Part shown: positions 1-64,000 of the stretch, in pieces | Numbering within the stretch: the stretch's first letter is position 1 | Layout of the letters: each line of letters begins with the position of its first letter | The notes under the pieces: generated by a model | Told to the model about the DNA's origin: nothing | What the model saw: the letters and a program-made list of their open reading frames with translations, nothing else | Database searches by the model: none | Made by a program: the position numbers and the translations under genes | From: a virus | Reading direction: 5' to 3' (one strand) | DNA: 64,000 nt | Virus record (IMG/VR): IMGVR_UViG_3300037467_002824 | Span: 1-64,000 of that record

Positions 1-318
1 GGTGACAGCATTCTGAAGCACGAACTTCAACGTCAGAACGGTTTGGGCGGGATGCGCGACATCGTGTCGTTGCAGAAGCAGATGCTCGCCGACGCCGACC
101 CGGCACACCAGGCGGCAGTGCTTCAAGCCCTCGAAGGGGCAAAGCCGGTCGACATGAACGCCGAGATGATCGACGCGCTTCACGAGATGACCCTCAAGCA
201 GCCGACGCCGACCGCGGCTGGAATCAAGGGCATGGAAGGGGTCAAGACCGATCGCACCTTCCACGCGCCGGAAGCGTTTTCGAATTCGAGCGGCCACGCG
301 CCGGTGTCGAAGAAGTAA
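1..318 (+). CDS. 3' end of a CDS cut by the window edge (head-module protein, function unknown)
   Basis: Frame 1 is open from nt 1 to TAA 316-318 (track ORF 43..318 begins at an internal TTG). It ends 3 nt before the prohead protease gene. Confidence 0.4.
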   Translation, partial: GDSILKHELQRQNGLGGMRDIVSLQKQMLADADPAHQAAVLQALEGAKPVDMNAEMIDALHEMTLKQPTPTAAGIKGMEGVKTDRTFHAPEAFSNSSGHAPVSKK

Positions 319-321
319 CCG

Positions 322-2313
322 ATGAAGAAGATCATCGAGCTGCCCGAGCGTTTCGCGACCGGTGAGCCGACCGTCATGGTTCTCGCTCACTGGAACGGAC
401 GCACGCACGTCTACGAAAAGGCGGCGAGCTTCCGTTCAGAGGGCTACTCGACCAAATTCGCTTCGGAGGCGTTCGACTACGTCGCAGCTGTAGAGCCCGT
501 TCCGGGCGAGACCATGGTGCTCGTCAATGCGCTCGGCGTGTTCGAATACTACGACGACAACCGGAACGGAGACGGCTTCAACGAGATGCCGTACCGGGTC
601 GGCACGAAGCCTCTCTGCACCTGCGATGCTTGCCGCAACATCGACTGGGCTCGGGGCTGGGTCAACGACGAAGAAGTCGTCACCCAGCACTACAAGACTT
701 TCGAAAAGGGCGGCATCTACCAGCACCACGTGAACAAGGACCCGACGAAGTCCTTGGGCCGTGTGACAAAGGCTTTCTGGAACGCTCGCATGCACCGCAT
801 CGAGCTTCTCCTGTCGATCAAGAACGCGCTCGCCCCGGAGTGGGTCCAAGAGATCGAATCCGGTATCTACGCGCCGGTCTCGATGGGCTGCCATGTTCGG
901 TGGGATGTCTGCTCGAATTGCGGGCACCGCGCGCCGACCCGCAAGGACTACTGCGAGCATCTCAAGTTCGAGATGCGCAAGATCGACCCCGTAACCGGGG
1001 TAAGGAACTGCGCTCTCAACCCGTCCGCTCGGTTCTTCGACATCTCGAAGGTCTTCCGCCCCGCCGACCCGCAGGGCTTCATGATCAAGAAGGTGGCGGA
1101 GTCCGTCTACGAAATCCGCGTTGCGGCCGAACTCGGCGAGAAGGTCGCCATGTTCGAAGCCAAGCAGGCGCAGATCCGCAAGCTGGGTGACATTCAAAAG
1201 GTCATCGTCGGCGAAGTCGAATACGCCAAGCTCGACCCAGTGAAACAGATGATGCAGCGGTACCGGGCGAACACGATGCCCGGCTCCGTGATCGCGTTGG
1301 AACCCGCCGGCGACGCTGAAATCGGTGCGATGGCCGATCACACACTGCCGGAAGTCGCTTCGACGCTGGCAGAAAAGGGCGCAGGCCTTTCGACGAGCGA
1401 GCTGATGAGCGTGCTCTTCAAGCGTGCAGGCCTCGGGTCGCCGGACGCAGATCTGCTCGACCGAGCGGTGGTAATGCAGCCGCTCGTGACGGCTTTCTTT
1501 ACCCGGTTTCCCTCGGCAGCCGAAAAGCTTGCCACGATGGTCGAGATCGATCCGAAGCATGTTCGACCGGAACTCGCTCAGAAGTTGGGCGCCTGGTTGG
1601 ACAAGCGGGCCGGAATCGGCGACTACCTGATGAGCGCGGCCGGTCGTTCGGGCCTTCCGGGCACGCAGTGGATTCGGGACCGTGAAGCACCGAAGACGGA
1701 CATGCTCTACGTGACCGACCCGAATACCGGGCAGCGATACTCGACGACCCGCGGCGCGGCTATGGCCTCGCACGATGAAAACGCAAAGGCCGACCTTGTT
1801 CGCCGTGTCGGCGGAACCCTGGCTCTCTCAGGAGCTTACCGACTCGCGTTGGGGAAGATGCTTCCGAACCTCGGTTCGATGCACGGCGTCGTACGCCACG
1901 GCGTGCCCCTCGCCGCTGGCGCGTACACCGCTCACAAGCTGCTGAACCACTATCCGCAGGGGCGTCACCTCGTATCCGACGAAGGCTACGCAATCCCTAA
2001 CACCACCGAGATGGTGAAGGAAAACGCGTTCGATCCGGAGATCCCCGCCACGAAGTTCTTGGACCTGATCGCGTTTGACTACATCGAACGTCTCGGGCCG
2101 GGATTCAAGACGGCTTCGGATCTACCTGGTTTCTTGGCCGGAAAGATCTCGCAACGCGCACCCGAAAGTGCCGTTGTTCGCGGTTACCCGTTGGAAACGA
2201 AAGTAGCGGCTCTGTTCGGAGATCTAGAGGTGCGTTCCGAGGACCCGACCGACGCTCCCGACGTCGATCTGAACCACGCGTTCCACCGACTCGGTCTTCT
2301 GCTTGTGAAGTGA
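322..2313 (+). CDS. Prohead (capsid maturation) serine protease, HK97/S78-like, with ~360-aa C-terminal extension
   Basis: 663 aa. The N-terminal third shows S78 prohead-protease blocks: YQHHVNKDPTKSLGRV (His region), RIELLLSI, IESGIYAPVSMGCHV (Ser region). A Cys/His cluster (CSNCGH...DYCEH) follows the Ser block. First gene of a protease-scaffold-decoration-capsid order. Confidence 0.6.
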   Translation: MKKIIELPERFATGEPTVMVLAHWNGRTHVYEKAASFRSEGYSTKFASEAFDYVAAVEPVPGETMVLVNALGVFEYYDDNRNGDGFNEMPYRVGTKPLCTCDACRNIDWARGWVNDEEVVTQHYKTFEKGGIYQHHVNKDPTKSLGRVTKAFWNARMHRIELLLSIKNALAPEWVQEIESGIYAPVSMGCHVRWDVCSNCGHRAPTRKDYCEHLKFEMRKIDPVTGVRNCALNPSARFFDISKVFRPADPQGFMIKKVAESVYEIRVAAELGEKVAMFEAKQAQIRKLGDIQKVIVGEVEYAKLDPVKQMMQRYRANTMPGSVIALEPAGDAEIGAMADHTLPEVASTLAEKGAGLSTSELMSVLFKRAGLGSPDADLLDRAVVMQPLVTAFFTRFPSAAEKLATMVEIDPKHVRPELAQKLGAWLDKRAGIGDYLMSAAGRSGLPGTQWIRDREAPKTDMLYVTDPNTGQRYSTTRGAAMASHDENAKADLVRRVGGTLALSGAYRLALGKMLPNLGSMHGVVRHGVPLAAGAYTAHKLLNHYPQGRHLVSDEGYAIPNTTEMVKENAFDPEIPATKFLDLIAFDYIERLGPGFKTASDLPGFLAGKISQRAPESAVVRGYPLETKVAALFGDLEVRSEDPTDAPDVDLNHAFHRLGLLLVK

Positions 2314-2339
2314 ACCCGTCCCGTTACTCTTAGGGACGA
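2303..2339 (+). promoter_or_regulatory. Sigma70-like promoter with conserved downstream box
   Basis: TTGTGA-N16-TACTCT followed by TAGGGACGA. The 12-mer TCTTAGGGACGA (2328-2339) recurs at 8100-8111. Lies 20 nt upstream of the scaffold-like gene. Confidence 0.4.
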
Positions 2340-2359
2340 CTGACCAAAGGAAAGACCCC

Positions 2360-2968
2360 ATGGCGACCCAGCCCGCTCGCATCGAAGACATCATGCGTTT
2401 CCTCGACACCGAAGAGAACGCGAATACCAAGGTTGCCAGCGCGGCTCCGGCTGCGGCGGCACCGGCGCCCATGCAGTCGGCCCTCGCCGATGTGATGGCG
2501 ACGCTCGGTCAGTCGAAGGTGGCTTCGGAAGCGGCTCCGGCTGCGCCCGCGGCGCCGACGGCCGCTCCGGTCAACGACCTCGTGAAGATGGCCACGGAGA
2601 TCGTGGCGATCGACCGCGACGGCGAGATCAAGCACGCGCAGCTTGTGGGCGCGGCGATGGCCGATGCGTTCGTTGCCCGCATCAACCAGTGGGACACGGC
2701 AGCAGGCACCGGTGCGGACAAGACCGCGTCGGAAGCTTCGCAGCTGGAGAAGTTCGCCTCGGAGAACCCGGAAGCGTACCGCTCGGCGGTGCAGCAGGGT
2801 TACGCGGACGCGAAGTCGCTCATCGAGAAGGTCGGTCAGGACCTCTACAACCAGAGCTACTCGCGCGAGATCGAAGACATCCAGAAGACCGCGACGGAAC
2901 ACTTCGTCCACGGCTGGACCGCGATCCAGCAGGCCGATCAGATCCTCACCGCGCAGCAGGCGAAGTGA
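2360..2968 (+). CDS. Scaffolding-like protein (Ala/Pro-rich, helical)
   Basis: 202 aa. Low-complexity N-half (AAPAAAAPAP, AAPAAPAAPTAAP) and acidic helical C-half. Purine-rich AAAGGAAAG lies upstream of the ATG. Lies between the protease and capsid genes. Confidence 0.45.
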   Translation: MATQPARIEDIMRFLDTEENANTKVASAAPAAAAPAPMQSALADVMATLGQSKVASEAAPAAPAAPTAAPVNDLVKMATEIVAIDRDGEIKHAQLVGAAMADAFVARINQWDTAAGTGADKTASEASQLEKFASENPEAYRSAVQQGYADAKSLIEKVGQDLYNQSYSREIEDIQKTATEHFVHGWTAIQQADQILTAQQAK

Positions 2969-3073
2969 TGACCCGTGAGGAGTTGATCCGCCGCCACGCG
3001 GAGCTGCGCAAACAAGCGTTCGAAGCACTGGCGGCGCCTCTCCTCACCGCTCTTCAGGAGGCTCGGAAGTAGA

Positions 3074-3301
3074 ATGGGACGCCCCACTGCATCACTGGAG
3101 ACAGCCCTCGGTCAGCTCATGACCGAGACGCGCATCGGTCATGAAAAGGCCGCGGCGAAGGCTGCTCGCGTGAGCGTGCCGGCGCCAGCCCCCATCGCCT
3201 CCGAGCTTCGGAAGGTTGCTGCCCTCCTGCGTTCGGCACCCGAACCGGGAGTCACGTACGAAGACCTGAACCGCGTTAAGGAGGCTCTCTATGGACGCTG
3301 A
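3074..3301 (+). CDS. Hypothetical small protein (head operon)
   Basis: 75 aa. The ATG is 2 nt after a preceding stop. Ala-rich and helical, no motif recognised. Confidence 0.4.
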   Translation: MGRPTASLETALGQLMTETRIGHEKAAAKAARVSVPAPAPIASELRKVAALLRSAPEPGVTYEDLNRVKEALYGR

Positions 3302-3473
3302 TTCCAAGAGCCCCGAGGCCGAAGAGCTGCGCAAGCTTGCCGCAAGCCTCCGCGAAATGGGCGACAAGATCGAGAACGAGCGGACCGTGAAGGCTGCTCA
3401 TGTGCTGTGCGCGAGCAAGGGTTTGCTCCGTATGCAGCAGAAGGTGCGGGGCTGGTATGAACCTCTTGCATAA
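3291..3473 (+). CDS. Hypothetical small protein
   Basis: 60 aa. The ATG overlaps the end of 3074..3301 by 11 nt. Charged and helical, no motif. Confidence 0.35.
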   Translation: MDADSKSPEAEELRKLAASLREMGDKIENERTVKAAHVLCASKGLLRMQQKVRGWYEPLA

Positions 3474-3855
3474 GCTCGCGAACGTGCTCGACGCCACTGC
3501 GGATCATCTCGATGCGCAGACGAAGGTTGCGTTCCAGCAGGCGATGGCAGCGCCGGCCGTCTCTCCCGTTGCTCCGGCACCGGAAGAGAAGAAGGCGAAC
3601 GTGAAAGGCTCGGAGTACCTCTCGGAGGTCTACCAGGCTGTCACGGGTTCTGCGCCCGACGCCGCCGTACTCAACAAGCTCGCGTCAGACGATGCGATGC
3701 GTGACACGTTTTTGAAGCTCGCGGAGCACGCTGCAGGCGCCGAATCTCTCGGCGGTCCCGCAGAACAAACGGATGCACCGGAAGAGCCGAAGACAGCTGA
3801 AGAGCGTGTTCGTCGTGCGGGAGATCGCTTCGGCGATTGGATTCTCAACGGGTGA
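3457..3855 (+). CDS. Hypothetical acidic protein
   Basis: 132 aa from ATG 3457 (MNLLHKLANV...). The track ORF start at 3400 adds a Cys/Arg-rich stretch that looks non-coding. Ala/Glu-rich. Confidence 0.45.
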   Translation: MNLLHKLANVLDATADHLDAQTKVAFQQAMAAPAVSPVAPAPEEKKANVKGSEYLSEVYQAVTGSAPDAAVLNKLASDDAMRDTFLKLAEHAAGAESLGGPAEQTDAPEEPKTAEERVRRAGDRFGDWILNG

Positions 3856-3921
3856 ACACTTTTGCGTCCGAATTGTTTTCGGCGCCCCTAGTATTCTGAC
3901 AGCCACAGCGGAGACACACCG

Positions 3922-4437
3922 ATGACCGTCCTGAACAGCAAGTTCAATCTCGTGACCAAGGACTCGCTGCCCCTCGCGATGGGCGGCATCTGGGACGTAC
4001 TTGTCCCGAGCGAAATCGCACTGGCGAAGGCCGCGGGTTCGGGCGCGGGTGTTCCGGATTCCACCGGCACCATGCAGCTCGGTACGATCCCGGGCGGAAA
4101 GATCATGGAGCTGAACTCCAGCTTCCAGCTCGTTCTCGCGAACAGCCAGGATCTCACCGCCAACTTCCGCAAGATGTTCTGGGTCGTGTTCGAAGGCGAC
4201 GACGACTACTCGGGCGCGCAGGCGGGTGCGATCACCGTGGTTCACGGTGGCCTCCGCATGGAGACGACCGAGTTCGTGGTCGGCCCGACGTACACGCCGG
4301 GGATGCCGCTCATCGCATCGAGCGGCCAGCTGACCGTGAAGGCGGCAGCGAACGACCACATCCAGGAAGTCGGCTGGGTCGCGTCGGGCGTGAGCCAGGA
4401 CGGAATCCTCGACTGCTACCTCGCCCAGGGCATGTGA
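3922..4437 (+). CDS. Head decoration-like protein (positional call)
   Basis: 171 aa, beta-rich, with GGAGACA upstream of the ATG. It sits directly upstream of the major capsid gene, where gpD/DUF2190-type decoration genes usually lie. No diagnostic motif. Confidence 0.35.
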   Translation: MTVLNSKFNLVTKDSLPLAMGGIWDVLVPSEIALAKAAGSGAGVPDSTGTMQLGTIPGGKIMELNSSFQLVLANSQDLTANFRKMFWVVFEGDDDYSGAQAGAITVVHGGLRMETTEFVVGPTYTPGMPLIASSGQLTVKAAANDHIQEVGWVASGVSQDGILDCYLAQGM

Positions 4438-4522
4438 TCACCAGGCTCCGGTGAACATCGGGGCCTGAACAAGAGTTCGAAGAAAAGGACACGTTTCACT
4501 CGGAAAGAGTGGGAGCCGCGCG

Positions 4523-5443
4523 ATGAGCTACAAGACCGAAACCACGAATGTCAGCGCCCAGTACCTGAACGCCGCGTTCGTCCGGAAGATCACGGACGAG
4601 GGCAAGATCAAGGAAGCGGCCGTCGAAGGTACCGCTTTCATTCGCGAGAAGGTTCGTCAGGAATCCTTCGCGCGTGAGATCATCGTTCCCGTCGGTCTCC
4701 AGGACGACGAGATCGATCGTGACGTCAACCACGACCAGCCGAAGAAGATCGTGGAGAAGGAACCGGCGTCGATCGCGACGTACGTGCCCTTCACCGGGTC
4801 GGGCCCGCGTGTCTGGTTCCGTGGCCCGCGCTACGAGATCCGCTTCGCCAAGGTGGAGAGCCAGCGCTTCACCAAGTCGAAGTTCGAGCTGATGACGTAC
4901 CAGAACGACATCCGCAAGATCCTCAGCGACAACAGCGTGAAGGACATGGCGGACGTCGAGGATACCCAGTTCCTCAACACGATCAAGGCGATCATCGCCC
5001 TGAACCCCGCTCAGGTGACGCCGGCCCCTGCGTTCAACAGCGTGGCCTGGACGAAGGCGGAGCAGGCGATGGCAGCCCGCCGCCGCCCGATCGGCAAGTT
5101 CCTCATGACGAAGGAACTCTTCTACGAGGCGCAGAACCTCCCGGCGTCGGCAGTCGGTTACCAGGTCGCTGGTGATCACTACCACGACGGCATCGAGAAG
5201 GAAGAGCGCCTCTGGGGTATGCCGGTCGTGACCACGGTGAAGAGTGACATCTTCCAGTCGGTCCTCGGCAGCTCGCGCACCGCGTTCGTCTTCTCGCCGG
5301 AGAACTTCCTCGGGAACTTCTTCCTGCTCCAGGACGCGACGCTCTTCATCAAGCAGGAGGCGGACATCATCACGTTCTACTCCTACGAGTCGATCGGCCT
5401 CGGCATCGGCAACCGCCTGTCGGTTCAGCAGATCAACTTCTGA
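4523..5443 (+). CDS. Major capsid protein (HK97-fold type)
   Basis: 306 aa. Size, composition and position after protease/scaffold/decoration genes fit HK97-fold capsid proteins. GGGAG RBS. Followed by a strong hairpin terminator (5468-5508). Confidence 0.7.
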   Translation: MSYKTETTNVSAQYLNAAFVRKITDEGKIKEAAVEGTAFIREKVRQESFAREIIVPVGLQDDEIDRDVNHDQPKKIVEKEPASIATYVPFTGSGPRVWFRGPRYEIRFAKVESQRFTKSKFELMTYQNDIRKILSDNSVKDMADVEDTQFLNTIKAIIALNPAQVTPAPAFNSVAWTKAEQAMAARRRPIGKFLMTKELFYEAQNLPASAVGYQVAGDHYHDGIEKEERLWGMPVVTTVKSDIFQSVLGSSRTAFVFSPENFLGNFFLLQDATLFIKQEADIITFYSYESIGLGIGNRLSVQQINF

Positions 5444-5467
5444 TAGCGGCTCCCGCTGCTGTCCGGG

Positions 5468-5508
5468 ACGCCCCGCCAGGCTTATGCTTGGTGGGGCGTT
5501 CGCATTTT
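5468..5508 (+). terminator. Rho-independent terminator after the capsid gene
   Basis: 13-bp stem ACGCCCCGCCAGG / CTTGGTGGGGCGT (two G.U pairs), 6-nt loop CTTATG, then TCGCATTTT. Lies 25 nt after the capsid stop codon. Confidence 0.5.
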
Positions 5509-5517
5509 GAGGTGCTC

Positions 5518-5826
5518 ATGAATACCTGGCTGCAGAAGATCGCTCGCGCTGGCGCGATGGCCGCGAGCAACCAGTTCCTCGGCTCGAACTCGATGGCGAC
5601 CCCGGGTGCCGGAACGACTGCCGCTCCGAAGCTCCCGTCGCCGGCGCCGAACCTGAAGATGCAAACGCCGACCGCGGGCCCGCTCGACTCTTTGGGTGTC
5701 GCCCAGAACACGGGCGCAACGCTCAATCAGCAGACGATCTCGCACGGCGACAACCAGAACAAGGTGAACACCGCTCCGATCGTCCCTGGCATGATCCACC
5801 CGGCACACCCGAACCCGAACGCATGA
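5518..5826 (+). CDS. Hypothetical low-complexity protein
   Basis: 102 aa from ATG 5518 with GAGGTG upstream. Pro/Ala/Asn-rich. Confidence 0.4.
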   Translation: MNTWLQKIARAGAMAASNQFLGSNSMATPGAGTTAAPKLPSPAPNLKMQTPTAGPLDSLGVAQNTGATLNQQTISHGDNQNKVNTAPIVPGMIHPAHPNPNA

Positions 5827-6434
5827 GTGGCTACGCGCTCACTGATGAGAACGCACCGGGGCTGAACACCGGCACCGATCGCGAGATCGACGATCAGCCG
5901 CCTGGCAAGGACTGTCTGGGGCTCATCCCCGGCACCGGCGACGCCTACCCAGGCCGTCGCAATGCGACTGCGCGCCCGACTCTCGAAGAAGTTGCGTCCG
6001 CTCTGGCGGACCATGACCGCTTTCAGAGCTACGGCGGGTGGTCACCGACCAATGCCGTCGACGCCGACCCCTACCTCTACAACACGAGCGATCGTCAGCC
6101 GGTGATGCCGATGGAAGTCACGGGAGCCCTCTGGGATTACCTGGTTAAGGGTGCCGAGGATCTCAATTACTCAGGGCTTTTCGACACGGACCACATCGAT
6201 CCGCGCATGCCAGAATCCCTGCAGAATCTGCTTGACCAGGCCCTCCGAACGGGCACTGGCGTCACCGGCGATCAGGCGGTGGCGAAAGCATTCGACGACT
6301 TGCGCGTGATGGACAACGGAACCAGCACGATGAACACCCAGGGCGACGGTACCGCCGGCGCGCCCTTGTCAGGCAAGGAGGCGGCGATGCGGGCCCGACT
6401 GGACGCCCGTCGCCGATACAACGCGTGGCTCTGA
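5823..6434 (+). CDS. Hypothetical acidic protein (head/neck region)
   Basis: 203 aa. ATGA start/stop overlap with the upstream ORF. No motif recognised. Confidence 0.5.
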   Translation: MSGYALTDENAPGLNTGTDREIDDQPPGKDCLGLIPGTGDAYPGRRNATARPTLEEVASALADHDRFQSYGGWSPTNAVDADPYLYNTSDRQPVMPMEVTGALWDYLVKGAEDLNYSGLFDTDHIDPRMPESLQNLLDQALRTGTGVTGDQAVAKAFDDLRVMDNGTSTMNTQGDGTAGAPLSGKEAAMRARLDARRRYNAWL

Positions 6435-7258
6435 GCGTCGAATTCACCAAGACCACGCCGCTCATTCCGCAGGCGAACTTCATCCAATGGACGTTGAAGG
6501 GCGTCGCGCCCCAGGGCGATTACTGGTTCGACCTCTATCGCTCCGGCTCAATGCACGGACCGTGGGAACCGGTGGCGTCGAAGTTGAAGAACGTCTACTG
6601 CTACGTGGACAAGTTTCCTCAGCCGGCAACCACCGATCCGACGACGTTCCTTCGGCCTAACCACCTGGCGGTCACTCGGAACTTCTTCTACCGACTCACT
6701 GCGGTCTGCACGACTGGAGAGAGCGCGGAAGACGTCACCGAACTGACGCCGACGCTCGCCCCAAAGCAGAAGCAGCTTCTGCGGAAGCTCATTCACGATG
6801 AGTACATCCAGCTCCGGAAGTACACCGGTGTGCCAGTTGCCGTGCTCAAGCGAAAGCAGTGGGGAGCGCGCTGCGTGAAGTGCGTCGACAAGATCACGAA
6901 AGAGATCCTGCGAGCGCACTGCACAGACTGCTGGGGCACAGGCTTTCTGGGCGGATACTGGAACCCCATTCTGACCTACGCTCGACGGGCGCCCCTGCAG
7001 ACGAACATCCAGGTCGCGCCCGAGAACAAGGTGGAGTCGACGACCGCCCGGTTCATGATGTTGAATATCCCTCGCGTGGAACAGAGCGACGTGGTCGTCT
7101 TCCTGTCCGACGGACGTCGGTTCGTCGTCGACCAGCAGTCGGAAACGAGCCTTCGTACAGTCGCTGTCCATCAGACGGTGTTTGCCTTGGAACTGCCGCG
7201 ATCACACATCATCTACCGATTCCCGGTGGACGAGACCACGGTCCCGCCGTTGATGTGA
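6425..7258 (+). CDS. Structural protein with FN3-like N-terminus and zinc ribbon
   Basis: 277 aa. The GTG start overlaps the upstream stop. FN3-like pattern (IQWTLKGVAP..YWFDLYRSGSMHGPWE..FFYRLTAV) and CVKCV-x13-CTDCWGTG. Confidence 0.5.
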   Translation: MALSVEFTKTTPLIPQANFIQWTLKGVAPQGDYWFDLYRSGSMHGPWEPVASKLKNVYCYVDKFPQPATTDPTTFLRPNHLAVTRNFFYRLTAVCTTGESAEDVTELTPTLAPKQKQLLRKLIHDEYIQLRKYTGVPVAVLKRKQWGARCVKCVDKITKEILRAHCTDCWGTGFLGGYWNPILTYARRAPLQTNIQVAPENKVESTTARFMMLNIPRVEQSDVVVFLSDGRRFVVDQQSETSLRTVAVHQTVFALELPRSHIIYRFPVDETTVPPLM

Positions 7259-7265
7259 GGGCGCC

Positions 7266-8009
7266 ATGGGTGACGAACAAATCAAAGCTGTCTCACAGCT
7301 CGCGAAGATCGAAGGTCAGTCGGACGACATCTTCTACGGCAGCTCCCTGGCCTTGCAGGGAGTTTTCGTCGAAGTGATCCGGTCTCGGTTTCGTGGGGAA
7401 AATCTTACTCCGGACCTGCCTTACTACTGGGCGGCTGACCCGACGCCGGGGTCAGACGAGACCAACGAAGGCGGGCACCCGCGGAAGCTCTACATCGAGA
7501 GCGAGTACCTGGAGTTCCCCGACGCCAAGAACTACCGGCCGGCCATCCTAATCGACGCGGGAGAGTCCGGAGGCAATCGCGACGTGGTTGCGAACCGTGC
7601 CGGAGCCCACCGTCCGACTGGGATCGAAGGCGGCTACTTCCGTGACACGCACGCAATGGAAGTGCTTCTGATCGACGAGACCCGCGGGGGTTGCTCGATC
7701 CTCTCGGACATCGTCCGTATGCACCTGCTCGCCTGCCGTATGCTGATCCGAGAGGCGTTCCGCATCCACGAGATGACCGAACCCCGGAAGAGCAAGGTGG
7801 TACCGTATCGTCGCGACAAGGACCTCTGGGAATGCCAGCTGTCCTTCCAAGTCGAAGTCGAACTTCGATGGACGACGCGGCCCATTGCGCCAGTCCTTCG
7901 TGAGATCGCGGCGAACTTCCGTAACATTGGAGACGGCGACCTTTCCAAAGGCGCTCTTTCGATGGCGCTCTATAACGGCGCACCGCCGCCCATCAAAAAC
8001 AAGCCCTGA
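7266..8009 (+). CDS. Hypothetical structural protein (neck/connector region by position)
   Basis: 247 aa, starting 7 nt after the upstream stop. No motif. Confidence 0.5.
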   Translation: MGDEQIKAVSQLAKIEGQSDDIFYGSSLALQGVFVEVIRSRFRGENLTPDLPYYWAADPTPGSDETNEGGHPRKLYIESEYLEFPDAKNYRPAILIDAGESGGNRDVVANRAGAHRPTGIEGGYFRDTHAMEVLLIDETRGGCSILSDIVRMHLLACRMLIREAFRIHEMTEPRKSKVVPYRRDKDLWECQLSFQVEVELRWTTRPIAPVLREIAANFRNIGDGDLSKGALSMALYNGAPPPIKNKP

Positions 8010-8074
8010 TTCCGATTCAAAAACAGGCCCGTTTTTCAAACGGACTCTTTCCGCTCTGTCCCTGCGGATGTGCG

Positions 8075-8111
8075 TTGTGGAAACGGCCCTCGCCCCTATT
8101 CTTAGGGACGA
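8075..8111 (+). promoter_or_regulatory. Sigma70-like promoter with conserved downstream box
   Basis: TTGTGG-N16-TATTCT followed by TAGGGACGA, the same architecture as 2303-2339. Lies 34 nt upstream of the 940-aa gene. Confidence 0.4.
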
Positions 8112-8144
8112 ATCAACCGGCCCTCGGCCCCTCGGAGTTAGAAC

Positions 8145-10967
8145 ATGGCACGTCCTATCGTCCTCGTCTTCCAGGAGCTGGCGAACACGTCGATCACCCC
8201 CGTGACGCCGGACCTGCAGACGATCATCGTCGGGCCCGCGTACGTGATCAACGATTACCCGGACGACGCTGCGAACATCCTGCTGAGCGACGCATACGGT
8301 ACCGCTGATGGTGCTGCGAAGACGGCAGGTTCCGCAGTGGCGTACCAGCCGCCCGCTTCCGGTGTGACGACCATCGACGTCACTTCGTACCCGAACAACG
8401 CTGCGGGCGCGATCGTCGACCACGACAGCGTTCAGCTCTGGCTGAAGCTTCCCCGCGTCATCATGGGTTCGACGTACCTCGCTGGAGGTATTGCTCCGGC
8501 GATTGGCGCAGCGATCACCACGTCGAACGGCGCGCCGGACGACCTGAACAAGATCACCTTTGCGATCGGCCAGGACCTCGCTGCCACCTACGGCATCCAG
8601 GCCGGCGACATCATCATGCTCACCGACTCGGCGGGCAACACACTGAAGCGCACCGTTCTGTCGGTCGGTGAAGGCGGAACCACGGTCAACGCACTCCGCG
8701 TGACGCAGAACCTCCCGGCTTCGGGGTGGACCTTCGACAACGCCGGCGGCGCTCGTATCGAGCGTCAGCTTGTGACCCAACAGGTCTCGGACCCGAGCGG
8801 CACGATCCTCGTCTTCCCGGAAGCGACTTCGAACGAACTGCTCATCAAGGGCGGCATTCAGCTCGGAGTGACTGTGGCCGGCGTGACGGTACAGCGCACC
8901 GTGGCGTACGCGCAGTGCTACCTCGCCTACCGCGCGCTCCGTCAGGACCTCCAGCAGGTCGACAGCTGCAACGCGACCGAGATCGTTACGAAGGTCGGCA
9001 AGATCGACGCGCGCAACCCGCTCGCGGTCGGCCTCTTCTGCGCTCTTCAGAATTCGGGCTCGGTCCGGATCAACTTCTACGGCGTGTCGTCGAACGACGC
9101 ACTCGGTCACGCGAAGTTCCGTGACGCGGTCAGCTCGCGCAAGGACCTCTACACGATCGTCCCCCTGACGACCGACACGAGCACGCTGCTCGCCTACAAG
9201 ATCGACAACGAGACGCTCGCCGATCCGACGATCGCGAGCGACACGGGAGTCGTTCAGAAATTCCGTATGCTGCTCGGATCGGGCACGCTTCCGACGGATT
9301 CGACCGTGGCAGCAGGTTCGCCCCAGGCAACGCCGCAGCAGTCGGGCGCCAGCTCGACCAAGCATCGCACGATCAACGTTCTCTCGCCGGGCGGCGCGAA
9401 TCTCTCCGCGCTCGTTCCGGGCGACCTGGTGACGATCGGCCTCGTTCCCTCGGGTGGTACGTGGGCAGGCCGCCGCGGCACGCACTACGTGTCGCACCTG
9501 AACACGACGACGCAGTTCGAACTCGTTCCGACCAACGCGGCCTGGAACGACGCGGGTGACGACATCGGCCTCACGGGCGGCGGAAACCCGGGCGCCGAAA
9601 TCGTCGTGACTGACGCGTCGGGCCTGGCGGTCAAGTACAGCAAGCTCGCCTCGCTGTCGCGCACCGTCGGCGGTTCGACCATCGTCATCACGCACCGTAA
9701 CCCGGTTGTCTCGGGCGGTCCTTACCAGGTCGAGTACGTCGCCGGCGCGGCCCTGGCCGTGACGGTCTCGGGCTTCAACATCACGGTCACCTTCGTCAAC
9801 GCGACGACGACTTTCACGCAGGTGAAGGCCGCAATCGAAGCAGCGGCGGATGCGAACGCAGTGGTGACGGTCTCTCTGACCGGTGGCGGAGACCTCGTGA
9901 CGGCAGCGGCCCTGACGCCTCTCGCGCTCACCGGTGCGACGTCGGCGATCGGCACGGCCGTCAACGACAACTACTACGACATCCTTCAGGATGACACCGC
10001 AACGTTCCTCTCGTCGGGCGTGCTCCCGGGCGATCTCATCGAGATCCCGGCGAACCCGAACGACTACTCGAACAGCGCATTCGACGGAGCCTTCACCTCG
10101 TACGTCGTGACGAGCGTGATCAGCGAAAACCGCCTGAAGCTGACCCCCGCTTCGGACGACACAGCATCGGTTGCGACCGAAATCCCGCACGGCTACAGCC
10201 GCTCGGGTTCGGGCCTGATCGATGTGACGACTCCGACCGCGATCCGCTACCGCGTGCAGCGCGTTCTCAATAAGGACGCGCAGGTCACGGCGCTCATCGC
10301 ATACGCGCAGAGCTTCATGTCGAAGCGTGCCGCCCTCATCTGGCCGGATCAGTGCCTCGTCGCAGGCCTCGTCGACGGGTCGCTCCCGCGCTCTTCGCCG
10401 CTCGTGGCACAGTCGGCCGGCCCGCAGCCGGGCTACTACGGTGCGTGCTGGGTGGGCGGCGCGATGGCGGGTCTGCCGGCACAGCAGGGTCTTACGAACC
10501 TCGCGTTCGCCGGTGCGACCTCGGTGATCCACTCGACCGACTACTTCACCGATCCGCAGATCTCCAAGCTCTCGGATGGTGGATGGCTGGTACTGCAGCA
10601 GGACAACCCGATCGCGGCTCCGTACTGCGTCCACCAGCTGACGACCAACCCGTCGGCCGTGGAAACGGGCGAGATCTCGGTGGTGAAGGACCTCGACTTC
10701 ATCAGCGTGTACCTCGCAGGCATCCTGAACAGCTTCATCGGCCGGTACAACGTCACCGAGGACACCCTCTCGGAGATCAACCGGGCGGTGGTGCAGGGGA
10801 TGGAAAACCTCAAGCTCCGCAAGGTCGCGCGCATCGGACCGCCCCTCATCGAGGGCAAGGTCACGTCGCTCGCGGTCTCGTCGGTCAGCTCGGACCGCGT
10901 CGAGATCTACCTCGATCTCAAGATCCCGCGCCCGCTCAACCGCATCGGCCTCCACCTGGTGATCTGA
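8145..10967 (+). CDS. Tail sheath-like large structural protein
   Basis: 940 aa with a GGAG RBS. It is followed by tube-like and spike genes. The C-terminal ~90 aa (DFISVYLAGILNSFIGRYNV...DRVEIYLDLKIPRPLNRIGLHLVI) resemble the conserved sheath C-terminal domain. There are central Ala/Gly/Thr-rich insertions. The call rests on position and weak motifs only. Confidence 0.5.
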   Translation: MARPIVLVFQELANTSITPVTPDLQTIIVGPAYVINDYPDDAANILLSDAYGTADGAAKTAGSAVAYQPPASGVTTIDVTSYPNNAAGAIVDHDSVQLWLKLPRVIMGSTYLAGGIAPAIGAAITTSNGAPDDLNKITFAIGQDLAATYGIQAGDIIMLTDSAGNTLKRTVLSVGEGGTTVNALRVTQNLPASGWTFDNAGGARIERQLVTQQVSDPSGTILVFPEATSNELLIKGGIQLGVTVAGVTVQRTVAYAQCYLAYRALRQDLQQVDSCNATEIVTKVGKIDARNPLAVGLFCALQNSGSVRINFYGVSSNDALGHAKFRDAVSSRKDLYTIVPLTTDTSTLLAYKIDNETLADPTIASDTGVVQKFRMLLGSGTLPTDSTVAAGSPQATPQQSGASSTKHRTINVLSPGGANLSALVPGDLVTIGLVPSGGTWAGRRGTHYVSHLNTTTQFELVPTNAAWNDAGDDIGLTGGGNPGAEIVVTDASGLAVKYSKLASLSRTVGGSTIVITHRNPVVSGGPYQVEYVAGAALAVTVSGFNITVTFVNATTTFTQVKAAIEAAADANAVVTVSLTGGGDLVTAAALTPLALTGATSAIGTAVNDNYYDILQDDTATFLSSGVLPGDLIEIPANPNDYSNSAFDGAFTSYVVTSVISENRLKLTPASDDTASVATEIPHGYSRSGSGLIDVTTPTAIRYRVQRVLNKDAQVTALIAYAQSFMSKRAALIWPDQCLVAGLVDGSLPRSSPLVAQSAGPQPGYYGACWVGGAMAGLPAQQGLTNLAFAGATSVIHSTDYFTDPQISKLSDGGWLVLQQDNPIAAPYCVHQLTTNPSAVETGEISVVKDLDFISVYLAGILNSFIGRYNVTEDTLSEINRAVVQGMENLKLRKVARIGPPLIEGKVTSLAVSSVSSDRVEIYLDLKIPRPLNRIGLHLVI

Positions 10968-11536
10968 TGGAGCAGGCTTCGCTCGAAAAACTGGCCCGGT
11001 TTCAGGCTGCAATCCCGTATCTCTCCGAGAACGAGATCGCGGCCCGCTGGGCGGGTTTTTCCGACGGCGAGAAGGTGGCCTTCACGGCCGTCCTTCAAGC
11101 GGCGAAGCCTGTCCTCAGTCGGATCGGCGGGGCGATGGCCTCCGGTGCGAAGGCAATGGGCAGCGCTATGGGCGGCATGTTCGGCCGAGGGGCTGCCCAA
11201 GCAGCAACCACGGCAGCCAAGCCGGGTCTCCTGTCACGCGGCATCGACGCGATCGGTACCGGCATGACCGTCGCCGGCGCGGGCAGCGCCGCCTGGGGGG
11301 CCATGAACCCTTCCCAGCCGAAGACGGCCTCGCTCACCAAGCGCGCGCTGGCCATGGGTCTTCACGACGCTCTCGATCTGGGGGCCTACGGCCTTCTTGC
11401 GGCGGGCCCGGTCGCCGAAATCGCCAAGCCCGAATGGGCTGAACACAATCACCGACAACTCGCCGCGGCCGACGTACTCGGCCTCGGAATTCTTGCTCGC
11501 CACCACATTCCGGGTTTGAAGCCCGCAGGTCACTAA
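10967..11536 (+). CDS. Gly/Ala/Met-rich protein with hydrophobic C-half
   Basis: 189 aa from ATG 10967 (TGATG overlap with the upstream stop). GGAMASGAKAMGSAMGGMFGRG. Track ORF 10352.. is an out-of-frame extension inside the upstream gene. Confidence 0.45.
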   Translation: MEQASLEKLARFQAAIPYLSENEIAARWAGFSDGEKVAFTAVLQAAKPVLSRIGGAMASGAKAMGSAMGGMFGRGAAQAATTAAKPGLLSRGIDAIGTGMTVAGAGSAAWGAMNPSQPKTASLTKRALAMGLHDALDLGAYGLLAAGPVAEIAKPEWAEHNHRQLAAADVLGLGILARHHIPGLKPAGH

Positions 11537-11551
11537 GATTTCGGAGACGCC

Positions 11552-12331
11552 ATGACGTACCCCATCGGTGTAACCAAGGGCCTTGCAACCTGGAACTTCC
11601 AGCAGCACCACGTGGAGCGGCTGCAGGATAACGCTTCCTACGACGCCGCTCACCCGGACGACACCCTGCTGCTCGCCGGTCCGGCGCGCGCGGGATCGGC
11701 CAACGCCACTTCGAACACTGGCGGCCGGACGCTTCTCGCGCTCGGCATGTTCCAGTCGTTCAACTGGACGACAACCGCCCCGGTGCAGCCGATGATGGCC
11801 ATCGGATCGGGCCGTTCGTTCTATCTCCGCGGAAAGTCGCAGACGCAGTGGCAGATCACGCGCGTCATGCTGAACGGCCGCAACCTGCTCCGCGCGCTCT
11901 ACCACAGCGCCGTGGAAGCGGGCGTGGACGTCAGCCAGTTCGACGACCCCGCTGCATTCAGCACGAACGACGCGTTCTACACGAACCTCGACTCCGAACT
12001 GTACTACGTGCCGTTCGGCCTCGCGATGATCATGCGCTCCAAGGCGCACTCGCTCATCGCCTCGATGTACTTCGAGCTGTGCTGCATCGGTACCTGGGGC
12101 GCCGGCGTCCAGGCCGGCCAGGCTCTGATCGTCGAGTCGGTGTCGGGTCTCTGCGACCGCGTCAACCGCTTCGCGCCGTCGGACGAAGGCCGCCGCAACG
12201 GCGTGCCGCGCTCGACGATCGACTCGATCCTTGGCCTCGGCCCGACCACCCCGCCGCCGTCGGTCCGTGATTCGGTCGACACGTTCGACGACAGCGACAT
12301 CGCGGTCGCGGACGTCGCGTCCATCACGTAG
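11552..12331 (+). CDS. Tail tube-like protein (positional call)
   Basis: 259 aa with a GGAGACG RBS, lying between the sheath-like and spike genes. Beta-rich. A diverged paralogue lies at 42498..43286 (shared WNF, YDAAHPDD, L.GPA, NGR.L.RAL). Confidence 0.4.
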   Translation: MTYPIGVTKGLATWNFQQHHVERLQDNASYDAAHPDDTLLLAGPARAGSANATSNTGGRTLLALGMFQSFNWTTTAPVQPMMAIGSGRSFYLRGKSQTQWQITRVMLNGRNLLRALYHSAVEAGVDVSQFDDPAAFSTNDAFYTNLDSELYYVPFGLAMIMRSKAHSLIASMYFELCCIGTWGAGVQAGQALIVESVSGLCDRVNRFAPSDEGRRNGVPRSTIDSILGLGPTTPPPSVRDSVDTFDDSDIAVADVASIT

Positions 12332-12345
12332 TAATCTTGGGGAGC

Positions 12346-13881
12346 ATGTCTCCCCCACCTCCCGCCCGAAACGGCCGGTTCTCCGGCCGCCCCGCCAACC
12401 TCGGACCCGAGGCCACTGGCGACCCTCTCTCCCCCGATTCTCAAAACGTCCGGCGAGGTTCCACCTGGAACGAGCCGCCGCGCGCCATCCGCGAACGCGG
12501 CCGGATCACCTCCGTAGACGCCAATCGGCGAGCGTACCGGGTCATGACCCTGGGCGGGCGGAGTCTGACCTGCCTGCGTATCCAGGAATCTCCCCAGGAC
12601 CACGCGATGCTGCCGATCGGCACCGACGTGCGGATCGACTGGAGCCTGGGTCTCCCGTACATCGACGGAGTCCTTCCGTCCGAAGGTGACGTTCCGGATT
12701 CGACCCAGAATCCGGTCGACAACCCGACCGGCACCGAGGGTTTCGGGGTGAATGACCCGGTTCTCGACCGTAACTACGGCGCCAACGGCCGCGCGCCAGG
12801 CGCCCCGACTGACGTCCTCCCGGGAGACTTCGTCCGACGCAGCCCGGACGGAGCGACCGTCGCAGCAATGTCAGGGAAAACCGCTCTTCTTCACGGCGGG
12901 CACCTCGCCCAGCTCCTTCTCTTCGGCAACGAAGACAAGGCAGAGCTGATCGCAGGGATCTTCCGGCTGATCACCTGGATGGGCGAATCGAAGATCACCA
13001 ACGAAGGTGGCCGGACCTCCTTCATCTGGAGGGGCGGCGCCAACCAGCTGTCCGAAACGGGTTCAGATGAAGAACGCTACACGATCCACCTGGATGTGGG
13101 AGCAACGGGTAACCTGGTTAACTTCCGCATCACTACGATCGACCAGCAGACCCTTTTCCAGGCGCACATCACGGGCGAAGGCCACGTAGAGATCTTCGGG
13201 ATCGCGGGGCTGGACTCGACCTTCACGAATCGATCAGGCTCCGGCCACGTCCAGCGTTTCGACGGCGATGTCTCTCGTACATTCCAGGGTGCGGTGACGG
13301 AGACTGTGACTGGAAATCGTTCGACCACAGTCGAATCCGACGCGACCGAGGAATTTTCGAACAACCTGTCGCAACGGGTCGGGAACGACTGGAACGTCCG
13401 AGCCAACCGGAACGCTGAACTCAGCGCCGGTGGCGGCATGTCCCGTCGCGTCGTGGGCGACGACAACAAGCAGGTCGGCGGCAAAGAACTGAAGACGATT
13501 CAAGGCGATGCCGAAGACACCATCCGAGGGCACAAGCACTCGTATGCCGACGGCGTCAACGAGGTCAAGTCGGTCAACGACAAGGTCATGGTGACCTGTC
13601 AGAACGGCAATTTCGAGTGTGATGCCGGCGGCAACCTCGCGCGTTTCACCTGCCAAGCTATGGAAGTTGCTGGGAATACGAACAACGCGGTCCTCTACAA
13701 CGAACTGAACCAGATCCTCAGCGAGTTCATCTCGAACTACGTCGGTCACACTCATCAAGTCTCTACAGCAGGTTCTGCGACCGCTCAGACCGGTCTCGCA
13801 AGCCCGCCTATCGATTCCACTTCTGGTCTCAGCGCACGTCTTCCTCAGATGCAGTCCCAGAAATTGAAGTTGGGCGGCTGA
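12346..13881 (+). CDS. Baseplate central spike, gpV/gp5/VgrG-like
   Basis: 511 aa from ATG 12346 (GGGGAG RBS; track start 12337 is TTG). OB-fold pattern GRITSVDANRRAYRV..LPIGTDVRIDWSLGLPYIDGVLP, a beta-helix-like middle, and a C-terminal HxH apex motif NYVGHTHQVS. Confidence 0.55.
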   Translation: MSPPPPARNGRFSGRPANLGPEATGDPLSPDSQNVRRGSTWNEPPRAIRERGRITSVDANRRAYRVMTLGGRSLTCLRIQESPQDHAMLPIGTDVRIDWSLGLPYIDGVLPSEGDVPDSTQNPVDNPTGTEGFGVNDPVLDRNYGANGRAPGAPTDVLPGDFVRRSPDGATVAAMSGKTALLHGGHLAQLLLFGNEDKAELIAGIFRLITWMGESKITNEGGRTSFIWRGGANQLSETGSDEERYTIHLDVGATGNLVNFRITTIDQQTLFQAHITGEGHVEIFGIAGLDSTFTNRSGSGHVQRFDGDVSRTFQGAVTETVTGNRSTTVESDATEEFSNNLSQRVGNDWNVRANRNAELSAGGGMSRRVVGDDNKQVGGKELKTIQGDAEDTIRGHKHSYADGVNEVKSVNDKVMVTCQNGNFECDAGGNLARFTCQAMEVAGNTNNAVLYNELNQILSEFISNYVGHTHQVSTAGSATAQTGLASPPIDSTSGLSARLPQMQSQKLKLGG

Positions 13882-13935
13882 GCTGCGCTTCTATACTTCT
13901 GACGCATCCCGGGCGGGTGCAAGGAGACTTCGAAC

Positions 13936-15111
13936 ATGTACATGCGAGTTACGGTTACAGCTCTCGCGCCGTTCGCGCTCAACGACTACCTCGGCCTCGA
14001 AGCCCAGGACATCGGACGCGACCAGCCCTTCGTGAGCCAGTCGTTCAACGCCGGCGATGTGAAGACGTTCGACGTCTCGGAGAGCCAGTGGGCGCGCCTG
14101 CGCGCGGTTCTCGACAAGCTGTCGTACAAGATGTTCGGAGTGGTCGATGCGACGACCGGTCTCGCGACCGGCCAGTACCGCAACGTACTGACCTACTCCG
14201 CGGAGCCCATCCCGGGCAATCGCGCGCGCTTCCTTCAGGTGAAGGGCGCGGTTTCGCTCGCCTCGGCGACGAACACCCTCACCCTGAACGGTGAGAACCT
14301 GATCCGCGGCTACGCCGCGTCGGGCTCGATGGGCATCGGCACGGCGAAGCTCTCGTTCGCAGCGCAGCGCAAGGGCCCGGAAGCGAACGCCATCACCGTG
14401 GTGGTGCAAGCTGCGAGCGGCGCGGGCAGCGTGACCACGACGCAGACGGCCGACCTCAACGGCGTGAAGACGACCATCACGGTCGTTCCGGCTGCAGCAG
14501 GTCCGGGTGCAAACGCAATCGCGGCGCAGATCAACGCCGACTCGCTCGCGAACTTCTTCGTGCAGGCCACGGGCGGCGGCACCGGCACCGTCACCGCAGC
14601 CTCGGTTACCCTCTCGGGTGGCGAAGGCGCGGGCGTGGCATACGCCTACTACGTGAACAGCTCGGGCCAGCGCCTCACGGTGCAGGCTCGCAAGCCGGGT
14701 TGCAGCGGGAACCTCATCTCGCTCAAGATCCTCGCAGCTTCGGGTGCCGGATCGGTCGCGGTGACGGGCAACGACATCGTCGTGACGCCGGCAGCGGCGA
14801 GCGACACGGTCACCGCAGTGGTGGCACAGATCAACGCGGACACGGCGGCGAAGGCTCTCGTCGTGGCTTCGGGTGTCGGCGCGGCATCGACGGGCGTCAT
14901 CGCTCAGAACTGGCTGCACGGCGGCGCCGGCGAGGACGCAGTCCTCAAGGTCGGAAGCTACGTGGCAAAGATCACGACCTACACCGACTCGCAGGTCGTG
15001 GCGACGGTCGATGGCACGGCGCTCGCCGGCTACGCGGCTGGCGATTACGCCGTGGTCAACCTCCTGGTGGGCTTCTCGATCGTCGGTGCCCAGCAGCTGA
15101 TCAGCGCCTGA
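13936..15111 (+). CDS. Tail-associated protein with two Ala/Gly/Thr-rich modules
   Basis: 391 aa with an AAGGAG RBS. Contains two copies of a ~90-aa module (..GPEANAITVVVQAASGAGSV..AIAAQINADSLANFFVQATGGGTG..LSGG and ..GNLISLKILAASGAGSV..AVVAQINADTAAKALVVASGVG..LHGG) that is also present in three other ORFs. Confidence 0.5.
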   Translation: MYMRVTVTALAPFALNDYLGLEAQDIGRDQPFVSQSFNAGDVKTFDVSESQWARLRAVLDKLSYKMFGVVDATTGLATGQYRNVLTYSAEPIPGNRARFLQVKGAVSLASATNTLTLNGENLIRGYAASGSMGIGTAKLSFAAQRKGPEANAITVVVQAASGAGSVTTTQTADLNGVKTTITVVPAAAGPGANAIAAQINADSLANFFVQATGGGTGTVTAASVTLSGGEGAGVAYAYYVNSSGQRLTVQARKPGCSGNLISLKILAASGAGSVAVTGNDIVVTPAAASDTVTAVVAQINADTAAKALVVASGVGAASTGVIAQNWLHGGAGEDAVLKVGSYVAKITTYTDSQVVATVDGTALAGYAAGDYAVVNLLVGFSIVGAQQLISA

Positions 15112-15118
15112 TCAGCGC
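15097..15118. repeat. Tandem duplication of CTGATCAGCGC at a convergent gene junction
   Basis: CTGATCAGCGC occurs at 15097-15107 and again at 15108-15118. The two convergent stop codons are the halves of TGATCA (15109-15114). Confidence 0.8.
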
Positions 15119-15831
15119 AACCTTCCTCCGAGGCCCGAATTCTTCTTTCGGGCCTTAGCCTCCAGCTCCTTTTCCTCGTTCGGCGTCGGCGGCGTCGTAT
15201 TGACCATCTCGGCCACCTCTTCGGTGGTGGGTTCGGGCGGCACGATGACCGTCGGCATCGACGATTCCGCGCGCGCGAGCTTCATCAGCTCGGTCTCCTC
15301 TTCCGCACCCGGCGCCGTCAGCTGTCGCTCCATCGAGATGGTGGAGAGGCCGTCGGACAAGGGCACTTCGGTCGCGACGAGCGTTTCGATGCGTTGTGCC
15401 GCCGTCGTTCCGAGTTCTTCCGGCGTCGGTGCGCCCGGAGCGTCGGTCGAAGCCGACTGCGATTCCTCGGTGAGGAAGGCTTCGCCGTCTTCGCCCTTGG
15501 GGAGGTTCACCGCCTTGGCGCGCTGCTCGTTCGTGAGCTGTGCGAGATGACGCGCGGTTCCGACGATCGTCGGACCTCCCGCGGCCGGCCGATCACCCGC
15601 ACCCGGCGGAACGATCAGCTTCACACGGAGATCGAGTTCGTCCATGTCGTTCAGCGGTTCGAACCGTTCGATGAACAGCTCGCCGTAGCCCTGCACATGA
15701 CCGATCTCGAATCGGATCTTCCTGCGTTCGGTGCCCGGACCGACATCGAATTCCAGCCGCTGGCCGTCTTCGACCATCTCCAGAACCACATGGACCATGT
15801 CCATCTGATGCGACTCGCTTGCCTTACCCAT
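15112..15831 (-). CDS. Hypothetical acidic protein
   Basis: 239 aa from ATG 15831 (the track ORF extends to 16107 through a poor-looking region). Beta-rich N-domain (VHVVLEMVEDGQRLEFDVGPG..FEIGHVQGYGELFIERF) and an acidic Pro/Thr/Glu-rich tail. Confidence 0.45.
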   Translation of the reverse strand: MGKASESHQMDMVHVVLEMVEDGQRLEFDVGPGTERRKIRFEIGHVQGYGELFIERFEPLNDMDELDLRVKLIVPPGAGDRPAAGGPTIVGTARHLAQLTNEQRAKAVNLPKGEDGEAFLTEESQSASTDAPGAPTPEELGTTAAQRIETLVATEVPLSDGLSTISMERQLTAPGAEEETELMKLARAESSMPTVIVPPEPTTEEVAEMVNTTPPTPNEEKELEAKARKKNSGLGGRLR

Positions 15832-16060
15832 TGCTGTACCTCGTAGTAGACTCGTGGAATGTCCCAATGGACACAGAAGCCGACTATACTGCAGCTCGCA
15901 CAGGATGTCCCGATGACGTTGCTGCGTCTTCAACGTCTCGTCCTTCTCCAACGGCTGGTGCGTCTGAAGAAGCAGCTGGAGATGGAAGGCGTGGACACCT
16001 CGAAGATGTTCGGACCGGAACAGGCTGAAGAGCTTCGTAAGCTCTTCAACGGAGGCCGCC

Positions 16061-17809
16061 GTGGGTAATTGGCAGGCATTGGAAGTCACGCCGCCCCCGG
16101 GCGTCACTCAGTTGGGACAACTCCTTTCCACCGGGCTGAACACCTTCACGACCGCCCTTCAGTCGTTGAAAGTCACGCTGCAAACGACGCAGGCGCAAGC
16201 CGTAGATCCTGCCTCGACTCAACAGCAGGCAATCAACCAGGCCATCCAGGCCGCTGTGCAAGAGATCAAGACGTTGATCGATCAGCTCGTTCTCTCGACG
16301 GGCTGCTACGTTCTCGTGATCCCGGTTCCGAAGAAGTCGCTCGTCGATCCGCGTACCGTCACCGACGAACAGGACCGTAACCTGGTTAATCCGACCTACT
16401 TCCCGGTAGGCCCATTTCTTCAGCAGTTGCCGGCGGCTCAGCGCGCGCGACTCTACGACCGCATCGACTTTGCTCATCTCTTCGACCCCCGGGCTGGGAA
16501 CGTCGGCGGAAACGCGTACCTGATCAAGACGCTCGCGGAGTCGCTCTACGACGCCGGTGATCTTCAGCGTCCTCGTTGGCGCGGATCGATGTACTGGGCC
16601 ACATGTGAGCTGATCGTCGGCTCGCCCGACTACACGCAGATCGCGAACATGTTGCTCTTCATCGACAACCTGTTCAGCGGGGCGACCGCACGCAGTCAGA
16701 ACACGAGCCGCAGCCAGACCACGCTCGTTCCCACTTCCATGTCAGCGACAGTCGCCTACCCCGAATCTTCGGCGAACCCCGCCGTGATCCTCACGTGGCC
16801 GTCTCTCCCGGTCGGGCGGATTCTGTCGGCCTTCGAATCAGCAACGCTCACGCCGGTCCGCATGGCCGTGATTCGCTCGGAAGACTTCCGTGCACGCAAC
16901 GCTCTTCGTGTGAGCGACCTCTTCTCAGGAAACCTCACGCAGGGGACGACCGGTCAATACGGCGCACAGGTGATCTTCGAAGGAGACTTCGACGGCATCA
17001 CGAATCGGTTTGTGGACACCGGCCCGTTCGAAGACGGTCACGATTACTACTACCACGTGGCCTTTCAAACGCGGCTCTCCGTGCCGGGCTCGCAGCCGGT
17101 ATTGAACGACTACGCGGCGCTCTCACCCGCAGTCTCGCTCCACTACACGGTGCGCCAGCAGGCTCCGCTCACGCCGAGCGTACCGCCCGATTGGATGCGC
17201 ACCCCGTCGATCGTAGAACTCATCCCGCCCCTCGCGGACTTTCTCACTCGTGTGAAGGTCTACCTCGATAGCTTCGCCGCCGGTTCGCAGACATTCACCA
17301 ATCACCAACAGGCGTACGTCGAGTTCATCGACAAACAGATCGCGAAGTACACCCAGCAGGCGCAGACGATCGCCAACAACGTAGAGCGCTTGATTCAGAT
17401 CTTCAGCGCGCCGACCGGCGGCGGTGCCTACGTGCGTTTCGGCAATGGCCAGGGGCCGGTCGGGGACTTCATCGCGGACTTCGTCGAAGCGATCACGAAT
17501 CAGCAAGACGAAAACCGCCCGCCCTTCGACGACGGCACGGAGTTCACCGCCGGTATCGTGTTCCTCGCCGCAAGTCCGGACCCCGCGCAAGCCGCGTTGT
17601 CTCTCGGCTTTCTCCAAGCCCTTCTCAGTTCGGCCGCCGAACTGACGCCGGCGCAGACTGCCATCGCGCAGATCAACCAGACCGTCGCTCAGGCGGAGCA
17701 GGCCGCGCTCGACGCCCTTCTCGGGCCGACGGTTACGCCCTCGACCACTTTCGCGCTCGACGGCACGCCTCTTCCGCCCGGAACGCCCGACCCGAACTGC
17801 GCAACCTGA
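16061..17809 (+). CDS. Hypothetical tail/baseplate-region protein
   Basis: 582 aa. GTG start 5 nt after GGAGG. Gln-rich helical N-terminus. No diagnostic motif. Confidence 0.55.
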   Translation: MGNWQALEVTPPPGVTQLGQLLSTGLNTFTTALQSLKVTLQTTQAQAVDPASTQQQAINQAIQAAVQEIKTLIDQLVLSTGCYVLVIPVPKKSLVDPRTVTDEQDRNLVNPTYFPVGPFLQQLPAAQRARLYDRIDFAHLFDPRAGNVGGNAYLIKTLAESLYDAGDLQRPRWRGSMYWATCELIVGSPDYTQIANMLLFIDNLFSGATARSQNTSRSQTTLVPTSMSATVAYPESSANPAVILTWPSLPVGRILSAFESATLTPVRMAVIRSEDFRARNALRVSDLFSGNLTQGTTGQYGAQVIFEGDFDGITNRFVDTGPFEDGHDYYYHVAFQTRLSVPGSQPVLNDYAALSPAVSLHYTVRQQAPLTPSVPPDWMRTPSIVELIPPLADFLTRVKVYLDSFAAGSQTFTNHQQAYVEFIDKQIAKYTQQAQTIANNVERLIQIFSAPTGGGAYVRFGNGQGPVGDFIADFVEAITNQQDENRPPFDDGTEFTAGIVFLAASPDPAQAALSLGFLQALLSSAAELTPAQTAIAQINQTVAQAEQAALDALLGPTVTPSTTFALDGTPLPPGTPDPNCAT

Positions 17810-17832
17810 TCGATCTGCGCTAGAATCGAGGC

Positions 17833-18186
17833 ATGCCGAACTACGATTTCGCCTGCCCGAACGGTCACGAAGACTTCGAGGTCCGTTGCTCCATCGCAGC
17901 CAAGGACTCGGAACTGCACCGGTGTCCCGAGTGCAGAGAGCCCGGCCATCAAGTCATCACCCAGGCACCCGTCCTCTGCACTACTATTGTTCCGATGTAT
18001 CCGGGCTCGAAGGCCGTCTCTGCCGGCTTTCAGCACTCGCACGGACCTCGGCCCGCTACCAAGCTGGTCTCCGGTCCGGGCGGGATGTCGCGACCGAGGG
18101 AAGTCGATTCCAAGGTCGCCGAGATGTACCGGCCCGATCCGAAAACGTCGGTGAAAGAAGCTCTCAAGAATGCCGGCAAACCTTGA
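17833..18186 (+). CDS. FmdB-type zinc-ribbon protein
   Basis: 117 aa. MPNYDFACPNGH..HRCPECRE matches the MP.Y.Y.C..C...CP.CG zinc-ribbon family opening. TAGAAT box 6 nt upstream of the ATG. Confidence 0.55.
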   Translation: MPNYDFACPNGHEDFEVRCSIAAKDSELHRCPECREPGHQVITQAPVLCTTIVPMYPGSKAVSAGFQHSHGPRPATKLVSGPGGMSRPREVDSKVAEMYRPDPKTSVKEALKNAGKP

Positions 18187-19048
18187 CCAGATCGCAGCGG
18201 AATTCGAGAAAGAATCCGGAGCCGTTGGCGATCTGTGGCGCCGAGGACGCGGTGCGGCGGGCGGTCTTTGGAACGCTCTCCGCGGCGAGTTGCCGGATCT
18301 GAGCGAACACGCGCATCTGGTTCACCCGGCCACGCCGCCTCCTATCCCGACGGCGGCGCTGAAGCCGCCCGCGGCCCCGGTGAAGACGGTCGTTGACAGC
18401 ACGAAGGACGCTCTCAAGGGAGTGCCCTCTTGGCTGCTGGGCGGAACGCTCGGCGCGGCCACAGGTACGCTCGTTGACAGCGACGATCGCGTCCGGGGCG
18501 CGCTCAACGGCGCGGGAATCGGAGCCTTGGGCGGGTACATGTGGGACAAGCTTCCTGGCGCGCCCGCGGGTCACACTGTGACCGCCGCCGAAAAGCAGGG
18601 GTTCTTCACACCGTCGATCAGCACCGGAGGATCGCTCGGTCTTTCGTACTCAGGCGGAAGTGAACGCCTTCCAGGAACCTCTTCCTACGCTGGCCGTGAC
18701 GTAATCGAGCGTGCCGGCAAGGCCCTCGACGAGGGCAAGCCCTACGAGGACGTGGTCGCCGCCGGCGCGAAGAGCCCGAAGGTCACCTACCTGCCGATGG
18801 CAGCGGCTGTTCTCGGCGGCCTCGTAGGCCGAACCTTGAAGAACACCCCGACGGGCTGGCTGGGCGGCGGCGCGGCGGGTCTCGCAGCCGGGTACCTCGG
18901 AAAGAGTCGGATGCAGCAAGGAATCGACGCAGAATCCCAATCGGCCACGAAGGGATTGCTCATCGAGCGCGCGAACATGGGCGACCAGCATGCCCGGAAC
19001 GTTATCCTTCAGCACCACCAGGACCTCTTCCCCGGGAGCCGCCCATGA
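18170..19048 (+). CDS. Glycine-zipper protein
   Basis: 292 aa. Repeated GxxxG segments (LLGGTLGAATGTL, GAGIGALGGYMW, AAVLGGLVG, GGGAAGLAAGYLG). Confidence 0.5.
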   Translation: MPANLDQIAAEFEKESGAVGDLWRRGRGAAGGLWNALRGELPDLSEHAHLVHPATPPPIPTAALKPPAAPVKTVVDSTKDALKGVPSWLLGGTLGAATGTLVDSDDRVRGALNGAGIGALGGYMWDKLPGAPAGHTVTAAEKQGFFTPSISTGGSLGLSYSGGSERLPGTSSYAGRDVIERAGKALDEGKPYEDVVAAGAKSPKVTYLPMAAAVLGGLVGRTLKNTPTGWLGGGAAGLAAGYLGKSRMQQGIDAESQSATKGLLIERANMGDQHARNVILQHHQDLFPGSRP

Positions 19049-19431
19049 CGCAACTGTACATCGTCAACGGAAACATCCAGTTCGCGCCCGCGCCGGACGC
19101 GCAGAACGCCACGATCCCGATCTCGCAGCAGATTGCCTTCACCCAGCTGCACGTCGATCAGCTTGTGTACAACGCGCCGGCGTCGAACCAGCCGATCGCC
19201 CTCGGTACGATGACGAACCCGAAGGCCGTGTACATCGAAATCATCAGCGGCAGCTGTACACTCAAGCTGAACACCGCAGACGTCGGCGTCATCAACCTCG
19301 GACTCGGCGCGACGCCCCAGGTGACGGACCGTTCGAACTTCACGATGTCGAATCCGACCGGTCTCGGCGCCCTCGCCATGGTTCTCACCGTGGCCCAGGC
19401 GTGCGTCCTGAAGATCTATGCGGTTCAGTGA
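19045..19431 (+). CDS. Hypothetical beta-rich protein
   Basis: 128 aa. ATGA overlap with the upstream gene. No motif. Confidence 0.5.
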   Translation: MTQLYIVNGNIQFAPAPDAQNATIPISQQIAFTQLHVDQLVYNAPASNQPIALGTMTNPKAVYIEIISGSCTLKLNTADVGVINLGLGATPQVTDRSNFTMSNPTGLGALAMVLTVAQACVLKIYAVQ

Positions 19432-19773
19432 TCAGTTGCCCGAACCGCCGCTTGTCGTCGGGCTGATGACGAGCGGCGGGGCAACGAGTTCCGGCGAAGC
19501 GACGCCGGCGCGGTTGATCTGATTCAACGCCCCGTGCAGAACCCCGGGCTGTGTCATGGCACTCGGATCTTCCCCGTACTGACGGTTGGCTTCGAATGCC
19601 CGATCGATCGCGTCATTGAGATTCAGCTGGCGATACTCGCCGTCGAAGTCCGGATCAGGGGTAGCTCCGTGCGCTACCCCTTCATCCTCTGCCCTTTTGG
19701 CGTGAAACCGCTTCCGGGCCGCGATCGTTCCTTCGCGGACCTTCTCTCGCAGAAACGGGAACACGCGCGGCAT
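19432..19773 (-). CDS. Hypothetical protein (last gene of inverted block)
   Basis: 113 aa. Its stop abuts the stop of 19045..19431 on TGATCA (19429-19434). Confidence 0.5.
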   Translation of the reverse strand: MPRVFPFLREKVREGTIAARKRFHAKRAEDEGVAHGATPDPDFDGEYRQLNLNDAIDRAFEANRQYGEDPSAMTQPGVLHGALNQINRAGVASPELVAPPLVISPTTSGGSGN

Positions 19774-20354
19774 TACTTATGCGCGCCCGGCAACGCTCCC
19801 CAGAGACCCTGGCGGACGCTCTGACCGGCGTTCCCTGCGGCTTGCCGTGCTCGCTGCATGCCATTTGAAACGGCCTGCTGTGCGGGCGCCACGGCCGACC
19901 CTACGGCCGCGCGGGCCTTGGCCATCGGACCGCTCAGGAAGTGAGGTGCGTTCGCGAACTGCTCGCGCGTCAGCTGCCCCACCGCACCGGGCGAAACACC
20001 GCGATTCTTGAGCGCGCCGGCGAACTGCTGAACGTGCCCCTGATAGGCCTTCTGTCCGAGGTAGCCGCCTGCCCCGCCAACAGCCGCGCCACCTGCAGCA
20101 CCAACGCCTGCGCCGACGAGGCCGCGCTTCGCGCGCTGCATCATGGACTGATCCGAGGGACCGCTCAACGCGCCACCCGCGGCGCCAACGCCTGCTCCGA
20201 TGAGTGCGCCACGGCCTGCGAACGAGCGAGCCACCTGTCCCGGCAGCGACAAGAGCGGGGCAGCGTCCTTCTCGAAGTCCGCCCACGTCTCGTAGCCGAA
20301 CTCCTGCGCCGCCTTGTCCATTCCCTGCTTGTACGCGAGATCCTTCATGGTCAC
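19773..20354 (-). CDS. AY..G-leader glycine-zipper protein
   Basis: 193 aa. N-terminus MTMKDLAYKQGMDKAAQEFG. Zippers GALIGAGVGAAGGALSG and LVGAGVGAAGGAAVGGAGGYLG. GTGA overlap with the upstream stop. Confidence 0.55.
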   Translation of the reverse strand: MTMKDLAYKQGMDKAAQEFGYETWADFEKDAAPLLSLPGQVARSFAGRGALIGAGVGAAGGALSGPSDQSMMQRAKRGLVGAGVGAAGGAAVGGAGGYLGQKAYQGHVQQFAGALKNRGVSPGAVGQLTREQFANAPHFLSGPMAKARAAVGSAVAPAQQAVSNGMQRARQAAGNAGQSVRQGLWGALPGAHK

Positions 20355-21118
20355 CGTCCGAAGGCCTGTCCGGCCTGCTGTGCGAGGTCCTTGCCTGCAA
20401 TTGTAGCGCGTCCGAGGGCGCCTCCGCGCAGGTATCCGAGCAAGCCGCCCCCGACGGCACCGACACCAGCTCCGAGCGTCCCGCCCATGATCATCCGGCG
20501 TTCGTGCTCCTTGTCGTCAGCGTTGTCCGGGGTAGCCAGATGTCCGATTCCAACGCCGGCGGCGGCTCCGAGAAGACCGCCCCCGCCAACCCACTTCGGA
20601 ACCATCCCGGAACGGATGTTGGCAGCGACTTGTTCCGCCTCGGGCCCGTGAAGAACGTCTTTCGACAAGTGAACAGCCGCTTCCTGATGCGTCGGGATGT
20701 TCCCCATCTCGAAACGCTTCACGACGAATTCGCCGGGGCCGCTGCCTACCTGAATCACTTCGTGAGACGGCATGCCGTGATTCGCTTCGTTCAAGAACCA
20801 CTGCGCCTTCTCGGGCACGTGCGGTTCCGCGCTGAACACGCCGCGGATCTTGTCGAGAAGGCCTCCTCCAAGCGGCTTCAGCTTATCGACTTCTTTCATC
20901 ACGCCGCGCGAAGAGTCTTCGTGGAGCGACCGGATCTTCTCTGCCATGTCCGGCATCTCGCGGGAGAGTTCTTCCATATTGGAGAGGAACTCGGAACGGG
21001 GGATGCGGTTCAGGTCTTCGGCGAGCGACGAGCCGTGCTTCACGAATTCGCGCAAGCTAGCGTATCCTGCTTCAGCGAAGGCGCGTTCGATCCCCTGGTC
21101 ATAGGCGAGGTTTCGCAT
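20351..21118 (-). CDS. AY..G-leader protein with C-terminal glycine zipper
   Basis: 255 aa. N-terminus MRNLAYDQGIERAFAEAG. C-terminal GGGGLLGAAAGVGIG..GGTLGAGVGAVGGGLLGYLRGG. Confidence 0.55.
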   Translation of the reverse strand: MRNLAYDQGIERAFAEAGYASLREFVKHGSSLAEDLNRIPRSEFLSNMEELSREMPDMAEKIRSLHEDSSRGVMKEVDKLKPLGGGLLDKIRGVFSAEPHVPEKAQWFLNEANHGMPSHEVIQVGSGPGEFVVKRFEMGNIPTHQEAAVHLSKDVLHGPEAEQVAANIRSGMVPKWVGGGGLLGAAAGVGIGHLATPDNADDKEHERRMIMGGTLGAGVGAVGGGLLGYLRGGALGRATIAGKDLAQQAGQAFGR

Positions 21119-21124
21119 GGTGCC

Positions 21125-21616
21125 TCAGTAGTGATGGAAGCGAGACACGCTTCGGTAGCCTGAACCAAGCGAGCCGTAGCACGCTTCCATGTTCAGCTGG
21201 GTCTTGATGCCGCGTGCCATCCCCATGAACTCTTCGTCGCACATCTTGGCGATCTGGTTGTAGAACGCCTGCTTGTCGTCGACGCCGATCGGCGCAACGT
21301 CTCCGTCCTGTGCCGTAACCTGGTTACGAAGCTGACGGAACGCCTCCGACTTCATGAGAAAGGCCGCCGTACCCACCAGGAGTACCCACGGGTTGATCGA
21401 GTTCTGGTCGAGCAACGTGATCGGAGTGATCGCGTTGTACCTCGCCACCGTGAACTTGATGGCGCGATTCAGATCTGCGTCGGAATACTCGGGCCCGTCC
21501 AAAAGAACGTTGAGGACGCCCGTATTCGGGATCTGTCCGGCCACATCACGCAAGAAGCCGCGGACGTCATCCGTGGTAACGACGGGCGTGGTGACGGGGG
21601 TTCCGGTTACAGGCAT
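21125..21616 (-). CDS. Hypothetical structural-block protein
   Basis: 163 aa. Thr/Val/Pro-rich N-terminus. No motif. Confidence 0.5.
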   Translation of the reverse strand: MPVTGTPVTTPVVTTDDVRGFLRDVAGQIPNTGVLNVLLDGPEYSDADLNRAIKFTVARYNAITPITLLDQNSINPWVLLVGTAAFLMKSEAFRQLRNQVTAQDGDVAPIGVDDKQAFYNQIAKMCDEEFMGMARGIKTQLNMEACYGSLGSGYRSVSRFHHY

Positions 21617-21628
21617 CGGGATCTCCTA

Positions 21629-22414
21629 TCAGACGATTGCCGAAAAGCGTGCTTCGCGCTGGACGTTCACACGAGCCATGCCGGTCAAGGGCGAGGCCGG
21701 TACTACGAGGAATGCCTGACGCGGCAAGAGGAGGAACGACGCGTCGGCGAACGACACGAACGGTTGCCCGACGTTCACTGCGCCACTGAAGATCGTCGCG
21801 GTCTCGGCAGCGATCGGCTCCAGTCCGGCGTCGAGGTTCGCGATCTGGAAAGACACATTGACGGCGCCCACCATGCCTACGAACTGACACTCCATCTGAC
21901 GGATCACGAGCGGATCGGTCTGATCGAAGTAGAAAAGCCCTCCAGCTCCCGCCGTGGTGAACTTGAGCTGCGGCGCGACGATCGTCGGATCGGCGCCGCC
22001 TGCAAGAGGCGTTGCGGCAGCCGCCGCCACGACGCTCGTGCCACCGGCGTGAGCAACCACCGGCAACTGCTGCGTCGGATTCGACGAGTTGCGGAAGTTG
22101 TTGATCGCGTTCGCAACCTCATCAGCCGTAGCGAGGATGGCTCCTGCGCTGCGCCGAAGAATCACTCGAACGGAGTTCGCGCTGAGCAACTGCACGGTCG
22201 TGACTGGCACGACATTCGGCGCTCCCGAATCGAACTGTTCCACCGTGACACTGTTGCCGTCCAAGCCGTACGCACGTGCGCGGTAGCGGACCAACGCGCC
22301 GCCTCCGCCTACGTCCAATGACGCCCGCCCGACGTACGAGCCGTTGTACGTGCCCGGCCCCGTGAGGAGCTGCTGCATGGAGACAACGCTGCTGAGATCG
22401 AAAGAAACTGCCAT
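21629..22414 (-). CDS. Structural protein, paralogue of 31943..32698
   Basis: 261 aa. Shares with 31943..32698 the Ala/Gly module (..ILATADEVANAINNF..PLAGGADPTIVAPQLKF..GGLFYFDQT) and overall collinearity. Confidence 0.55.
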   Translation of the reverse strand: MAVSFDLSSVVSMQQLLTGPGTYNGSYVGRASLDVGGGGALVRYRARAYGLDGNSVTVEQFDSGAPNVVPVTTVQLLSANSVRVILRRSAGAILATADEVANAINNFRNSSNPTQQLPVVAHAGGTSVVAAAAATPLAGGADPTIVAPQLKFTTAGAGGLFYFDQTDPLVIRQMECQFVGMVGAVNVSFQIANLDAGLEPIAAETATIFSGAVNVGQPFVSFADASFLLLPRQAFLVVPASPLTGMARVNVQREARFSAIV

Positions 22415-22423
22415 GAGAGGTCC

Positions 22424-22978
22424 TCACACGGTGATCGTGATGATGTCGGGGCCGTAGCCAGAAGGCTTGAAAAACTGGATCACGTAGTTTGCGCCGACCG
22501 GCAGGTACGCCGGCGTGACCCAACGGCCATCGTCACGGGTCATCAGGATCGCATACGGCGTCGTGGTCCGCCCTTGTGCGTAGTCCGGCTGAAGATAGAT
22601 TCGGATCTCCGCTTGCGGGATCGGAGTTCCACCCGGGGCCAGATACCGGAGCGCATCGACGCCGCCGTAGTCGTGATCAACCCTCGCTCGATTGGCCAAC
22701 GCGGTGTCTTGAATCGCGCTGGGCGTAAAGGGAGCACTCTGCGCAATGACCTGAGTGAACGCGTTCAGCGCATTCACCTGGTAGAACGCGTCCAACGCGC
22801 CGGCGGAGTCGTCGTAGAAAAACCGATCCAGATTCGAATCGAAATTGGCCCCGGTTACGTCAGCCGGAATCGTAGCCAAAAGCCAGAACGGCCCCTGCTG
22901 ACTTTCTGCTCGAAAAATCTGATAGTTAGCGATGGCAGGATCTCCCGCCTTTCGCCAGAAAACGCGCACACTACTCAT
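22424..22978 (-). CDS. FN3-like plus CarboxypepD_reg-like structural protein
   Basis: 184 aa. N-terminal FN3-like pattern (VRVFWRK..IANYQIFRAESQQGPF..FFYDD..YQVNALN). C-terminal beta-sandwich pattern (IRIYLQP..GRWVTPAYLPVGANYVIQFFKPGY). Confidence 0.5.
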   Translation of the reverse strand: MSSVRVFWRKAGDPAIANYQIFRAESQQGPFWLLATIPADVTGANFDSNLDRFFYDDSAGALDAFYQVNALNAFTQVIAQSAPFTPSAIQDTALANRARVDHDYGGVDALRYLAPGGTPIPQAEIRIYLQPDYAQGRTTTPYAILMTRDDGRWVTPAYLPVGANYVIQFFKPSGYGPDIITITV

Positions 22979-23186
22979 CGCGGTTCACCACATCGGTGTG
23001 GATCAACTCTTGGTCGATCAGCTCTTCAAACGTGAGATAGTGCGGCCGTTGGAGAGGCGGAGCTGCGGGTTCTGGCGGCTGCGCTTCCGAATTCAGCTGC
23101 GCTGACGCGTCGATCGGCACGCGTGCCGCGTCCTCGCCGTCGAGGACGAATGCACCGTAGGCATCGATCGTGGGCGGCGAAGGCAT
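22971..23186 (-). CDS. Hypothetical small acidic protein (first gene of inverted block)
   Basis: 71 aa, overlapping the downstream gene by 8 nt. Pro/Ala/Glu-rich. Confidence 0.4.
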   Translation of the reverse strand: MPSPPTIDAYGAFVLDGEDAARVPIDASAQLNSEAQPPEPAAPPLQRPHYLTFEELIDQELIHTDVVNRDE

Positions 23187-23224
23187 GCTCGGTTCCTATC
23201 ATAGAGCCGAGGCAACGCCGCACA

Positions 23225-26200
23225 ATGAGCCTGGTTCCTAAGAGCGTAAACCTTCGGGCCCTGCAGATCGGTATCGAAACCTCTGGGGGCGGCTCCGGGT
23301 TCATTTCGGACGACGGCGCCACGCCGATGACAGCCGATTGGAACATCGGTGGGCACAAGATCACAAGCCTCCTTGACCCGGTTAACCCATTCGACGCGGC
23401 CACTAAGAACTACGTCGACCTGGTAGCTCAAGGGCTTACGGCTAAGCCAGCGGCCACGGTTACATCGCAAACGAACATCGTTTTGTCGGGTACACAGATG
23501 ATCGACGGAGTCAACACCGTCGATGGCAACATCGTTCTTCTGCGAGGCCAAACGGATCCGATCGAAAACGGTATGTGGGTCGTCCACGCCGGCGCTTGGG
23601 CCCGTCACGCGGATATGCCGGCAGGGTCGCACGCCGGCGGTTCGTTCGTATTCGTCGAACAGGGCGGTCTTTACGCCGACACCGGTTGGGTTTGCAGTTC
23701 GGACTCGCCGAACGACATCGTCGGTACGAACAATCTCAACTGGGTACAGTTCTCCGGCGCGGGCGCGTATAGCGCTGGTACAGGCCTCGATCTCACCGGC
23801 ACCCAGTTCTCAGTGCTTTACGGTACGACCGCAGGCACCGCTCTCGAAGGTTCTCAGGACGCGAACTACGTACACCTCACCGGAACCGAATTCGTCGGCG
23901 GGGCCAAGACGTTCACGAGTGGTCTCACGGTCCAAGGCACGGACTTCGTCGCGCAGACGAATGCGTACGTAGCCAGCCTGACGGCATACACACTTTCGAA
24001 CGACTTCACGGTTCGCTTTCCTGCCGCCTTCAACTTGAAGTTCCAGACGTGGAACGGCACGACCGCTACAAACGTCGCACGTCTCACGTCTACCTTCGGG
24101 CTACAGATCGGGGACACGACGACCTGGTCGTATCCGGGCGTCCTGATCGCGAACCAAAACGTCCGTGCCGGATCAGCAATCTACTCCATCGACCTGTTCG
24201 GTTTTCCAGCGATCATGCTCGGCGCGAACGGAAACGACGTTTCTCTGTCGTCATTCAGCTCGACGGGTGTTCTCTATCTGAACAACGCTGTTGCTGCTAA
24301 CACTGTCATCAACAGCGGCAACAACACGTTTCACGACATTCTCACGCTGACGTCGCCGACGATCTTCGTGACGCCCGCAGCCGGCTACGGCTCCGCGCTC
24401 GCGTTCAAGCCCGCCAACGCTGCCGGAACGGGTGTGGTCTCGGGCCGTATCACCTCGGTGTGGTCGAATGCAGGCGCTGGCACGGAAGTCGGCGCCATGA
24501 CGTTCCAGACCCTCACAGGCGGTTCGCTCACGGAGCGCATGCGCATCGCAGGGAGCGGCGGCGTCACTATCGGTACAAGCGGAACTGATCCCGGAACGGG
24601 TGTCCTGCGTGTTGAAGGAAACGAAATCCTCACCACAACCACAGCTGCAACAGGCGGTGCGCAGCTTGTTTCCTCTCCGACGTTCACGATGCGCGGCGCG
24701 GCGTGGAATGGCTCGTCGAGCGCGAATCAGGACGCAGCATGGGGGTACACGCCGCAGGGTACACAAGACGGAACGCTCGGCCTCTCGATTGGGGGTTCGA
24801 CCATCTTCCGTTTCCAACGAAGTGCTCAGTCATTCCCCGCTACGCAGGCAGCGATCGTTGTTGGTGTCGGAACGTTGAACGCGGTTGCGTTGGGAAGTTC
24901 TGAAGGCTTCGGCAACGTGTTCGAATACTACGACACGTTTACGATGGGAAAGTCGGATACGGCGGGACACGTTGGATATCTCGGGTTCACGCCTGACTCT
25001 TTCACAACACACCTGAAGATCTGGAGCACAGGCAACATTCGGATCGGTTCTACGAACACCGACCCAACCTACAAACTCCAAGTCGATGGCACAACGAATA
25101 CGACGTCCTACGCCGTTGTCTCACGTCTCATGGTCGCGGACGGCGTCTTCACGGCGAGTTCTGCGGACCCTGGTGCAGGGAACATTCTTCTGGGGAATGC
25201 AAAAACATTCTACGGACGAAACGCAGCGAACAACGCGAATCTCTCACTTCTGACTCTCGACAGCAGCAACAACGTTGTTCTCGGTAACAACGTCACGTCC
25301 CAATACGCGGTTGCTCGTGCGGTCAACGGTGGCGCGTTCATCGTCCAGAACGGGGTCGACAATTTCCACCGGATGCTCTCGGATGGCGGTACCTACGTCA
25401 TCGGACCGGCAGTTCTCGATACGGGGACGACGACGCCAGCCGCTTCGACGATTCGTACACCCAACATCGCATCAGCGTCCAACATCGCACCCGGTGCATT
25501 GAATCTCGCGACAGGTTCGGGACGCGGATCTGGCGCCACCGCCTTCATTGCGTTGCAGACGAACGTTCCGACAAGTCCAGGAACCGGTGCGCAGTCGGTC
25601 GTTTCTCGTATGACAGTCGGCGCGGGCGTGATGGTGAACGACGGTGTGTTCACGACCGCGTCAGATCCAGGGTACGGCAACGTTTTGCTGGGGAACACGA
25701 AGACTCTCTACGGACGGAATGCGGCGAACGGCGGAAACATTGGTCTCATTGGTCTCGATAGCAGCGACCGAGTAGTAATGGGAAACGCTACGGCCGGCGC
25801 GATGACGTTGCGCTTCCAGCAGCAAGACGGGCTGACCTTTCAGACCTGGAATTACAACAGCGGGGCGTACGAATCGATCTTCAACTGGGGCGGAACTGAA
25901 CTCACGATCGGTGGCGGATCCCAGATCGATGCGATCTATGTCGATGCCGGAGCAGCAGGAAGCTTGGTGCTGAGCGCCAACGGTCCCACACAAGTCTCGT
26001 TCGGCTCAGGTTCGATGAACTTCCAGAGTTGCGGATTCTGGTTCGGTGGTCTCGGAATCTACACGGCGAACCACACGATCGCGTACACCGAGAACGTAGC
26101 ATTGGGTGACGCGACGGGCGGGGCGTTCAACTTCCAGCTTCCGAACCCGAATCGTGCTGGATTCGGACTCTGGGTGAAGAACATCGGAACGGCCAACAAC

Positions 26201-26320
26201 GTGACTCTCGTCCGGAACGCGGCGGAGAAGATCAACGGTACCGCCGCCAACTTCGCGGTGACACCCGGAGTGGGCGGGTTCCTCGTATCGGATGGTACGG
26301 ACTGGCACTTTGTGCGATGA
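23225..26320 (+). CDS. Tail fibre protein
   Basis: 1031 aa from ATG 23225 (track ORF starts at 23123 without an RBS). The N-terminus ADWNIGGHKITSLLDPVNPFDAATKNYVD is the conserved tail-fibre opening. The body is long and Gly/Thr/Asn/Ser-rich. Confidence 0.7.
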   Translation: MSLVPKSVNLRALQIGIETSGGGSGFISDDGATPMTADWNIGGHKITSLLDPVNPFDAATKNYVDLVAQGLTAKPAATVTSQTNIVLSGTQMIDGVNTVDGNIVLLRGQTDPIENGMWVVHAGAWARHADMPAGSHAGGSFVFVEQGGLYADTGWVCSSDSPNDIVGTNNLNWVQFSGAGAYSAGTGLDLTGTQFSVLYGTTAGTALEGSQDANYVHLTGTEFVGGAKTFTSGLTVQGTDFVAQTNAYVASLTAYTLSNDFTVRFPAAFNLKFQTWNGTTATNVARLTSTFGLQIGDTTTWSYPGVLIANQNVRAGSAIYSIDLFGFPAIMLGANGNDVSLSSFSSTGVLYLNNAVAANTVINSGNNTFHDILTLTSPTIFVTPAAGYGSALAFKPANAAGTGVVSGRITSVWSNAGAGTEVGAMTFQTLTGGSLTERMRIAGSGGVTIGTSGTDPGTGVLRVEGNEILTTTTAATGGAQLVSSPTFTMRGAAWNGSSSANQDAAWGYTPQGTQDGTLGLSIGGSTIFRFQRSAQSFPATQAAIVVGVGTLNAVALGSSEGFGNVFEYYDTFTMGKSDTAGHVGYLGFTPDSFTTHLKIWSTGNIRIGSTNTDPTYKLQVDGTTNTTSYAVVSRLMVADGVFTASSADPGAGNILLGNAKTFYGRNAANNANLSLLTLDSSNNVVLGNNVTSQYAVARAVNGGAFIVQNGVDNFHRMLSDGGTYVIGPAVLDTGTTTPAASTIRTPNIASASNIAPGALNLATGSGRGSGATAFIALQTNVPTSPGTGAQSVVSRMTVGAGVMVNDGVFTTASDPGYGNVLLGNTKTLYGRNAANGGNIGLIGLDSSDRVVMGNATAGAMTLRFQQQDGLTFQTWNYNSGAYESIFNWGGTELTIGGGSQIDAIYVDAGAAGSLVLSANGPTQVSFGSGSMNFQSCGFWFGGLGIYTANHTIAYTENVALGDATGGAFNFQLPNPNRAGFGLWVKNIGTANNVTLVRNAAEKINGTAANFAVTPGVGGFLVSDGTDWHFVR

Positions 26321-26380
26321 TCACCTAGGCGAACAATAGCGACGTTTGCAGTAGCAGGGGTGTCGACAAACGGGAACTTC

Positions 26381-26408
26381 TTGTTCTAAGCGTCCAGTAC
26401 GATAAGAT
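26381..26408 (+). promoter_or_regulatory. Promoter-like element
   Basis: TTGTTC-N16-TAAGAT. The -10 box ends 6 nt before ATG 26415, which would give a leaderless-type start. Confidence 0.35.
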
Positions 26409-26414
26409 CCGGCC

Positions 26415-26753
26415 ATGTCCAAGCCGAAATACATCACCGTCTCCGAAGTCACGGGCTACAAGATCGCGCGTCTGATGGAGCGTCAGGAAAAGCTGCAAGC
26501 GCAGCTGCAGCTCATGCAGTCGCAAGCCAATCACCTTCAAATGCTCCTCACAGAGACCAAGAAGGACACGGCCTCTCTCATCGAGAGCGCGGGCTTGAAG
26601 AACCTCCGTCTGGGTTCGATCGTTCTCGAAAACGAAGGGGGCTACTCGACCGGAACCGTTCTCGACCCCGAAGGGAAACCGTTCCCGGTACCGGAACCTG
26701 CACCGGCCGAAGCACCTCCCCAAGCAGCCGACGCTGTGCCCGTAACCGGGTAA
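26415..26753 (+). CDS. Coiled-coil protein
   Basis: 112 aa. Heptad-rich LMERQEKLQAQLQLMQSQANHLQMLL followed by a Pro-rich tail. Confidence 0.5.
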   Translation: MSKPKYITVSEVTGYKIARLMERQEKLQAQLQLMQSQANHLQMLLTETKKDTASLIESAGLKNLRLGSIVLENEGGYSTGTVLDPEGKPFPVPEPAPAEAPPQAADAVPVTG

Positions 26754-26883
26754 ACGGTATCTGTAGACGTTCTGCACACTATCGAATTCGGGGCGCTGGG
26801 TATTTCGAAAGAAACGAAAGATCGACGTCCAGTAGCGCGACAATCTCACTCCAGATTCGGTACGCCGATGGCTATCATAGGCC

Positions 26884-27372
26884 ATGGCATCCCGAAACCC
26901 GCCTCGCCGCCGTGCCGTCCCTTCTGACAGCGGCGGTCAGAACGCCGTTCTCGCTGCCATCGGCCTCATCGACAACAAGATCGACAACGTGGCCGTGTCT
27001 GTTCGCGAGACCGATTCCAAGGTCACCCGTCTCCAGACCGAACAGTCTCAGCAGACCGTCACGCTGAACGGCGTGGACGCCCGCGTGCGCCAACTGGAAA
27101 CGGAAAAGATCAACGAGGCGCGTATCCAGCAGATCGAAGCGCGGGGGTCGGAAACCGAGAAGCGCGTGACGAAGCTCGAAAACGAGCACCGGGAATTCGC
27201 TCCGAAACAAGAGCAGATGGCCAAGGACCTCGCTGAGCTGAAGACGGACTTGAAGCCCGTTTCTCAGTTCGTGGATCGCGCCAAGTTCATGCTCCCGCTC
27301 ATCACAGGCATCGGCGGTGTGGCAGGTGCGGTCGTCACGGCGATCGTCTTGAAAGTCTTGAATCTGCACTAG
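26884..27372 (+). CDS. Tail-anchored coiled-coil membrane protein
   Basis: 162 aa. Long coiled coil (RVRQLETEKINEARIQQIEARGSETEKRVTKLENEH) ending in one C-terminal TM helix (FMLPLITGIGGVAGAVVTAIVLKVL). Confidence 0.5.
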   Translation: MASRNPPRRRAVPSDSGGQNAVLAAIGLIDNKIDNVAVSVRETDSKVTRLQTEQSQQTVTLNGVDARVRQLETEKINEARIQQIEARGSETEKRVTKLENEHREFAPKQEQMAKDLAELKTDLKPVSQFVDRAKFMLPLITGIGGVAGAVVTAIVLKVLNLH

Positions 27373-27381
27373 GAGGCTGCC

Positions 27382-27891
27382 ATGCGTTTCATCCGTAATT
27401 TTGTGGCGACGGTTCTACTGTTCGCCGTTCTTCTCAGCACTCCGAGCGCCTTCGCCGACGCCGCCGCTGCACCCACGGCGTGGTGGGCGCCGATTGCCGA
27501 TCGACTCATCGAAATGCTCGGCGTAGTTCTCGCCACTCTTCTCGGCGCCCTTCTTCTGAAGGGTCTGAAGAAGCTGGGTGTAAGCACCACCGCCGAGACT
27601 CAGGCTATGTACGATCAGGCTGTTTTCACAGCCATCGGTGCTGCCGAGGAGTGGGCTCACAAACAAGTGGCCCAGCACGGAAAGACCGCACCCAACGGTG
27701 ACGAGAAGCTCCAGCAAGCGGTGTCCGCAGCTCTCAAGCTGATCGATCAATACGGCTTGGAAAAGAAGGGGGAAGACTGGGTCAAGGACCGCATTCATGC
27801 AGTTCTGGGCATGAACCGCAGCCCGGTGCTCAAGTCCATCGCAGTTGGTACGCTTTCGAGCGTGACCCCGCCACCTCCCCCGCCCGCTTGA
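27382..27891 (+). CDS. Holin-like membrane protein (LL-H-type resemblance)
   Basis: 169 aa. Signal/TM segment FVATVLLFAVLLSTPSAFA, second TM LGVVLATLLGALLL, then AVFTAIGAAEEWAHKQ..GDEKLQQAVSAALKLI, which resembles the LL-H holin family. Confidence 0.4.
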   Translation: MRFIRNFVATVLLFAVLLSTPSAFADAAAAPTAWWAPIADRLIEMLGVVLATLLGALLLKGLKKLGVSTTAETQAMYDQAVFTAIGAAEEWAHKQVAQHGKTAPNGDEKLQQAVSAALKLIDQYGLEKKGEDWVKDRIHAVLGMNRSPVLKSIAVGTLSSVTPPPPPPA

Positions 27892-27922
27892 CGAATTCTT
27901 CGGGGTTTGAGACGCTCGTCTC

Positions 27923-28504
27923 ATGCCCCGAATGGACCTCGTTTTCTTCGACACCGAAACCACCGGTCTCCTTCCGGACAATCCCAAAGATCCTGTTCCG
28001 GGAATCATCGAGATCGCCTGTATCCGTACCACCCCGGACGCGAGCAGAATCATCGACGAATTCGAAACGAAGATCGTTCTCGAACGGGACCGTTATCCCG
28101 TCTCCGAGGACGCTTTGCGCATCAACGGCTACTCCGACGAGAAGTGGGCCGGCGCCATGAAACTCGAAGACGCCATGTTCCAGGTCGTGCAGCGCATGCC
28201 GTTCGGCGTGCAGCTCGCTGGCCACAACACCAGTTTCGACATCGGCATGCTGAAGGCCAGCATCCGTCGGGCCGGAATGGCCGTTCCGAAGTTCTACTAC
28301 CACTACGTGGACACGATGTCCCTCGGCCAGCCGCTCGTGGCCAAGGGCCATGTGGACAACGTGAAACTCGTTACCCTCTCGAAGTTCTTCGGCGTTCCCC
28401 ACGAAGCAGCCCACACCGCCATGGGCGACGTCAAGGCGACGCTCGGCGTGTATCGTGCGATCCTGAACTACTTCCCGCCCGGCCCCGAACCGACCGCCAC
28501 CTGA
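27923..28504 (+). CDS. DEDDh 3'-5' exonuclease (DnaQ-like)
   Basis: 193 aa. Exo I VFFDTETTGL, Exo II LAGHNTSFDIGML, Exo III HTAMGDVKAT. Confidence 0.85.
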   Translation: MPRMDLVFFDTETTGLLPDNPKDPVPGIIEIACIRTTPDASRIIDEFETKIVLERDRYPVSEDALRINGYSDEKWAGAMKLEDAMFQVVQRMPFGVQLAGHNTSFDIGMLKASIRRAGMAVPKFYYHYVDTMSLGQPLVAKGHVDNVKLVTLSKFFGVPHEAAHTAMGDVKATLGVYRAILNYFPPGPEPTAT

Positions 28505-28517
28505 TTACCCTTCCAGG

Positions 28518-28766
28518 GTGACCTCTCTCTTCGATCGACTCGTTGAAGCCTCCGGTCTTTCCCGAGTCATCGCTACGGGCGTACTCGAACGTGCCCTTCA
28601 TCGTGAAGGCATCGATCTCACCAAGCCCCTCTACCGATCCCACGTTTTCGCAGCTCGACACGCCATCCGTGACGCGTTGGCAGTCTACTTGACCGTGAAC
28701 GAACTCCACGAAGCCATGGCCCGCGTCGAAGGCCTCTGCCGGACTTCCTCAATCAGTTACACCTGA
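28518..28766 (+). CDS. Hypothetical small protein
   Basis: 82 aa. GTG start. No motif. Confidence 0.4.
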   Translation: MTSLFDRLVEASGLSRVIATGVLERALHREGIDLTKPLYRSHVFAARHAIRDALAVYLTVNELHEAMARVEGLCRTSSISYT

Positions 28767-28774
28767 GCAGCCGC

Positions 28775-28789
28775 GGCCGGCTATCATTG
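28775..28789 (+). promoter_or_regulatory. Conserved 15-mer GGCCGGCTATCATTG with a -10-like box
   Basis: TATCAT (28782-28787) lies 7 nt upstream of ATG 28795. The identical 15-mer occurs on the minus strand at 43681-43695, also 7 nt from an ATG. Confidence 0.35.
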
Positions 28790-28794
28790 AGGCG

Positions 28795-29670
28795 ATGAAC
28801 CCGGCACAGTCCGCATACAGCCTCGGGTTGGCGGTCGCTCTCGAAGAGGCGGGTTTGCTCAAGCACGCCCTCGCGATCAACCCGCGTCTGATGGGCGCCG
28901 GCATCGGTGCAGCTGCCGGCGCAGGCGTGGGCGCCGCAGCGGACTCTGGCAATCGTTGGCGCGGCGCGTTCCTCGGCGGTGTGGGTGGCGGCGCCCTGGG
29001 CTACGGGGCCGGTCACATGATGAGCCGTCCGGGCGCTGCGCCGCACGTTCCAACGCCGGCCGCTGCTCCACACCCCGGTCCGGTGGCCAATGCGATGACC
29101 GGTGCCCCGACCCTGGCCGCACACGCTGCCCCCGCTCCGCGAGCGTCACATCCGCCCTTGCCCTCGGCGCCTCCGGCCAATGCCTTCTCGACAATCACCC
29201 GCATGACCCCGCAGCAGCTCGCTGTCGAGCGAGCGCAAGGCATGGTCGGCCATGGCGGAGGCATTCCCACGAATGTCCACGAAGAACTCTCCCGCGCGCT
29301 GAACCCGCAGAAGGTTCAGCAGATGCACGCAGGGATCGGCCAGATGCTCAACGACGAGAAGGTGCTGAGCCAGAAGTGGCACACGCCAGGGTCGTTCCAT
29401 CTTCAGAGTCACCCGGATCTGCACGGCGCGATCATGCAGCATGTCGTAAGCCCCGAAGGCGTCTACAGCGGCAAGGCTCACGGTGCGCTCGCCTCGATGA
29501 TGGAAGCCGCGAAGGGCGAAGGCATCAACCTCACCCCGCATCACATCGACGCAATGGCACAGCACCCGATGTACCGGGAGCTGGCGGGCCTCGGCGGCGC
29601 CGCGCCGGTAGTTACCCCTTCGATCCGCGACATGGCCACCCCCGTTGCACGCCGGCGAATCGCAGCATGA
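28795..29670 (+). CDS. AY..G-leader glycine-zipper protein
   Basis: 291 aa. Leader MNPAQSAYSLGLAVALEEAG, zipper MGAGIGAAAGAGVGAAADSG..FLGGVGGGALGYGAG, a Pro/Ala-rich linker and a C-terminal globular domain. Confidence 0.55.
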   Translation: MNPAQSAYSLGLAVALEEAGLLKHALAINPRLMGAGIGAAAGAGVGAAADSGNRWRGAFLGGVGGGALGYGAGHMMSRPGAAPHVPTPAAAPHPGPVANAMTGAPTLAAHAAPAPRASHPPLPSAPPANAFSTITRMTPQQLAVERAQGMVGHGGGIPTNVHEELSRALNPQKVQQMHAGIGQMLNDEKVLSQKWHTPGSFHLQSHPDLHGAIMQHVVSPEGVYSGKAHGALASMMEAAKGEGINLTPHHIDAMAQHPMYRELAGLGGAAPVVTPSIRDMATPVARRRIAA

Positions 29671-30122
29671 GTTACGAAGACAACCTCCGGCTGGCTTACG
29701 GCTACGGCGTGAAGCTCGCACTCGCCGAGAAGAAGTTCGGCCCCTTCACGTTCAAAATCGATCGCCCCAAGGGCTACGTGAAGACGTGGAAGCGCCCGGA
29801 TGGCAGCGAGAAGAAGTACACGTACCCTGTGGACTACGGGTACCTGATCCGCCACACCGGCGAAGACGGGGAAGGCCTCGACTTCTTCGTTGGCGACGAC
29901 CCCTCGGCGCCCGTCGAGAGCTTCATGAAGCTCAAGCCCGGCCCCGGTGGCAAGCTGATCGAGGACGAGACGAAGTTCATGATCGGTCTGACCGAAAGTG
30001 AACGGAAGAAGGTCCTCGCTCTGTACGACAGCGGTGAGTTGAAAAACCACCGTGTCTACAAGACCGTCTACGATCTCGTCGACCGACTCAAAGACTTCAA
30101 GAACAAGAAGAGGACCACGTGA
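29667..30122 (+). CDS. AY..G-leader protein with inorganic-pyrophosphatase-like core
   Basis: 151 aa from ATG 29667 (ATGA overlap). Leader MSYEDNLRLAYGYGVKLALAEKKFG. YPVDYGYLIRHTGEDGEGLDFFVG parallels the family I PPase block YP.NYG(Y/F)I..T...DGDP.D.LV. Confidence 0.5.
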   Translation: MSYEDNLRLAYGYGVKLALAEKKFGPFTFKIDRPKGYVKTWKRPDGSEKKYTYPVDYGYLIRHTGEDGEGLDFFVGDDPSAPVESFMKLKPGPGGKLIEDETKFMIGLTESERKKVLALYDSGELKNHRVYKTVYDLVDRLKDFKNKKRTT

Positions 30123-30397
30123 ACTACCTGCAGCTCGCCTATGCCCAGGGCGTCAAGATCGCCGCCGACGAACTCGGACTCTCGTTCGAGGACATCATGA
30201 AGATGGCCGCATCGCCGCCCCCGATCCCCTCGGTCGTGGCCGCCACCTCGCGCCTCAAGGCCCTCGCCCAGGGCGCTGCGAAGCCGATGGCACAGGCTGC
30301 CACGCAGGTCGGCAAGCAGGTCCCGGTGGGCGCCGGCCGCTCCTTCCAGAGCGCCTTCACGCCCGACGTCCTCGCGCGTCTCGGCGGCGGAGTCTGA
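30119..30397 (+). CDS. AY..G-leader small protein
   Basis: 92 aa. GTGA overlap with the upstream stop. N-terminus (M)NYLQLAYAQGVKIAADELG. Ala/Pro-rich. Confidence 0.5.
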   Translation: MNYLQLAYAQGVKIAADELGLSFEDIMKMAASPPPIPSVVAATSRLKALAQGAAKPMAQAATQVGKQVPVGAGRSFQSAFTPDVLARLGGGV

Positions 30398-30413
30398 TAC
30401 AGTCCCCAGGGTG

Positions 30414-31868
30414 TCAACCGCCCTGGGGAAACAAGCTCTGGAACTGTCCGATCAGGCCCTGCTTCTGAGTCGCGAGCATGGCCAGGTACTCGTCCACGGC
30501 CTTGTCCTGCTGCCGCAGCCCGACGCGATGAAGGATGCCGGTCTGCTCCGGGTAAGTCGTGAGGTAACGACGGATCTGTACCTGACGCTCCTCGGGGCTC
30601 AGCATCTCGTGCGACTTGTACCGAACCCCGCGCCCGATGATCTGGTGGAGCTTCTCCTCGTTCCAGTGTGGGTCGAGCAGCTGCAAGAGCCGGGTCCCCT
30701 TGAGATCGAGGCCTTCCCCTCCGGCCGACGAGAGCAGGAGGGCTCGGATCTTCCCTTCGTTGTACGACCGCACGAGGTCTGCCTTCGTGCGCTCATCTTC
30801 CTGCCCCGTGAAGAGACCGTACGGAATGCCGCGCGCCTTAAGCAATTCAGCATACGGGTGGAGGCCCGCGTCGAGATAGTTCGAGTACGCAACGGCCTTC
30901 GCGCGCTCGTTTGCGGCTAGCGCTTCAGCCATGTCCTGGGCAGCGCGTTCGAGCTTCGGTTGATGAACTGGTCCGCCCGGCGCCATCGTCGCGGTCGTAT
31001 TCGCCACCTGTCGAGCAGCGTTCAAGAAGGCGTTCAACTGTCGTGCCTCCATGACGTTCGGAGGAAGACCCATGCGAACCTTCAATCGCAGCCAAAGCGG
31101 AGCCTTGTTCATGACGACGTCGTAGACCTCACGTTGCCGCGGGGTCATCGGAACCTTGATCGTCTCCTCGGCCTTCATCGGAAAGTTGGGGTCGTTCGGA
31201 TCGTTCGGGTGGTAGTCGACCCACTTCTGAAAGATCTCGCGCAGCTCCTGCTGCTTAGCCGGGTTAAGCCGGCTCACTTCACCCGGCTCGATGCCGAGAA
31301 CACGTCCCAAGAGGTTCGGGCGAACCTGCTCGTGCGTGATGTACCGGCTCTCGAACTGCTGCGGCGACTCCGGAAGCACTTGGCGTCCGGCGGCGATATT
31401 GATCGGCGACGCGATATCCGACGGGTGGTTGTAGAACGGGGTCGCCGTCATGAGGATGCGCTTCTGCGCTTGGGCCGCTCGCACGGCCTGCGCCGACGCG
31501 CTCTCTGCATCTCGGAGGCGGTGAGCCTCATCGACGATCAGCGTTCCGGTCTGGATTGGCTTACGAGAACGGGCCAATCCTTGAAGCGATTGTACGTCGA
31601 TATTCGGTCCCGTATTGGGCACCGTATGCTTGACGATTTCTTTCTGAAAGTTGGGACGAAGTGACGCCGGAACAACGGCAGTAGCCGGTTGCTTCAGCGC
31701 GTCGGCCGCCGCGATGCCCGTGCGGGTCTTACCACTTCCCAGGCCATGGACCACAACGAGCCCCGGCTGGTCCGGCTGCTGGATGCGTTCGACAACGCGG
31801 TCTTGGTGAGGCTGCCCTGGCGTCGCCAGTTCCGCAGCCTTCACAAAGTCTTCGATGCGAACACTCAT
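30414..31868 (-). CDS. SNF2/DEAD-like superfamily 2 helicase
   Basis: 484 aa. Walker A GLGSGKTRTG, DEAH box LIVDEAHRLR, C-terminal helicase motifs LLSSAGGEGLDLKG and QIIGRGVRY. Confidence 0.85.
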   Translation of the reverse strand: MSVRIEDFVKAAELATPGQPHQDRVVERIQQPDQPGLVVVHGLGSGKTRTGIAAADALKQPATAVVPASLRPNFQKEIVKHTVPNTGPNIDVQSLQGLARSRKPIQTGTLIVDEAHRLRDAESASAQAVRAAQAQKRILMTATPFYNHPSDIASPINIAAGRQVLPESPQQFESRYITHEQVRPNLLGRVLGIEPGEVSRLNPAKQQELREIFQKWVDYHPNDPNDPNFPMKAEETIKVPMTPRQREVYDVVMNKAPLWLRLKVRMGLPPNVMEARQLNAFLNAARQVANTTATMAPGGPVHQPKLERAAQDMAEALAANERAKAVAYSNYLDAGLHPYAELLKARGIPYGLFTGQEDERTKADLVRSYNEGKIRALLLSSAGGEGLDLKGTRLLQLLDPHWNEEKLHQIIGRGVRYKSHEMLSPEERQVQIRRYLTTYPEQTGILHRVGLRQQDKAVDEYLAMLATQKQGLIGQFQSLFPQGG

Positions 31869-31879
31869 GCTCCTATACT
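31851..31879 (+). promoter_or_regulatory. Promoter-like element in a divergent region
   Basis: TTCGAT-N17-TATACT on the plus strand, 64 nt upstream of 31943. On the minus strand the same box reads TAGTAT, 6 nt upstream of the helicase ATG. Confidence 0.35.
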
Positions 31880-31942
31880 AGCAACGCTACCAGTGCATCT
31901 CGTCGTTTCAAAGAAAAACGCCGATCTCTCGCGGAGAACCTC

Positions 31943-32698
31943 ATGATTCTGTTCGATACGGGTTCGACCATCTGCCTTCAGCAAACGGTGAGCGGGACCG
32001 GTGTCTACGACGGCACTCAGGTCGGCTACGCACGCTTGACCTACTCCAACGGAGGAGTGGTCTTCACCGTCCGTGCAACTCAGGTTGGGACCGCCGGCAA
32101 CGCGCTCAAGCTCGCACTCGTGGCACCGACGGACTCGACACAGACCGTCGCCGGATTCGATGGAACGACCGTGACGGTTTTCCTGAAGCGAACCGCCGGA
32201 GTCATCTCCGCCACCGCTGCGGAAGTCGTAGCCGCGGTCAATGCGCTCTTCTCGTCGAAGCCTTCATCCGATCTCAAAATGACCGCCGCGGTCGGAACCG
32301 CGGGTACGATCCCTGCGGTTCTCGCTGCAACGAGTCTCGCCGGCGGGATCGATCCCACCGTCGTGAACCCGGCCCTGCTGAAGTTCGCTCAGGCCACGAA
32401 CTCGAACGGCGGCATGTTCTACTTCGAACAGACCAGGGCATGGGTCATCAGCTCGGTAACCGCGCGCTTCTCAGCGGCCGGATTGCCGATCAAAATCGCC
32501 ATCGTAAACATCGACAACGCGCTTAACCCGGTTACGAACGAAGAAGTCGCCGTTTGGGAACCGACGACGACCGACAATTACGCGGCGTTGGAAGACATGA
32601 AGACGCCGGTGATGCCAGGTCAGGCGTTGACCATCACTGCTACCGCTCAAGGCATGGTGCGCGTAACTGCGCGGGCCGAATCACCCACCGCGTTCTGA
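31943..32698 (+). CDS. Structural protein, paralogue of 21629..22414
   Basis: 251 aa. ..VISATAAEVVAAVNALF..SLAGGIDPTVVNPALLKF..GGMFYFEQT is collinear with the minus-strand ORF 21629..22414. Confidence 0.55.
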   Translation: MILFDTGSTICLQQTVSGTGVYDGTQVGYARLTYSNGGVVFTVRATQVGTAGNALKLALVAPTDSTQTVAGFDGTTVTVFLKRTAGVISATAAEVVAAVNALFSSKPSSDLKMTAAVGTAGTIPAVLAATSLAGGIDPTVVNPALLKFAQATNSNGGMFYFEQTRAWVISSVTARFSAAGLPIKIAIVNIDNALNPVTNEEVAVWEPTTTDNYAALEDMKTPVMPGQALTITATAQGMVRVTARAESPTAF

Positions 32699-32706
32699 GG
32701 GACGCC

Positions 32707-34164
32707 ATGCCTTACAGCAACCCCTCCAGAAGCCGCAATGACGGTACACCCTACGTAAACCCGTCGAACGCCTGGACTCCCTCCAAGCTTTCGAACGTGA
32801 GTGACGTGTGGTTCTGGGGGCAGCCGTCCGTCTTTGGCGCGGATTGCCCGATCGAACCCACAAGCCCAAATGGGTTCGTGAACAAAATCAACAACTGGGG
32901 CGACCGTCGACTGAACGGTCACTCGGTCAAGCGCTTCGACGGCAACCAGGCCGGCATGCCGCAGTGGCTCGGCCGCTTCGGCCCCGTGCGTCGTCCCGCA
33001 CTGTATTTCAGCGGCTCAACGCTGCTCATCTCGTGCGTGAACAACGCCGGCGTGAGCACGCCCGTACAGACCACAGGCGGGTGGACGCTCGCAGCACGTA
33101 TCTGCCCCGGTGCGTCGAGCGGCGGATACTTCTTTGGCTTCGGTGGCGTAACTGCTGGTGTGGGCGCAATCGCTGGTACAGGCGTCGTCGTGAAGAACAC
33201 GGCAGGCCAAACGTTCACCAACACGGCAACAGTATCAAACGCGTACAACGAAACGGTCATCGTCGTGACGGTGCGCGGGACCGTCGTTCGTGTCTCGGTA
33301 AAGGACCTCGTCACCGGCGTAACGACGATTCAATCGGGTACGCTCGCTGCCGGGGCTGACTTCAACTCCGCTCTCTTCGTAGGTACGAACGGTAATGCGA
33401 CTGTGACTTTCGAAGGCAGCGTTAACGAGCTGCTGTTCGCGCGAACACCGTGCAGTGACACGGATCACGATAGTCTCTTCACATATTTGCAGAGCCCGTA
33501 TGCCACAGCGCTTGTGACGGTCGGCGGCACGATCATGTGGGGCTTTGGCGATTCTCGTATGGTGGGAATGGACGCAGGTGTTGGACTTGTCGAGATGATC
33601 GCGACCGGGATGACAACGCCTGGTCTCATTGCGCACAACGCGGGTCTTAGCGGACAAACCACCGGCGACATGGTCACCAACTTCAACTCGCGCGAAGGCA
33701 ACTTGATGATCGACACGGGTGCCTGCGGAATGCGTCAGATCGTTGTCGTCGAATGCGCGGTCAACACATGCGCCGTGCACCCTGGTAACGCAACGGCTGC
33801 GTTTGTTGACGTACAAAACTACGTTGCTTTGCTAAAAGCACGCGATGCTAGCGCACCAATGGTCTTCGGTAACGGTGGAGATCGCAGCGGAACCGGGATC
33901 TACGCTGAGAACCCGCTTTACCACACCGACTTCCCAACCTTCGCGCAAGCATATCTCGACAACGCAGCCCTGCTCGGGATCTTGATCGCCAATACCGCTC
34001 AAGACCCTCTTCTTGGCGCGCTCAATTGGCAACACAACCGAACGTATTGTGCCCTGGATGACTTCGGCGGCGGCAACACGGCGGAAGTCCACTTCTCACC
34101 GACAGGCGGCGCTGGCTGCGCGACGAAATACCGCAACGCGCTTCTGGGAGCGGGTGTTCACTAA
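32707..34164 (+). CDS. Tail-associated protein with C-terminal SGNH/GDSL hydrolase domain
   Basis: 485 aa from ATG 32707. SGNH blocks WGFGDSRMVG, NAGLSGQTTGDM, ECAVNT and EVHFSPTG. The beta-rich N-terminal ~250 aa may be LamG/concanavalin-like (a guess). Confidence 0.5.
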   Translation: MPYSNPSRSRNDGTPYVNPSNAWTPSKLSNVSDVWFWGQPSVFGADCPIEPTSPNGFVNKINNWGDRRLNGHSVKRFDGNQAGMPQWLGRFGPVRRPALYFSGSTLLISCVNNAGVSTPVQTTGGWTLAARICPGASSGGYFFGFGGVTAGVGAIAGTGVVVKNTAGQTFTNTATVSNAYNETVIVVTVRGTVVRVSVKDLVTGVTTIQSGTLAAGADFNSALFVGTNGNATVTFEGSVNELLFARTPCSDTDHDSLFTYLQSPYATALVTVGGTIMWGFGDSRMVGMDAGVGLVEMIATGMTTPGLIAHNAGLSGQTTGDMVTNFNSREGNLMIDTGACGMRQIVVVECAVNTCAVHPGNATAAFVDVQNYVALLKARDASAPMVFGNGGDRSGTGIYAENPLYHTDFPTFAQAYLDNAALLGILIANTAQDPLLGALNWQHNRTYCALDDFGGGNTAEVHFSPTGGAGCATKYRNALLGAGVH

Positions 34165-34198
34165 CCGGTCTCGTCTCGCTTATTCTTCATCAACCCCC

Positions 34199-34213
34199 CT
34201 AACCCGGTAAAGC
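34199..34213. repeat. 15-mer CTAACCCGGTAAAGC (copy 1)
   Basis: Lies 2 nt upstream of the endolysin ATG. The identical 15-mer occurs at 40650-40664. It is a half-degenerate copy of the TAACCNGGTTA palindrome family. Confidence 0.8.
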
Positions 34214-34215
34214 AC

Positions 34216-35142
34216 ATGAGAACGAAGTTCCCCCCTTCAGGGTTCATCCTGCAGCTCTACCGCGGGGCGAGCGGCTTCAGCTTCGACAAGCTCGTTGCCA
34301 ACATCGACCGCTACAAGGCCTGTGGCGTCACTGGTATTGCCCCTCATGGCTTCGAGGGAGACCTCGACGTCAAGAAGTTCGACAAGTACGCCCAGCTCGC
34401 GAAGTCGAAGGGTATGAATTGCTATGCCGCCTTCGGTCTCGGGCCTTCCAAGGCCTACGACCGCGGCGCGTGGATCGGGAAGGTCGCGCAGCACCCGGAC
34501 TGCGCCGGCGTCCTCTTCGACCTCGAAGGTGCCTTCGAAATCGCTGTCGGGAAGAAAGCTGCGGCCGACATCGGGGAGGGCTTCATCAGCCAGTTCCCGA
34601 ACGGCGTGGTGGACGTCTGGACCTGCGATCAGCCGTGGGCGTCGCCGGGCTTTCACTGGACCCGCTTCCCCTGGGAAGAGATTGCTCGCTACGTCGACGC
34701 GCGCGCCGCCCAGTTCTACTTCAACGACTGGAAGGGCAAGTCGCGTTACGACACGCTCAACCCGCGCTTCCATCACGAGTGGGACGTCCTGAACGCTCGT
34801 CTGCGCCGCTCGCGACTGGAGCGCCCTCTGATGATGACCTTCCAGGCCTACGGCTGGAGCGACATCTTCCCGGACTTCATCGACGCCCTTCTCGCAAACC
34901 CGACGTCGTTCTTCTGGTGCGACAAGGGTCTTCCGAACGAGAACGCCCTTCTCGGCATGCGTGTCGTCACCGAACTGGCGAAGCTGGGACACACCGGTCC
35001 GACCGCGGTGAAGGACTTCCAGAAGGCCTGGAACGCCGCGCATCCCAAGGAACAGGACATCGCCGAAGACGGCCGCTGCGGCTACGGTGAGACGATCCCT
35101 GCCCTCGGGATCGAGGTCACCGACGAGATGAAGACCGGCTGA
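34216..35142 (+). CDS. Endolysin candidate: glycoside-hydrolase-like barrel plus PG-binding domain
   Basis: 308 aa. Alternating beta/alpha pattern with acidic residues at strand ends (VLFDLEGAFE, VDVWTCDQPW). The C-terminal GPTAVKDFQKAWNAAHPKEQDIAEDGRCGYGETIPALG resembles PG_binding_1. Confidence 0.5.
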   Translation: MRTKFPPSGFILQLYRGASGFSFDKLVANIDRYKACGVTGIAPHGFEGDLDVKKFDKYAQLAKSKGMNCYAAFGLGPSKAYDRGAWIGKVAQHPDCAGVLFDLEGAFEIAVGKKAAADIGEGFISQFPNGVVDVWTCDQPWASPGFHWTRFPWEEIARYVDARAAQFYFNDWKGKSRYDTLNPRFHHEWDVLNARLRRSRLERPLMMTFQAYGWSDIFPDFIDALLANPTSFFWCDKGLPNENALLGMRVVTELAKLGHTGPTAVKDFQKAWNAAHPKEQDIAEDGRCGYGETIPALGIEVTDEMKTG

Positions 35143-35233
35143 ACCCGATTGACACCGCCCCGGTCAACCGGATAGCCTCGTCTCATTCGTCGCAGACCTC
35201 CTACCGCGCGTTCAGGGTCGATGTCGATTTTTC

Positions 35234-35262
35234 TGGACGCGCGGTAGGCAGGGCGCTAGTAT
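35234..35262 (+). promoter_or_regulatory. Weak promoter-like element ahead of the tRNA island
   Basis: TGGACG-N17-TAGTAT. It overlaps the 3' arm of an 11-bp hairpin (35200-35248). Confidence 0.3.
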
Positions 35263-35608
35263 TCAAATCCATCGATCCTCTCTGGGGTCATCTGAGTTCA
35301 ACACGGTTATCAACGCCGCGGTGTTCTTCGGGGGCCCCCAGAGGGGATCGGGGGACGGTTCTCAACGAGGTTTCTTCAGCCAAGTCGTCGCCCCAGCTGC
35401 AGCCGGGGATTCTGAAAAGAAGATGTGATAGGGGTGCACCGGAAGCTATCCCGCGCTGAGTCGCTCTCAGCTACACCATAGACGCAGCAGAAGTAATCTC
35501 GTTGAGCGCCGTACCTCGATTCCCGTGAAAGTTCAGCCATGTACCCCCTGCTCAACGGCCCCCTGAATCGCACCGCCGAGGTCAACTCCTCGGCAGCGGC
35601 GTACGTAT

Positions 35609-35680
35609 TCCAGGGTAGCTCAGCGGCAGAGCGATCGGCTGTTAACCGAATGGTCGTGGGTTCGATCCCCACCCCTGGAG
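35609..35680 (+). tRNA. tRNA-Asn (GTT)
   Basis: Hand fold: acceptor TCCAGGG/CCCTGGA, D stem GCTC/GAGC, anticodon loop CTGTTAA, T arm GTGGG-TTCGATC-CCCAC. CCA is encoded. Confidence 0.85.
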
Positions 35681-35712
35681 CCATCACCAAACGCGCCGGC
35701 GCCTCCAACGCC

Positions 35713-35784
35713 GGATCGTTGGCGTAGCGGCAGCGCACTCGCCTTTTAAGCGATGAGGCGCGGGTTCGATCCCCGCACGATCCA
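35713..35784 (+). tRNA. tRNA-Lys (TTT)
   Basis: Acceptor GGATCGT/ACGATCC, loop CTTTTAA, T arm GCGGG-TTCGATC-CCCGC. CCA is encoded. Confidence 0.8.
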
Positions 35785-35860
35785 CCATGAACACTCACAC
35801 GATGCGAGAACGCGAACAGGATTCCGAGCGGGCATAAGGCCCGCCTCGTTGAGTCCGTTC

Positions 35861-35932
35861 GCCCGCATCGTCTAGTGGCAGGACAGGCCGACTTTCAATC
35901 GGCAGAGCTGGGTTCGATTCCCAGTGCGGGCG
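35861..35932 (+). tRNA. tRNA-Glu (TTC)
   Basis: Acceptor GCCCGCA/TGCGGGC, D stem GTCT/GGAC, loop CTTTCAA, 4-nt variable loop, T arm CTGGG-TTCGATT-CCCAG. One extra nt lies between the D and anticodon stems. CCA is encoded. Confidence 0.75.
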
Positions 35933-35936
35933 CCAC

Positions 35937-36007
35937 GCCTTCGCGCATCGGGTATGCACCACCGGCTGTCTACCGGTCGGTCTGGGGTTCGAGTCCCCTC
36001 GGAGGCG
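35937..36007 (+). tRNA. tRNA-Asp (GTC)-like, atypical D arm
   Basis: Acceptor GCCTTCG/CGGAGGC, loop CTGTCTA (T at position 37), T arm TGGGG-TTCGAGT-CCCCT. The D region is only 17 nt, lacks a canonical U8 and has a GCAT/ATGC mini-stem. Confidence 0.5.
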
Positions 36008-36011
36008 CTAC

Positions 36012-36084
36012 GCGCGCATCGTCTATCGGTCAGGACAGCTGGTTCTCAACTAGCGAAGAGCGGGTTCGATTCCCCTTGCGCGCA
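36012..36084 (+). tRNA. tRNA-Glu (CTC)
   Basis: Acceptor GCGCGCA/TGCGCGC, D stem GTCT/GGAC, loop TTCTCAA, T arm GCGGG-TTCGATT-CCCCT (one mismatch). Confidence 0.7.
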
Positions 36085-36236
36085 TCGCCTTCACGACTAG
36101 GATTCAAGCAGCCATGAAGCTCTCACACACGACCAAGCTGACGCGGTGCCTCGGAGGGGCACTTGCGAGCGGTCGTGTGGGCACGCGACGGCGCTGACAG
36201 CCAGGCGATACGAAGCCTGGCAGCCAGTCCGATTAC

Positions 36237-36311
36237 GTGCCCGTAGCTCAATGGATTAGCAGCGCTGCGCTACGAACGCAGAGGTTGGGGGTTCGAGTCC
36301 CTCCGGGTACG
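36237..36311 (+). tRNA. tRNA-Arg (ACG)
   Basis: Acceptor GTGCCCG/CGGGTAC, loop CTACGAA, T arm GGGGG-TTCGAGT-CCCTC. CCA is encoded. Confidence 0.8.
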
Positions 36312-36315
36312 CCAT

Positions 36316-36387
36316 GCGCTTGTAGCTCAATGGAAGAGCACCGCCCTCCGAAGGCGGGGGCCGCAGGTTCGAGTCCTGTCAGGCGCG
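36316..36387 (+). tRNA. tRNA-Arg (CCG)
   Basis: Acceptor GCGCTTG/CAGGCGC, D stem GCTC/GAGC, loop CTCCGAA, T arm GCAGG-TTCGAGT-CCTGT. Confidence 0.8.
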
Positions 36388-36392
36388 CTACC

Positions 36393-36405
36393 TGAACCGG
36401 GTTCA
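36393..36405. repeat. Palindrome TGAACCGGGTTCA in a tRNA spacer
   Basis: Perfect 13-nt palindrome between tRNA-Arg(CCG) and tRNA-Gly(GCC). The identical 13-mer occurs at 45160-45172. Confidence 0.8.
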
Positions 36406-36410
36406 GATTC

Positions 36411-36482
36411 GCGGGTGTCGCTCAGTGGTAGAGCACCAGCATGCCACGCTGGAATTCGAGGGTTCGATTCCCTTCACCCGCT
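36411..36482 (+). tRNA. tRNA-Gly (GCC)
   Basis: Acceptor GCGGGTG/CACCCGC, D stem GCTC/GAGC, loop ATGCCAC, T arm GAGGG-TTCGATT-CCCTT, discriminator T. Confidence 0.8.
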
Positions 36483-36486
36483 CTTC

Positions 36487-36557
36487 GCGGACGTGGGTCA
36501 TAGGCTGATCTCTGGGTTTCCACCCCAGCTAAGCGAGTTCGAGTCTCGCCGTCCGCT
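36487..36557 (+). tRNA. tRNA-Gly (TCC)
   Basis: Acceptor GCGGACG/CGTCCGC, D stem GGTC/GATC, loop TTTCCAC, T arm GCGAG-TTCGAGT-CTCGC. Confidence 0.8.
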
Positions 36558-36573
36558 CTAAGTAAAGTTTCAC

Positions 36574-36602
36574 TTGCGTATATGTAAAGCCTCCTTTACA
36601 TT
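36574..36602 (+). promoter_or_regulatory. Internal promoter-like element of the tRNA island
   Basis: TTGCGT-N17-TACATT in an AT-rich spacer. It overlaps an 8-bp hairpin ATGTAAAG-CCTC-CTTTACAT. Confidence 0.4.
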
Positions 36603-36607
36603 TCGAT

Positions 36608-36684
36608 TGCGGCGTAGGGAAGTCAGGTCGTTCCCGCTGGCCTCATAAGCCGGAGATCGCAGGTTCAAATCCTGCCGCACGCAA
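36608..36684 (+). tRNA. tRNA with CAT anticodon (Met or Ile2), bulged acceptor stem
   Basis: 5' TGCGGCG pairs with 3' CGC(A)CGCA only if one A is bulged. D stem GGGA/TCCC with an 11-nt loop, anticodon loop CTCATAA, T arm GCAGG-TTCAAAT-CCTGC. Confidence 0.5.
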
Positions 36685-36798
36685 CCAAGCCAATGAACGC
36701 GTACATCGACATCACCCCGTGCCTATCGCTGGAGCAGTTGCTTAGCGGCGCCGGGGCGTTGTTGCGTGTGTAAACACACGACCCCGGCAGCAAGCTTC

Positions 36799-36880
36799 GG
36801 CCGGGTGGCGTAATGGAAGCCGCGCTGCGTTCAGACCGCAGTGTCCTTGTGACGTAGGGGTTCGACTCCCCTCCCGGCCA
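36799..36880 (+). tRNA. tRNA-Leu (CAG)
   Basis: Acceptor GGCCGGG/CCCGGCC, loop TTCAGAC, long variable arm, T arm AGGGG-TTCGACT-CCCCT. Confidence 0.8.
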
Positions 36881-36884
36881 CTCT

Positions 36885-36967
36885 CCGTGAGTGGCGTAAT
36901 GGCAGCCGCGCCAGCCTGAGTAGCTGGTGCCCGAAAGGGCGTGCAGGTTCGACTCCTGTCTCACGGA
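36885..36967 (+). tRNA. tRNA-Leu (GAG)
   Basis: Acceptor CCGTGAG/CTCACGG, loop CTGAGTA, variable arm GCCC-GAAA-GGGC, T arm GCAGG-TTCGACT-CCTGT. Confidence 0.75.
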
Positions 36968-36971
36968 CTAC

Positions 36972-37052
36972 GGCCTCGTGGTGAAACGGAAGACGCGCCC
37001 GGTTCAAACCCGGGTACCTACGGGTGTGAGAGTTCGAATCTCTCCGGGGCCA
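36972..37052 (+). tRNA. tRNA-Leu (CAA)
   Basis: Acceptor GGCCTCG/CGGGGCC, loop TTCAAAC, long variable arm, T arm GAGAG-TTCGAAT-CTCTC. Confidence 0.8.
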
Positions 37053-37069
37053 CTAAATTCACTGCCGAC

Positions 37070-37098
37070 TTGCATTTCGTTTTCACCCCTTCTATACT
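37070..37098 (+). promoter_or_regulatory. Internal sigma70-like promoter of the tRNA island
   Basis: TTGCAT-N17-TATACT, 31 nt upstream of tRNA-Ser(GCT). This is the best consensus match in the window. Confidence 0.55.
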
Positions 37099-37128
37099 GA
37101 CCCTCGTGAACCTCATGGATCACAATTT

Positions 37129-37215
37129 GGAGCATTGCCAGAGCGGCCGATTGGGCACGCCTGCTAAGCGTGCGGTGTCGCAAGGCACCCCTGCGTTCGA
37201 ATCGCAGATGCTCCG
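37129..37215 (+). tRNA. tRNA-Ser (GCT)
   Basis: Acceptor GGAGCAT/ATGCTCC, loop CTGCTAA, long variable arm, T arm CTGCG-TTCGAAT-CGCAG. Confidence 0.8.
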
Positions 37216-37323
37216 CTCGTGGTGTGTCATTACGACGACCACGAGCAGTCCGAAGCAGTTCAAGTCATCGCGCTCCTGAATCACTAGCTGTCCAAGACAT
37301 CGCCGTCTCGGACGGCGAATTCT

Positions 37324-37410
37324 GGAGCGGTGTCAGAGAGTGGTTTATTCCGGCGGTCTCGAAAATCGTCACACCTTCGGGTGTCGTGGGTTCGAATCCC
37401 ACCCGCTCCT
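37324..37410 (+). tRNA. tRNA-Ser (CGA)
   Basis: Acceptor GGAGCGG/CCGCTCC, loop CTCGAAA, variable arm CACACC-TTCG-GGTGTC, T arm GTGGG-TTCGAAT-CCCAC. CCA is encoded. Confidence 0.8.
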
Positions 37411-37493
37411 CCAGGAATACGATGAACACGTTGAGCAACACGATCCTGCGTCTGAAGCCCGGCCCCGAGGGAGAACCTCGGGAGCTGTTGCTT

Positions 37494-37566
37494 CCGGTCG
37501 TAGCTCAACTGGCAGAGCAAGCCCCTCTTAAGGGCGAGGTTGCGGGATCGTTGCCCGCCGACCGGA
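37494..37566 (+). tRNA. tRNA-Lys (CTT), unusual T loop
   Basis: Acceptor CCGGTCG/CGACCGG, D stem GCTC/GAGC, loop CTCTTAA, T arm GCGGG-ATCGTTG-CCCGC (A54/T58 instead of T54/A58). Confidence 0.65.
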
Positions 37567-37575
37567 CTGATGAAC

Positions 37576-37647
37576 GCGCGCGTGGTCTAATGGCTGGGCA
37601 CCTGGTTTACACCCAGGCTCATGGAGGTTCGATCCCTTCCGCGCGTA
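37576..37647 (+). tRNA. tRNA-Val (TAC)
   Basis: Acceptor GCGCGCG/CGCGCGT (G1.T72 wobble), D stem GTCT/GGGC, loop TTTACAC, T arm GGAGG-TTCGATC-CCTTC. Confidence 0.75.
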
Positions 37648-37685
37648 CCGGCAATCGAATGTGCACGCGAGTCGTCACAGTCGTC

Positions 37686-37752
37686 GCCGGTGTGAAGGTC
37701 AAGTCGATCTCTCATAAGGATCTGGCGGCGGGTTCGAGTCCCGCCACCGGCA
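37686..37752 (+). tRNA. tRNA-like with CAT anticodon and a reduced D arm
   Basis: Acceptor GCCGGTG/CACCGGC, loop CTCATAA, T arm GCGGG-TTCGAGT-CCCGC, CCA encoded. Only 13 nt (TGAAGGTCAAGTC) lie between the acceptor and anticodon stems. Total length 67 nt. Confidence 0.45.
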
Positions 37753-37787
37753 CCAATCGAAGGCCGAGAGAGCTGAATTGAAGCTCT

Positions 37788-37860
37788 CTCGGTGTAGCTC
37801 ACAAGGACGAGCAGCGGCGTTCTAATCCGCAGGAAGTCGGTTCGAATCCGACCACCGAGA
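37788..37860 (+). tRNA. tRNA-Arg (TCT)
   Basis: Acceptor CTCGGTG/CACCGAG, D stem GCTC/GAGC, loop GTTCTAA, T arm GTCGG-TTCGAAT-CCGAC. CCA is encoded. Confidence 0.75.
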
Positions 37861-37940
37861 CCAAGAAGATGAACCTCACGCGCACCACCACTACGACCGC
37901 CACTCGAACGCGAACAACGCGTTCGGTGGCAGCTGTATGT

Positions 37941-38013
37941 GCTGGTGTAGCTCGATTGGAAGAGCACTCGCCTTGTAAGCGAGAGACAGCGGGTTCGAAT
38001 CCCGTCACCAGCT
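37941..38013 (+). tRNA. tRNA-Thr (TGT)
   Basis: Acceptor GCTGGTG/CACCAGC, D stem GCTC/GAGC, loop CTTGTAA, T arm GCGGG-TTCGAAT-CCCGT. CCA is encoded. Confidence 0.85.
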
Positions 38014-38018
38014 CCAAC

Positions 38019-38091
38019 GCTGGTGAAGCACGTTTGGACGTGCACCCGCATGGTAAGCGGGAGGCAGTGGGTTCGAATCCCATCACCAGCT
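38019..38091 (+). tRNA. tRNA-Thr (GGT)
   Basis: Acceptor GCTGGTG/CACCAGC, D stem GCAC/GTGC, loop ATGGTAA, T arm GTGGG-TTCGAAT-CCCAT. CCA is encoded. Confidence 0.85.
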
Positions 38092-38096
38092 CCAAC

Positions 38097-38169
38097 GCCG
38101 GTGAGGCTCATGTGGATGAGCGCTGCACTCGTAACGCAGACTCAACGGGTTCGACTCCCGTCACCGGCT
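38097..38169 (+). tRNA. tRNA-Thr (CGT)
   Basis: Acceptor GCCGGTG/CACCGGC, D stem GCTC/GAGC, loop CTCGTAA, T arm ACGGG-TTCGACT-CCCGT. CCA is encoded. Confidence 0.8.
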
Positions 38170-38241
38170 CCAAGACCATGATGAACAAGAGCACGCCCCT
38201 CATTACCAACGCCTGCGAGTCGCTCGCAGGCAGCGGTGTAT

Positions 38242-38313
38242 GCGTGGGTAGCTCAATGGTAGAGCACTCGACCGATAATCGAGAGACGATGGGTTCGATC
38301 CCCGCCCCACGTA
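38242..38313 (+). tRNA. tRNA-Ile (GAT), C at position 33
   Basis: Acceptor GCGTGGG/CCCACGT (G1.T72), D stem GCTC/GAGC, loop CCGATAA, T arm ATGGG-TTCGATC-CCCGC (mismatched). CCA is encoded. Confidence 0.65.
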
Positions 38314-38357
38314 CCATGGGAGTTCTGGATCACTTTACCGCCGGCGCCTTCGCGTCT

Positions 38358-38431
38358 GCCGGTGAAGCTGACATGGTGACTAGCGCTCCCCTGAAGAGGG
38401 AGAGGAGTCCGTTCGATTCGGACCTCCGGCA
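38358..38431 (+). tRNA. tRNA-Phe (GAA)
   Basis: Acceptor GCCGGTG/CTCCGGC (one T.T mismatch), loop CTGAAGA, T arm GTCCG-TTCGATT-CGGAC. Confidence 0.7.
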
Positions 38432-38470
38432 CCTCGGTCCTCTTTGGCGACCCTTCGACGTATCCCGCAT

Positions 38471-38539
38471 GCGGGTACGCGCTGGGCGCCGTGCGAACTC
38501 CAAATCCGCTACGCGTCGGTTCGATTCCGACTACCCGTG
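38471..38539 (+). tRNA. tRNA-Trp (CCA), short D region
   Basis: Acceptor GCGGGTA/TACCCGT (G1.T72), loop CTCCAAA, T arm GTCGG-TTCGATT-CCGAC, CCA encoded. The D region is only 15 nt. Total length 69 nt. Confidence 0.55.
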
Positions 38540-38588
38540 CCATCATCTGCAGCAACCCGAGCAGCGCCCGTAACTGGGTCCACTGTAT

Positions 38589-38661
38589 TCGGGGATAGCT
38601 CAATTGGCAGAGCGGCGGCCTCTGACGTCGTTGGTTGAAGGTTCGACTCCTTCTCCCCGAG
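38589..38661 (+). tRNA. tRNA-Gln (CTG)
   Basis: Acceptor TCGGGGA/TCCCCGA (U1-A72, as in bacterial tRNA-Gln), D stem GCTC/GAGC, loop CTCTGAC, T arm GAAGG-TTCGACT-CCTTC. Confidence 0.8.
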
Positions 38662-38666
38662 CTAAT

Positions 38667-38739
38667 TCGGGAGTCGTCTAATTGGCAGGACACCCGCCTT
38701 TGAAGCGGGCCGGTGCGGGTTCGAGTCCCTCCTCCCGAG
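38667..38739 (+). tRNA. tRNA-Gln (TTG)
   Basis: Acceptor TCGGGAG/CTCCCGA, D stem GTCT/GGAC, loop CTTTGAA, T arm GCGGG-TTCGAGT-CCCTC. CCA is encoded. Confidence 0.8.
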
Positions 38740-38743
38740 CCAC

Positions 38744-38771
38744 TTGTATATCGTCTGAACTGGGTTACACT
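38744..38771 (+). promoter_or_regulatory. Internal promoter-like element of the tRNA island
   Basis: TTGTAT-N16-TACACT directly after tRNA-Gln(TTG). It lies 12 nt upstream of a 35-codon ORF (38784-38891) and 157 nt upstream of tRNA-Pro. Confidence 0.4.
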
Positions 38772-38928
38772 CTGGAAGTCATCATGAAGCGCTCGCACCA
38801 CATCGCAGCCCTGTTCGCCGCCGCCAAGGCGTGCGACGCGGCGGTGTATCGAGCGCCCGGCGCCCCGCAGCCTACCGTCGCTGGTCTCTGAGCTTCGCTC
38901 AGACCCAGCTGCAAACGACGGATGATTG

Positions 38929-39002
38929 CTGGGCGTAGCGAAGACAGGTATCGCGCTGCTTTCGGGAAGCAGAGATCGCAGGTTCGAGTCCTGCCGCCCA
39001 GA
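38929..39002 (+). tRNA. tRNA-Pro (CGG)
   Basis: Acceptor CTGGGCG/CGCCCAG, D stem GCGA/TCGC, loop TTCGGGA, T arm GCAGG-TTCGAGT-CCTGC. CCA is encoded. Confidence 0.85.
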
Positions 39003-39006
39003 CCAT

Positions 39007-39078
39007 CGGAGAGTAGCCGAATGGTTAGGCGCCTGATTTGGGATCAGGAAAGCGCAGGTTCGATTCCTGTCTCTCCGA
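39007..39078 (+). tRNA. tRNA-Pro (TGG)
   Basis: Acceptor CGGAGAG/CTCTCCG, loop TTTGGGA, T arm GCAGG-TTCGATT-CCTGT. Confidence 0.8.
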
Positions 39079-39087
39079 CTAGTACAC

Positions 39088-39158
39088 GGGCTCGTAGCTC
39101 AATGGGAGAGCTGCCGGTTTGCACCCGGCCGATGGGGGTTCGATTCCTCTCGGGTCCA
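39088..39158 (+). tRNA. tRNA-Ala (TGC)
   Basis: Acceptor GGGCTCG/CGGGTCC with the G3.T70 Ala identity pair, D stem GCTC/GAGC, loop TTTGCAC, T arm GGGGG-TTCGATT-CCTCT. Confidence 0.8.
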
Positions 39159-39168
39159 CTGAATTCTC

Positions 39169-39196
39169 TTGCATCCTGTTTGAAACACGCTAGGCT
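39169..39196 (+). promoter_or_regulatory. Internal promoter-like element of the tRNA island
   Basis: TTGCAT-N16-TAGGCT, 76 nt upstream of tRNA-Tyr. Confidence 0.35.
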
Positions 39197-39271
39197 ATTC
39201 ACGTGATCCTCACTCATTGTCATCGCCATTCGTATTGAGCGCCTCGGGCTGGCGGCCCGATAGACGCATAC

Positions 39272-39354
39272 GTGGCGGTGTACCCGAGTGGGATGGGCTC
39301 TGACTGTAGATCAGAGGGCTTTTGCCAGAGCAGGTTCGATTCCTGCCCGCCACA
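39272..39354 (+). tRNA. tRNA-Tyr (GTA)
   Basis: Acceptor GTGGCGG/CCGCCAC, loop CTGTAGA, long variable arm, T arm GCAGG-TTCGATT-CCTGC. Confidence 0.8.
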
Positions 39355-39356
39355 CT

Positions 39357-39428
39357 TTGATCGAGCACGAAGAGTCGAGTGGGAAGGCTGTGAACCTTCA
39401 GAAGCGGGTGCGAGTCCCGTCGATCAAC
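39357..39428 (+). tRNA. tRNA-His (GTG), unusual T loop
   Basis: Acceptor TTGATCG/CGATCAA, loop CTGTGAA, T arm GCGGG-TGCGAGT-CCCGT (G at position 55). No encoded G-1 pairs with C73. Confidence 0.6.
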
Positions 39429-39651
39429 CCAATATCATTCCTGCATGCGTGAGAAAATCCGTGAGCTACTTCGCCCTCTCGTTCCCTATCTGTACATCCT
39501 GTTGCTGTTGATCAGCGGCTGCATCGGGTGGGCGCTCCATGAAGCGCGTCACCCCTGATGTGCCCGAGGGTGAAGAGGCCGAACCACCGGATTGCAACCC
39601 CGGTCCAAGCCGGTTCAAGACCGGCCGGGCACTCCGCTATATGATTGACGC

Positions 39652-40272
39652 ATGCGCTACCTGATCGCTCTGCTGTTCGTGCTCGCATCCTGCGTGTCAC
39701 CCGATCCAGCTCACTACGGCACCAAGACCGTGGCGACCAACCTCTGCCGCGAGCCCCAAGCCACCTACGCTCGCAACGTGGAGAACCTCAACATGCTGGG
39801 TCTCTCGGCCTGGCATCTCCGCACCGACCTCGCGTCGACACTCGATGTCGAGATCGAGTGCAACGACTTCACCTCGGACTGCATGGACTTCCACATCTCC
39901 GCGGCGTGTGGTCCTCAAGCCGGCTACTACACCCTCGGCTCGTTCGCCGTTCACATCGACCCGGCGCGCGCCAACGGTGAGTTCGCCTTCTCGGGCGTCG
40001 CGAACCACGAACTGATCCACTGGTACATCTACAACGGGCCGCACCCGGAACGGGCGCGCATGCACATCTGTGAGTGCGGCGTGGCTGCTCCCGAGTGCTG
40101 GCCGGGCGACTGCGGGCACAACAACTTGATGAGCCCCGTTCTCGCCGGCCTCGGTACCTCCACGATGTCGAGCTGGAACGGCGACCTCGAATCGGCCGAC
40201 GTCGGAGAGATCACTCAGAACTTCCCGACCGAGATGGACCGCCGCTTCGTGCTCTGGGCGATCACGCCCTAG
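39652..40272 (+). CDS. Secreted lipoprotein zinc metalloprotease candidate (HExxH)
   Basis: 206 aa. Signal peptide with lipobox LFVLAS-C, zinc motif VANHELIHW, possible Met-turn NNLMSP, and 10 Cys. Confidence 0.45.
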   Translation: MRYLIALLFVLASCVSPDPAHYGTKTVATNLCREPQATYARNVENLNMLGLSAWHLRTDLASTLDVEIECNDFTSDCMDFHISAACGPQAGYYTLGSFAVHIDPARANGEFAFSGVANHELIHWYIYNGPHPERARMHICECGVAAPECWPGDCGHNNLMSPVLAGLGTSTMSSWNGDLESADVGEITQNFPTEMDRRFVLWAITP

Positions 40273-40616
40273 TCCTTCAGGACGTCTCGCATCAGAGCGT
40301 CCAGCTCCGCGTCACGCTCCCGTTGTGGGAGCGTCCAGTACACCTTCATCTCTCTCAACAGCGCCTCAGCTCGTTCTTCGATTCGACGGCTTGAATAGCC
40401 GTTGTGAAGAGCTTCGAGCAGTTGGTCGAGCACCTTCAGCCCCCGCGCCGCCGTGTACTTCCAGGCTTCGACCTCCATCTGGAGGTTGGCGTTAGCCACG
40501 CGCTCTTCGCCGAGTTCTTCGACGACGCGATCGTATTCCTCACGTCGAACCATCGCGCTCTCCTCATGGCGGTCGTCGCGATGGCGGCCGTCAGATTCAT
40601 GATAGTCGTTCCACAT
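40269..40616 (-). CDS. Hypothetical charged helical protein
   Basis: 115 aa. Its stop overlaps the stop of 39652..40272 on CTAG. Glu/Arg-rich helices. Confidence 0.5.
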   Translation of the reverse strand: MWNDYHESDGRHRDDRHEESAMVRREEYDRVVEELGEERVANANLQMEVEAWKYTAARGLKVLDQLLEALHNGYSSRRIEERAEALLREMKVYWTLPQRERDAELDALMRDVLKD

Positions 40617-40649
40617 GTGGCCCCGTTGCCCTTGTTCTACCCGTGTGAG

Positions 40650-40664
40650 CTAACCCGGTAAAGC
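40650..40664. repeat. 15-mer CTAACCCGGTAAAGC (copy 2)
   Basis: Located in the divergent intergenic region 40617-40756. Identical to 34199-34213. Confidence 0.8.
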
Positions 40665-40756
40665 TTCGTGCACGAATCCGGGCCGTGAATTCTGCTCCCT
40701 ATACTTGGGAGCGCCGTTCACCACGGAGGCCGCATGAATCTCACTACGGTCGTTCG

Positions 40757-41929
40757 ATGACGCGACGGGAACAAGAGGCACGCCGGAAGGCGTGGGCCCT
40801 GTACCGCGAAGGAAAAGGCCCCAAGCCAAAGCCGCGTCCGGCCTACCCCAGCGAGCTGAAGAAGCGCGCTCAGACGGGAAAGGCCAAGAAGAGTCCGGTA
40901 CGTATCGAGTACGTCGACCCGGTCGACAAAGAGGTCGAGCGTCGCAACTCGCTCTACTACAAGAACGAGCACGCGAAGATCGTCGAGATGCTCCGCGTCG
41001 AACGCGAACGCAACGCGTTCCTCGGCGCGCTCCGACGCGACAAGTCGACTCCCAAGATCATTCGCTGCGAGAAGTCGAGCGGCCTGCGAGAGATGACGGC
41101 AGTCTCGATGGCCTCCGACTGGCACGTCGAAGAGACGGTCCCCGCGGTGAAGGCAGGCTTCCGCAACGAATACAACATGTCGATTGCGGAACAGTCGATC
41201 AATCGATTCTTCCAAGCACAGATCGATCTCGTTCGACACCACCGCGCATCGAAGCAGGTCGTGATCCGCGACATGGTTTGCGCCTTCACAGGCGATTTGA
41301 TGTCAGGTTACATCCACCAAGAACTCCGTGAAACGAATGCGCTTTCGCCGACGATGACAGCGATCTGGCTGCGCCGGCGCATCCGCAACGGACTCATCAC
41401 ACTGCTCGACGCGCTCGATCTGCGGAACCTGCTGATCCCGTGGAGTTACGGAAACCACGGAAGAACGACCCCGCAGACGCAGATCTCTACCGGTGCCGAA
41501 AACAGCTACGAGCACATGCTCGGGTTGATGCTGGAAGACGACTTCCGTGACGACCCGCGCGTGAAGTTCGACACCTCGCCGACCGCTCACCAGTACGCAG
41601 AGGTCTACGACTTCACGCTGCACTTCCATCACGGCGACTCGCTCAAGTACGCCGGCGGCGTGGGCGGTCTCGGCATCCCGCTCCTCAAGGCCGTTCCGGC
41701 CTGGGACGAGATCCGCTACGCGCACTATCACCACATCGGCCACTTCCACCAGCTCCGCGACTACGGCCGCGCGATGGTGAACGGAAGCATGATCGGCTTC
41801 GGGCCGTACTCGCACTGGATCAAGGCCAGCTTCGAGGCACCTCAGCAGCTCTTCTACTTGCTCGATTCGAAGCGCGGCAAGTGTCACGTCACCCCGCTGT
41901 GGGTCCGTGAGGAACGGGAGAAGGCCTGA
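40757..41929 (+). CDS. Calcineurin-like metallophosphoesterase
   Basis: 390 aa from ATG 40757. Motifs SDWH, GDLMSG, GNHG, HFHHGD and GHFH occur in canonical order. A basic Lys/Arg/Pro-rich N-terminus precedes them. The gene is preceded by an 8-codon leader ORF (40734-40760). Confidence 0.7.
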   Translation: MTRREQEARRKAWALYREGKGPKPKPRPAYPSELKKRAQTGKAKKSPVRIEYVDPVDKEVERRNSLYYKNEHAKIVEMLRVERERNAFLGALRRDKSTPKIIRCEKSSGLREMTAVSMASDWHVEETVPAVKAGFRNEYNMSIAEQSINRFFQAQIDLVRHHRASKQVVIRDMVCAFTGDLMSGYIHQELRETNALSPTMTAIWLRRRIRNGLITLLDALDLRNLLIPWSYGNHGRTTPQTQISTGAENSYEHMLGLMLEDDFRDDPRVKFDTSPTAHQYAEVYDFTLHFHHGDSLKYAGGVGGLGIPLLKAVPAWDEIRYAHYHHIGHFHQLRDYGRAMVNGSMIGFGPYSHWIKASFEAPQQLFYLLDSKRGKCHVTPLWVREEREKA

Positions 41930-42492
41930 TGACTGCGATCGTTGCCGTCGAGACGCGAGGTGGAGCCTGGATCGGTTGCGACTCGTTCTGCGGGGACGAT
42001 CGCTTCAGAGACCTCTACGACCGACCGAAGTGGTCGGTCCACGCCAACGGCACGATCGTCATCGCAACCTCGGGCAACGTCCGCCCGGGTCAGATCGCCG
42101 AGTCCACGAAGGTCGGAGGGGCGCGTCGATCGCGCGAGACGGACGTGGCTTACGTCATCCGTACGATCGTCGAGCCGGTCCGGAAAGCCCACATCGACGC
42201 CGGCGTGATCGCGAACGACGGCCGCGGGGACGAGGGGCACATGCCGCACATGAACGCGGTGATCGTAGCCCTCGGCAAGGTCTGGATGATGGACGAAGAG
42301 TACGGGGTGTGGCGGTCATTGCGCCGTGTCGCAGCGGCCGGCGCCGGCGCTGAACACGCGCAGCTTTCGCTCGCTTCGAACACGAAGATGAACGCCAAGG
42401 CGCGCGTCGAGGCCGCGCTCCATGCGGCAGCGGACCACAACAACCTGGTGTGCGGTCCGTTCTACACGCTCTGGGTGCCTACGAAGAAGTAG
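41929..42492 (+). CDS. Ntn-hydrolase / HslV-proteasome-like protein
   Basis: 187 aa. ATGA overlap with the upstream gene. The N-terminus MTAIVAVETRGGAWIGCDS parallels the Thr1 start TTIV.V..G.V..GD of HslV/proteasome beta subunits. Confidence 0.4.
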   Translation: MTAIVAVETRGGAWIGCDSFCGDDRFRDLYDRPKWSVHANGTIVIATSGNVRPGQIAESTKVGGARRSRETDVAYVIRTIVEPVRKAHIDAGVIANDGRGDEGHMPHMNAVIVALGKVWMMDEEYGVWRSLRRVAAAGAGAEHAQLSLASNTKMNAKARVEAALHAAADHNNLVCGPFYTLWVPTKK

Positions 42493-42497
42493 ACCGT

Positions 42498-43286
42498 TTA
42501 CAACTTTCGTGCGTTATGAAGGGTAACGTACCAGAGGCCGCTTTCGTTACCCGAGAGGCCGTCGTCGCGCTGCACTGCGAGGTGCCGCATCTTCCTCCCA
42601 AGGAGATGATCGGCCACCTCTACCACCGTTCCGGTGACGTCTCCAACGTTCTTCCAACCTGGAAGGTTGGCCCTGAAGATAACCCTATCTCCCGGGCGAA
42701 AACCTGCCTTTTCGTGCCGTGCACGCTCCCGGGGAGAGAACACAGACTTCTTCCGCGTGAAGCGCTTCACGAGGTCCATCGCGCTCGACTTGATGAGCGA
42801 CGGGGGCGGCGGATCGAACTCCGTGGCGAGCCAGGGGAGGTCGTCCCGTGAGAGTTCCCGCGAGATGCTGTATGACACGTAGGCCTGGTCGTTAACCAGG
42901 TTGCTCCCCGCGCTGACCGTCATCGAGGTGTCCTGCATGTTGCAGTTCTCGTAGTAAGTCGCGCGAATCACCTGGCGATCCTTCGAGCGAAGAAGGACCA
43001 GAAGACCGAATTGCGCTTGCGTCGTGCCTGCCATCAAAGCGCGCTTCAGGGAGCGGCCGTTGATCGCCGGCCGCAGGAACGAGATCCCGCGCGAGTCGAC
43101 GTTCATCGCCGAAAGCATCCCGATGGCGAGCATGCCGCGGTCATTCACGGGATCGATCTGCGCCGCTTCTTCCACGGTCGCCGGACCGCTGAGGATCATC
43201 ACGTCATCGGGATGCGCCGCGTCGTAGGTCGAGATACCGGAAGGGGGAATCGGATCGAAATTCCAATCGTTCATGTACTGCCTCAC
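42498..43286 (-). CDS. Tube-like paralogue with C-terminal SH3/Tudor-like extension
   Basis: 262 aa. The N-terminal ~165 aa align with 11552..12331 (WNF, YDAAHPDD, LSGPA, LAIGM, NGRSLKRAL, RSK, Y.E.C). The basic C-terminal ~95 aa include GDRVIFRANLPGW..VTGTVVEV. Confidence 0.5.
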   Translation of the reverse strand: MRQYMNDWNFDPIPPSGISTYDAAHPDDVMILSGPATVEEAAQIDPVNDRGMLAIGMLSAMNVDSRGISFLRPAINGRSLKRALMAGTTQAQFGLLVLLRSKDRQVIRATYYENCNMQDTSMTVSAGSNLVNDQAYVSYSISRELSRDDLPWLATEFDPPPPSLIKSSAMDLVKRFTRKKSVFSPRERARHEKAGFRPGDRVIFRANLPGWKNVGDVTGTVVEVADHLLGRKMRHLAVQRDDGLSGNESGLWYVTLHNARKL

Positions 43287-43675
43287 GTGTGGTCGTGTTC
43301 GCAGTGCATCTTACCGTGCTCGCAGCACTCTTCACAAGATTCCAGGCCGTGTTCGCAGACGTCGTGGTCGGCGACCTTCGGCTCCGGCGGCTTGCTCTTC
43401 GCCTCGTGCTCTGCCTTGAAGCGCGCCAGGAGAGACTTGTGGTAACGATCCGCGTAGTCGCGAGCCTTCGCCACGTAATCCGGCTCCACGTCAGCTCGCT
43501 TCTGAGCGTACTCCCGCCCCTTCGCTCCGAAGCGCGCCGGCTGCCCGTCCTTCACGTCGTGATGGAGCGGACGCTCTACCGGAACGCCGGGTCTTTCCAC
43601 CCGCATTCCTGCGTCGTCCAGAGCGAGCTTCACGCCCTGTTCATAAGCCATCCGGAAGAGGGTGGTTGCGTCCAT
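43283..43675 (-). CDS. AY..G-leader protein with Cys/His metal-binding tail
   Basis: 130 aa. Leader MDATTLFRMAYEQGVKLALDDAG. C-terminal HDVCEHGLESCEECCEHGKMHCEHDH. TATCAT box 7 nt upstream of the ATG. Confidence 0.5.
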   Translation of the reverse strand: MDATTLFRMAYEQGVKLALDDAGMRVERPGVPVERPLHHDVKDGQPARFGAKGREYAQKRADVEPDYVAKARDYADRYHKSLLARFKAEHEAKSKPPEPKVADHDVCEHGLESCEECCEHGKMHCEHDHT

Positions 43676-43680
43676 ACCCG

Positions 43681-43695
43681 CAATGATAGCCGGCC
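43681..43695 (-). promoter_or_regulatory. Conserved 15-mer GGCCGGCTATCATTG with a -10-like box
   Basis: Minus-strand copy of the 28775-28789 element. TATCAT lies 7 nt upstream of ATG 43675. Confidence 0.35.
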
Positions 43696-43697
43696 GG

Positions 43698-45173
43698 CTA
43701 TGCGCTGCGGGCGAAGTCGTAGTGCTGACGGTCGACGCGGAGGTAGGACTTCAGGAAGGGGCAGTCATCCAGGACTTCGTCGGCGAGTTCCTGAGCGATC
43801 TTGCGGTAGGAGGGGTGGCCCTCCTTCTTCGAGCGCAGCTCGATGATGTGGAACAATTCCCGAAGGTTGGCCCGCAGGACGTACCGCACGTTGTAGGCGA
43901 GCGGGACGACGTACTGGGCTTCCCACGGCGAGACGTTCGCTAGGGCGGTCCAGACCGGCCGAACGGCTTCGAGCGCTTCCTGCATCTCGGCGTAGAGCCC
44001 GAGTTCATTGAGGAACGGGTCGATCGCGTAGTCCTCGTTGCAGGTGAGGAGCGGGTTCGTCTGGCTGACCATGCGATGGCGCTGAAGATCTCGCCACGCG
44101 CCGTAGTCACAGACGATCTCGAACTTCCAGGAGAGGTCCTCGAACGGCCGACCCGGGAGTTCGAACGGACCACGATCCTTGAGATACGCATCCAGAATCG
44201 GGCGAGCGTCCTTTTCGAGAGAGGTGCGGAACCTCGCCTCGGCGTGCTCCAACTCCGGACGCGCCTCCAGAAGGATCATGGACGCCAGCTTCCATAGGGC
44301 GTTCTGCGGGGCCTCCAGCTTCCTCACAGCGCGCCGCGCCTGGTTGATCGAGGGTTCGGGCCATCGGTCTTTGTCGATCGCCCGGATGAGCCCCAGGGTG
44401 GCCGGGAAGGACCGAGACGGCTCGACGTACTTGAGGAGGGTCGGCATCTCCGTCCGAGTCTCCTCCGCCATCGTGGCGCCGAGGACGCGTACCTCGTTCA
44501 GCGGGTGCCCGAGCATCTTCGAAAAGTGATGCTCGGCCCCTGTCCCGTTAAGGGTGACACCCAGGTTCGTAAGTGTCCCTGCGGGAAGGACACCGCGCAC
44601 CAGATCGAAAGCCTTCGTCTGGCACTGCTTGTCAGTCGCCGCCGGCTTGAGCTTCTTGAGCACCTTGGCCGCCTTCTTGGTGAGGGCGGAGTACGTCTTC
44701 AAGAGCTGGGTGGCGGCCTGCCGGTACTGTTCGAGCAACGCCGGCGGCAGGTTCGGGCTTCGAAAGAAGCTGTCGTCCTTGAATTCTACGTACCGCGTCG
44801 ACTTCTCGGTGTAGCTGCCCAGGCGCGAGTCTTCGATCGCCTTCGCTGCAAGGATCGAGCAATTCTCCACCGCCAGACGAACTTTGGCGTGTTCCGCGAC
44901 ACTCTTGTGGCCATAGCCGACCACGTACTTTTCATGGAACGCGCGAGCTTTGTCGCGCGCCAGCTGGAGATCTCCTCCATCAAAAGATCCCACGTGCACA
45001 GGGCGCAGAACCGCAAGATCTTGATCGGCCAGGAGCTTTTCGAGGTTCGTGCGGAGGTCATAGGGCGACCTGCTGTAGTAGGCGAACAGGACTGCTGCGA
45101 CTTCTTCAGGAAGATTACGCAACACGAAGACGTCCTGATCGAGATTCGAGACGAAAGGCTGAACCGGGTTCAT
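43698..45173 (-). CDS. thyX: FAD-dependent thymidylate synthase ThyX, tandem-domain form
   Basis: 491 aa from ATG 45173 (MNPVQPF; ATGA overlap). N-half: GHKSVAEH and SYTEKSTRY, but DSR in place of RHR. C-half: DLQRHRMVSQ and ANLRELFHIIELRS..HPSYRKIA (ThyX motif region). Confidence 0.75.
   Translation of the reverse strand: MNPVQPFVSNLDQDVFVLRNLPEEVAAVLFAYYSRSPYDLRTNLEKLLADQDLAVLRPVHVGSFDGGDLQLARDKARAFHEKYVVGYGHKSVAEHAKVRLAVENCSILAAKAIEDSRLGSYTEKSTRYVEFKDDSFFRSPNLPPALLEQYRQAATQLLKTYSALTKKAAKVLKKLKPAATDKQCQTKAFDLVRGVLPAGTLTNLGVTLNGTGAEHHFSKMLGHPLNEVRVLGATMAEETRTEMPTLLKYVEPSRSFPATLGLIRAIDKDRWPEPSINQARRAVRKLEAPQNALWKLASMILLEARPELEHAEARFRTSLEKDARPILDAYLKDRGPFELPGRPFEDLSWKFEIVCDYGAWRDLQRHRMVSQTNPLLTCNEDYAIDPFLNELGLYAEMQEALEAVRPVWTALANVSPWEAQYVVPLAYNVRYVLRANLRELFHIIELRSKKEGHPSYRKIAQELADEVLDDCPFLKSYLRVDRQHYDFARSA
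45160..45172. repeat. Palindrome TGAACCGGGTTCA on the HD-hydrolase/ThyX junction
   Basis: Perfect 13-nt palindrome, identical to 36393-36405. On the coding strand it reads ATGAACCCGGTTCAG, containing both the stop of the upstream gene and the start of thyX. Confidence 0.8.
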
Positions 45174-45781
45174 TCCCACGTCCTCTTGCCGTCGACCTTG
45201 CGCGAGGTCCAGCGACGCAGCTTGTGGAAGAGCATCGTGTATTCGATGAACGCCCGTTCCTGTGTCCAGCGCTCGACTCGCAGGTCGCGGATGAACTCGT
45301 CGTGGGTGCACTTCACGGAGCCGTCCGGGAAAAGCACCGGGATCTCGTTACCCCAAATGACGCGGTCGAGCCGCTTCACTTCCGGATACTCGCCCGGCAC
45401 GCTCCAGATCTGGTAGATCAGATCCTGCGTAGCTTTCTCGGCCTGTCGGTACATCTCCATCTCCGGGCGCACCTTGATCGGCTTCGGTACGTCGGGGAGA
45501 AACCCTTCGCTGCCGTCATGGAGCATCGCGCAGAACGCTTCTTCAAGAAGCCCGCAGCGCATCAGCTCGCGCGCCAGATAGACCGAGTGCTGGGCCACCG
45601 AATAGTGGAAGATCCCCTGGCCCTGGTACCGGCAGCAGTTCGACAGCCCGAGGACCATGTCCTCCAGGTGAAGGTCTTCCTTCTTCGGGGCGAAGGGATC
45701 GAACTTCGATCCCGACTGGGTGCAGATCGTGAAATGCGGATGCGTACCCGGGCTGTGCCCGGCGCCATTCGGTTCGCTCAT
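45170..45781 (-). CDS. HD-domain phosphohydrolase (YfbR-like dNMP nucleotidase family)
   Basis: 203 aa from ATG 45781 (ATGA overlap with the tdk stop). CCRYQGQGIFHYSVAQHS and AMLHDGSEGFLPDVPKP match the HD-domain His...HD...D pattern. Confidence 0.55.
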   Translation of the reverse strand: MSEPNGAGHSPGTHPHFTICTQSGSKFDPFAPKKEDLHLEDMVLGLSNCCRYQGQGIFHYSVAQHSVYLARELMRCGLLEEAFCAMLHDGSEGFLPDVPKPIKVRPEMEMYRQAEKATQDLIYQIWSVPGEYPEVKRLDRVIWGNEIPVLFPDGSVKCTHDEFIRDLRVERWTQERAFIEYTMLFHKLRRWTSRKVDGKRTWE

Positions 45782-46329
45782 GTGGCCTCGCTGAAACAGG
45801 CGCGGCAGCGCGCTTCGTACTCGTCGACGTCTCCCACGACGATCTGTGCCGTGGACATGTTCGGTTTCGGGATTCGGTAGGTTCGGTTCGCCGCCGCGCG
45901 GCGGCACTTGAAGCACACCGCGGTGAGCTTCAAGACCTCATCAGCGATCGCCATGAGCTGCGGCATCAAGCCGAAGGGGCGTCCGCGAAAGTCCATGTCG
46001 AGGCCCGCGATCACGACGGTAACGCCGCGATCGACGAGCGATTGAATTTCGGTGAGAAACGAATTCTCCTGGAAGAACTGTGCTTCGTCCACAGCCACCA
46101 AGCTCACGTCGGGCGCGACGCAGTCGGTGAGATTCGATCCGGTCGGAACCGAATGGATGACCGTTTCCGGAAGCATCGTCGCCAGCGAGCGCGACGTTCT
46201 CGTATTGGTCCGAGGTTGAAAGAGCTGCGTGTTGTATCGGCCGAAGTGCGCCCTTCGAACACGGCGCACCAACTCTTCGGTCTTGCCCGAGAACATCGGG
46301 CCCGTGATCACTTCGATTCGACCGGACAT
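45778..46329 (-). CDS. tdk: Thymidine kinase
   Basis: 183 aa. P-loop GPMFSGKTEEL, VAVDEAQFF, GLDMDFRGRPFG, and zinc-ribbon lasso CFKC..-x-..CRAC. Confidence 0.9.
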   Translation of the reverse strand: MSGRIEVITGPMFSGKTEELVRRVRRAHFGRYNTQLFQPRTNTRTSRSLATMLPETVIHSVPTGSNLTDCVAPDVSLVAVDEAQFFQENSFLTEIQSLVDRGVTVVIAGLDMDFRGRPFGLMPQLMAIADEVLKLTAVCFKCRRAAANRTYRIPKPNMSTAQIVVGDVDEYEARCRACFSEAT

Positions 46330-46472
46330 TTCTTCTTGGCTTCCTTGATCTCGAACTCAATGTTCTTGAGAGCACCTTCGAGAGCCCGGACAGCCTGGTT
46401 CAAGCAGTCCAAACGCCCGTTTTCTTTCGTCGCGGCCAGCCGCGCGGAGCGCGCGTACTTGAGCGCCTCCAT
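46308..46472 (-). CDS. Hypothetical small helical protein
   Basis: 54 aa from ATG 46472. The track start 46532 would overlap the upstream gene by 41 nt. Lys/Glu-rich. The 3' end overlaps the tdk start by 22 nt. Confidence 0.3.
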   Translation of the reverse strand: MEALKYARSARLAATKENGRLDCLNQAVRALEGALKNIEFEIKEAKKKCPVESK

Positions 46473-46491
46473 CACCAGCTTCCGCCGAAGC

Positions 46492-46812
46492 TCAGTCGGT
46501 GGCGCGGCCATACCGGGGCTCGATCTCTGCATTGGGGTCTTGGACCTTCACGTCAGCGTCCGTCATGGTCGTGACGTACTTGTAACGGCTGTCGTAGCGC
46601 TTGAGGCCAGGGGCCGGATACTGCGAACGCTGCTTGTCCAACTTCGCGAGCGCGCGGTTGTGTCGCCCCACAATCTCCGCGTGAACCGGAATGTACCGGT
46701 AGGCGAACCACACACCGAGAGAGTGGTTGTGGCGCCACTGCGCATATCGCGCGCCGAACGTGAGAAGCCATCGATAGAAGTGAAGGATGAAGGCCGGGAT
46801 GAAACGCATCAC
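46492..46812 (-). CDS. Hypothetical membrane-associated protein
   Basis: 106 aa. GTGATGA start/stop overlap. N-terminal hydrophobic helix FIPAFILHFYRWLLTF. Confidence 0.4.
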   Translation of the reverse strand: MMRFIPAFILHFYRWLLTFGARYAQWRHNHSLGVWFAYRYIPVHAEIVGRHNRALAKLDKQRSQYPAPGLKRYDSRYKYVTTMTDADVKVQDPNAEIEPRYGRATD

Positions 46813-47168
46813 TCTTCCTCCCCGCCGCCGAGGTCAACGCCCTTCTCGTCACAGAGACGAAGGCAGAAGTCGATCTTCGCCTGCTGCGCCTTCTTGGCGT
46901 CGTTGTACGGGCCCATCAGGTCCTGGACGATGGCCTTCGCTCCATTGAGCTTGTCGTCGGCCTCCATCTCTTCCTTGATGCGCTTGATGTTGTTGTTCGA
47001 CTGGACGATCGCCTGCTTCAGCTCGTCCTCGCTCATCTTCTCCGCCTCTTCGGCGAAGCCGACCGGCAGCTTCTTCAGGACCGGGTCCTTCGCCTTGGCC
47101 TGTTCGGCCTTGCGGCGTTCCTTGGCTTCACGTTCGACGGTCTTCACTGCGCTGTGAACGATTCCCAT
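46809..47168 (-). CDS. Lys/Glu-rich coiled-coil protein
   Basis: 119 aa. KERRKAEQAKAKD..KRIKEEMEADDKL and an acidic tail GGGEEE. Confidence 0.5.
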   Translation of the reverse strand: MGIVHSAVKTVEREAKERRKAEQAKAKDPVLKKLPVGFAEEAEKMSEDELKQAIVQSNNNIKRIKEEMEADDKLNGAKAIVQDLMGPYNDAKKAQQAKIDFCLRLCDEKGVDLGGGEEE

Positions 47169-47174
47169 AGTGAC

Positions 47175-47525
47175 CTACTTGGTATTGGTGGCGGCCTTGA
47201 CGAAATTCATGACAGACTCGGTCTTGCCGAGTTGCCGGCCCATGCGTGTTACCGCTTCGGGCGCCATGTCGGTGAGATGCTTCAGCATCTCGTTTCGGGC
47301 TTCGATGATCGGGTTATAGATCTCCAATTCGAGGACTGGAGGCGTTCCGTCCTTAACCCGGTTCAGGCGTACCCCGATCGTACGCGGAAGCGAGTAGAAC
47401 TTCAACACGGTCTCCAGCGCAGCCTGGGCTTCTTCGGCCGTGGGCTTCTTGCCAGCGAAACGCTGGTTCATGGCGCGAGTCAGGTCGTGCTTGACCTTGC
47501 GGACTTCGGCGCGGCGGTTTTTCAT
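47175..47525 (-). CDS. Hypothetical protein
   Basis: 116 aa from ATG 47525 (ATGA overlap with the upstream stop). Basic N-terminus. Confidence 0.45.
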   Translation of the reverse strand: MKNRRAEVRKVKHDLTRAMNQRFAGKKPTAEEAQAALETVLKFYSLPRTIGVRLNRVKDGTPPVLELEIYNPIIEARNEMLKHLTDMAPEAVTRMGRQLGKTESVMNFVKAATNTK

Positions 47526-47761
47526 CGGCCTTCCAACGTGTAACCGACCCGCTGGGCCTTGCGGTCGAAACGGACCTCGGCGACTCGCCACGCCGAGTCT
47601 TTGGCGAGGTCGTTGACGGCCTTCATCGCCCCTCTCAATTCCGCTTCAGCGAGCCAGCAGACTTCGATGTCGTCCCAATGGTCCGATACGGCGTCGACCG
47701 TGCGGCGGACGGCGTTGTCCATTGCTTCTCGAATATCGTTCTCATGGATAGATGCGCACAT
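47522..47761 (-). CDS. Hypothetical small protein
   Basis: 79 aa from ATG 47761. The longer track start 47839 would overlap the upstream gene by 59 nt. Confidence 0.4.
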   Translation of the reverse strand: MCASIHENDIREAMDNAVRRTVDAVSDHWDDIEVCWLAEAELRGAMKAVNDLAKDSAWRVAEVRFDRKAQRVGYTLEGR

Positions 47762-47780
47762 CGCATCTAGCCTTCTACGC

Positions 47781-48026
47781 TTACGCGTAGCCTTGTGGCA
47801 AGTGCCTCTTGAGCAGTTTCTCGGCGAGAACGCGGTCAAGCGGACCGACCCCGAGCGTCTTCTCGTCGTGGTCGAGGTCGACGTAGAAAGCTTCCTTGAC
47901 GAGCGGGCCGAACTGTGCCTCCAACTCCATCCAGATGGCGACTTCCATCACGGATGGCGGCAGTTCCAATTCCAGCACGGGCTCGATCACCCGCGTGAGG
48001 ATCTCCTCCGCCTGTTCGTCAGTCAT
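47781..48026 (-). CDS. Hypothetical small acidic protein
   Basis: 81 aa from ATG 48026, 1 nt after the upstream stop. Confidence 0.4.
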   Translation of the reverse strand: MTDEQAEEILTRVIEPVLELELPPSVMEVAIWMELEAQFGPLVKEAFYVDLDHDEKTLGVGPLDRVLAEKLLKRHLPQGYA

Positions 48027-48027
48027 A

Positions 48028-48387
48028 CTACAAGGGTACGATTCCGCGCCCCTTGCACGTCTCACAGACGTAGGTATCCGTGTCGAGACCGTTGGACTCT
48101 CGGTACATACCCCGTCCTTTACAGGTTTTACAGGGTCGCCCAAGCGAATCAATCAACTGATCAGCAAGGCGCGGATCGTTGACCGTAAACTCCACGGTCA
48201 ACCGCCCGTCATCGCCCACGTGCTGAACCTTCAGCTCGAAAGACGGTTTCCGCCGGCGGTCGAAAAGCTCACCGAGCACCTTGGTGAGATGCTCGGTGAG
48301 TTCCTTCTGGTTGAGAGCCTTGCCCTCGAACTGCTCCAGGCTCTTGCGTACGTAGTCGGCAACCTCGGACTGGGACCGCGGTTTCAT
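48028..48387 (-). CDS. Protein with DnaJ-type CxxCxGxG zinc finger
   Basis: 119 aa from ATG 48387 (GGAGGGTGG RBS). C-terminal CKTCKGRG-x15-CETCKGRG. Confidence 0.55.
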   Translation of the reverse strand: MKPRSQSEVADYVRKSLEQFEGKALNQKELTEHLTKVLGELFDRRRKPSFELKVQHVGDDGRLTVEFTVNDPRLADQLIDSLGRPCKTCKGRGMYRESNGLDTDTYVCETCKGRGIVPL

Positions 48388-48593
48388 CCACCCTCCGAAC
48401 GGGCCGCCAGGGCGGCTGCGACGGCCTGATCGATCTTCGCGCCGATCTCCTTTCGGAAGTAGTCGGCGGCCTTCTCGGCCAGTTCGATGTCGAAGTAGCG
48501 GTTCAGCTCCACGCCGCACACATACAGGATAGCGACGTCGTCGTCATCCTGCACTCGAAGAAGTTCAGAAGCCCACTCAGCTCCGTTCTTCAT
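48384..48593 (-). CDS. Hypothetical small acidic protein
   Basis: 69 aa. Its stop overlaps the downstream start. No motif. Confidence 0.4.
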   Translation of the reverse strand: MKNGAEWASELLRVQDDDDVAILYVCGVELNRYFDIELAEKAADYFRKEIGAKIDQAVAAALAARSEGG

Positions 48594-49248
48594 ACTGCGC
48601 CCCGAACTTCGTATCGTACTTGTCCGCGCAGATCTTCCCCTTGAACCACACCTGGAGGCCCGGGTTGCGCGCGCTGTCGTACTTGAAGTCGAGATCCTTC
48701 AGCTTGTGCGCCCGGTTCAAGTCCGGGAGCGTCGTCCGGAACCCTGCGTAGGCGCTCTCCAGACGCGACTGGAGTTCGTCGAACTCGCCGAACCAATCGC
48801 GCTCCTCAGTCACGTTGATCAGCTCCGCTACGAAGCGCTCGGGGGTCATCGGTTCGATCAAGATGAACTCCGGGGTGATTTCCGTGGTGACGAGCACCGG
48901 ACGCTTCACGAGCGTCGGCCGGTGGTTCGGCCCCACGAGCAGAACGATCGTTGCCTTGTCGATGAGCTGCTTACCCGGATACTGACACGAGAGCACGACC
49001 GACGCGCCCTTCTGGAAGAAGGGGTCGATGCTCTCCGCGAAGTGCTTCGCGTCGCTCACGATCACGTCGCCGCAGAAGAGCACTTCAGCCGGCGTCATGG
49101 CCTTCATGTCCTTCGCGAGTTCCATCGACCACTGCTGGCGGAACTTCGCGTCTTCGCCCACGACAACGACGAGGCTGCCCGCGGGTACGTCGATCGACAC
49201 GCCGGTCGAGAAGATTCGGTCCAGTTCCTGCTGTGTAACGCTATCCAT
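48577..49248 (-). CDS. Hypothetical protein
   Basis: 223 aa from ATG 49248. No motif recognised. Confidence 0.5.
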   Translation of the reverse strand: MDSVTQQELDRIFSTGVSIDVPAGSLVVVVGEDAKFRQQWSMELAKDMKAMTPAEVLFCGDVIVSDAKHFAESIDPFFQKGASVVLSCQYPGKQLIDKATIVLLVGPNHRPTLVKRPVLVTTEITPEFILIEPMTPERFVAELINVTEERDWFGEFDELQSRLESAYAGFRTTLPDLNRAHKLKDLDFKYDSARNPGLQVWFKGKICADKYDTKFGAQYEERS

Positions 49249-49507
49249 TGAAACCTCGCAGCGGCTCGGGTACGAGCGTGAGCTTACCCTTCTTCGACCG
49301 CTTTTCACGAAAACATTCGACGTCCGCTCCGTAGTTCTGAGGAACTTCCGGGAACGTATTGTGTTCTGGCGTCTTGCAGATGGCCTTCTCGGGCATCTCC
49401 ATCAAGACGTCATGTCGGCCTTCGAGCGTAACGCCCTGGGCCCGGAAAAGTTCCGCGCCACACTCGCAACAGCGAGCCACGAGTGTGTACGTCTCGGAGC
49501 TAGGCAC
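49241..49507 (-). CDS. Hypothetical small protein, possible zinc ribbon
   Basis: 88 aa. CCECG ... CKTPEH. Confidence 0.45.
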   Translation of the reverse strand: MPSSETYTLVARCCECGAELFRAQGVTLEGRHDVLMEMPEKAICKTPEHNTFPEVPQNYGADVECFREKRSKKGKLTLVPEPLRGFNG

Positions 49508-49973
49508 TCACCCGTCCGGTGGCCATGGCGTGGTAGTACATCGGTGAGGGGTCTTCCCTCGTTCGCCAACCGGAGCGGACGTACGTCGGGAAGGTCATGT
49601 ACGTCGACTCCATCGTGTCGAGCATCTTCAAGACCAAGTCGTTCACCAGATGCTGAGTGAGCGCCGCTTCCACGCTCGTGGGCACATCTGCATCAATGCG
49701 CAACGTACTCGCGTAGGCCGCCGGGAACTCCACCGTCAAGGTGTGGGTCGTCTCCCCCTTCGTGTAGACGAAGTTGCCGTGGTCGTTCACTTCGCAATGT
49801 GAGTTGAGCATCGCGATGATGTGCTCCAAAGGAGCACCGAGGCGGCGCTCTTCGACTGCGTACATCTCGCGCAGCGCCTCATCGGAGGTCGTGTTGGCTG
49901 CGACCGCGATGCGGGCTTCGCGAAGCACGTCGTCGAGCTTTTCTCCAGTGACAATGACGGTCATTCTCGACAT
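49500..49973 (-). CDS. Hypothetical protein
   Basis: 157 aa from ATG 49973, 2 nt after the upstream stop. No motif. Confidence 0.5.
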   Translation of the reverse strand: MSRMTVIVTGEKLDDVLREARIAVAANTTSDEALREMYAVEERRLGAPLEHIIAMLNSHCEVNDHGNFVYTKGETTHTLTVEFPAAYASTLRIDADVPTSVEAALTQHLVNDLVLKMLDTMESTYMTFPTYVRSGWRTREDPSPMYYHAMATGRVSA

Positions 49974-49975
49974 GT

Positions 49976-50332
49976 TCAATTCCCCGAGCAAGAGTTGCAG
50001 ATCGCGTAGCCGTCAGGCGTCCACTTCGAAGCCTTCCGGGTGCACTTCCATACATCACAGATTCGCCCTTCGTTCAAGAGGGGCTGGTCCTGTGGAAGCA
50101 TCTTCGTGGAGTAGTTGAGGGCCGCCGCGTGGTCCTTGCAAAGCCAGCCGTACCGGCGCATCTCACCTTCGGCCGTCGTCCCCCGGCACCGGTGTGTAGC
50201 GGGCTTGCAGCAGGGATGCTTCTGGGGCGCCTGCCCCACGTAGTAGCCGCATCGCCCTGGGATGTCGCGCCAGGGCCGGGCCGTTGACTTGAAGCGGGGC
50301 GGGGGAATGTGGCTAGCGCGTTTGTCACTCAT
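49976..50332 (-). CDS. Cys-rich basic protein
   Basis: 118 aa with 11 Cys (CGYY, CCKPATHRC, CKDH, CDVWKC, CNSC). The palindrome GAACCCGGTTA lies 12 nt upstream of the ATG. Confidence 0.5.
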   Translation of the reverse strand: MSDKRASHIPPPRFKSTARPWRDIPGRCGYYVGQAPQKHPCCKPATHRCRGTTAEGEMRRYGWLCKDHAAALNYSTKMLPQDQPLLNEGRICDVWKCTRKASKWTPDGYAICNSCSGN

Positions 50333-50344
50333 GGGGAAAACCCG

Positions 50345-50355
50345 TAACCGGGTTC
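50345..50355. repeat. Palindrome-family site TAACCGGGTTC
   Basis: Located in the 50-nt spacer between 50383..50763 and 49976..50332, 12 nt upstream of the downstream ATG. Confidence 0.7.
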
Positions 50356-50382
50356 ACCCAAAAGTGTACGGACCTCAACGGG

Positions 50383-50763
50383 TCACGCCAAACCACCGCG
50401 TGAATTGATGGGAGTCGTGCTGATCGGGCCCTCGTCCTCGAACCGGAGGGTCCGGACGGTAATCAGACCGTCGAAAAGAATGACGATCCGGAAATGACCT
50501 TCGGGCAGCTCGGCACGCACTTCTTGCGCCACCTTCGGGAAGGTGTCTTCGATGTACGTGGCGTAGTGTTTGCGGGGGATGATCCGGACGTTGAACACGC
50601 GGACTTCCGGGGTATCGCCGCCGGGAACGATCAGGGCGATGTACTCCGCGTAGTCCTCGCCCTTCTCGATCAGCTCGTCGATACGGTTCCGGATGGCCCG
50701 AACACCCTGGTGGAGGATCGCCGCCAGGGTGGCTTCGGGGGTTTCGTCCGCGCGTTCCATCAC
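50383..50763 (-). CDS. Hypothetical protein
   Basis: 126 aa. GTGATGA-type start overlapping the upstream stop. No motif. Confidence 0.5.
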   Translation of the reverse strand: MMERADETPEATLAAILHQGVRAIRNRIDELIEKGEDYAEYIALIVPGGDTPEVRVFNVRIIPRKHYATYIEDTFPKVAQEVRAELPEGHFRIVILFDGLITVRTLRFEDEGPISTTPINSRGGLA

Positions 50764-51233
50764 GTCCCTACGCGCTCGTCCGTTCCGTCCCAGACGAACT
50801 CACCGTCTTCACCCACCGGGAAGTGGGCGCCGCATCCGCAGCAGAAAGTCCCGCTGTAGAAGCTAGGATCTCGTGCGTAGGTCTCGGCCAGCTTCCAGCC
50901 CATGGTGGTGACGACGCCACAGCCGCCGTCGATCTGCTTCTGGGTCCAGTAGCGTCCCGTCAGAGGGCGTTCACTTTCGGGGTACTCCTCGAACTTCACG
51001 TACCCGTACTTGCCGTGCTGCTCCATTTCTTCGAAGGTGAGATCTCGCAGCGGGTACTTCGGTTTGCGGCCGACGTGAATGTACTTGTCACGCACCGGAC
51101 GGACGAAGCCCTTGGCGCGCTCCTCGTCTGAGAGGACGACGTAGCCCTTCTGCTGACCATTCGGCTTCAGGTCTCGATTGGCGTCGCCGTCGGGGCCGCG
51201 CTCACCGATCACTTCGGTTTTCTTCTCGTCCAT
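50760..51233 (-). CDS. Hypothetical protein with C-terminal Cys cluster
   Basis: 157 aa from ATG 51233. GGCGVVTTMG..FCCGCGAHF. Confidence 0.5.
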   Translation of the reverse strand: MDEKKTEVIGERGPDGDANRDLKPNGQQKGYVVLSDEERAKGFVRPVRDKYIHVGRKPKYPLRDLTFEEMEQHGKYGYVKFEEYPESERPLTGRYWTQKQIDGGCGVVTTMGWKLAETYARDPSFYSGTFCCGCGAHFPVGEDGEFVWDGTDERVGT

Positions 51234-51235
51234 GA

Positions 51236-52399
51236 TCAGCCCTCGAACTTCTTCCAGAGCCCCGGCGTACGGAACTCGTCGACGGGGACGTAGAACATCT
51301 CGTTCGTGTCCGCCCACTGCATGAACGCGAGGTTCGCGCTCGTCTTGTGGCCGCGTCGACGTCCCGTGCCGAGCACGTAGGCGAGGCGCTTGCTGCTCTC
51401 GTGGGTGTAGAAGCCCTCAGTGAGAACGAAGAACTTCGTTTCCGGCTCCCAGGCGGTGCCCGTCCACACTTCGCGCGTCCCGGCGTTCTCACGCAGGGTT
51501 CCGACTGCCATCGGCACCGGGCCCATGGCGGGTTCGGTCTTCGCCGAGCGTTCGAGCAGGCGCTGCTTGTAAAGACTCACGAGGAGTTCGGTCCCCGTGA
51601 TCATCACAGCGCCTTCCGGCCCGTGCGGCGTGACCTTGAGCCGGGCGAGCACCTCGCGGTGGTCGTCGGCCGTGATCGCGCCGGTGGCGGCTGCCGCGCC
51701 AACGAGGTTCTCAGCGGTCCGGCGCATCTCTCCGAGGGTCTCGTCGTTGATCGCACGACCGCGGTACTGCCTATCGAGTTCGCGGAACCCGATGAGCCAT
51801 GCTGGTGCTGACACCGGGTGGGCACGAGTCGACTTCTCACGGTCGTATGAGACGGCGGTGTCTGAAGTCTTTCCGCTGAGATGGTTCAACAGCTCTCCCG
51901 AGTCGCTCACGAGGTTCATGAGGTACGGGCCCTTCTTGCGCGGAAACTGATCGTCGAAGTCGGCGCCGTACCAGTACGGGCGCTTCGTCGTGTCCGTGAC
52001 GAAGTCCTGCGCCTCGTGACGAACTTCTACGTCGCCGTGGAAGCCTTCTGCCGCCGGCGGCGACTGCATGTAATCGTCGACGATCGCCTTGGACGGGAGG
52101 ATCTTCCGCAGGATGCTCTCCTGCTGCATCGTCTCCCGAATCAGAGCGGTGCCCGCCGCCGCAGCGTCTGCGAGAGCCTTCGCTTTCGCATGCTCCTTGT
52201 CGATGAGTTCGTTCATCAACGCTGCGCTGACCCGTTTACCCCAGTATGCCGGATCGCTGGCGTAACGATCGATCAGCTTCTGGTGTTCCAACGTGATGGC
52301 CTCGCCATCTTTGACGTACGGCGGGATAGCCATGGAGGGGAAAAGAGGACCTGCTCCCGAGAGCGGTGCGATCCCTACCATTCCTTCAGTGATCTTCAT
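51236..52399 (-). CDS. Hypothetical protein
   Basis: 387 aa. ATGA overlap with the upstream gene. No motif recognised. Confidence 0.55.
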   Translation of the reverse strand: MKITEGMVGIAPLSGAGPLFPSMAIPPYVKDGEAITLEHQKLIDRYASDPAYWGKRVSAALMNELIDKEHAKAKALADAAAAGTALIRETMQQESILRKILPSKAIVDDYMQSPPAAEGFHGDVEVRHEAQDFVTDTTKRPYWYGADFDDQFPRKKGPYLMNLVSDSGELLNHLSGKTSDTAVSYDREKSTRAHPVSAPAWLIGFRELDRQYRGRAINDETLGEMRRTAENLVGAAAATGAITADDHREVLARLKVTPHGPEGAVMITGTELLVSLYKQRLLERSAKTEPAMGPVPMAVGTLRENAGTREVWTGTAWEPETKFFVLTEGFYTHESSKRLAYVLGTGRRRGHKTSANLAFMQWADTNEMFYVPVDEFRTPGLWKKFEG

Positions 52400-53163
52400 G
52401 CCCAGAACTCCTTGTCTTGGACGAGCGAGTCTACCGCATGTTCGAGGTCCGTGGGAGACCCGTTGTTGTCGATCTTGCCGTCCACGAGGGCCTTGAAGTT
52501 CTCGTAGGTGGGCTCACTGGCATGGGTGTCCCCAGAGGGCTTCACGCGCCCGCTGGCGTCGACCCAGATGGCCTTGCCGCCCCAGTGGTGGGTCGCCCAG
52601 ATCTCGTTGTCGAAGCGGCAGTCGGTGACCGCCACGCCGACCGGCACGTCCACCGGGTAATCCGGGATGTCATCGAGCGAGAGACCGTACTCGCGGCTGT
52701 AGCCGAAACGGCCGGTCTTCAGGTTCGAGATCGTCACGCCGAGAGCGTCGACCCATACGTTCACGTAGACCGAGCGGCCCCACTCGGTGCCCATGCGCTG
52801 CAGGAAGTAGCGCGCCGTGCACTTCTCACGGTTCGACGCGAAGTGGGACAGCTCGCGGTAGAGGGCGATCCACGCTTCTTCCTGATGCTTCGGCGGGAAG
52901 AGATTCAGAATGCGCTGCTTGTTGGCAAGGATGCGATCCTCGCATTCGGCCCAATACTCGTTCGTGAAGACGCGGTCGTCGCGGGTAGCACGGAGCTTCG
53001 ACTCACCGAACATCACGTGCATCGGAAGATCGAAGATGAGACCCGTGGTGCGCTTCAGTTCGTCAGCGAGCGCCGCCACGATCCAATTGTGCTTCACTCG
53101 CAGGATCTCTGCGATCGTGTCCTTGCCGACGCCCATGTTTCCGACGAGTCCGAGAACCTTCAT
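52396..53163 (-). CDS. Deoxynucleoside monophosphate kinase-like P-loop protein
   Basis: 255 aa. The N-terminus MKVLGLVGNMGVGKDTIAEIL parallels T4 gp1-type dNMP kinases (G....GKDT). Confidence 0.5.
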   Translation of the reverse strand: MKVLGLVGNMGVGKDTIAEILRVKHNWIVAALADELKRTTGLIFDLPMHVMFGESKLRATRDDRVFTNEYWAECEDRILANKQRILNLFPPKHQEEAWIALYRELSHFASNREKCTARYFLQRMGTEWGRSVYVNVWVDALGVTISNLKTGRFGYSREYGLSLDDIPDYPVDVPVGVAVTDCRFDNEIWATHHWGGKAIWVDASGRVKPSGDTHASEPTYENFKALVDGKIDNNGSPTDLEHAVDSLVQDKEFWA

Positions 53164-53396
53164 CGCTTTACTCCTGCAAGGGCCACTGCCAGTTCGAGAG
53201 CTTTCCGTTCAGCCCCGCGCCACGATCCCGCGGGGGCTCTACACGTCCACCCACCGCGGTATACGATCACTTCGAAGAGGCGCTTGTCCAGCCTGTGGAC
53301 ATTCACCGTGATCGGGTGGGTTCGGCCTACGCGTACCTGGCCGTAACGGTGAAGACCGTCACAACAGTTACCCGTCCATTCGATGGTGGGAGCCAC
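53160..53396 (-). CDS. Hypothetical small protein
   Basis: 78 aa. Its stop overlaps the downstream ATG (ATGA). Confidence 0.4.
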   Translation of the reverse strand: MAPTIEWTGNCCDGLHRYGQVRVGRTHPITVNVHRLDKRLFEVIVYRGGWTCRAPAGSWRGAERKALELAVALAGVKR

Positions 53397-53452
53397 GCAA
53401 TATCACTACGTCAGCTGGGCCCGCATTGTAAAGAACCGAGCCTTAACCCAGT

Positions 53453-56098
53453 TCAGCGCCGCTTGAAACGCCAGGTGGCACGGTAGGCCCACGCCGCACC
53501 GTAGTCCGAGTCTTTCCAGGCGCCTACCGACCAGTGCGGTAGATGGCCAGAGAACGGTTCGATCGCGCCTCCCGCGTTGCCAGTGATCATCTCACTCAGC
53601 GTGACGAGATCCGAGAGATTGGCGTGGTAACCGGCGGTAGAAGCGAGCGCTTCCCCGATCGATCCGATCGACTCAGAGAGATTCACTACGTACCCCGCGT
53701 GGACCGCAAGCGATTCGCTCAGCGTTACCGTCTCGGCAAGCGCGACAGTCGTTCCCCACTGCGATTGCAACGCTTCAGCATTCGACACTGTCTCGGCGAG
53801 GCCTTCTGTGAAGGCTGCGCTCGATGCCATCGACTCCGAGACGTTCACCGTCTCAGCGACGTTCGAAGAAAGTCCTGCGCTGGCCGCGACAGCCTCCGAG
53901 TTGGCAACCGTCTCGTTAAGCGCAGCGGACATGCCAACACTCGTCTGAACAGCTTCACTGGTCGTAACGGTCTCGGATACCGACGCTGTCGAACCTTGGC
54001 TCACTGCAGCGCTCTCCGAGAGATTGATCGTCTCGGAAAGGCCAAGGCCAAGATCGACGCGGACTACGACAGCCTCCGTCCAAGAGACAGTCTCGGAAAG
54101 ATCGACGTTCGTTCCACCGCCATCAGTACCCACCGATTCGATGAGGGTGACCGTTTCACTGACCGCCGGGTTGTACGTGGCTTGGGCGGCAACCGCTTCT
54201 GAAGTCGTGACCGTTTCCGAGACCCCAGCTGTTGCGTCTTTCTGCGCAACCAGGGCTTCGCTTGTTGTCACCGTCTCCGAAACCGACGGGGTCGTCGCGA
54301 CCTGCGCCGATACCGCTTCCGCGTTCGTGACGGTCTCACTGACGTTGGCCGAGAAGCCCTGCGAGGCTGCGGCTGCTTCACTCAGGGTGACGGTCTCACT
54401 CACGGCGCCGGTCGTTCCACGTGACGCCGCCAACGACTCACCCACCACGCCAACGTTCTCGGATACCGCACCCGAGGTGGCCATCTGCGCAGCGACCGCT
54501 TCAGTCCACGAGACCGTCTCGGACAAGCTGACGGAGTCCGCGTCCTGCACCGCTGCGGCTTCCGAAAGAGCCACTGTCTCGTTCACCGCAGCGTTGAGCC
54601 CAGCGCTGGCCGCCACGGCTTCTGCCACCGTCACCGTCTCGGATACACCGGCGATGTTGCCCTTCGAGGCCGCCACGCTTTCGGCGTTGGTTACCGTTTC
54701 GCTGAGGCCCTCGGTCGCGGAAAGCTGCGCCGACACGGCTTCGGCGTTGGTCACCGTCTCCGAAACCGACGGCGTTGCCGCCAGCTGTGCTGAGACCGCT
54801 TCACTGTTCGAAACGGTTTCGCTGACGCCTACGGTGGCGCCGCGAGTGGCAGCAAGAGATTCAGCGAGAGAGACACTCTCACTAACCCCAGTGGTAAACC
54901 CTACGCTGGCTGCGAGCGCTTCGGCCACGCTCACGCTCTCAGTAGTCGAGACAATAGCGGCGTAGGCGGCAAGAACCGCTTCGGCGAGGGACACGCCTTC
55001 GCTCACGCCTACGGTCGCGTCTTTCTGCGCGGCCAAGGCTTCCGTCCAAGCGTCGGTCTCGCTCACGCCCACGGTAGCCGCGAGCACTGCCGAGAGCGAC
55101 TCGTTCCACGTCGTCCACGTCTCGGAAACGCCGACCGTGACTCCCCAAGCTGCCGCGAGCGATTCCCCGACCGCGCCAACGCCTTCGGTTACATCAACAG
55201 TGGTCGCTTTCGTCGCCGCAACGGCTTCGGTATTCGCAACCGTCTCACTTACGCCGACGTTCGCGGCGTAGCCCGCTGCAACCGCTTCACTGTTCGAAAC
55301 TGTTTCCGAGACGGGAACTACGTACCCAAGGAACTGCGCCAGCGATTCCGAGAGCGTGACGGTCTCTGAAACCCCTGTGGTCATTCCCTTCGAAGCCGCT
55401 ACCGACTCCGAAAGAGAAACCGTCTCAGACACATTACCGGTGTAGGCGGTGCTGCCCGCAGTAAAGGTCGGCGTCGTAATAAACGAGTTCGAACCAATCT
55501 GAATGACAACGTCACGGCTGGTATTGCCGCCCGCACCTGTGATGTTCCAGATAGGCTTGACGAACAGATATTCGTTTGTGAACGTAACGCTGCTCGGCGC
55601 GACCAAAGTACAAGTTGTGACTTGGGCAGCCGATGTCGTCAGGTTGACGACGCCTGCGTGAGAACCACTGCTACGGGTATCGATCGACGTGATGAGTGTC
55701 GGGCTCGATCCATCTGCATTTGCGCTCTTGTAGAGCCAGAATTCGAGCTGACCGTCTTGATCACTGCCGCTAGAAACCGCGATTACCGAAATGGACAGCT
55801 GCCACTGATCCGTAGTCCCATTCGCACCGAACGTTCCACTGAACGCACTTTGCGAACGAAAGCAATCGCCCGTGGTGTTGTTGGGAGCGGTTGCACTAGA
55901 CGGATAGGTTGTTGAGAAGACCGTCGCCGCCTGCTTGACGCCGAAGTCCATCAAACCGTAGTTGCTGGCCGCTGTCTTGGCGACCGTCCAACCCGTGCTC
56001 GTAGTGGCAGAACCAGGCGCAGACCCGCCGTCTTGCAACTGGCCGTGGTTGGCGCCTGTTGCGACAGAGTTCAGCAGATAGAACGTCTTGATCGCCAC
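53453..56098 (-). CDS. Repeat-fibre protein: 222-aa N-domain plus 31 x ~20-aa repeats
   Basis: 881 aa with a GTG start. Beta-rich N-domain, then 31 tandem units of consensus VSETV(T/S)x(S/A)EAVAAxxxxxxG, then a basic aromatic tail WAYRATWRFKRR. Confidence 0.65.
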   Translation of the reverse strand: MAIKTFYLLNSVATGANHGQLQDGGSAPGSATTSTGWTVAKTAASNYGLMDFGVKQAATVFSTTYPSSATAPNNTTGDCFRSQSAFSGTFGANGTTDQWQLSISVIAVSSGSDQDGQLEFWLYKSANADGSSPTLITSIDTRSSGSHAGVVNLTTSAAQVTTCTLVAPSSVTFTNEYLFVKPIWNITGAGGNTSRDVVIQIGSNSFITTPTFTAGSTAYTGNVSETVSLSESVAASKGMTTGVSETVTLSESLAQFLGYVVPVSETVSNSEAVAAGYAANVGVSETVANTEAVAATKATTVDVTEGVGAVGESLAAAWGVTVGVSETWTTWNESLSAVLAATVGVSETDAWTEALAAQKDATVGVSEGVSLAEAVLAAYAAIVSTTESVSVAEALAASVGFTTGVSESVSLAESLAATRGATVGVSETVSNSEAVSAQLAATPSVSETVTNAEAVSAQLSATEGLSETVTNAESVAASKGNIAGVSETVTVAEAVAASAGLNAAVNETVALSEAAAVQDADSVSLSETVSWTEAVAAQMATSGAVSENVGVVGESLAASRGTTGAVSETVTLSEAAAASQGFSANVSETVTNAEAVSAQVATTPSVSETVTTSEALVAQKDATAGVSETVTTSEAVAAQATYNPAVSETVTLIESVGTDGGGTNVDLSETVSWTEAVVVRVDLGLGLSETINLSESAAVSQGSTASVSETVTTSEAVQTSVGMSAALNETVANSEAVAASAGLSSNVAETVNVSESMASSAAFTEGLAETVSNAEALQSQWGTTVALAETVTLSESLAVHAGYVVNLSESIGSIGEALASTAGYHANLSDLVTLSEMITGNAGGAIEPFSGHLPHWSVGAWKDSDYGAAWAYRATWRFKRR
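53558..55432 (-). repeat. Coding tandem repeat, ~60-nt period, 31 degenerate copies
   Basis: In-frame 20-21-codon units inside 53453..56098. All six frames stay open across the region. Confidence 0.8.
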
Positions 56099-56101
56099 GA
56101 A

Positions 56102-56383
56102 TCACTCGATCCTCTCGAAGCGATACGTACATTCCGGATACAGTGCGACGTGCTCCGGTTTGGACGGCCAGACGTTACAACCGTTCAGGTACAACGCAGA
56201 ATCACGGCCTACGCACTCACCCAAACCGTCTTCTCGGCGCGCGAAATAGACGCACGGCCCCTGTTCGCTTTGGCAACAGGCGCCACAGCGGCAACAGTAA
56301 CCGGTGCGCCGCACTCTCCGCCCGTCTGCGAGGACGAACTCCTGCGGCTCTTCCTCCTGCAGGACGGGCAACGCGTAGGGCAT
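56102..56383 (-). CDS. YkgJ/UPF0153-type Cys-cluster (CxxCxxCC) protein
   Basis: 93 aa. GYCCRCGACCQ matches the CxxCGxCC signature of the zinc/iron-chelating YkgJ (FliB-related) family. Further Cys at ECVG, NGC and PEC. Confidence 0.55.
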   Translation of the reverse strand: MPYALPVLQEEEPQEFVLADGRRVRRTGYCCRCGACCQSEQGPCVYFARREDGLGECVGRDSALYLNGCNVWPSKPEHVALYPECTYRFERIE

Positions 56384-56384
56384 A

Positions 56385-57068
56385 TTACCCCAGCGTGATG
56401 GTGAATGTGATCGTGAGGGTGTCGGTGTTGGCGAGCGTGCGCTGTGTGAACGACAGCGCGTGGTTCATCGTGCCCGAGGAGGACGCGGTGAAGAGCGCAG
56501 CCTTCTGAGCCGACTGGGCACCGGTGGCCGTGAAGACCTTCTGGATGGTCGTCGTGTTCGTACCACCCGTATGGGCGTAGGTGCCCTGGGCGCGCGTGAG
56601 GCCGTTGGCCGCAATCTCGGTCGAGAGAGTGGTCGAGGCCGAGGTCTCGGTCAGCGTGTCGTTCGACAACGCGATGTAGTTGAGACCGTTGGTGCCGAGG
56701 CCCGACGTGCCGTATCCCTGCAGGTGCAGAAAGTCACGGCCGGCGGTGGTGATGACGTTGTACGTCTCCTCGACCGATACGACTTCGTAGCTGTCGGGGT
56801 CGGGCTGGAGACGAAGGCCGACGACGGTGGCGTCCCAACGCGCTTCCGCGGTCGGGAACATAACCAAACGATCGGCTGCTTCCTCGACCTGCTCGCGGGT
56901 GTAGACCTGCCCGCCGAGTCCGAAGAAGCGCATCGCGCGCCGATGTTCGATGGTGCCCTTGGCACGAGGAAGCGCGATCGGCTCTTCATCGAGCCGAACG
57001 TTCGCGGCGTAACCGCTCTGAACTGCAGCGCTATTGCCGATTGACTCGTTGAGATTGATCCCGCTCAT
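56385..57068 (-). CDS. Beta-sandwich protein carrying one copy of the fibre repeat at its N-terminus
   Basis: 227 aa. The N-terminus INLNESIGNSAAVQSGYAANV resembles repeat units of 53453..56098 (NLSESIGSIGEALASTAGYHAN; NSEAVAAGYAANVG). The C-terminal part (NVITTAGRDFL..YIALSNDTLTETSASTTLSTEI..KAALFT..DTLTITFTITL) looks like a fibre/receptor-binding jelly roll. Confidence 0.5.
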   Translation of the reverse strand: MSGINLNESIGNSAAVQSGYAANVRLDEEPIALPRAKGTIEHRRAMRFFGLGGQVYTREQVEEAADRLVMFPTAEARWDATVVGLRLQPDPDSYEVVSVEETYNVITTAGRDFLHLQGYGTSGLGTNGLNYIALSNDTLTETSASTTLSTEIAANGLTRAQGTYAHTGGTNTTTIQKVFTATGAQSAQKAALFTASSSGTMNHALSFTQRTLANTDTLTITFTITLG

Positions 57069-57122
57069 GTCCCCAGTATAAGGGCGAGCTAGGGTGACCT
57101 GGGGAAAAGGGCGAGCGACTGA

Positions 57123-57473
57123 TTACCGACTTGGCGGCGCGGTGGTGCAAAAGCGATTGAAGTCCTCGCCTTGCGCGTTTCCCAGAAAAATGAAAATTGC
57201 TCCGAGGATACCGACGCCGAGAGACGCGCCGCCGACTGCGTAACGAACGTCGCCGCTGGTCGGAAAGGCGGTGAGGATGCCGCCGCTCCCGCCGGCGAAG
57301 GCCGCGCCGGCGCCAAGGGCCCCGAAAACACGCCGACGGGTCAGCATGTCCCGGCACTGTTGATCGGACATGGCGATGAGCGCGCCGCGCATTCCAGGCA
57401 TCGGTTGCACGAGCGCACGAGCCTGCGTCGCGGCGCAGCCGCCGAGGGCCAAAGAAAGGGCCAGCCACTTCAT
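57123..57473 (-). CDS. Lipoprotein with glycine-zipper segment
   Basis: 116 aa from ATG 57473 (ATGA overlap). Signal peptide and lipobox MKWLALSLALGG-C. GALGAGAAFAGGSGG and GGASLGVGILGAIFIFLG. Confidence 0.55.
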   Translation of the reverse strand: MKWLALSLALGGCAATQARALVQPMPGMRGALIAMSDQQCRDMLTRRRVFGALGAGAAFAGGSGGILTAFPTSGDVRYAVGGASLGVGILGAIFIFLGNAQGEDFNRFCTTAPPSR

Positions 57474-57997
57474 CGGCGCACCACCTCTCGCCAGTCCTCC
57501 CAGCGGGTCAGGCGGCTTCGATCGGTGACGTGCTGGTTGTAGGGGCAGTCGAAGACGACGTGCCGCCAGTAGGGCTCCAGGACGCCCGTGATCTCGGGCT
57601 TGTCGTCGATGAGGATATCCCCCCGGACAACGGTCTTGTCGTGAGTGAAAATCGCCTTCCGCGCGATCTCCGGACCGAAGTGCCGGCGGAGCCAGGCCGT
57701 CTTCTCGGTCGTGCAGTGATCCGATGCCGCCGGCGTGGAGCAAACGAAGACCACATGGCCGTCCGCCACGATCTCCTGGATGGCCTGCTGTGCGCCCGGG
57801 ATCACGGGCAGATTCGCAAAGAGGCCCTCTTCGAACATCACCGGATCGATCAGGTGGTGATGCGATTCGGGGATGTGGTGGGACATGTTCCAGTTCTTCC
57901 ACTCGTCCAACCCCGGGAAGCCCTTGTTCTTCCAGGCCTGGCGGAAGCCTTCGACGAAGTTGGCGAGAACGCCGTCCATATCGACCAGTACGATCAT
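57470..57997 (-). CDS. 5'(3')-deoxyribonucleotidase (HAD superfamily, NT5C-like)
   Basis: 175 aa. HAD motif I VLVDMDGVLANF, motif II VFVCSTP, motif III/IV K..ILIDDKPE. Confidence 0.8.
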   Translation of the reverse strand: MIVLVDMDGVLANFVEGFRQAWKNKGFPGLDEWKNWNMSHHIPESHHHLIDPVMFEEGLFANLPVIPGAQQAIQEIVADGHVVFVCSTPAASDHCTTEKTAWLRRHFGPEIARKAIFTHDKTVVRGDILIDDKPEITGVLEPYWRHVVFDCPYNQHVTDRSRLTRWEDWREVVRR

Positions 57998-58230
57998 CGT
58001 TGACCTTTCACGATCTTCAGCGTCTCACGCGGCGCCACCACGGTGCACTTCGCCTGGATCTCCGCGATCCGGCGTTTCGGAATGTCGTAGTGCGGATAGC
58101 TGGCCCCGCTGTGAAACCAGCATCGCTTGATTCCCAAGTCATCTGCCATACGGTGGAGGTTCTCGACCGTATAGGGCACGCAGACCAGATGCCGCATGCT
58201 GTCGCAGTAGTACGTCAGGCCTTCGATCAC
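57994..58230 (-). CDS. DUF4031-like protein
   Basis: 78 aa from GTG 58230 (GTGA overlap; the track ATG 58281 would overlap the upstream gene by 55 nt). HLVCVPYTVENLHRMADDLGIKRCWFH..YPHYDIPKRR fits the DUF4031 pattern (..HL..D...ELH.FA..IG....W......HYDI). Confidence 0.5.
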   Translation of the reverse strand: MIEGLTYYCDSMRHLVCVPYTVENLHRMADDLGIKRCWFHSGASYPHYDIPKRRIAEIQAKCTVVAPRETLKIVKGQR

Positions 58231-58607
58231 AGGTAACCTCTCAGTTCGCCTGGATACTTGGCTCGGTCGAACTGTTCCCAAGCTTCTTCGACCGAGCCTC
58301 CATGCCCGTAGATGGTCAACGTGGCGGGAGAATCCTCACGAAGTGATACCGAGACTTCGACCCGGGCCCAGTAAGTCCAGCAGCCCGCAGGATCTTCAGG
58401 TGACGGGAAGATGTGAACTTTCGAAGTCACCCAGTAGTGCCACGCAGAGCACTTGATGTCCGCAATCTCCACCTTCTGAGATCGGAGGGCCCGATCCAGC
58501 TGTGCTTCGTGCAGCGCGGTCCAGAAGGGCGCCATGTCGAGGCCGGGCGAGCTGTGGATGAGCGCCGTCCAGCCCGGGACATCGATCTCTTCGTAAGAGA
58601 AGTTCAT
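58227..58607 (-). CDS. Hypothetical protein
   Basis: 126 aa from ATG 58607 (ATGA overlap). Trp-rich. No motif. Confidence 0.45.
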   Translation of the reverse strand: MNFSYEEIDVPGWTALIHSSPGLDMAPFWTALHEAQLDRALRSQKVEIADIKCSAWHYWVTSKVHIFPSPEDPAGCWTYWARVEVSVSLREDSPATLTIYGHGGSVEEAWEQFDRAKYPGELRGYL

Positions 58608-58840
58608 CCGCCACAGGCCTTGATGATCCCGAAGATCGCGGCGAGCCAAAAAACAGAGAGCGTGATGGCCATGAGCGCGTTGGCCGGACTCGACCAATGC
58701 TCTCCTTCACCGAGGTCTCTCGAAGTAAAGCTCTGGACGGGCTTCGGATGTGTCGGTTTGGGCGGAACGCTGCTGATGCGGTCGATTCGCCAATCCTGGC
58801 CGGAGCGGCGGAACTCCGCGCGACGGTGTGCTCGGTTCAT
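58604..58840 (-). CDS. Small tail-anchored membrane protein
   Basis: 78 aa. Basic N-half and C-terminal TM helix LMAITLSVFWLAAIFGIIKA. The palindrome TAACCGGGTTA lies immediately upstream. Confidence 0.45.
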   Translation of the reverse strand: MNRAHRRAEFRRSGQDWRIDRISSVPPKPTHPKPVQSFTSRDLGEGEHWSSPANALMAITLSVFWLAAIFGIIKACGG

Positions 58841-58843
58841 GGT

Positions 58844-58854
58844 TAACCCGGTTA
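58844..58854. repeat. Palindrome TAACCCGGTTA filling an intergenic spacer
   Basis: Occupies the 11-nt gap between the stop of 58852..59169 (its TAA is part of the motif) and ATG 58840. Confidence 0.8.
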
Positions 58855-59169
58855 GCGTGCCTTGCGAAAAACAGTGAGCAAGGGCGCTCCGGTATTATCG
58901 TCGAACTCCGACGTGATGGGAAGGAACGACAGGATATTCCTGTATTGCTCGGACCAGGCCACGACGCACCAGATGCCGTTCACCCGCAGGAGCCAGATCG
59001 AGCGCTCGAACGTCTGCCGCACCATGAACCGGGTGTTGGCAGAATCCGCGCGCTCGATCTGTCCGCAAAGCCAGCGGTAATCGAACAGGGTGAGGTCCAG
59101 TCCGTACCGCTCGCGGGCACGTTCACGGCAGTGGACGAAGTGGCGGTAGAACCGCTTGCCCACTCCCAT
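58852..59169 (-). CDS. Hypothetical protein
   Basis: 105 aa. Arg/Trp-rich. No motif. Confidence 0.45.
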   Translation of the reverse strand: MGVGKRFYRHFVHCRERARERYGLDLTLFDYRWLCGQIERADSANTRFMVRQTFERSIWLLRVNGIWCVVAWSEQYRNILSFLPITSEFDDNTGAPLLTVFRKAR

Positions 59170-59174
59170 GAAAA

Positions 59175-60020
59175 CTACTCGTCGGAACCGTGCGTGTCGT
59201 ACGCCGACCCCGAGTCGTCGTTGGCCTTTTTGGAGACCTTGTCCATGATGTCCTTGTCCACGATGGGCGTGTCCACCGCGTTGACGACCTGCGCTTGGGG
59301 ATCGCTGGTCGACATCGAGCTGGCCACCACGCTGCGGAGGGCTTCGTCACTCATGCCGACCGCTTGGCCCACATGACCCATGTTGCCGTAGATCCCGCGG
59401 ACGTTACGCCCGAGGTTCTTCTGCTCGCGATAGACCTGCGTTCCGACCGACGCCATGCGCACTGCGTCCATCATGCCGCCCGCGCCCTTGGTCGCGTTGT
59501 AGTTGATGGCGTTGTTCGCATCCATGCCCATCGCCTTCGCGGTGATCACGCTGTCGATGTTGGCACCGATCATCGTGAACTCGTACTGCCACTGTTCACG
59601 AGCCTTCTCGATGAGCGTACGGAGACGGTTGCCTACGTACTCCTTCGAGGCGTTCTCCTGGCCGTCAGTGATGACGGTGAAGAGCACCTTCCCGGGCTTC
59701 ATATCTTCGGGCATCGTCTTGATGCGATTGAAGACACGCAGCACGGTCATGCCGAGCGCGTCGTTGAGAGCGGTCCAGCCGCCACCGCCTTCGCGGTAGG
59801 CTTCTTCGGTGAGCGGCGGCACGTCCTTCAGGTCGACGGAGTCGTGAACGACCGCGACGCTGTTGTCGAAGAGCGTCAGCGAGAACATGCACTCGCCGTC
59901 GACCTTCTTTTGATCTTCGAGGAGCTTGTTGAATCCGCCGACGGTCTCGGCGACGAGACCCATCATCGAGCCCGAACGGTCGATGATCACATTGAACGAG
60001 GTGAGGTTGTTATTGGGCAT
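59175..60020 (-). CDS. von Willebrand factor A (vWA) domain protein
   Basis: 281 aa. MIDAS DRSGSM, WTALNDAL, VITDGQENAS. Confidence 0.8.
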   Translation of the reverse strand: MPNNNLTSFNVIIDRSGSMMGLVAETVGGFNKLLEDQKKVDGECMFSLTLFDNSVAVVHDSVDLKDVPPLTEEAYREGGGGWTALNDALGMTVLRVFNRIKTMPEDMKPGKVLFTVITDGQENASKEYVGNRLRTLIEKAREQWQYEFTMIGANIDSVITAKAMGMDANNAINYNATKGAGGMMDAVRMASVGTQVYREQKNLGRNVRGIYGNMGHVGQAVGMSDEALRSVVASSMSTSDPQAQVVNAVDTPIVDKDIMDKVSKKANDDSGSAYDTHGSDE

Positions 60021-60261
60021 CGGAAACTTCTTTCTTCTTGAGTTCGTCGAGCGGATGTTCGGTGCTCCACCAAACCATCACGCCCTCCGAGTTGGGGAAC
60101 TTCTGTTCGTGACACAGCACTGCATTCAACATGCAGCTCTCGTCCCAGCCGGGGGACGACTCCTTCGATGGTGCCTGTGTTTTCGAAGTTTTGCCACAGG
60201 CCGCACAGACCCAGATCGTACCAGGGGCACAAGGCTCACGTAGATTCGGCATGGTCCTCAC
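60010..60261 (-). CDS. Small Cys-rich protein
   Basis: 83 aa. CAPGTIWVCAACG...C..LCH. Overlaps the vWA start by 11 nt. Confidence 0.4.
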   Translation of the reverse strand: MRTMPNLREPCAPGTIWVCAACGKTSKTQAPSKESSPGWDESCMLNAVLCHEQKFPNSEGVMVWWSTEHPLDELKKKEVSDAQ

Positions 60262-60595
60262 TACGCGCAGCGAGAACAGCTTTCTGAACGGTCTCGAAGA
60301 CCATCTTGGTGAGATCCTTGCGAGAGCCGGCCGGTAGCCGCTCGCTCAGGTTCTTGGCCATGATCGTCCACTGCTTGAAGATCTCCTCGTCGGTCAGCAT
60401 GGGCGCGTCGGGCTTGGTGCCGTCCACGGCCACAGCCATCTGACTCGATCCGCCTTCCGGTGTGTCCATGATCGACCAGAGGAGGAACTTGTGGGTGCCG
60501 CCTACGTTCGGCCCCATCGCCATCACCTGCTGCTTGGTGAGACCTTCGGGATGATGATGAACTTCGTAGGTGATGTAGTAGCGAGTCTCGCTCAT
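60236..60595 (-). CDS. Hypothetical protein
   Basis: 119 aa from ATG 60595 (ATGA overlap). No motif. Confidence 0.45.
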   Translation of the reverse strand: MSETRYYITYEVHHHPEGLTKQQVMAMGPNVGGTHKFLLWSIMDTPEGGSSQMAVAVDGTKPDAPMLTDEEIFKQWTIMAKNLSERLPAGSRKDLTKMVFETVQKAVLAARSEDHAEST

Positions 60596-60828
60596 CGCTT
60601 GTCCTTCTCGGGCACATTGCCGTGCCAGCGGTTGATGGTTTCCAGCGGCCGGGCCTGCTCCGCCGGGCACTGCGACTTGTCGGGATCGTTGTGGCCCGTG
60701 AAGTTGATCTTCTTCGCGACCCGCTCTTCCTGCTTCTCCGGATAGTGGTCGCAGTATTCGCATTCACCCGGCGCGTGAAGAACCTTGCTGTCACAGTGGG
60801 GATAGGGTGCTTTGTACTTCTCGCTCAT
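60592..60828 (-). CDS. Small Cys/His-rich protein
   Basis: 78 aa. HCDSKVLHAPGECEYCDH. Confidence 0.45.
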   Translation of the reverse strand: MSEKYKAPYPHCDSKVLHAPGECEYCDHYPEKQEERVAKKINFTGHNDPDKSQCPAEQARPLETINRWHGNVPEKDKR

Positions 60829-60998
60829 GTCGAGGCTGGTGCTTTCTCCTCCGTAGGAGGCAGGGTGTCGCGTTCTTGGATTCGATTGCCGAGGCGATCG
60901 TATCGATCTCGTGAGTCGAACGGTTCGAGGATTACTCGGTACTGGGCGGTTTCAAGTCGCTTCTTCCAGACCTCGGCTTGTAAGAGTTCGGTGAACAT
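60825..60998 (-). CDS. Hypothetical small protein
   Basis: 57 aa. Strong AAGGAGGAG RBS just upstream of ATG 60998. ATGA-type overlap downstream. Confidence 0.45.
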   Translation of the reverse strand: MFTELLQAEVWKKRLETAQYRVILEPFDSRDRYDRLGNRIQERDTLPPTEEKAPAST

Positions 60999-61185
60999 GG
61001 CTCCTCCTTGAATGCTTGATCTTCGAAGTGCTGACTGTGGGCAAGCATCCGATCGCACATGTAGAGCAAGGGTTCGGCCAGTTGATTCAGAGCCCACCCG
61101 AGGATGCGTAGAACACCCCCGAGCAAGAGGATGGGCGTCGCCATGAACATCAGCGCGGACGAGGCGAGCGCGTACTTGAGTCGGT

Positions 61186-61695
61186 TCATTTCTTTTCGTC
61201 TCCAAAGAGACGGAGGTCCAGCTCTTCACCCGTGTCTACTTCGTCCGGACCAAAGTTCGGATCTTCGAGGGCGGCCCGCACGAGCGGGTCTTCGCCCCAG
61301 CAGATCTGGCAGCCATGACAGCCGGGGTGACCGAAGTGATCGCCGTAGGTACGATTCGGTTGAGGAATGGTCATCACCAGCGAGATGCGTTCGTGGCGGG
61401 TGCCGCTCGCTGGAATCAACACGTCAACTGCGATGCCCTCCTCGACGAGGTAGGGATCGCGCGTCAGCACCACCGGTTGCGGCACCGTACCGATTGCCGG
61501 ATCGAAGCAATCGGCGTAGGTGCCCTTACGCGTCATCGGATGACGTGTCTTTCCCTGCTTGGTGCAGCACGCTTTGAATTCGAGGATCTTCTCACCGAGG
61601 TGGCAACGGCAGGTGCACGTCCAGTAGAACGGTACCGTGCCTTCCGGCGGCGCGTTGGGATCACGATCCTTGTGACGAGGCTTTCCTTTGCCCAT
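61186..61695 (-). CDS. Cys/His-rich protein
   Basis: 169 aa from ATG 61695, 1 nt after the upstream stop. WTCTCRCH, KACC, HPGCHGCQIC. Confidence 0.5.
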   Translation of the reverse strand: MGKGKPRHKDRDPNAPPEGTVPFYWTCTCRCHLGEKILEFKACCTKQGKTRHPMTRKGTYADCFDPAIGTVPQPVVLTRDPYLVEEGIAVDVLIPASGTRHERISLVMTIPQPNRTYGDHFGHPGCHGCQICWGEDPLVRAALEDPNFGPDEVDTGEELDLRLFGDEKK

Positions 61696-61696
61696 G

Positions 61697-62125
61697 TCAC
61701 TTCTCCACTCGGATGAGTCGTCCATAGATCTGACGAGCGGTGACCCATCCGTTGATGTGGCCTTTGTTGTTGGAGATCTGGAACTGGTCGCCCTGCGTGG
61801 CCGAAACGAGATGGAGGAACTGCCTTCCGTGGACCGTGCAGAGCACGATGTCATCCACTTCCGGCAGCTCTCCCTCGCTGAATGGAGCCACTGTACAGAG
61901 CTGTCCAGACTTGATGCGCGGAACCATGGAGTTGCCGTGGGGACGGAACGACACGGGCCTTCCAGCGCGGAGTTCTTCGATGTATCGGGATGCCCAGCCC
62001 ATGTCTTCGTTCCTCGGTTCTTGGCCTTTCGACCCCTCAAAGAAACCGAGCCCGCCACATTCCGGGCAGGCCCAATCTCCTTGGTCGTCAGCTAGGCCCG
62101 ATCCGTTACAACATTCACAGATCAT
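61697..62125 (-). CDS. S24/S26 (LexA/signal-peptidase-like) domain protein with N-terminal zinc finger
   Basis: 142 aa. N-terminal CECCNGSG-x9-CPECGGLG. Peptidase-like core HGNSMVPRIKSGQL..VDDIVL..ISNNKGHINGWV..IYGRLIRV (Ser and Lys candidates). Confidence 0.6.
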   Translation of the reverse strand: MICECCNGSGLADDQGDWACPECGGLGFFEGSKGQEPRNEDMGWASRYIEELRAGRPVSFRPHGNSMVPRIKSGQLCTVAPFSEGELPEVDDIVLCTVHGRQFLHLVSATQGDQFQISNNKGHINGWVTARQIYGRLIRVEK

Positions 62126-62129
62126 GTCG

Positions 62130-62140
62130 TAACCGGGTTA
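62130..62140. repeat. Palindrome TAACCGGGTTA filling an intergenic spacer
   Basis: On the coding strand it reads TAACCCGGTTAcgacATG. The TAA is the stop of 62138..62767 and the ATG starts 61697..62125. Confidence 0.8.
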
Positions 62141-62767
62141 TTTCTTCTTGCGGGTCGACAACGCGCCCTTGGCGAGCGCCGGTTCCTTGGGCTTCTTCTC
62201 GACGATCAGATGAGGGGCCGCCTTCTTGAGCGCGAGGGCGATCTTGTCGCCGGTCTTCTCATTGATATCATCGAGATGAATCATCATGCTGATGCGTCCC
62301 TTCGTCTCCTGGTTCCAGGGCGTTGAGAACTTGATCGGCGTACGATCGGTGAGGCCGTGCTTGGCATTCAGTTTCCGCGCCAAGTCCTTGTTGAAGGCTT
62401 CGGTCTCCTTGCGCTCTTGGGACTTGAGCGCGAGTTCCTTTTCGTCGTTCACGTAGGCGCGAATGCGCTCGACCACCTTGGCGACGTCGAAGCCGTTCTT
62501 CTTCGATTCGCGAATGTAGAGGCGTTTGCGGTAGTGATCGGCCGGCCCGAAGACCAGCTTGAGGGGCGAGCCTTCGGCGGCGTAGAGGCCCTGACGTTCG
62601 AACTTGAACGACGTCTTGATCTTGTCGAACGCTACGTCATAGCCGTAGCGAACCTCCTTCGTATGATCCGGGAATTCGACGGTGATGCCGGCAGCCTTCA
62701 CGCCGTCGAAGATCTGCTTCTGCAGCTTTCGTGCTTTATCGAGATCACTCTGGAACATCAGCGACAC
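62138..62767 (-). CDS. Basic Lys-rich protein (possible nucleic-acid binding)
   Basis: 209 aa. Lys-rich throughout, with tail KKPKEPALAKGALSTRKKK. Confidence 0.5.
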   Translation of the reverse strand: MSLMFQSDLDKARKLQKQIFDGVKAAGITVEFPDHTKEVRYGYDVAFDKIKTSFKFERQGLYAAEGSPLKLVFGPADHYRKRLYIRESKKNGFDVAKVVERIRAYVNDEKELALKSQERKETEAFNKDLARKLNAKHGLTDRTPIKFSTPWNQETKGRISMMIHLDDINEKTGDKIALALKKAAPHLIVEKKPKEPALAKGALSTRKKK

Positions 62768-63195
62768 TCCGTGGGTTCGGGAAACGCCTTGTTGGTCAGT
62801 TTCGTCGCGGCGACCAAGGCCTGGTTCCGCGTGCGTCCACGGCCACGCTCGTAGGAGTAGCGGCGCATGAAGTAGAGGCGTGCGACGTGTTCGTCTTCCC
62901 TCTCGGAATAGAAGTCATCGTTGACTTGAGTGACTTCGTTGAGAACGGTGCTCGGCATGGCCAACACCTTGTAAAGGGCCGCGTCCGTGCCCCCGTCCTC
63001 TTCATCCAGAAGGATTTTCCTCTTGCCCCCCGCCGAGATGAACGCTGCGCCTACCGCGCAGTATTCGTACTTCGGGCGCTTCCCTTCGTGGTCACGATCG
63101 ATGTCGATGTAGAGACTGTCGATCAGCCCCTTGCCCTTGAAGGTGTCGAGGAGGAACGCCAGTTTCTTGAAGTGTGTCTTGATGGGCTTTGCCAT
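62758..63195 (-). CDS. Hypothetical protein
   Basis: 145 aa from ATG 63195 (AGGAGAG RBS). The track ORF extension to 63435 is Arg-rich junk. Confidence 0.5.
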   Translation of the reverse strand: MAKPIKTHFKKLAFLLDTFKGKGLIDSLYIDIDRDHEGKRPKYEYCAVGAAFISAGGKRKILLDEEDGGTDAALYKVLAMPSTVLNEVTQVNDDFYSEREDEHVARLYFMRRYSYERGRGRTRNQALVAATKLTNKAFPEPTECR

Positions 63196-63203
63196 GATCT
63201 CTC

Positions 63204-63446
63204 CTACCAGATCGAGGGATGTACGACTACGGTGAATTCGATGTCCGTCGCCATGGCGGCGTACACCTGTTCGGCGCGCTTCTTCGCACGCTCTTGGTCG
63301 GTTTCTTTGCCTGATGCCTGAGCGCCCTTGTAGGACAGCTCGATGTACCAACGCCCGTCGGCATAGGCGATGAGGTGTCCACGGCCCGGGAAGGCGCGCA
63401 GACGCGGCCCGGAGGCCGCTTGGTCGAACTCCCACTCGATGGGCAT
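63204..63446 (-). CDS. Hypothetical small protein
   Basis: 80 aa. No motif. Confidence 0.45.
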   Translation of the reverse strand: MPIEWEFDQAASGPRLRAFPGRGHLIAYADGRWYIELSYKGAQASGKETDQERAKKRAEQVYAAMATDIEFTVVVHPSIW

Positions 63447-63447
63447 G

Positions 63448-63648
63448 TCAGTACCTCAATTCCAGGCTGAGCTTCAGCATGATGAGCAGGTCGTCCACGT
63501 CGTAGTCCGAAGACGGGAGCATCCGCAGTTCTTCGAGGCGGTTGCGGAACGGCGAGGGGATGCGGAGCCGCATCATCACGTCGTCCAAGAGCGGCACGAA
63601 GACGTTCTCTTCGTACCAGGCATTACTGAGGGGTTCGAGCGGCATCAT
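63448..63648 (-). CDS. Hypothetical small protein
   Basis: 66 aa from ATG 63648, which overlaps the upstream stop. The track start 63807 lies inside the upstream gene. Confidence 0.4.
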   Translation of the reverse strand: MMPLEPLSNAWYEENVFVPLLDDVMMRLRIPSPFRNRLEELRMLPSSDYDVDDLLIMLKLSLELRY

Positions 63649-63863
63649 CGACCGAACCAGGCCGAGAGGATGGCGGTCTTGCCCGAGGCGATCATGACCT
63701 CGTACCAGTTGGTCGGATAGCCGTCGTGGTCCTTCTTCACCTTGTTGGTGAAGGCCTCGTATTCGGCGTACGTCGGCATACGGCCACCACCTTGGGTGTC
63801 GAACCAACTGTTGATGGTCTTCATCTCTTCATCCGTCAGCTTGTCCGCTTTGGTTTCGTCCAT
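63645..63863 (-). CDS. Hypothetical small protein
   Basis: 72 aa. Acidic N-terminus. No motif. Confidence 0.45.
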   Translation of the reverse strand: MDETKADKLTDEEMKTINSWFDTQGGGRMPTYAEYEAFTNKVKKDHDGYPTNWYEVMIASGKTAILSAWFGR

Positions 63864-64000
63864 CGCGTTTCTCCTTCTCGATGCGTTTCTTGAGTTCGCG
63901 TGCCTCCTTGAGAGGCAGCGGAGGATGTTGGGTGGAGCCGTCCACCACGACGTAGTAGCCAGGGCACCAGACGAGGCGCCTGCGACCGCTACCGTTCTTG
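63829..64000 (-). CDS. 3' end of a CDS cut by the window edge
   Basis: The minus frame is open from 64000 to TGA at 63829-63831 (..WCPGYYVVVDGSTQHPPLPLKEARELKKRIEKEKRDGRNQSGQADG). It overlaps the next gene by 35 nt. Confidence 0.3.
   Translation of the reverse strand, partial: KNGSGRRRLVWCPGYYVVVDGSTQHPPLPLKEARELKKRIEKEKRDGRNQSGQADG

Follow-up and report, generated by a model that had tools for sequence, protein, structure and literature searches.

A common N-terminal peptide on six otherwise unrelated proteins of an uncultured myovirus: a candidate virion-loading tag

Proteins that are injected into the host together with phage DNA are often anti-defence or host-takeover factors, and those of uncultured phages, being fast-evolving and without homologues, are nearly unrecognisable. 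In phage T4, whose internal proteins are basic, the capsid targeting sequence (CTS) reads MKTYQEFIAE; like the signal of P1 DarB, it has already been used to load foreign proteins into capsids. Encapsulin cargo-loading peptides are usually C-terminal and not cleaved, and the shell that they serve is a cellular nanocompartment, not a capsid filled with DNA.

Across the T-even phages, diverse internal proteins have only a conserved CTS in common (PMC3012670). For P1 DarB, the 30 N-terminal residues suffice to bring a reporter into the capsid (PMC9024508), and head proteins of SPN3US carry N-terminal propeptides of 20 and 24 residues that are cut after A/S/G-x-E (PMC10052503). A different line of work concerns the PF18823 InPase domain, which is found mostly in phage polyvalent proteins predicted to be packaged and injected and which is itself sometimes fused to a portal (PMC5512222).

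The DNA analysed here (the window, 64,000 nt) is part of the genome of an uncultured myovirus of ~191 kb and 62% GC, known from metagenomes only. Its nearest cultured relative is Salmonella phage Arash, and the relationship is distant. A tblastn comparison of the window's proteins with Arash returned six shared core genes and two weak matches, and nothing else. Arash annotations of 'structural protein' are based on mass spectrometry.

A peptide shared by six N-termini

A preliminary description of this DNA had listed six ORFs that open with a common leader, and all six are present with the positions and N-termini it gave (Table 1). Translating the 64 kb in six frames yields exactly six matches to the pattern AY..G[VIML]..A, and every match is one of these N-termini, 4-10 residues from the ORF start. 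Residue shuffles (300 trials) gave a mean of 0.15 matches and a maximum of 2, so that the motif is non-random (6 copies observed versus 0.15 expected) and a chance origin is rejected. A profile HMM also separates the leaders from the rest of the window, with scores of 37-43 bits for the six and 6 bits for the next of 1161 ORFs. When each leader was left out in turn, five of the six came immediately after the five leaders used for training, with E between 1.7e-6 and 0.016; the leader of g28795 is the weakest and most divergent (rank 8, E = 1.9). The tagged ORFs are coding-like in their GC3, which ranges from 0.72 to 0.89, the value for g29667 being that of a longer ORF containing it. Over some 18-25 residues the consensus is [L/M]-A-Y-x-Q-G-[VILM]-x-x-A-[LAF]-x-[E/D]-x-G, and neither Pfam nor PHROGs holds a significant match to residues 1-25, in agreement with the earlier remark that the leader was not recognised as a described family.

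Table 1. Positions, within the window, of the six leaders, the proteins that carry them, and the neighbouring and head genes discussed in the text
Feature	Coordinates	Strand	Sequence or description
Leader of g28795	28795..28854	+	MNPAQSAYSLGLAVALEEAG
g28795, 291 aa	28795-29670	+	Leader, glycine zipper aa 33-78, Pro/Ala-rich linker, C-terminal globular part
Leader of g29667	29667..29741	+	MSYEDNLRLAYGYGVKLALAEKKFG
g29667, 151 aa	29667-30122	+	Leader and PF18823 InPase domain; ATGA start/stop overlap with g28795
Leader of g30119	30119..30178	+	(M)NYLQLAYAQGVKIAADELG; leave-one-out E = 1.7e-6
g30119, 92 aa, GTG start	30119-30397	+	Small Ala/Pro-rich protein; GTGA overlap with g29667
Leader of g20354	20295..20354	-	MTMKDLAYKQGMDKAAQEFG
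g20354, 193 aa, GTG start	19773-20354	-	Leader and two glycine-zipper segments; 4-nt overlap with g21118
Leader of g21118	21065..21118	-	MRNLAYDQGIERAFAEAG
g21118, 255 aa	20351-21118	-	Leader, helical/mixed middle, two C-terminal Gly-rich segments
Leader of g43675	43607..43675	-	MDATTLFRMAYEQGVKLALDDAG
g43675, 130 aa	43283-43675	-	Leader, charged region, C-terminal Cys/His cluster
Two conserved genes, 163 aa and 261 aa	21125..22414	-	Immediately upstream of g21118/g20354
Probable prohead (head-maturation) protease, 663 aa	322..2313	+	PHROG 18299, 1.2e-7
Major capsid protein	4523..5443	+	39% identity over 97% length to the Arash major capsid protein

At the DNA level the leaders are on average 48% identical, and conservation in the alignment is confined to the first two codon positions of the four invariant residues (A, Y, G, A), each of which is encoded by 2-4 different codons. 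Because third codon positions vary, a DNA- or RNA-level element is rejected and it is the peptide that is under selection. Sec, Tat or lipoprotein signal peptides, which are defined by a basic n-region, a hydrophobic h-region of 7-15 residues and a twin-Arg or lipobox Cys, were also considered and rejected: the leaders are acidic, with a charged residue every 2-4 positions as read from the sequences, and have no hydrophobic core, no RR and no Cys, whether in a lipobox or elsewhere.

On a helical wheel one half (0-180 degrees) takes in every conserved position (0, 1, 4, 5, 8, 9, 11 and 12), and the variable ones (2, 3, 6, 7 and 10) lie on the opposite side. The conserved set includes an Ala-x3-Gly-x3-Ala stripe of small residues, a classic helix-helix packing motif. 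Judged from the sequences, this one-sided pattern looks like a docking helix. The view that the tag is a real peptide-level module carried by unrelated cargo is supported.

The tag is distributed unevenly among relatives. It is kept by InPase orthologues P0002-P0004, whereas homologues P0007-P0011, which start at 'MALKTKKLGPF', are without its AY..G part; P0008 has a leader-like motif C-terminal of its InPase. In a related contig (L001, 55.8 kb in full) the InPase has no tag, but two other proteins encoded where g21118/g20354 would lie by synteny carry it, one of 58 aa and a Gly-rich one of 215 aa. These occurrences support a modular tag.

Outside this small clade the tag was not found in any of the searches made. 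A scan of the whole Arash genome returned no copy, tblastn with the window proteins found no Arash homologue of any of the six tagged proteins, and the source-genome DNA flanking the window (~16 kb on each side; L050 and L052) holds no further copy. The six-leader profile, run against 1.84 billion representatives at E <= 1e-3, recovered only two window proteins and one InPase orthologue; in a search of this size a motif of ~20 residues cannot become significant. A word-indexed search with a 10-leader alignment, in which 8 candidates were scored, returned the 58-aa protein of L001 at E = 0.97. The full-length search with g28795 returned the query alone, since low-complexity words filled the candidate list, and IMG/VR searches for related loci with g21118 and with the SNF2 helicase gave no relatives. 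Degenerate DNA patterns for the leader, sensitive to only about half of the window's own copies, matched 3 times in IMG/VR and 16 times in GTDB genomes; all of these matches are internal or in spurious ORFs and were therefore dismissed as chance. Generic detection of shared leaders by all-against-all BLAST of ORF N-termini was too noisy in DNA of 62% GC.

The tagged cargoes and their surroundings

That the six proteins differ completely behind the leader was part of the preliminary description and is borne out; its description of several of them as glycine-zipper proteins is supported by Pfam only in part. The matches of g28795 and g20354 lie below the gathering score and g21118 has none, its C-terminal Gly-rich segments having been read from the sequence. 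Membrane-type segments of this kind in three cargoes would also be consistent with a role in membranes and not in the virion. A single-sequence AF2 model of g21118 was uninformative (pLDDT 39), and g30119 has no family match in Pfam or PHROGs. In another related contig (L004) the C-terminal part of g28795 is conserved and g30119 is missing at the syntenic position.

The g21118/g20354 pair lies at the end of a tail/baseplate block, in one transcription direction with the two conserved genes upstream, whose products have nothing significant in Pfam, PHROGs or PDB sequence profiles. L001 keeps the gene order (261 aa, 163 aa, leader genes), with identities of 65% and 30% for the two products. The 11-mer GGCTATCATTG occurs just upstream of both g28795 and g43675, which have about 20 nt of upstream DNA in common, and is present, too, before two paired genes whose XhlA and holin matches are weak. 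The genes that surround g43675 are of nucleotide-metabolism type, not structural.

One cargo can be assigned firmly. g29667 is a bona fide member of the PF18823 InPase family (2.1e-10; 41 bits, cutoff 26.8) and has the OB fold of type I pyrophosphatases. Its AF2 model has an overall pLDDT of 82.5, about 90 in the domain and 53-56 in residues 1-20, and places the leader outside the confidently modelled InPase fold. By fold it matches phage InPase proteins (E = 4e-10), a portal protein or portal fusion, a 'tail protein' and polyvalent proteins, and more weakly the type I pyrophosphatases of the PDB (E about 1e-3, TM about 0.45); its PHROG matches are virion structural, minor head and, weakly, DarB-like proteins. 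In its relatives the InPase stands at the N-terminus of, or inside, polyvalent proteins of 500-1850 aa. Membership in this family, which is predicted to be packaged, points to the virion. Compared with the InPases of polyvalent proteins (Iyer et al., 2017), g29667 differs in that its domain stands alone at 151 aa and in that its N-terminal helix bears the AY..G signature common to five non-InPase proteins of the same genome.

The leader had been described as a detachable tag, which needs correction for g29667: the last ~8 residues of this leader (ALAEKKFG) are part of the native N-terminal helix of the InPase subfamily, found even within polyvalent proteins of 900-1850 aa, and this leader is therefore not wholly detachable. 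A related native helix (VASYFAMKLAFEEKIWGPF, AKIHALKVALDTKRWGPF) occurs in the InPase subfamily of many phages. A pre-InPase helix of the pattern phi-A-x3-small-phi-K-phi-A-phi-x-E/T-K stands before InPase domains, at the start of large polyvalent proteins or within them, in many unrelated metagenomic phages.

Head genes, a candidate processing site and described loading signals

A probable prohead protease gene adjoins the capsid genes (Table 1), and a scaffold-like protein is encoded at 2360-2968. The protease gene had been labelled S78, a label that is not confirmed: a Pfam S78 match is absent, and the assignment as a prohead protease is made at the level of PHROGs and tblastn only. Its product has no match in Pfam at all (E <= 10 for the domain region, E <= 0.01 for the whole protein, E <= 1 for five homologues) and no sequence match in the PDB. 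The tblastn matches are to Arash gp222, Vibrio D69, Bacillus phage G gp19 and the 'head maturation protease' of Yoloswag, and some of them are annotated as head maturation or prohead protease. The protease-like part spans about aa 110-300, and the family alignment has conserved His and Ser positions and a Zn-ribbon-like insert.

All six leaders have an acidic residue (Glu in five, Asp in one) whose distance from the invariant Ala is always +11; the tag up to this residue is 16-21 aa long. The preliminary description likened the site to the L/I-x-E of T4 and noted hydrophobic-x-E in five leaders. P3 of the putative cleavage site reads L/L/A/A/F/L across the six, which agrees uniformly with neither the T4 rule (L/I-x-E) nor that of SPN3US (A/S/G-x-E). 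In the 215-aa protein of L001 the putative P1 position is an Arg. A hypothetical cut after the acidic residue would release acidic leaders (pI 4.2-6.0) and leave mature parts that, like the internal proteins of T4, are basic in four of the six proteins (pI 9.3-11.0).

The leader resembles the T4 CTS (of IPI, IPII, IPIII, Alt and others) in that a short N-terminal peptide is the sole common part of diverse, fast-evolving proteins, in having both enzymes and small basic proteins among its cargoes, in a conserved Glu near the tag end and in a probable prohead protease gene within the head module. Unlike the CTS, the present tag is longer, with an A-Y-x2-G-phi-x2-A core and a consensus that by eye is dissimilar; its P3 is not uniformly L/I, and the protease is not a detectable Pfam member of either S77 (gp21-type) or S78. 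P1 DarB offers the parallel of an N-terminal signal of <=30 residues that loads a large anti-restriction protein, or a reporter, into a myovirus head; the Dar proteins have no common consensus (PMC9024508), whereas the six proteins here share an explicit one. With gp45 and gp225 of SPN3US, and with phiKZ-like phages, the likeness lies in short propeptides cut by a prohead protease after Glu, and A-x-E is present in two of the six leaders, but no common propeptide sequence has been reported for that system and at P3 the other four leaders carry L or F. Encapsulin cargo-loading peptides (see also PMC11202242) are likewise short docking peptides that bring unrelated enzymes to the interior of an HK97-fold shell; they have no sequence similarity to the present tag.

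Readings of the leader and what it may mean

We give about an even chance to the reading that the shared peptide is a T4-CTS-like virion-loading tag, possibly removed after the conserved acidic residue. The leader would be an amphipathic helix that can be moved between proteins and that docks diverse cargo in the assembling virion, most likely in the prohead interior. All tagged proteins would bind one receptor there, for example the scaffold or core, the protease or the portal, and would later enter the host together with the DNA. In favour of this reading are the non-random, strictly N-terminal motif, the variable third codon positions, the one-sided helix, the modular distribution, the InPase family of one cargo and the place of its leader outside the confident AF2 fold, the basic mature parts that a cut would give, the probable protease gene beside the capsid genes, and the T-even, DarB and SPN3US precedents. 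Against it count the absence of the tag and of the six proteins from Arash, the heterogeneous P3 with Asp or Arg at P1 in single members, the partly native InPase leader and the C-terminal motif of P0008, the membrane-type segments, and the position of g43675 among genes of nucleotide-metabolism type. In a likely but less certain second step, the prohead protease would remove the tag after the acidic residue and yield mostly basic mature proteins. Virion loading, the receptor and cleavage are features that we infer for the tag rather than ones that we observed.

The helix could instead mediate docking or oligomerisation in a complex other than the capsid interior, neither loading the head nor being cleaved. 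Such a complex might be a glycine-zipper membrane assembly (for lysis, superinfection exclusion, or an ejection/entry conduit) or a site in the tail lumen or baseplate. The small-residue stripe suits helix-helix packing, two cargoes have glycine-zipper Pfam matches and a third has Gly-rich segments, the g21118/g20354 pair closes the tail/baseplate block, and the shared 11-mer recurs before the weak XhlA/holin pair. However, a membrane complex would be an unusual place for an InPase, which is soluble, or for the small Cys/His-rich protein, the leader is acidic, polar and not membrane-like, and the InPase family suggests virion packaging; we regard this alternative as unlikely. Very unlikely, in our estimate, is a common N-terminus without common function, left behind as gene starts were copied by illegitimate recombination. 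The copied unit would be the promoter with the translation start and some ~20 initial codons, which may have come from the native InPase helix. Tandem, translationally coupled arrays of tagged genes, the upstream DNA common to g28795 and g43675 and the related native helix of many phages all speak for such copying. Yet the leaders are dissimilar as DNA, their invariant residues are kept through synonymous changes, conservation is limited to one helical face and the tag persists in L001 although one neighbouring gene is only 65% identical, all of which argues for purifying selection on the peptide.

Of similarly low probability is a regulatory role in a machine other than the virion, with the leader as a degron for timed proteolysis, a chaperone-recruiting segment or a signal for an intracellular phage compartment. 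A short N-terminal segment common to unrelated proteins is the form that such a tag would take; the N-terminus of T4 gp23 is reported to direct proteins to GroEL, and L050 has a gene for a protein resembling the large subunit of RNA polymerase (Pfam RNA_pol_Rpb1_5), a content reminiscent of jumbo phages, whose organisation inside the cell is elaborate. Against this, the leader resembles no described degron or signal, is net acidic and has no visible Sec, Tat or lipoprotein features, and linear N-terminal tags are not known to serve in import into phage nuclei.

If the virion-loading reading is right, the leader is a known type of loading signal in a new sequence version, one that no family of Pfam-A or PHROGs covers. 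Injected proteins could then be flagged directly from sequence: in this window, an InPase enzyme, three glycine-zipper proteins, a Cys/His-rich protein and a small Ala/Pro-rich protein. A further use would be as a handle for loading foreign proteins into the capsids of a new phage lineage, and the stand-alone InPase, linked as it is to polyvalent proteins, suggests a route by which such domains are recruited to virions. It is distinctly unlikely that the tag and the pre-InPase helix are one docking element, which would make it a widespread, hitherto unrecognised packaging signal that brings polyvalent and anti-defence proteins into heads. In that event the source phage would have copied the helix onto five further stand-alone cargoes, and the proteins that uncultured phages inject could be predicted by a simple rule on their sequences.

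A common N-terminal leader on six ORFs

The preliminary description had reported six ORFs opening with one N-terminal motif, and all six are present as described (named here by start coordinate; see table). The leader has ~18-25 residues with an AY..G core. The shared pattern is robust. When all 64 kb were translated in six frames, AY..G[VIML]..A was matched exactly six times, each time 4-10 residues downstream of the start codon of one of the six ORFs; shuffled translations gave a mean of 0.15 occurrences (maximum 2, 300 trials). An HMM of the six N-termini scored its members at 37-43 bits and the next ORF at 6 bits. In leave-one-out searches, five members ranked right behind the training set (E 1.7e-6 to 0.016), the outlier being g28795 (rank 8, E = 1.9). 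These shuffles and HMM results exclude a chance origin, and inspection of the sequences excludes known signal peptides. In the DNA, conservation is limited to the first two codon positions of the invariant residues (Ala, Tyr, Gly, Ala), and third positions vary among two to four different codons (mean column identity 48%). The peptide is thus what has been selected, the varying third positions ruling out a nucleic-acid element.

Three copies of an 11-mer, GGCTATCATWG (0.00 expected), each stop 3-5 nt ahead of an ATG (genes 26884, g28795 and g43675), and ~20 nt of upstream sequence are common to g28795 and g43675. The core of the 11-mer, TATCAT, is 5-7 nt away from the ATG; as a -10 box it would place the transcription start at the ATG or beside it, yielding leaderless mRNAs. 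The 11-mer may mark a co-regulated gene class, to which two paired genes with weak matches to XhlA and holin would belong.

GC3 of the six ORFs is 0.72-0.89, the value for g29667 being taken from a longer ORF enclosing it, in a window of 61.7% GC. The Pfam domain PF18823 'InPase' was found in g29667 (41 bits, cutoff 26.8) and is supported by fold matches of its AF2 model (pLDDT 82.5). This family has been described as a building block of phage polyvalent proteins, which probably enter the virion and are injected, and it is sometimes fused to the portal (Iyer et al., PMC5512222). Consistent with that description, the PHROG matches of g29667 are virion structural, minor head and DarB-like proteins; among its neighbours by structure are a portal protein, a 'tail protein', a 'mega protein' and polyvalent proteins. 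Glycine-zipper matches in g28795 and g20354 fall under the Pfam cutoffs. Pfam gave no such match in g21118, whose C-terminus reads as two Gly-rich segments. A charged region followed by a C-terminal Cys/His cluster makes up g43675, and g30119 is short and rich in Ala and Pro; neither matched a family in Pfam or PHROGs.

Coordinates of the features discussed (window positions unless a related contig, L, is named; L050 is source-genome DNA flanking the window)
Feature	Position	Strand	Remarks
Protease-like protein	322-2313	+	663 aa, unusually long
Major capsid protein	4523-5443		39% identical to Salmonella 'orphan' phage Arash
Tail sheath	8145-10967
Baseplate hub-like gene	12337-13881
g20354	19773-20354	-	193 aa; 4-nt overlap with g21118
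g21118	20351-21118	-	255 aa
Highly conserved 163-aa protein	21125-21616		65% identical in L001
~250-260 aa paralogue	21629-22414	-
~250-260 aa paralogue	31943-32698	+
~250-260 aa paralogues, related contigs	L001 5490-6296; L006 2768-3514, 6641-7423
GGCTATCATWG	26870-26880	+
GGCTATCATWG	28779-28789	+
GGCTATCATWG	43681-43691	-
DnaQ/RNase T-type 3'-5' exonuclease	27923-28504	+	PF00929, 8e-19
g28795	28795-29670	+	291 aa
g29667	29667-30122	+	151 aa; ATGA overlap with g28795
g30119	30119-30397	+	92 aa; GTG start; GTGA overlap with g29667
Dense tRNA array	35609-39355	+	29 genes
g43675	43283-43675	-	130 aa
Large InPase-containing polyvalent-type proteins	L014 3868-9438; L042 1409-6289; L021 51-2873; L025 9170-11896
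RNA polymerase Rpb1 domain 5 protein	L050 1-1668		PF04998

Modularity, architecture and distribution of the tag

Comparison of relatives shows that the tag is largely modular. It is kept in close orthologues of the g29667 InPase (P0002, P0003 and P0004, 71-76% identical) and degenerate in P0005; the 48-54% identical InPases P0007-P0011 start with 'MALKTKKLGPF', without the AY..G part. In the related metagenomic locus L001, whose neighbouring genes are 30-65% identical to their window counterparts, the InPase is untagged. Two tagged proteins, one of 58 aa (starting MNAYTLGVKLAKTE) and one of 215 aa with a Gly-rich C-terminus (starting MKASDLGEKIAKT), stand there directly behind a conserved 261-aa and 163-aa gene pair, the position of g21118 and g20354. 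The ~250-260 aa protein of this pair has a paralogue in the window, and these paralogues, which have no family or PDB match, are kept in related contigs, one copy always ahead of the 163-aa protein.

One qualification comes from 36 metagenomic loci, in which the InPase is often an N-terminal or internal module of proteins of 500-1850 aa. The helix ahead of it in large proteins (e.g. VASYFAMKLAFEEKIWGPF, IASVHALKVAFETKRWGPF, AKIHALKVALDTKRWGPF) corresponds in the alignment to LAYGYGVKLALAEKKFGPF of g29667; that 'leader' is thus native to the InPase subfamily in its second half. The whole tag is related to this helix, through descent or convergence. P0008 carries a leader-like motif, AAFLYGVKLSE, C-terminal to its InPase. 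In the very large (900-1850 aa) polyvalent-type proteins of many metagenomic relatives, the InPase is one module, always preceded by a conserved helix, phi-A-x3-small-phi-K-phi-A-phi-x-E/T-K-x-W-G.

Numbered from the invariant Ala as 0, the tag reads A0, Y1, G4, [VILM]5, A8, [LAF]9, [ED]11, a small or hydrophobic residue at 12 and then G13, but G15 in g29667. On a helical wheel turning 100 degrees from one residue to the next, positions 0, 4, 8 and 11 cover 0-80 degrees, positions 1, 5, 9 and 12 cover 100-180 degrees, and the positions that vary (2, 3, 6, 7 and 10), mostly charged, occupy 200-340 degrees. Conservation is thus confined to one face, centred on an Ala-x3-Gly-x3-Ala stripe, a classic surface for tight helix-helix packing. 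Such one-faced conservation is the signature predicted for a helix docking onto a common partner. In the AF2 model, residues 1-20 of g29667 fall outside the confident InPase fold (pLDDT 53-56), and g30119, g20354 and g21118 share ~10 more residues past the Gly, G-[YL]-x-x-[FWL]-x-[DE]-[FI]-x-K.

As far as our searches could show, the tag is not widespread. It was found outside a small clade neither by a profile search of 1.84 billion representatives nor by DNA-pattern scans of IMG/VR and GTDB genomes, and there was none in the whole Arash genome and no further copy in an additional ~16 kb of the source genome; this absence is weak evidence, since searches with so short a motif lack power and the DNA patterns would miss about half of the leaders in the window itself. 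The tag has no entry in Pfam or PHROGs, and no description of it was found in the literature searched.

Genome context and the protease-like gene

The window belongs to a ~191 kb genome of a myovirus, repeatedly assembled from metagenomes as circularly permuted contigs. No nucleotide-level relative was found among 50,697 phage records. Its major capsid protein is also 37% identical to those of three Vibrio phages of ~187 kb each, and only six core genes and two weak matches are common to the window and Arash. The tRNA array accounts for a stretch without protein-coding ORFs; Arash, a distant relative, is likewise rich in tRNAs. Some 290 nt, with an 82-aa ORF, separate the exonuclease gene from the downstream g28795-g29667-g30119 operon. 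The gene for the PF04998 protein is near the head genes, ~8-10 kb ahead of window position 1, and in Arash large 'RNA polymerase beta' genes adjoin the portal, which suggests a phage-encoded multisubunit RNA polymerase, possibly virion-associated.

The gene at 322-2313 had been called an S78 prohead protease. A protease assignment is probable through a PHROG 'head maturation protease' match (1.2e-7), but the S78 label is not confirmed, as no Pfam or PDB sequence match was obtained. The gene also matches Arash structural protein gp222, Bacillus phage G gp19 and Erwinia jumbo phage proteins annotated as head maturation or prohead proteases, and in the family alignment certain His and Ser positions are conserved and a Cys/His insert resembles a zinc ribbon. 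The product is probably a prohead protease without a family assignment. The invariant insert, CSxC...CxH, is common to a family that includes gp222, gp19, Vibrio D69, the Yoloswag head maturation protease and the N-terminus of Myrna gp97, annotated as tape measure; no Pfam model or solved structure of this family is detectable by sequence.

A candidate virion-loading tag

By analogy with known systems, we infer that the tag may be a virion-loading signal of the type of the T4 capsid targeting sequence (CTS), the reading we favour, although its odds are about even. The tag helix would dock its cargo, the remainder of each protein, onto some part of the head during assembly, and ejection of the cargo together with the DNA would follow. 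The first 30 residues of P1 DarB are enough to load a reporter into heads (PMC9024508), and in SPN3US two head proteins, gp45 and gp225, have N-terminal propeptides (20 and 24 residues) that are cut off after A/S/G-x-E (PMC10052503). Removal of the tag by a cut just past the conserved acidic residue is plausible, though less probable than loading itself. With such a cut, the leaders set free would be acidic (pI 4.2-6.0) and four of the six mature proteins basic (pI 9.3-11.0). Against it, P3 is L/L/A/A/F/L across the six leaders, P1 is Asp in one of them, and the 215-aa protein of L001 has Arg there.

The helix might instead dock onto a membrane- or tail-associated complex and not in the head interior, which we consider unlikely. 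A functionless remnant of copied gene starts is more doubtful still, as it is at odds with the synonymous divergence and the one-sided conservation, and we think it just as improbable that the peptide is a degron, chaperone or compartment tag.

There are hints that the tag is linked to polyvalent-protein packaging. If it does load virions, it would be a CTS-like signal whose consensus is new, from an uncultured myovirus lineage that is also new; it singles out six proteins as candidates for injection and is itself a candidate portable loading tag.

Follow-up and report, generated by a model that had tools for sequence, protein, structure and literature searches.

Near-complete tRNA sets are uncommon in phages, as the original prediction for this DNA had held, but a precedent has been described: XacN1 encodes 56 tRNAs for 20 amino acids, a set that was interpreted as making it relatively independent of its host (PMC5852040). 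Phage tRNAs are also known to evade nucleases through anticodon-loop changes and to neutralise PARIS and retron effectors (PMC10264068, PMC11464382, PMC11555353). Here we describe a tRNA island of ~4 kb in a window (the whole stretch of DNA analysed, 64,000 nucleotides) that is part of the ~191-kb genome of an uncultured metagenomic myovirus that has no close relative in culture. The island holds 33 co-oriented genes on the plus strand (35609-39635) and covers 20 of 20 amino acids. It probably constitutes a broad pool of replacement tRNAs that sustains translation during infection.

Results

With default settings, ARAGORN found 29 tRNA genes, all on the plus strand between 35609 and 39355, with exactly the anticodons of the original prediction and with no tRNA in the rest of the 64-kb window. 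The Rfam tRNA model RF00005 (gathering score 29) recovered 27 loci at or above that score, including the first of two genes with a CAT anticodon (36609-36683, 49 bits), and a more sensitive scan added the second (37686-37752, 37.4 bits). The two independent detectors were concordant on genes and anticodons, and overall 29 of the 33 genes passed the curated RF00005 threshold. All 32 loci that had been folded by hand thus proved real, on the plus strand and with the anticodons proposed: 29 by ARAGORN at default, both CAT genes by RF00005 and tRNA-His by covariation. The count of 32 genes for 19 amino acids, with Cys missing, did not hold, since a tRNA-Cys(GCA) gene is present; it starts 130 nt past 39428, where the island had been thought to end.

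A templated CCA had been predicted for 14 genes; we found it in 15 of the 33, or in 16 if the acceptor stem of the first CAT gene is read as 7 bp with a bulge. Among the genes called by ARAGORN and RF00005 (bit scores in brackets), it is encoded by Asn(GTT) (35609-35683, 65.3), Lys(TTT) (35713-35787, 63.1), Glu(TTC) (35861-35935, 55.9), Arg(ACG) (36237-36314, 55.5), Ser(CGA) (37324-37413, 34.5), Arg(TCT) (37788-37863, 50.4), Thr(TGT) (37941-38016, 68.1), Thr(GGT) (38019-38094, 51.4), Thr(CGT) (38097-38172, 46.7), Ile(GAT) (38242-38316, 58.3), Gln(TTG) (38667-38742, 54.2) and Pro(CGG) (38929-39005, 63.6). It is not encoded by Glu(CTC) (36012-36084, 48.0), Arg(CCG) (36316-36387, 68.6), Gly(GCC) (36411-36482, 66.4), Gly(TCC) (36487-36557, 51.1), the class II Leu(CAG) (36799-36880, 50.6), Leu(GAG) (36885-36967, 46.6), Leu(CAA) (36972-37052, 47.8), Lys(CTT) (37494-37566, 52.3), Val(TAC) (37576-37647, 51.4), Phe(GAA) (38358-38431, 46.8), Gln(CTG) (38589-38661, 64.2), Pro(TGG) (39007-39078, 68.3), Ala(TGC) (39088-39158, 59.4) or the class II Tyr(GTA) (39272-39354, 38.9).

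Three further genes were supported by ARAGORN alone, at default settings. These are Asp(GTC) (35937-36007, without CCA), which scored 21.4 bits, below the gathering score; the class II Ser(GCT) (37129-37215, G73, without CCA), which had no RF00005 match among the matches listed and whose best clan match was tRNA-Sec at 31.2 bits, below the threshold of 47; and Trp(CCA) (38471-38542, CCA templated), for which the best Rfam match was tRNA-Sec at 26.7 bits. The Trp gene has a miniature D arm (GCGC-TGG-GCGC), and its homologue in the relative L018 (~11700-11772), missed there by ARAGORN, has the same D arm with compensatory changes in the acceptor stem. Both CAT genes were found by ARAGORN at a relaxed threshold only. 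The first, of elongator Met or Ile2 type (36608-36687, 49.0 bits), folds into a cloverleaf in RNAfold, with a bulged A in the acceptor stem, a 5-bp D stem and, in the bulged register, a templated CCA; the second (37686-37755) comprises 67 nt plus CCA and has a reduced D arm. The Cys(GCA) gene (39560-39633, without CCA) occupies the gap between an ORF at 39445-39558 and a gene at 39652-40272. It scored 37.3 bits in a small-region RF00005 scan, was likewise seen by ARAGORN at the relaxed threshold only, and has a perfect 7-bp acceptor stem, a 3-bp D stem and an A31.C39 mismatch.

Some genes depart from otherwise near-universal positions: Asp and Leu(GAG) carry T37 (anticodon loops CTGTCTA and CTGAGTA), Ile carries C33 (CCGATAA), and the T-loop of Lys(CTT) (ATCGTTG) has A54:U58, a swap of these two positions. 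About 8 of the 33 genes are deviant in this way and could be weak or inactive. The ends of the tRNAs, in turn, carry features that are bacterial tRNA identity elements (reviewed in PMC9976931): the predicted G3.U70 in Ala (acceptor GGGCTCG/CGGGTCC), U73 in Cys and both Gly genes, U1:A72 with G73 in Gln and Asn, C1:G72 with A73 in Pro, G73 in Trp, and A73 in Leu, Tyr and Phe.

The most divergent member of the island is tRNA-His(GTG) (39357-39432, CCA templated), which RF00005 rejected, as did ARAGORN even with its threshold relaxed. It forms a 7/5 cloverleaf with U1:A72 and C73, and position -1 is T, so that no G-1 is encoded; it has A8, a D loop (GAAGAGUCGAG) without the G18G19 pair and the T-loop UGCGAGU (G55). 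The gene has homologues in L018, in L027-L032 and in Gordonia phage Sixama, whose copy carries the annotation tRNA-His. Across five distinct homologues all cells were paired, with compensatory double changes at 10 of 20 pairs spread over all four helices. Positions 18 and 55 also vary in association with each other. A model built for this tRNA (R1) scored the gene at 94.8 bits, its second-best match being Cys(GCA) at 44 bits, and the His pattern was not found in 185,579 species genomes. The Tyr and His genes are separated by 2 nt, and the Tyr-CT-His junction is kept in L018. Judged from these alignments, tRNA-His(GTG) is a conserved cloverleaf despite the failure of the detectors. Because the helices of both the His and the Trp tRNA are kept through compensatory changes, both genes are under purifying selection. 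The His tRNA of the island is unusual enough to be overlooked by standard tRNA finders.

Adjacent isoacceptors had been taken as a sign of local duplication. The sequences bear this out only for the Thr trio (84/78/71% identity; Thr(GGT) is 84% and Thr(CGT) 78% identical to Thr(TGT)), whose predicted 5-nt spacing we confirmed, and for the Glu pair (76%). Identities of 58-69% place the Leu, Gln, Pro, Gly, Arg, Lys and Ser pairs at or barely over the 95th percentile of all tRNA pairs (66%; median 57%). Lys, Glu, Gln, Pro and Thr each have both U34 and C34 isoacceptors, a sign of general rather than targeted supply.

Under strict wobble rules the island reads 86% of phage codons, and ~98% if U34 is allowed to read complete four-codon boxes. 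Codons that no island tRNA could read are mostly the rarest (CUA, UUA and AUA together make up 30 of 17,034 codons), but under strict wobble the common GCC, GUC and CCC also have no cognate phage tRNA, and the phage therefore still needs host tRNAs or expanded U34 reading. Codon usage is nearly identical in the structural block and in the minus-strand nucleotide-metabolism (early) block, which leaves the earlier suggestion of a tuning of late translation unsupported; bypass of host tRNA depletion or cleavage, suggested alongside it, is plausible.

The island lies between a structural/replication module and a nucleotide-metabolism module, and the flanking genes encode a tail sheath, a baseplate hub, a protease-like protein, an exonuclease, an SNF2 helicase, ThyX, a dNMP kinase and NT5C. 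An identical island is present in independent JGI and Logan assemblies of 191.1-191.3 kb, and at least 12 assemblies share the ~191-kb length and have the island at the same place. The flanking phage genes and the recurrence of the island in independent assemblies uphold its identification as a large phage tRNA island. Among the proteins of the 64-kb window of the ~191-kb genome, none was identified as a tRNA-maturation enzyme. Upstream of the island, a conserved gene of 308 aa (34216-35142, plus strand) marks a tRNA hotspot: it has no match in Pfam, PHROG, NCBIfam or PDB, and its homologues in related phages (P0003, 66% identity; P0004, 60%) are both directly followed by tRNA arrays. At the same site, L018 (GC 56%) has about 8 tRNAs with C34 anticodons and L023 (GC 46%) at least 5, all with U34 anticodons, so that anticodons follow genome GC content. 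Since the tRNA sets differ among relatives and follow GC, the site is a fast-turnover tRNA hotspot that has been expanded in this phage. The arrays of the relatives show that decoding is under selection and that the tRNA genes are not junk.

Discussion

We propose that rightward transcription of the island would yield several polycistronic precursors, probably started at promoter-like spacers rich in A+T. A regular-expression search pointed to putative sites on the plus strand upstream of the first CAT gene (TTGCGT-N17-TACATT, 36574-36605, A+T-rich, spacer GC 0.33; not called by a sigma-70 scan), upstream of Ser(GCT) (TTGCAT-N17-TATACT, 37070-37101, A+T-rich, spacer GC 0.43), at 38744-38774 (TTGTAT-N16-TACACT) and upstream of the Tyr-His pair (TTGCAT-N16-TAGGCT, 39169-39199). 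The tRNAs, packed as dimers and trimers 1-6 nt apart, could then be released by host RNase P and 3'-end nucleases; in the 17-18 genes with no templated CCA, processing would be completed by the host CCA-adding enzyme. Host aminoacyl-tRNA synthetases would charge the products, whose identity elements are of the bacterial type. The phage would thereby gain a broad and nearly autonomous pool of decoders for all 20 amino acids, and the selective benefit of this pool may be to sustain phage translation once host tRNAs become diluted or degraded, are cleaved or cease to be made.

It is possible, though rather unlikely, that the island serves codon compensation only, supplying tRNAs for codons more frequent in the phage than in its host (a mismatch in GC or codon usage) with no general pool. 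The small arrays of the relatives do follow composition, with C34 at GC 56% and U34 at GC 46%, and most of the phage's top-frequency codons are matched by a Watson-Crick cognate among the island tRNAs. Yet the set is unselective, with 20 amino acids and both U34 and C34 readers; the rare codons AGA, AAA, CAA and CCA have readers whereas the frequent GCC and GUC do not, and the same codons are used in structural and early blocks. We also consider it unlikely that the tRNAs are chiefly hardened stand-ins for host tRNAs, replacing or outcompeting those cut by anticodon nucleases or by other defences aimed at tRNA, for which PrrC, VapC, colicin-like nucleases, PARIS and retron effectors would be candidates. 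The nuclease evasion and effector neutralisation described for other phage tRNAs favour such a role, as do the altered near-universal positions (C33 in Ile, U37 in Asp and Leu(GAG), the 54:58 swap in Lys(CTT) and the remodelled 18:55 in His), but anticodon loops are ordinary in most of the 33 genes, and a set for 20 amino acids exceeds what is needed against a nuclease that hits one or a few tRNAs.

Could many of the genes, the deviant ones above all, instead be pseudogenes left after acquisition of a host tRNA array? Asp, Ser(GCT), Trp and His do not reach the Rfam tRNA threshold, and CCA ends look partly degenerate (CTA, CTC and CTT at 4-nt junctions). Such decay is nevertheless very improbable given that 29 of 33 genes pass the curated threshold, that acceptor stems are intact and identity elements retained, that the most deviant genes (His, Trp) are kept in relatives with compensatory changes, and that the island is identical across independent assemblies. 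Dense tRNA arrays also occur in some bacterial genomes, but a cellular array or a chimeric assembly can be regarded as most improbable here, with phage structural and replication genes on both sides of the island, at least 12 assemblies of ~191 kb placing it identically, and the His pattern absent from the species genomes searched.

Taken as a broad replacement pool, the island is a large instance of a strategy already known in phages, to which it adds a new detail: a phage tRNA-His lineage without an encoded G-1 and with a covarying 18:55 elbow contact. Its 33 genes compare with the 56 tRNAs of XacN1, and both sets cover 20 amino acids.

Gene content of the tRNA island

With default settings, ARAGORN called 29 tRNA genes in the 64-kb window, all on the plus strand between 35609 and 39355 and none elsewhere, and their anticodons match exactly those of the original prediction, which had listed 32 genes for 19 amino acids by folding the sequence by hand. 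A whole-window scan with the Rfam model RF00005 placed 27 loci at or above the gathering score, among them CAT-1 (36608–36687, one of two genes with anticodon CAT; matched at 36609–36683 with 49 bits), which ARAGORN misses. The second such gene, CAT-2 (37686–37755), was added by a more permissive RF00005 scan (37686–37752, 37.4 bits against a threshold of 29), and counting CAT-1, CAT-2 and a tRNA-Cys, 29 genes reach the gathering score. Three default ARAGORN calls fall below it, namely Asp (21.4 bits), Ser-GCT and Trp, and for the last two the best match within the Rfam tRNA clan was the tRNA-Sec model (31.2 and 26.7 bits, respectively). Of the 33 genes, 32 are supported by one or more detectors used at a default or curated threshold; the covariance models neither rejected most loci nor gave them other anticodons. 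Independent detectors, location in a phage genome and tight same-strand clustering identify the island as a phage-encoded tRNA cluster. Relaxed ARAGORN settings also produced spurious calls: an Ala(CGC) at 38764–38851 with mismatched stems that overlaps other features, and several minus-strand calls, likewise with mismatched stems, that overlap real genes. Smaller details of the prediction, namely the G3·U70 pair of tRNA-Ala and the three Thr genes lying 5 nt apart, proved correct on checking, while the number of genes with a templated CCA is not 14 but 15, or 16 when the acceptor stem of CAT-1 is taken as 7 bp with a bulged A.

The island had been described as lacking only Cys, yet a tRNA-Cys(GCA) is present just past its predicted end, at 39560–39633 on the plus strand (39560–39635 in the relaxed ARAGORN run that first revealed it). 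Its acceptor stem pairs perfectly over 7 bp, the T arm is canonical, the discriminator is U73 and the anticodon loop reads UUGCAAC; the gene scored 37.3 bits against the RF00005 gathering score of 29 in a small-region scan, in which the Infernal filters are laxer. Because of these filters the whole-window Rfam scan misses the gene, as does default ARAGORN. Anticodon, discriminator and score are thus all those of a tRNA-Cys, and it occupies precisely the interval that separates a 37-codon ORF from the following gene. The D arm of tRNA-Cys (GGU-GAAGAGGCCGA-ACC) is similar to that of the neighbouring tRNA-His gene, and with 44 bits tRNA-Cys is the second-best match of the covariance model built for tRNA-His; no relatives of the tRNA-Cys gene turned up in a pattern search. 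With tRNA-Cys, the island comprises 33 genes and covers all 20 amino acids. Three of the 33 (CAT-2, Cys and His) were missed by both ARAGORN and Rfam over the whole window, so that phage tRNA counts can be underestimated by default tools and amino acids can appear to be missing.

An unusual tRNA-His lineage

The tRNA-His(GTG) gene at 39357–39432 on the plus strand fails in ARAGORN even when the threshold is lowered to 70%, and it gave no RF00005 match at E ≤ 10 in a 306-nt scan. RNAfold predicts a cloverleaf for it, and the related contig L018 has a homologous element downstream of tRNA-Tyr, separated from that gene by a 2-nt spacer as in the window. A search pattern made of the D loop and the anticodon matched four IMG/VR contigs and two metagenome contigs (L027–L032), and the exact pattern had no match in 185,579 GTDB species genomes. 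A tRNA array lies beside or around the element in six of the seven carrier contigs, L027 being the exception. The invariant D loop and anticodon of L027–L032 are a product of the search pattern and are not evidence, but the stems are independent of it. Over five distinct sequences the cloverleaf pairs in 100 of 100 cells, with changes on both sides in half of the pairs (10 of 20) and across all four helices, whereas the same structure slid by 1–3 columns pairs in only 36–52% of cells. In addition, BLAST matched the 3′ half of the gene to a tRNA-His(gtg) annotated in Gordonia phage Sixama, in which the acceptor stem is GUGACCG/CGGUCAC, C73 is followed by CCA, the base at −1 is T and the D loop reads GAAGUGGUCGAG; Sixama was read by eye and left out of the covariation table, its anticodon stem having been misaligned by MAFFT. 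Given the covariation among homologues and the same design in Sixama, the locus is a real tRNA-His gene of an unusual lineage, as had been predicted and despite its rejection by the detectors.

The window gene has the anticodon loop CUGUGAA and ends in C73 and CCA, so that GUG and C73 are as in bacterial tRNA-His, C73 being shared with three of the four other distinct homologues (U73 in one). The encoded G−1 of the canonical bacterial molecule is absent, the window, L018, L027 and Sixama all having T at −1, and neither the D loop (GAAGAGUCGAG) nor the T-loop (UGCGAGU) has the universal elbow nucleotides G18G19 and U54-U55-C56. The 49:65 pair covaries in the family (CG, GU, GC), which indicates a 7/5 configuration. 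This covariation speaks against an (8/4) form, with an 8-bp acceptor and a 4-bp T stem, for the window gene; the A8–U65 pair that would give an 8-bp acceptor stem is possible only in the window, L018 and Sixama. A register in which G1 acts as G−1 was likewise rejected on covariation and on the position of the CCA. The alphaproteobacterial type (no G−1, A73) does not apply to the window gene, which has C73 and a U1:A72 pair.

Encoded G−1 is established as the main HisRS identity element in bacteria (PMC4338351, PMC9976931). A second scan of viral contigs, which left the D loop, position 55 and position −1 unconstrained, yielded 49 distinct tRNA-His-like genes, 41 of them with a good acceptor stem (L035–L092 from IMG/VR plus the window gene at 39357–39432). 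No G is present at −1 in 19 of these 41, so its absence is frequent in viral tRNA-His and not peculiar to this phage. The D-loop GG occurs together with U55 in 36 of the 41, and the five genes without GG have G55 (n=4) or A55 (n=1), with no mixed cases (Fisher p = 1.3e-6, with no phylogenetic correction). Relative to the canonical loop, G18 is replaced by A or C while G19 and C56 are kept. Among the homologues, A18 is found with G55 in the window, L018, L027 and L028; the exceptions are L031 and L032, where A18 is found with U55. We read the association between GG and position 55 as probable covariation of the tertiary 18:55 contact, which argues that the RNA would still fold into the L shape. 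Such a coevolved contact would explain why the detectors reject the window gene.

No earlier description of a tRNA-His lineage that lacks an encoded G−1 and has a covarying 18:55 contact was found in the literature searched, although Mukai et al. noted irregular phage tRNA-His genes without G−1 (PMC5389517). The lineage is so far found only in phages and metagenomes, its G−1 is often unencoded and the branch of the window appears to use A18/C18–G55 for G18:U55; that these features reflect special maturation or charging, or else hardening, seems to us rather unlikely. If it were so and the molecules work in translation, they would take an unusual route, for example post-transcriptional addition of G−1 or a tolerant HisRS. 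Alternatively, they would be phage tRNAs whose hardening, against host nucleases that target tRNAs or against modification-dependent surveillance, lies outside the anticodon loop, and the tRNA-Lys(CTT) gene (37494–37566) might then be a second example in the island. The T-loop of this gene, AUCGUUG, appears to have the conserved U54:A58 reverse-Hoogsteen pair swapped to A54:U58, and its L018 counterpart has a canonical T-loop.

Several other island genes deviate at conserved positions. Ile-GAT (38242–38316) has C33 instead of the near-universal U33, and a pyrimidine, U37, occurs in Asp-GTC (35937–36007) and Leu-GAG (36885–36967). The Trp gene (38471–38542) has a 4-bp D stem with a 3-nt loop (GCGC-TGG-GCGC) and a G1·U72 pair; the mini D arm is conserved in L018 (about 11700–11772), with compensatory changes in the acceptor stem, and ARAGORN misses the L018 gene. 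The D arm of CAT-2, a gene of 67 nt, is reduced; in CAT-1 the acceptor stem contains a bulge and the D stem has 5 bp. Bacterial initiators are marked by three G–C pairs and a 1:72 mismatch; these features occur in neither CAT gene, which are therefore of the elongator Met or Ile2 types.

Organisation of the island

All 33 genes lie on the plus strand, packed as dimers and trimers. The gap between a discriminator and the next gene is at most 5 nt at 13 junctions: exactly 4 nt at nine of them (CCAN or the degenerate CTAC, CTCT and CTTC), 5 nt at three and 2 nt between Tyr and His. A scan for terminators and sigma-70 promoters found neither intrinsic terminators nor sigma-70 promoters in the island. 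Four A+T-rich sites of the form TTG[CT][AG]T-N16-17-TAnn[CT]T precede gene groups, at 36574, 37070, 38744 and 39169, and the motif has no other match in the window, although it was defined from the same four sites that it matches and is a lead only. The tight spacing on one strand is compatible with polycistronic transcription, but this and the promoters within the island are inferences.

The longer spacers hold short ORFs and a GC-rich hairpin just upstream of the next tRNA. The hexamer ATGAAC opens five spacers (35787, 36693, 37422, 37869 and 38181) within about 10 nt of a tRNA 3′ end, with further positions at 36114, 38784 and 39445; six of the 26 plus-strand ATGAAC sites in the window lie in the island. 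Some open ORFs of 16–37 codons, the longest a hydrophobic one at 39445–39558, and others run into the next tRNA. A leader upstream of tRNA-Asn (35539–35608) is conserved with L018 (11297–11366): the two share an ATG...NGPLN frame with synonymous differences, followed by a hairpin whose structure is kept while its sequence differs. This leader could be a small gene or a processing element.

The adjacency of isoacceptors had been taken to suggest local duplication. When all 33 genes are compared in pairs, the median identity is 57% and the 95th percentile is 66%. Only the Thr genes (TGT/GGT 84%, TGT/CGT 78%, GGT/CGT 71%) and the Glu pair (TTC/CTC, 76%) stand clearly above that percentile, so that in these two sets a local duplication with a later change of anticodon is plausible. 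The identities do not show this for the others: two pairs at 69% (Arg-ACG/CCG and Pro) and two at 68% (Leu-CAG/CAA and Gln) lie just above the 95th percentile, and the remaining isoacceptor pairs (58–66%) at or below it.

Phage genome and relatives

The window has a GC content of 62%. Upstream of the island, the plus strand encodes a protease-like protein, a 940-aa tail sheath, a gp5-like baseplate hub and a large decoration/fibre-like protein; a DNA polymerase exonuclease-like protein, an inorganic pyrophosphatase, an SNF2 helicase (minus strand) and a GDSL-like protein are also found upstream. Downstream are an SbcD-like exonuclease and an HslV-like peptidase, then a minus-strand block with ThyX, a dNMP kinase and an NT5C nucleotidase. 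No tRNA-maturation or aminoacylation enzymes were found among the window proteins scanned. Megablast of the island against 50,697 phage records returned only matches of 55–63 nt inside single tRNAs, and tblastn of the sheath gave a best match of 30% identity, with all matches below 32%; the phage therefore has no close cultured relative.

Just upstream of the island lies a gene for a 308-aa protein (34216–35142, plus strand) with no Pfam, PHROG, NCBIfam or PDB match. The protein is encoded on at least 12 contigs of 191.1–191.3 kb, from JGI sample 3300037313 and Logan runs, and in both contigs fetched the island is at the same position. Since both records must wrap around to cover the window, the genome would seem to be complete, circularly permuted and about 191 kb long. 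A viral-contig locus search with the exonuclease found 17 loci at about 44% identity, the 11 longest of which were scanned and hold no tRNA array, and a locus search with the 308-aa protein found nothing in IMG/VR; its relatives came from a protein database and contig look-up.

In these relatives, homologues of the 308-aa gene mark the same site. L018 (99.9 kb, GC 56%), whose homologue is 66% identical in amino acids, carries about eight tRNAs there (Leu-CAA, Asn-GTT, Pro-CGG, Lys-CTT, Gln-CTG and Tyr-GTA, plus the Trp-CCA missed by ARAGORN and His). L023 (60% identity, GC 46%) carries at least five, all with U34 (Leu-UAA, Ser-UGA, Val-UAC, Thr-UGU and Ile-UAU), and L025 (39% identity) carries none. 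Genes with the same anticodon in the window and L018 are only 61–78% identical. Together, the arrays of the relatives and these low identities point to a conserved tRNA hotspot with fast turnover, whose content tracks genome composition and which has expanded to a near-complete set in the lineage of the window. Relatives with about eight and at least five tRNAs at the same locus thus form a natural series for studying how such islands grow.

The surroundings of the array differ between the window and L018. Within the L018 array, a 125-codon ORF (11905–12282) has an HAE...PCxxC motif and a sub-threshold match to the cytidine/deoxycytidylate deaminase family PF00383 (18.7 bits against a cutoff of 25), and could encode a nucleotide or tRNA deaminase; the comparable place in the window holds only a 35-codon ORF (38784–38891). 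A plus-strand block at 39445–42492, comprising a small ORF, tRNA-Cys, 206-aa and 85-aa proteins, the SbcD-like exonuclease and the HslV-like peptidase, is absent from the corresponding place in L018, where the tRNA array directly abuts the minus-strand ThyX block. The ThyX of the window (43698–45311) is 537 aa long, about twice its L018 homologue (242 aa), with two Thy1-domain stretches that suggest a duplication or fusion. As to the host, the family of the 308-aa protein had one match, at 35% identity, among 185,579 species genomes, on a 104-kb Polyangiales MAG contig with no tRNAs nearby (L033, JAXLYI010000040.1). This weak hint, which may reflect either a myxobacterial host or a misbinned phage contig, is too weak to name a host.

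Decoding capacity and function

The decoding capacity of the island was assessed on 64 confident genes of the window (17,034 codons; GC3-based gene calling). Under strict wobble rules, its 32 distinct anticodons read 86.4% of codons, leaving GCC and GCU, GUC and GUU, CCC and CCU, UCU, UCC and UCA, CUA, UUA and AUA unread. Expanded reading by U34 is established for some systems, and should the one U34 tRNA present for each of the Ala, Val and Pro boxes decode its whole box, coverage rises by arithmetic to about 97.9%. Unread would then be the UCH serine codons (1.9%) together with three codons that are very rare (n=30 in total). The proposed tuning of late translation found no support in the window, because codon usage in the structural block is almost identical to that in the minus-strand block.

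We infer that the island is best explained as a general phage tRNA supply. Host enzymes would cut its polycistronic precursors into tRNAs, the CCA-adding enzyme of the host would complete these tRNAs and host synthetases would charge them, and the pool would sustain translation through infection. Compensation for a codon usage different from that of the host fits less well: it suits the small arrays of the relatives better than the non-selective set of the window. The deviant positions in the island tRNAs are compatible with hardening against host defence, and these three roles, supply, compensation and anti-defence, are not mutually exclusive. That the genes are pseudogenes, or that they do not belong to a phage, is contradicted by their conservation, compensatory changes and genomic context.

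Comparison with known systems

Large phage tRNA sets have been used to argue for a degree of independence from host translation, and also for resistance to tRNA-targeting immunity. The clusters of T4 and T5 are polycistronic operons processed by host RNase P, with tight dimers and trimers, mixed CCA ends and small ORFs or RNAs in the spacers. The window island is similar in its tight dimers and trimers, its templated and non-templated CCA ends and its spacer ORFs. However, T4 carries 8 tRNAs against 33 here, for all amino acids.

Islands for 19–20 amino acids are already known, and that of the window is a new large case. Phage Sf14 has 26 tRNAs for 19 amino acids (PMC12482277), Mycobacterium phage Phabba has 37 tRNAs (PMC13015707), and the Xanthomonas phage XacN1 has 56 tRNA genes for all 20 amino acids, read as partial independence from host translation (PMC5852040). 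XacN1 is likewise a virulent-type myovirus, presumably of a GC-rich host, with tRNAs for every amino acid. It is, however, a 385-kb jumbo phage whose tRNAs lie within terminal repeats of 66 kb and which also has seven genes for tRNA processing or translation (PMC5852040), whereas the present phage has about 191 kb and a single 4-kb island, with no such enzymes seen in the window; no sequence similarity was found between XacN1 and the window. The actinobacteriophage arrays of Sixama (MN484601) and Phabba are similarly dense and on one strand, with small ORFs between tRNAs, but the only DNA similarity found to the window is the 3′ half of tRNA-His. The tRNA-His of Sixama belongs to the lineage of the window gene (GUG...CAC acceptor, C73 with CCA, T at −1, GAAG..UCGAG D arm) but differs in its canonical G18G19 and UUCGAGU T-loop, and HNH endonucleases lie inside the Sixama array.

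The more novel by-product of our analysis is this tRNA-His lineage without an encoded G−1 and with a covarying 18:55 contact. The (8/4) tRNA-His genes of phage tRNA clusters (Mukai et al. 2017; PMC5389517) are also phage-borne, lack G−1, lie inside a tRNA cluster and are missed by standard tools, but, compared by description only, the window family is 7/5 with C73 (U73 in one member) and not A73. Nuclease-resistant phage tRNAs have been described (PMC10264068), as have T5 tRNA-Lys acting against PARIS (PMC11464382) and tRNA-Tyr acting against a retron effector (PMC11555353), and the changes reported in all three papers lie in the anticodon loop. The copies in the window also differ from canonical tRNAs at conserved positions, but their most striking changes affect tRNA-His, at its 5′ end and in the elbow formed by the D-loop and T-loop. 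Set beside these systems, the island represents a compact case, with all 20 amino acids, in a deeply divergent uncultured myovirus.
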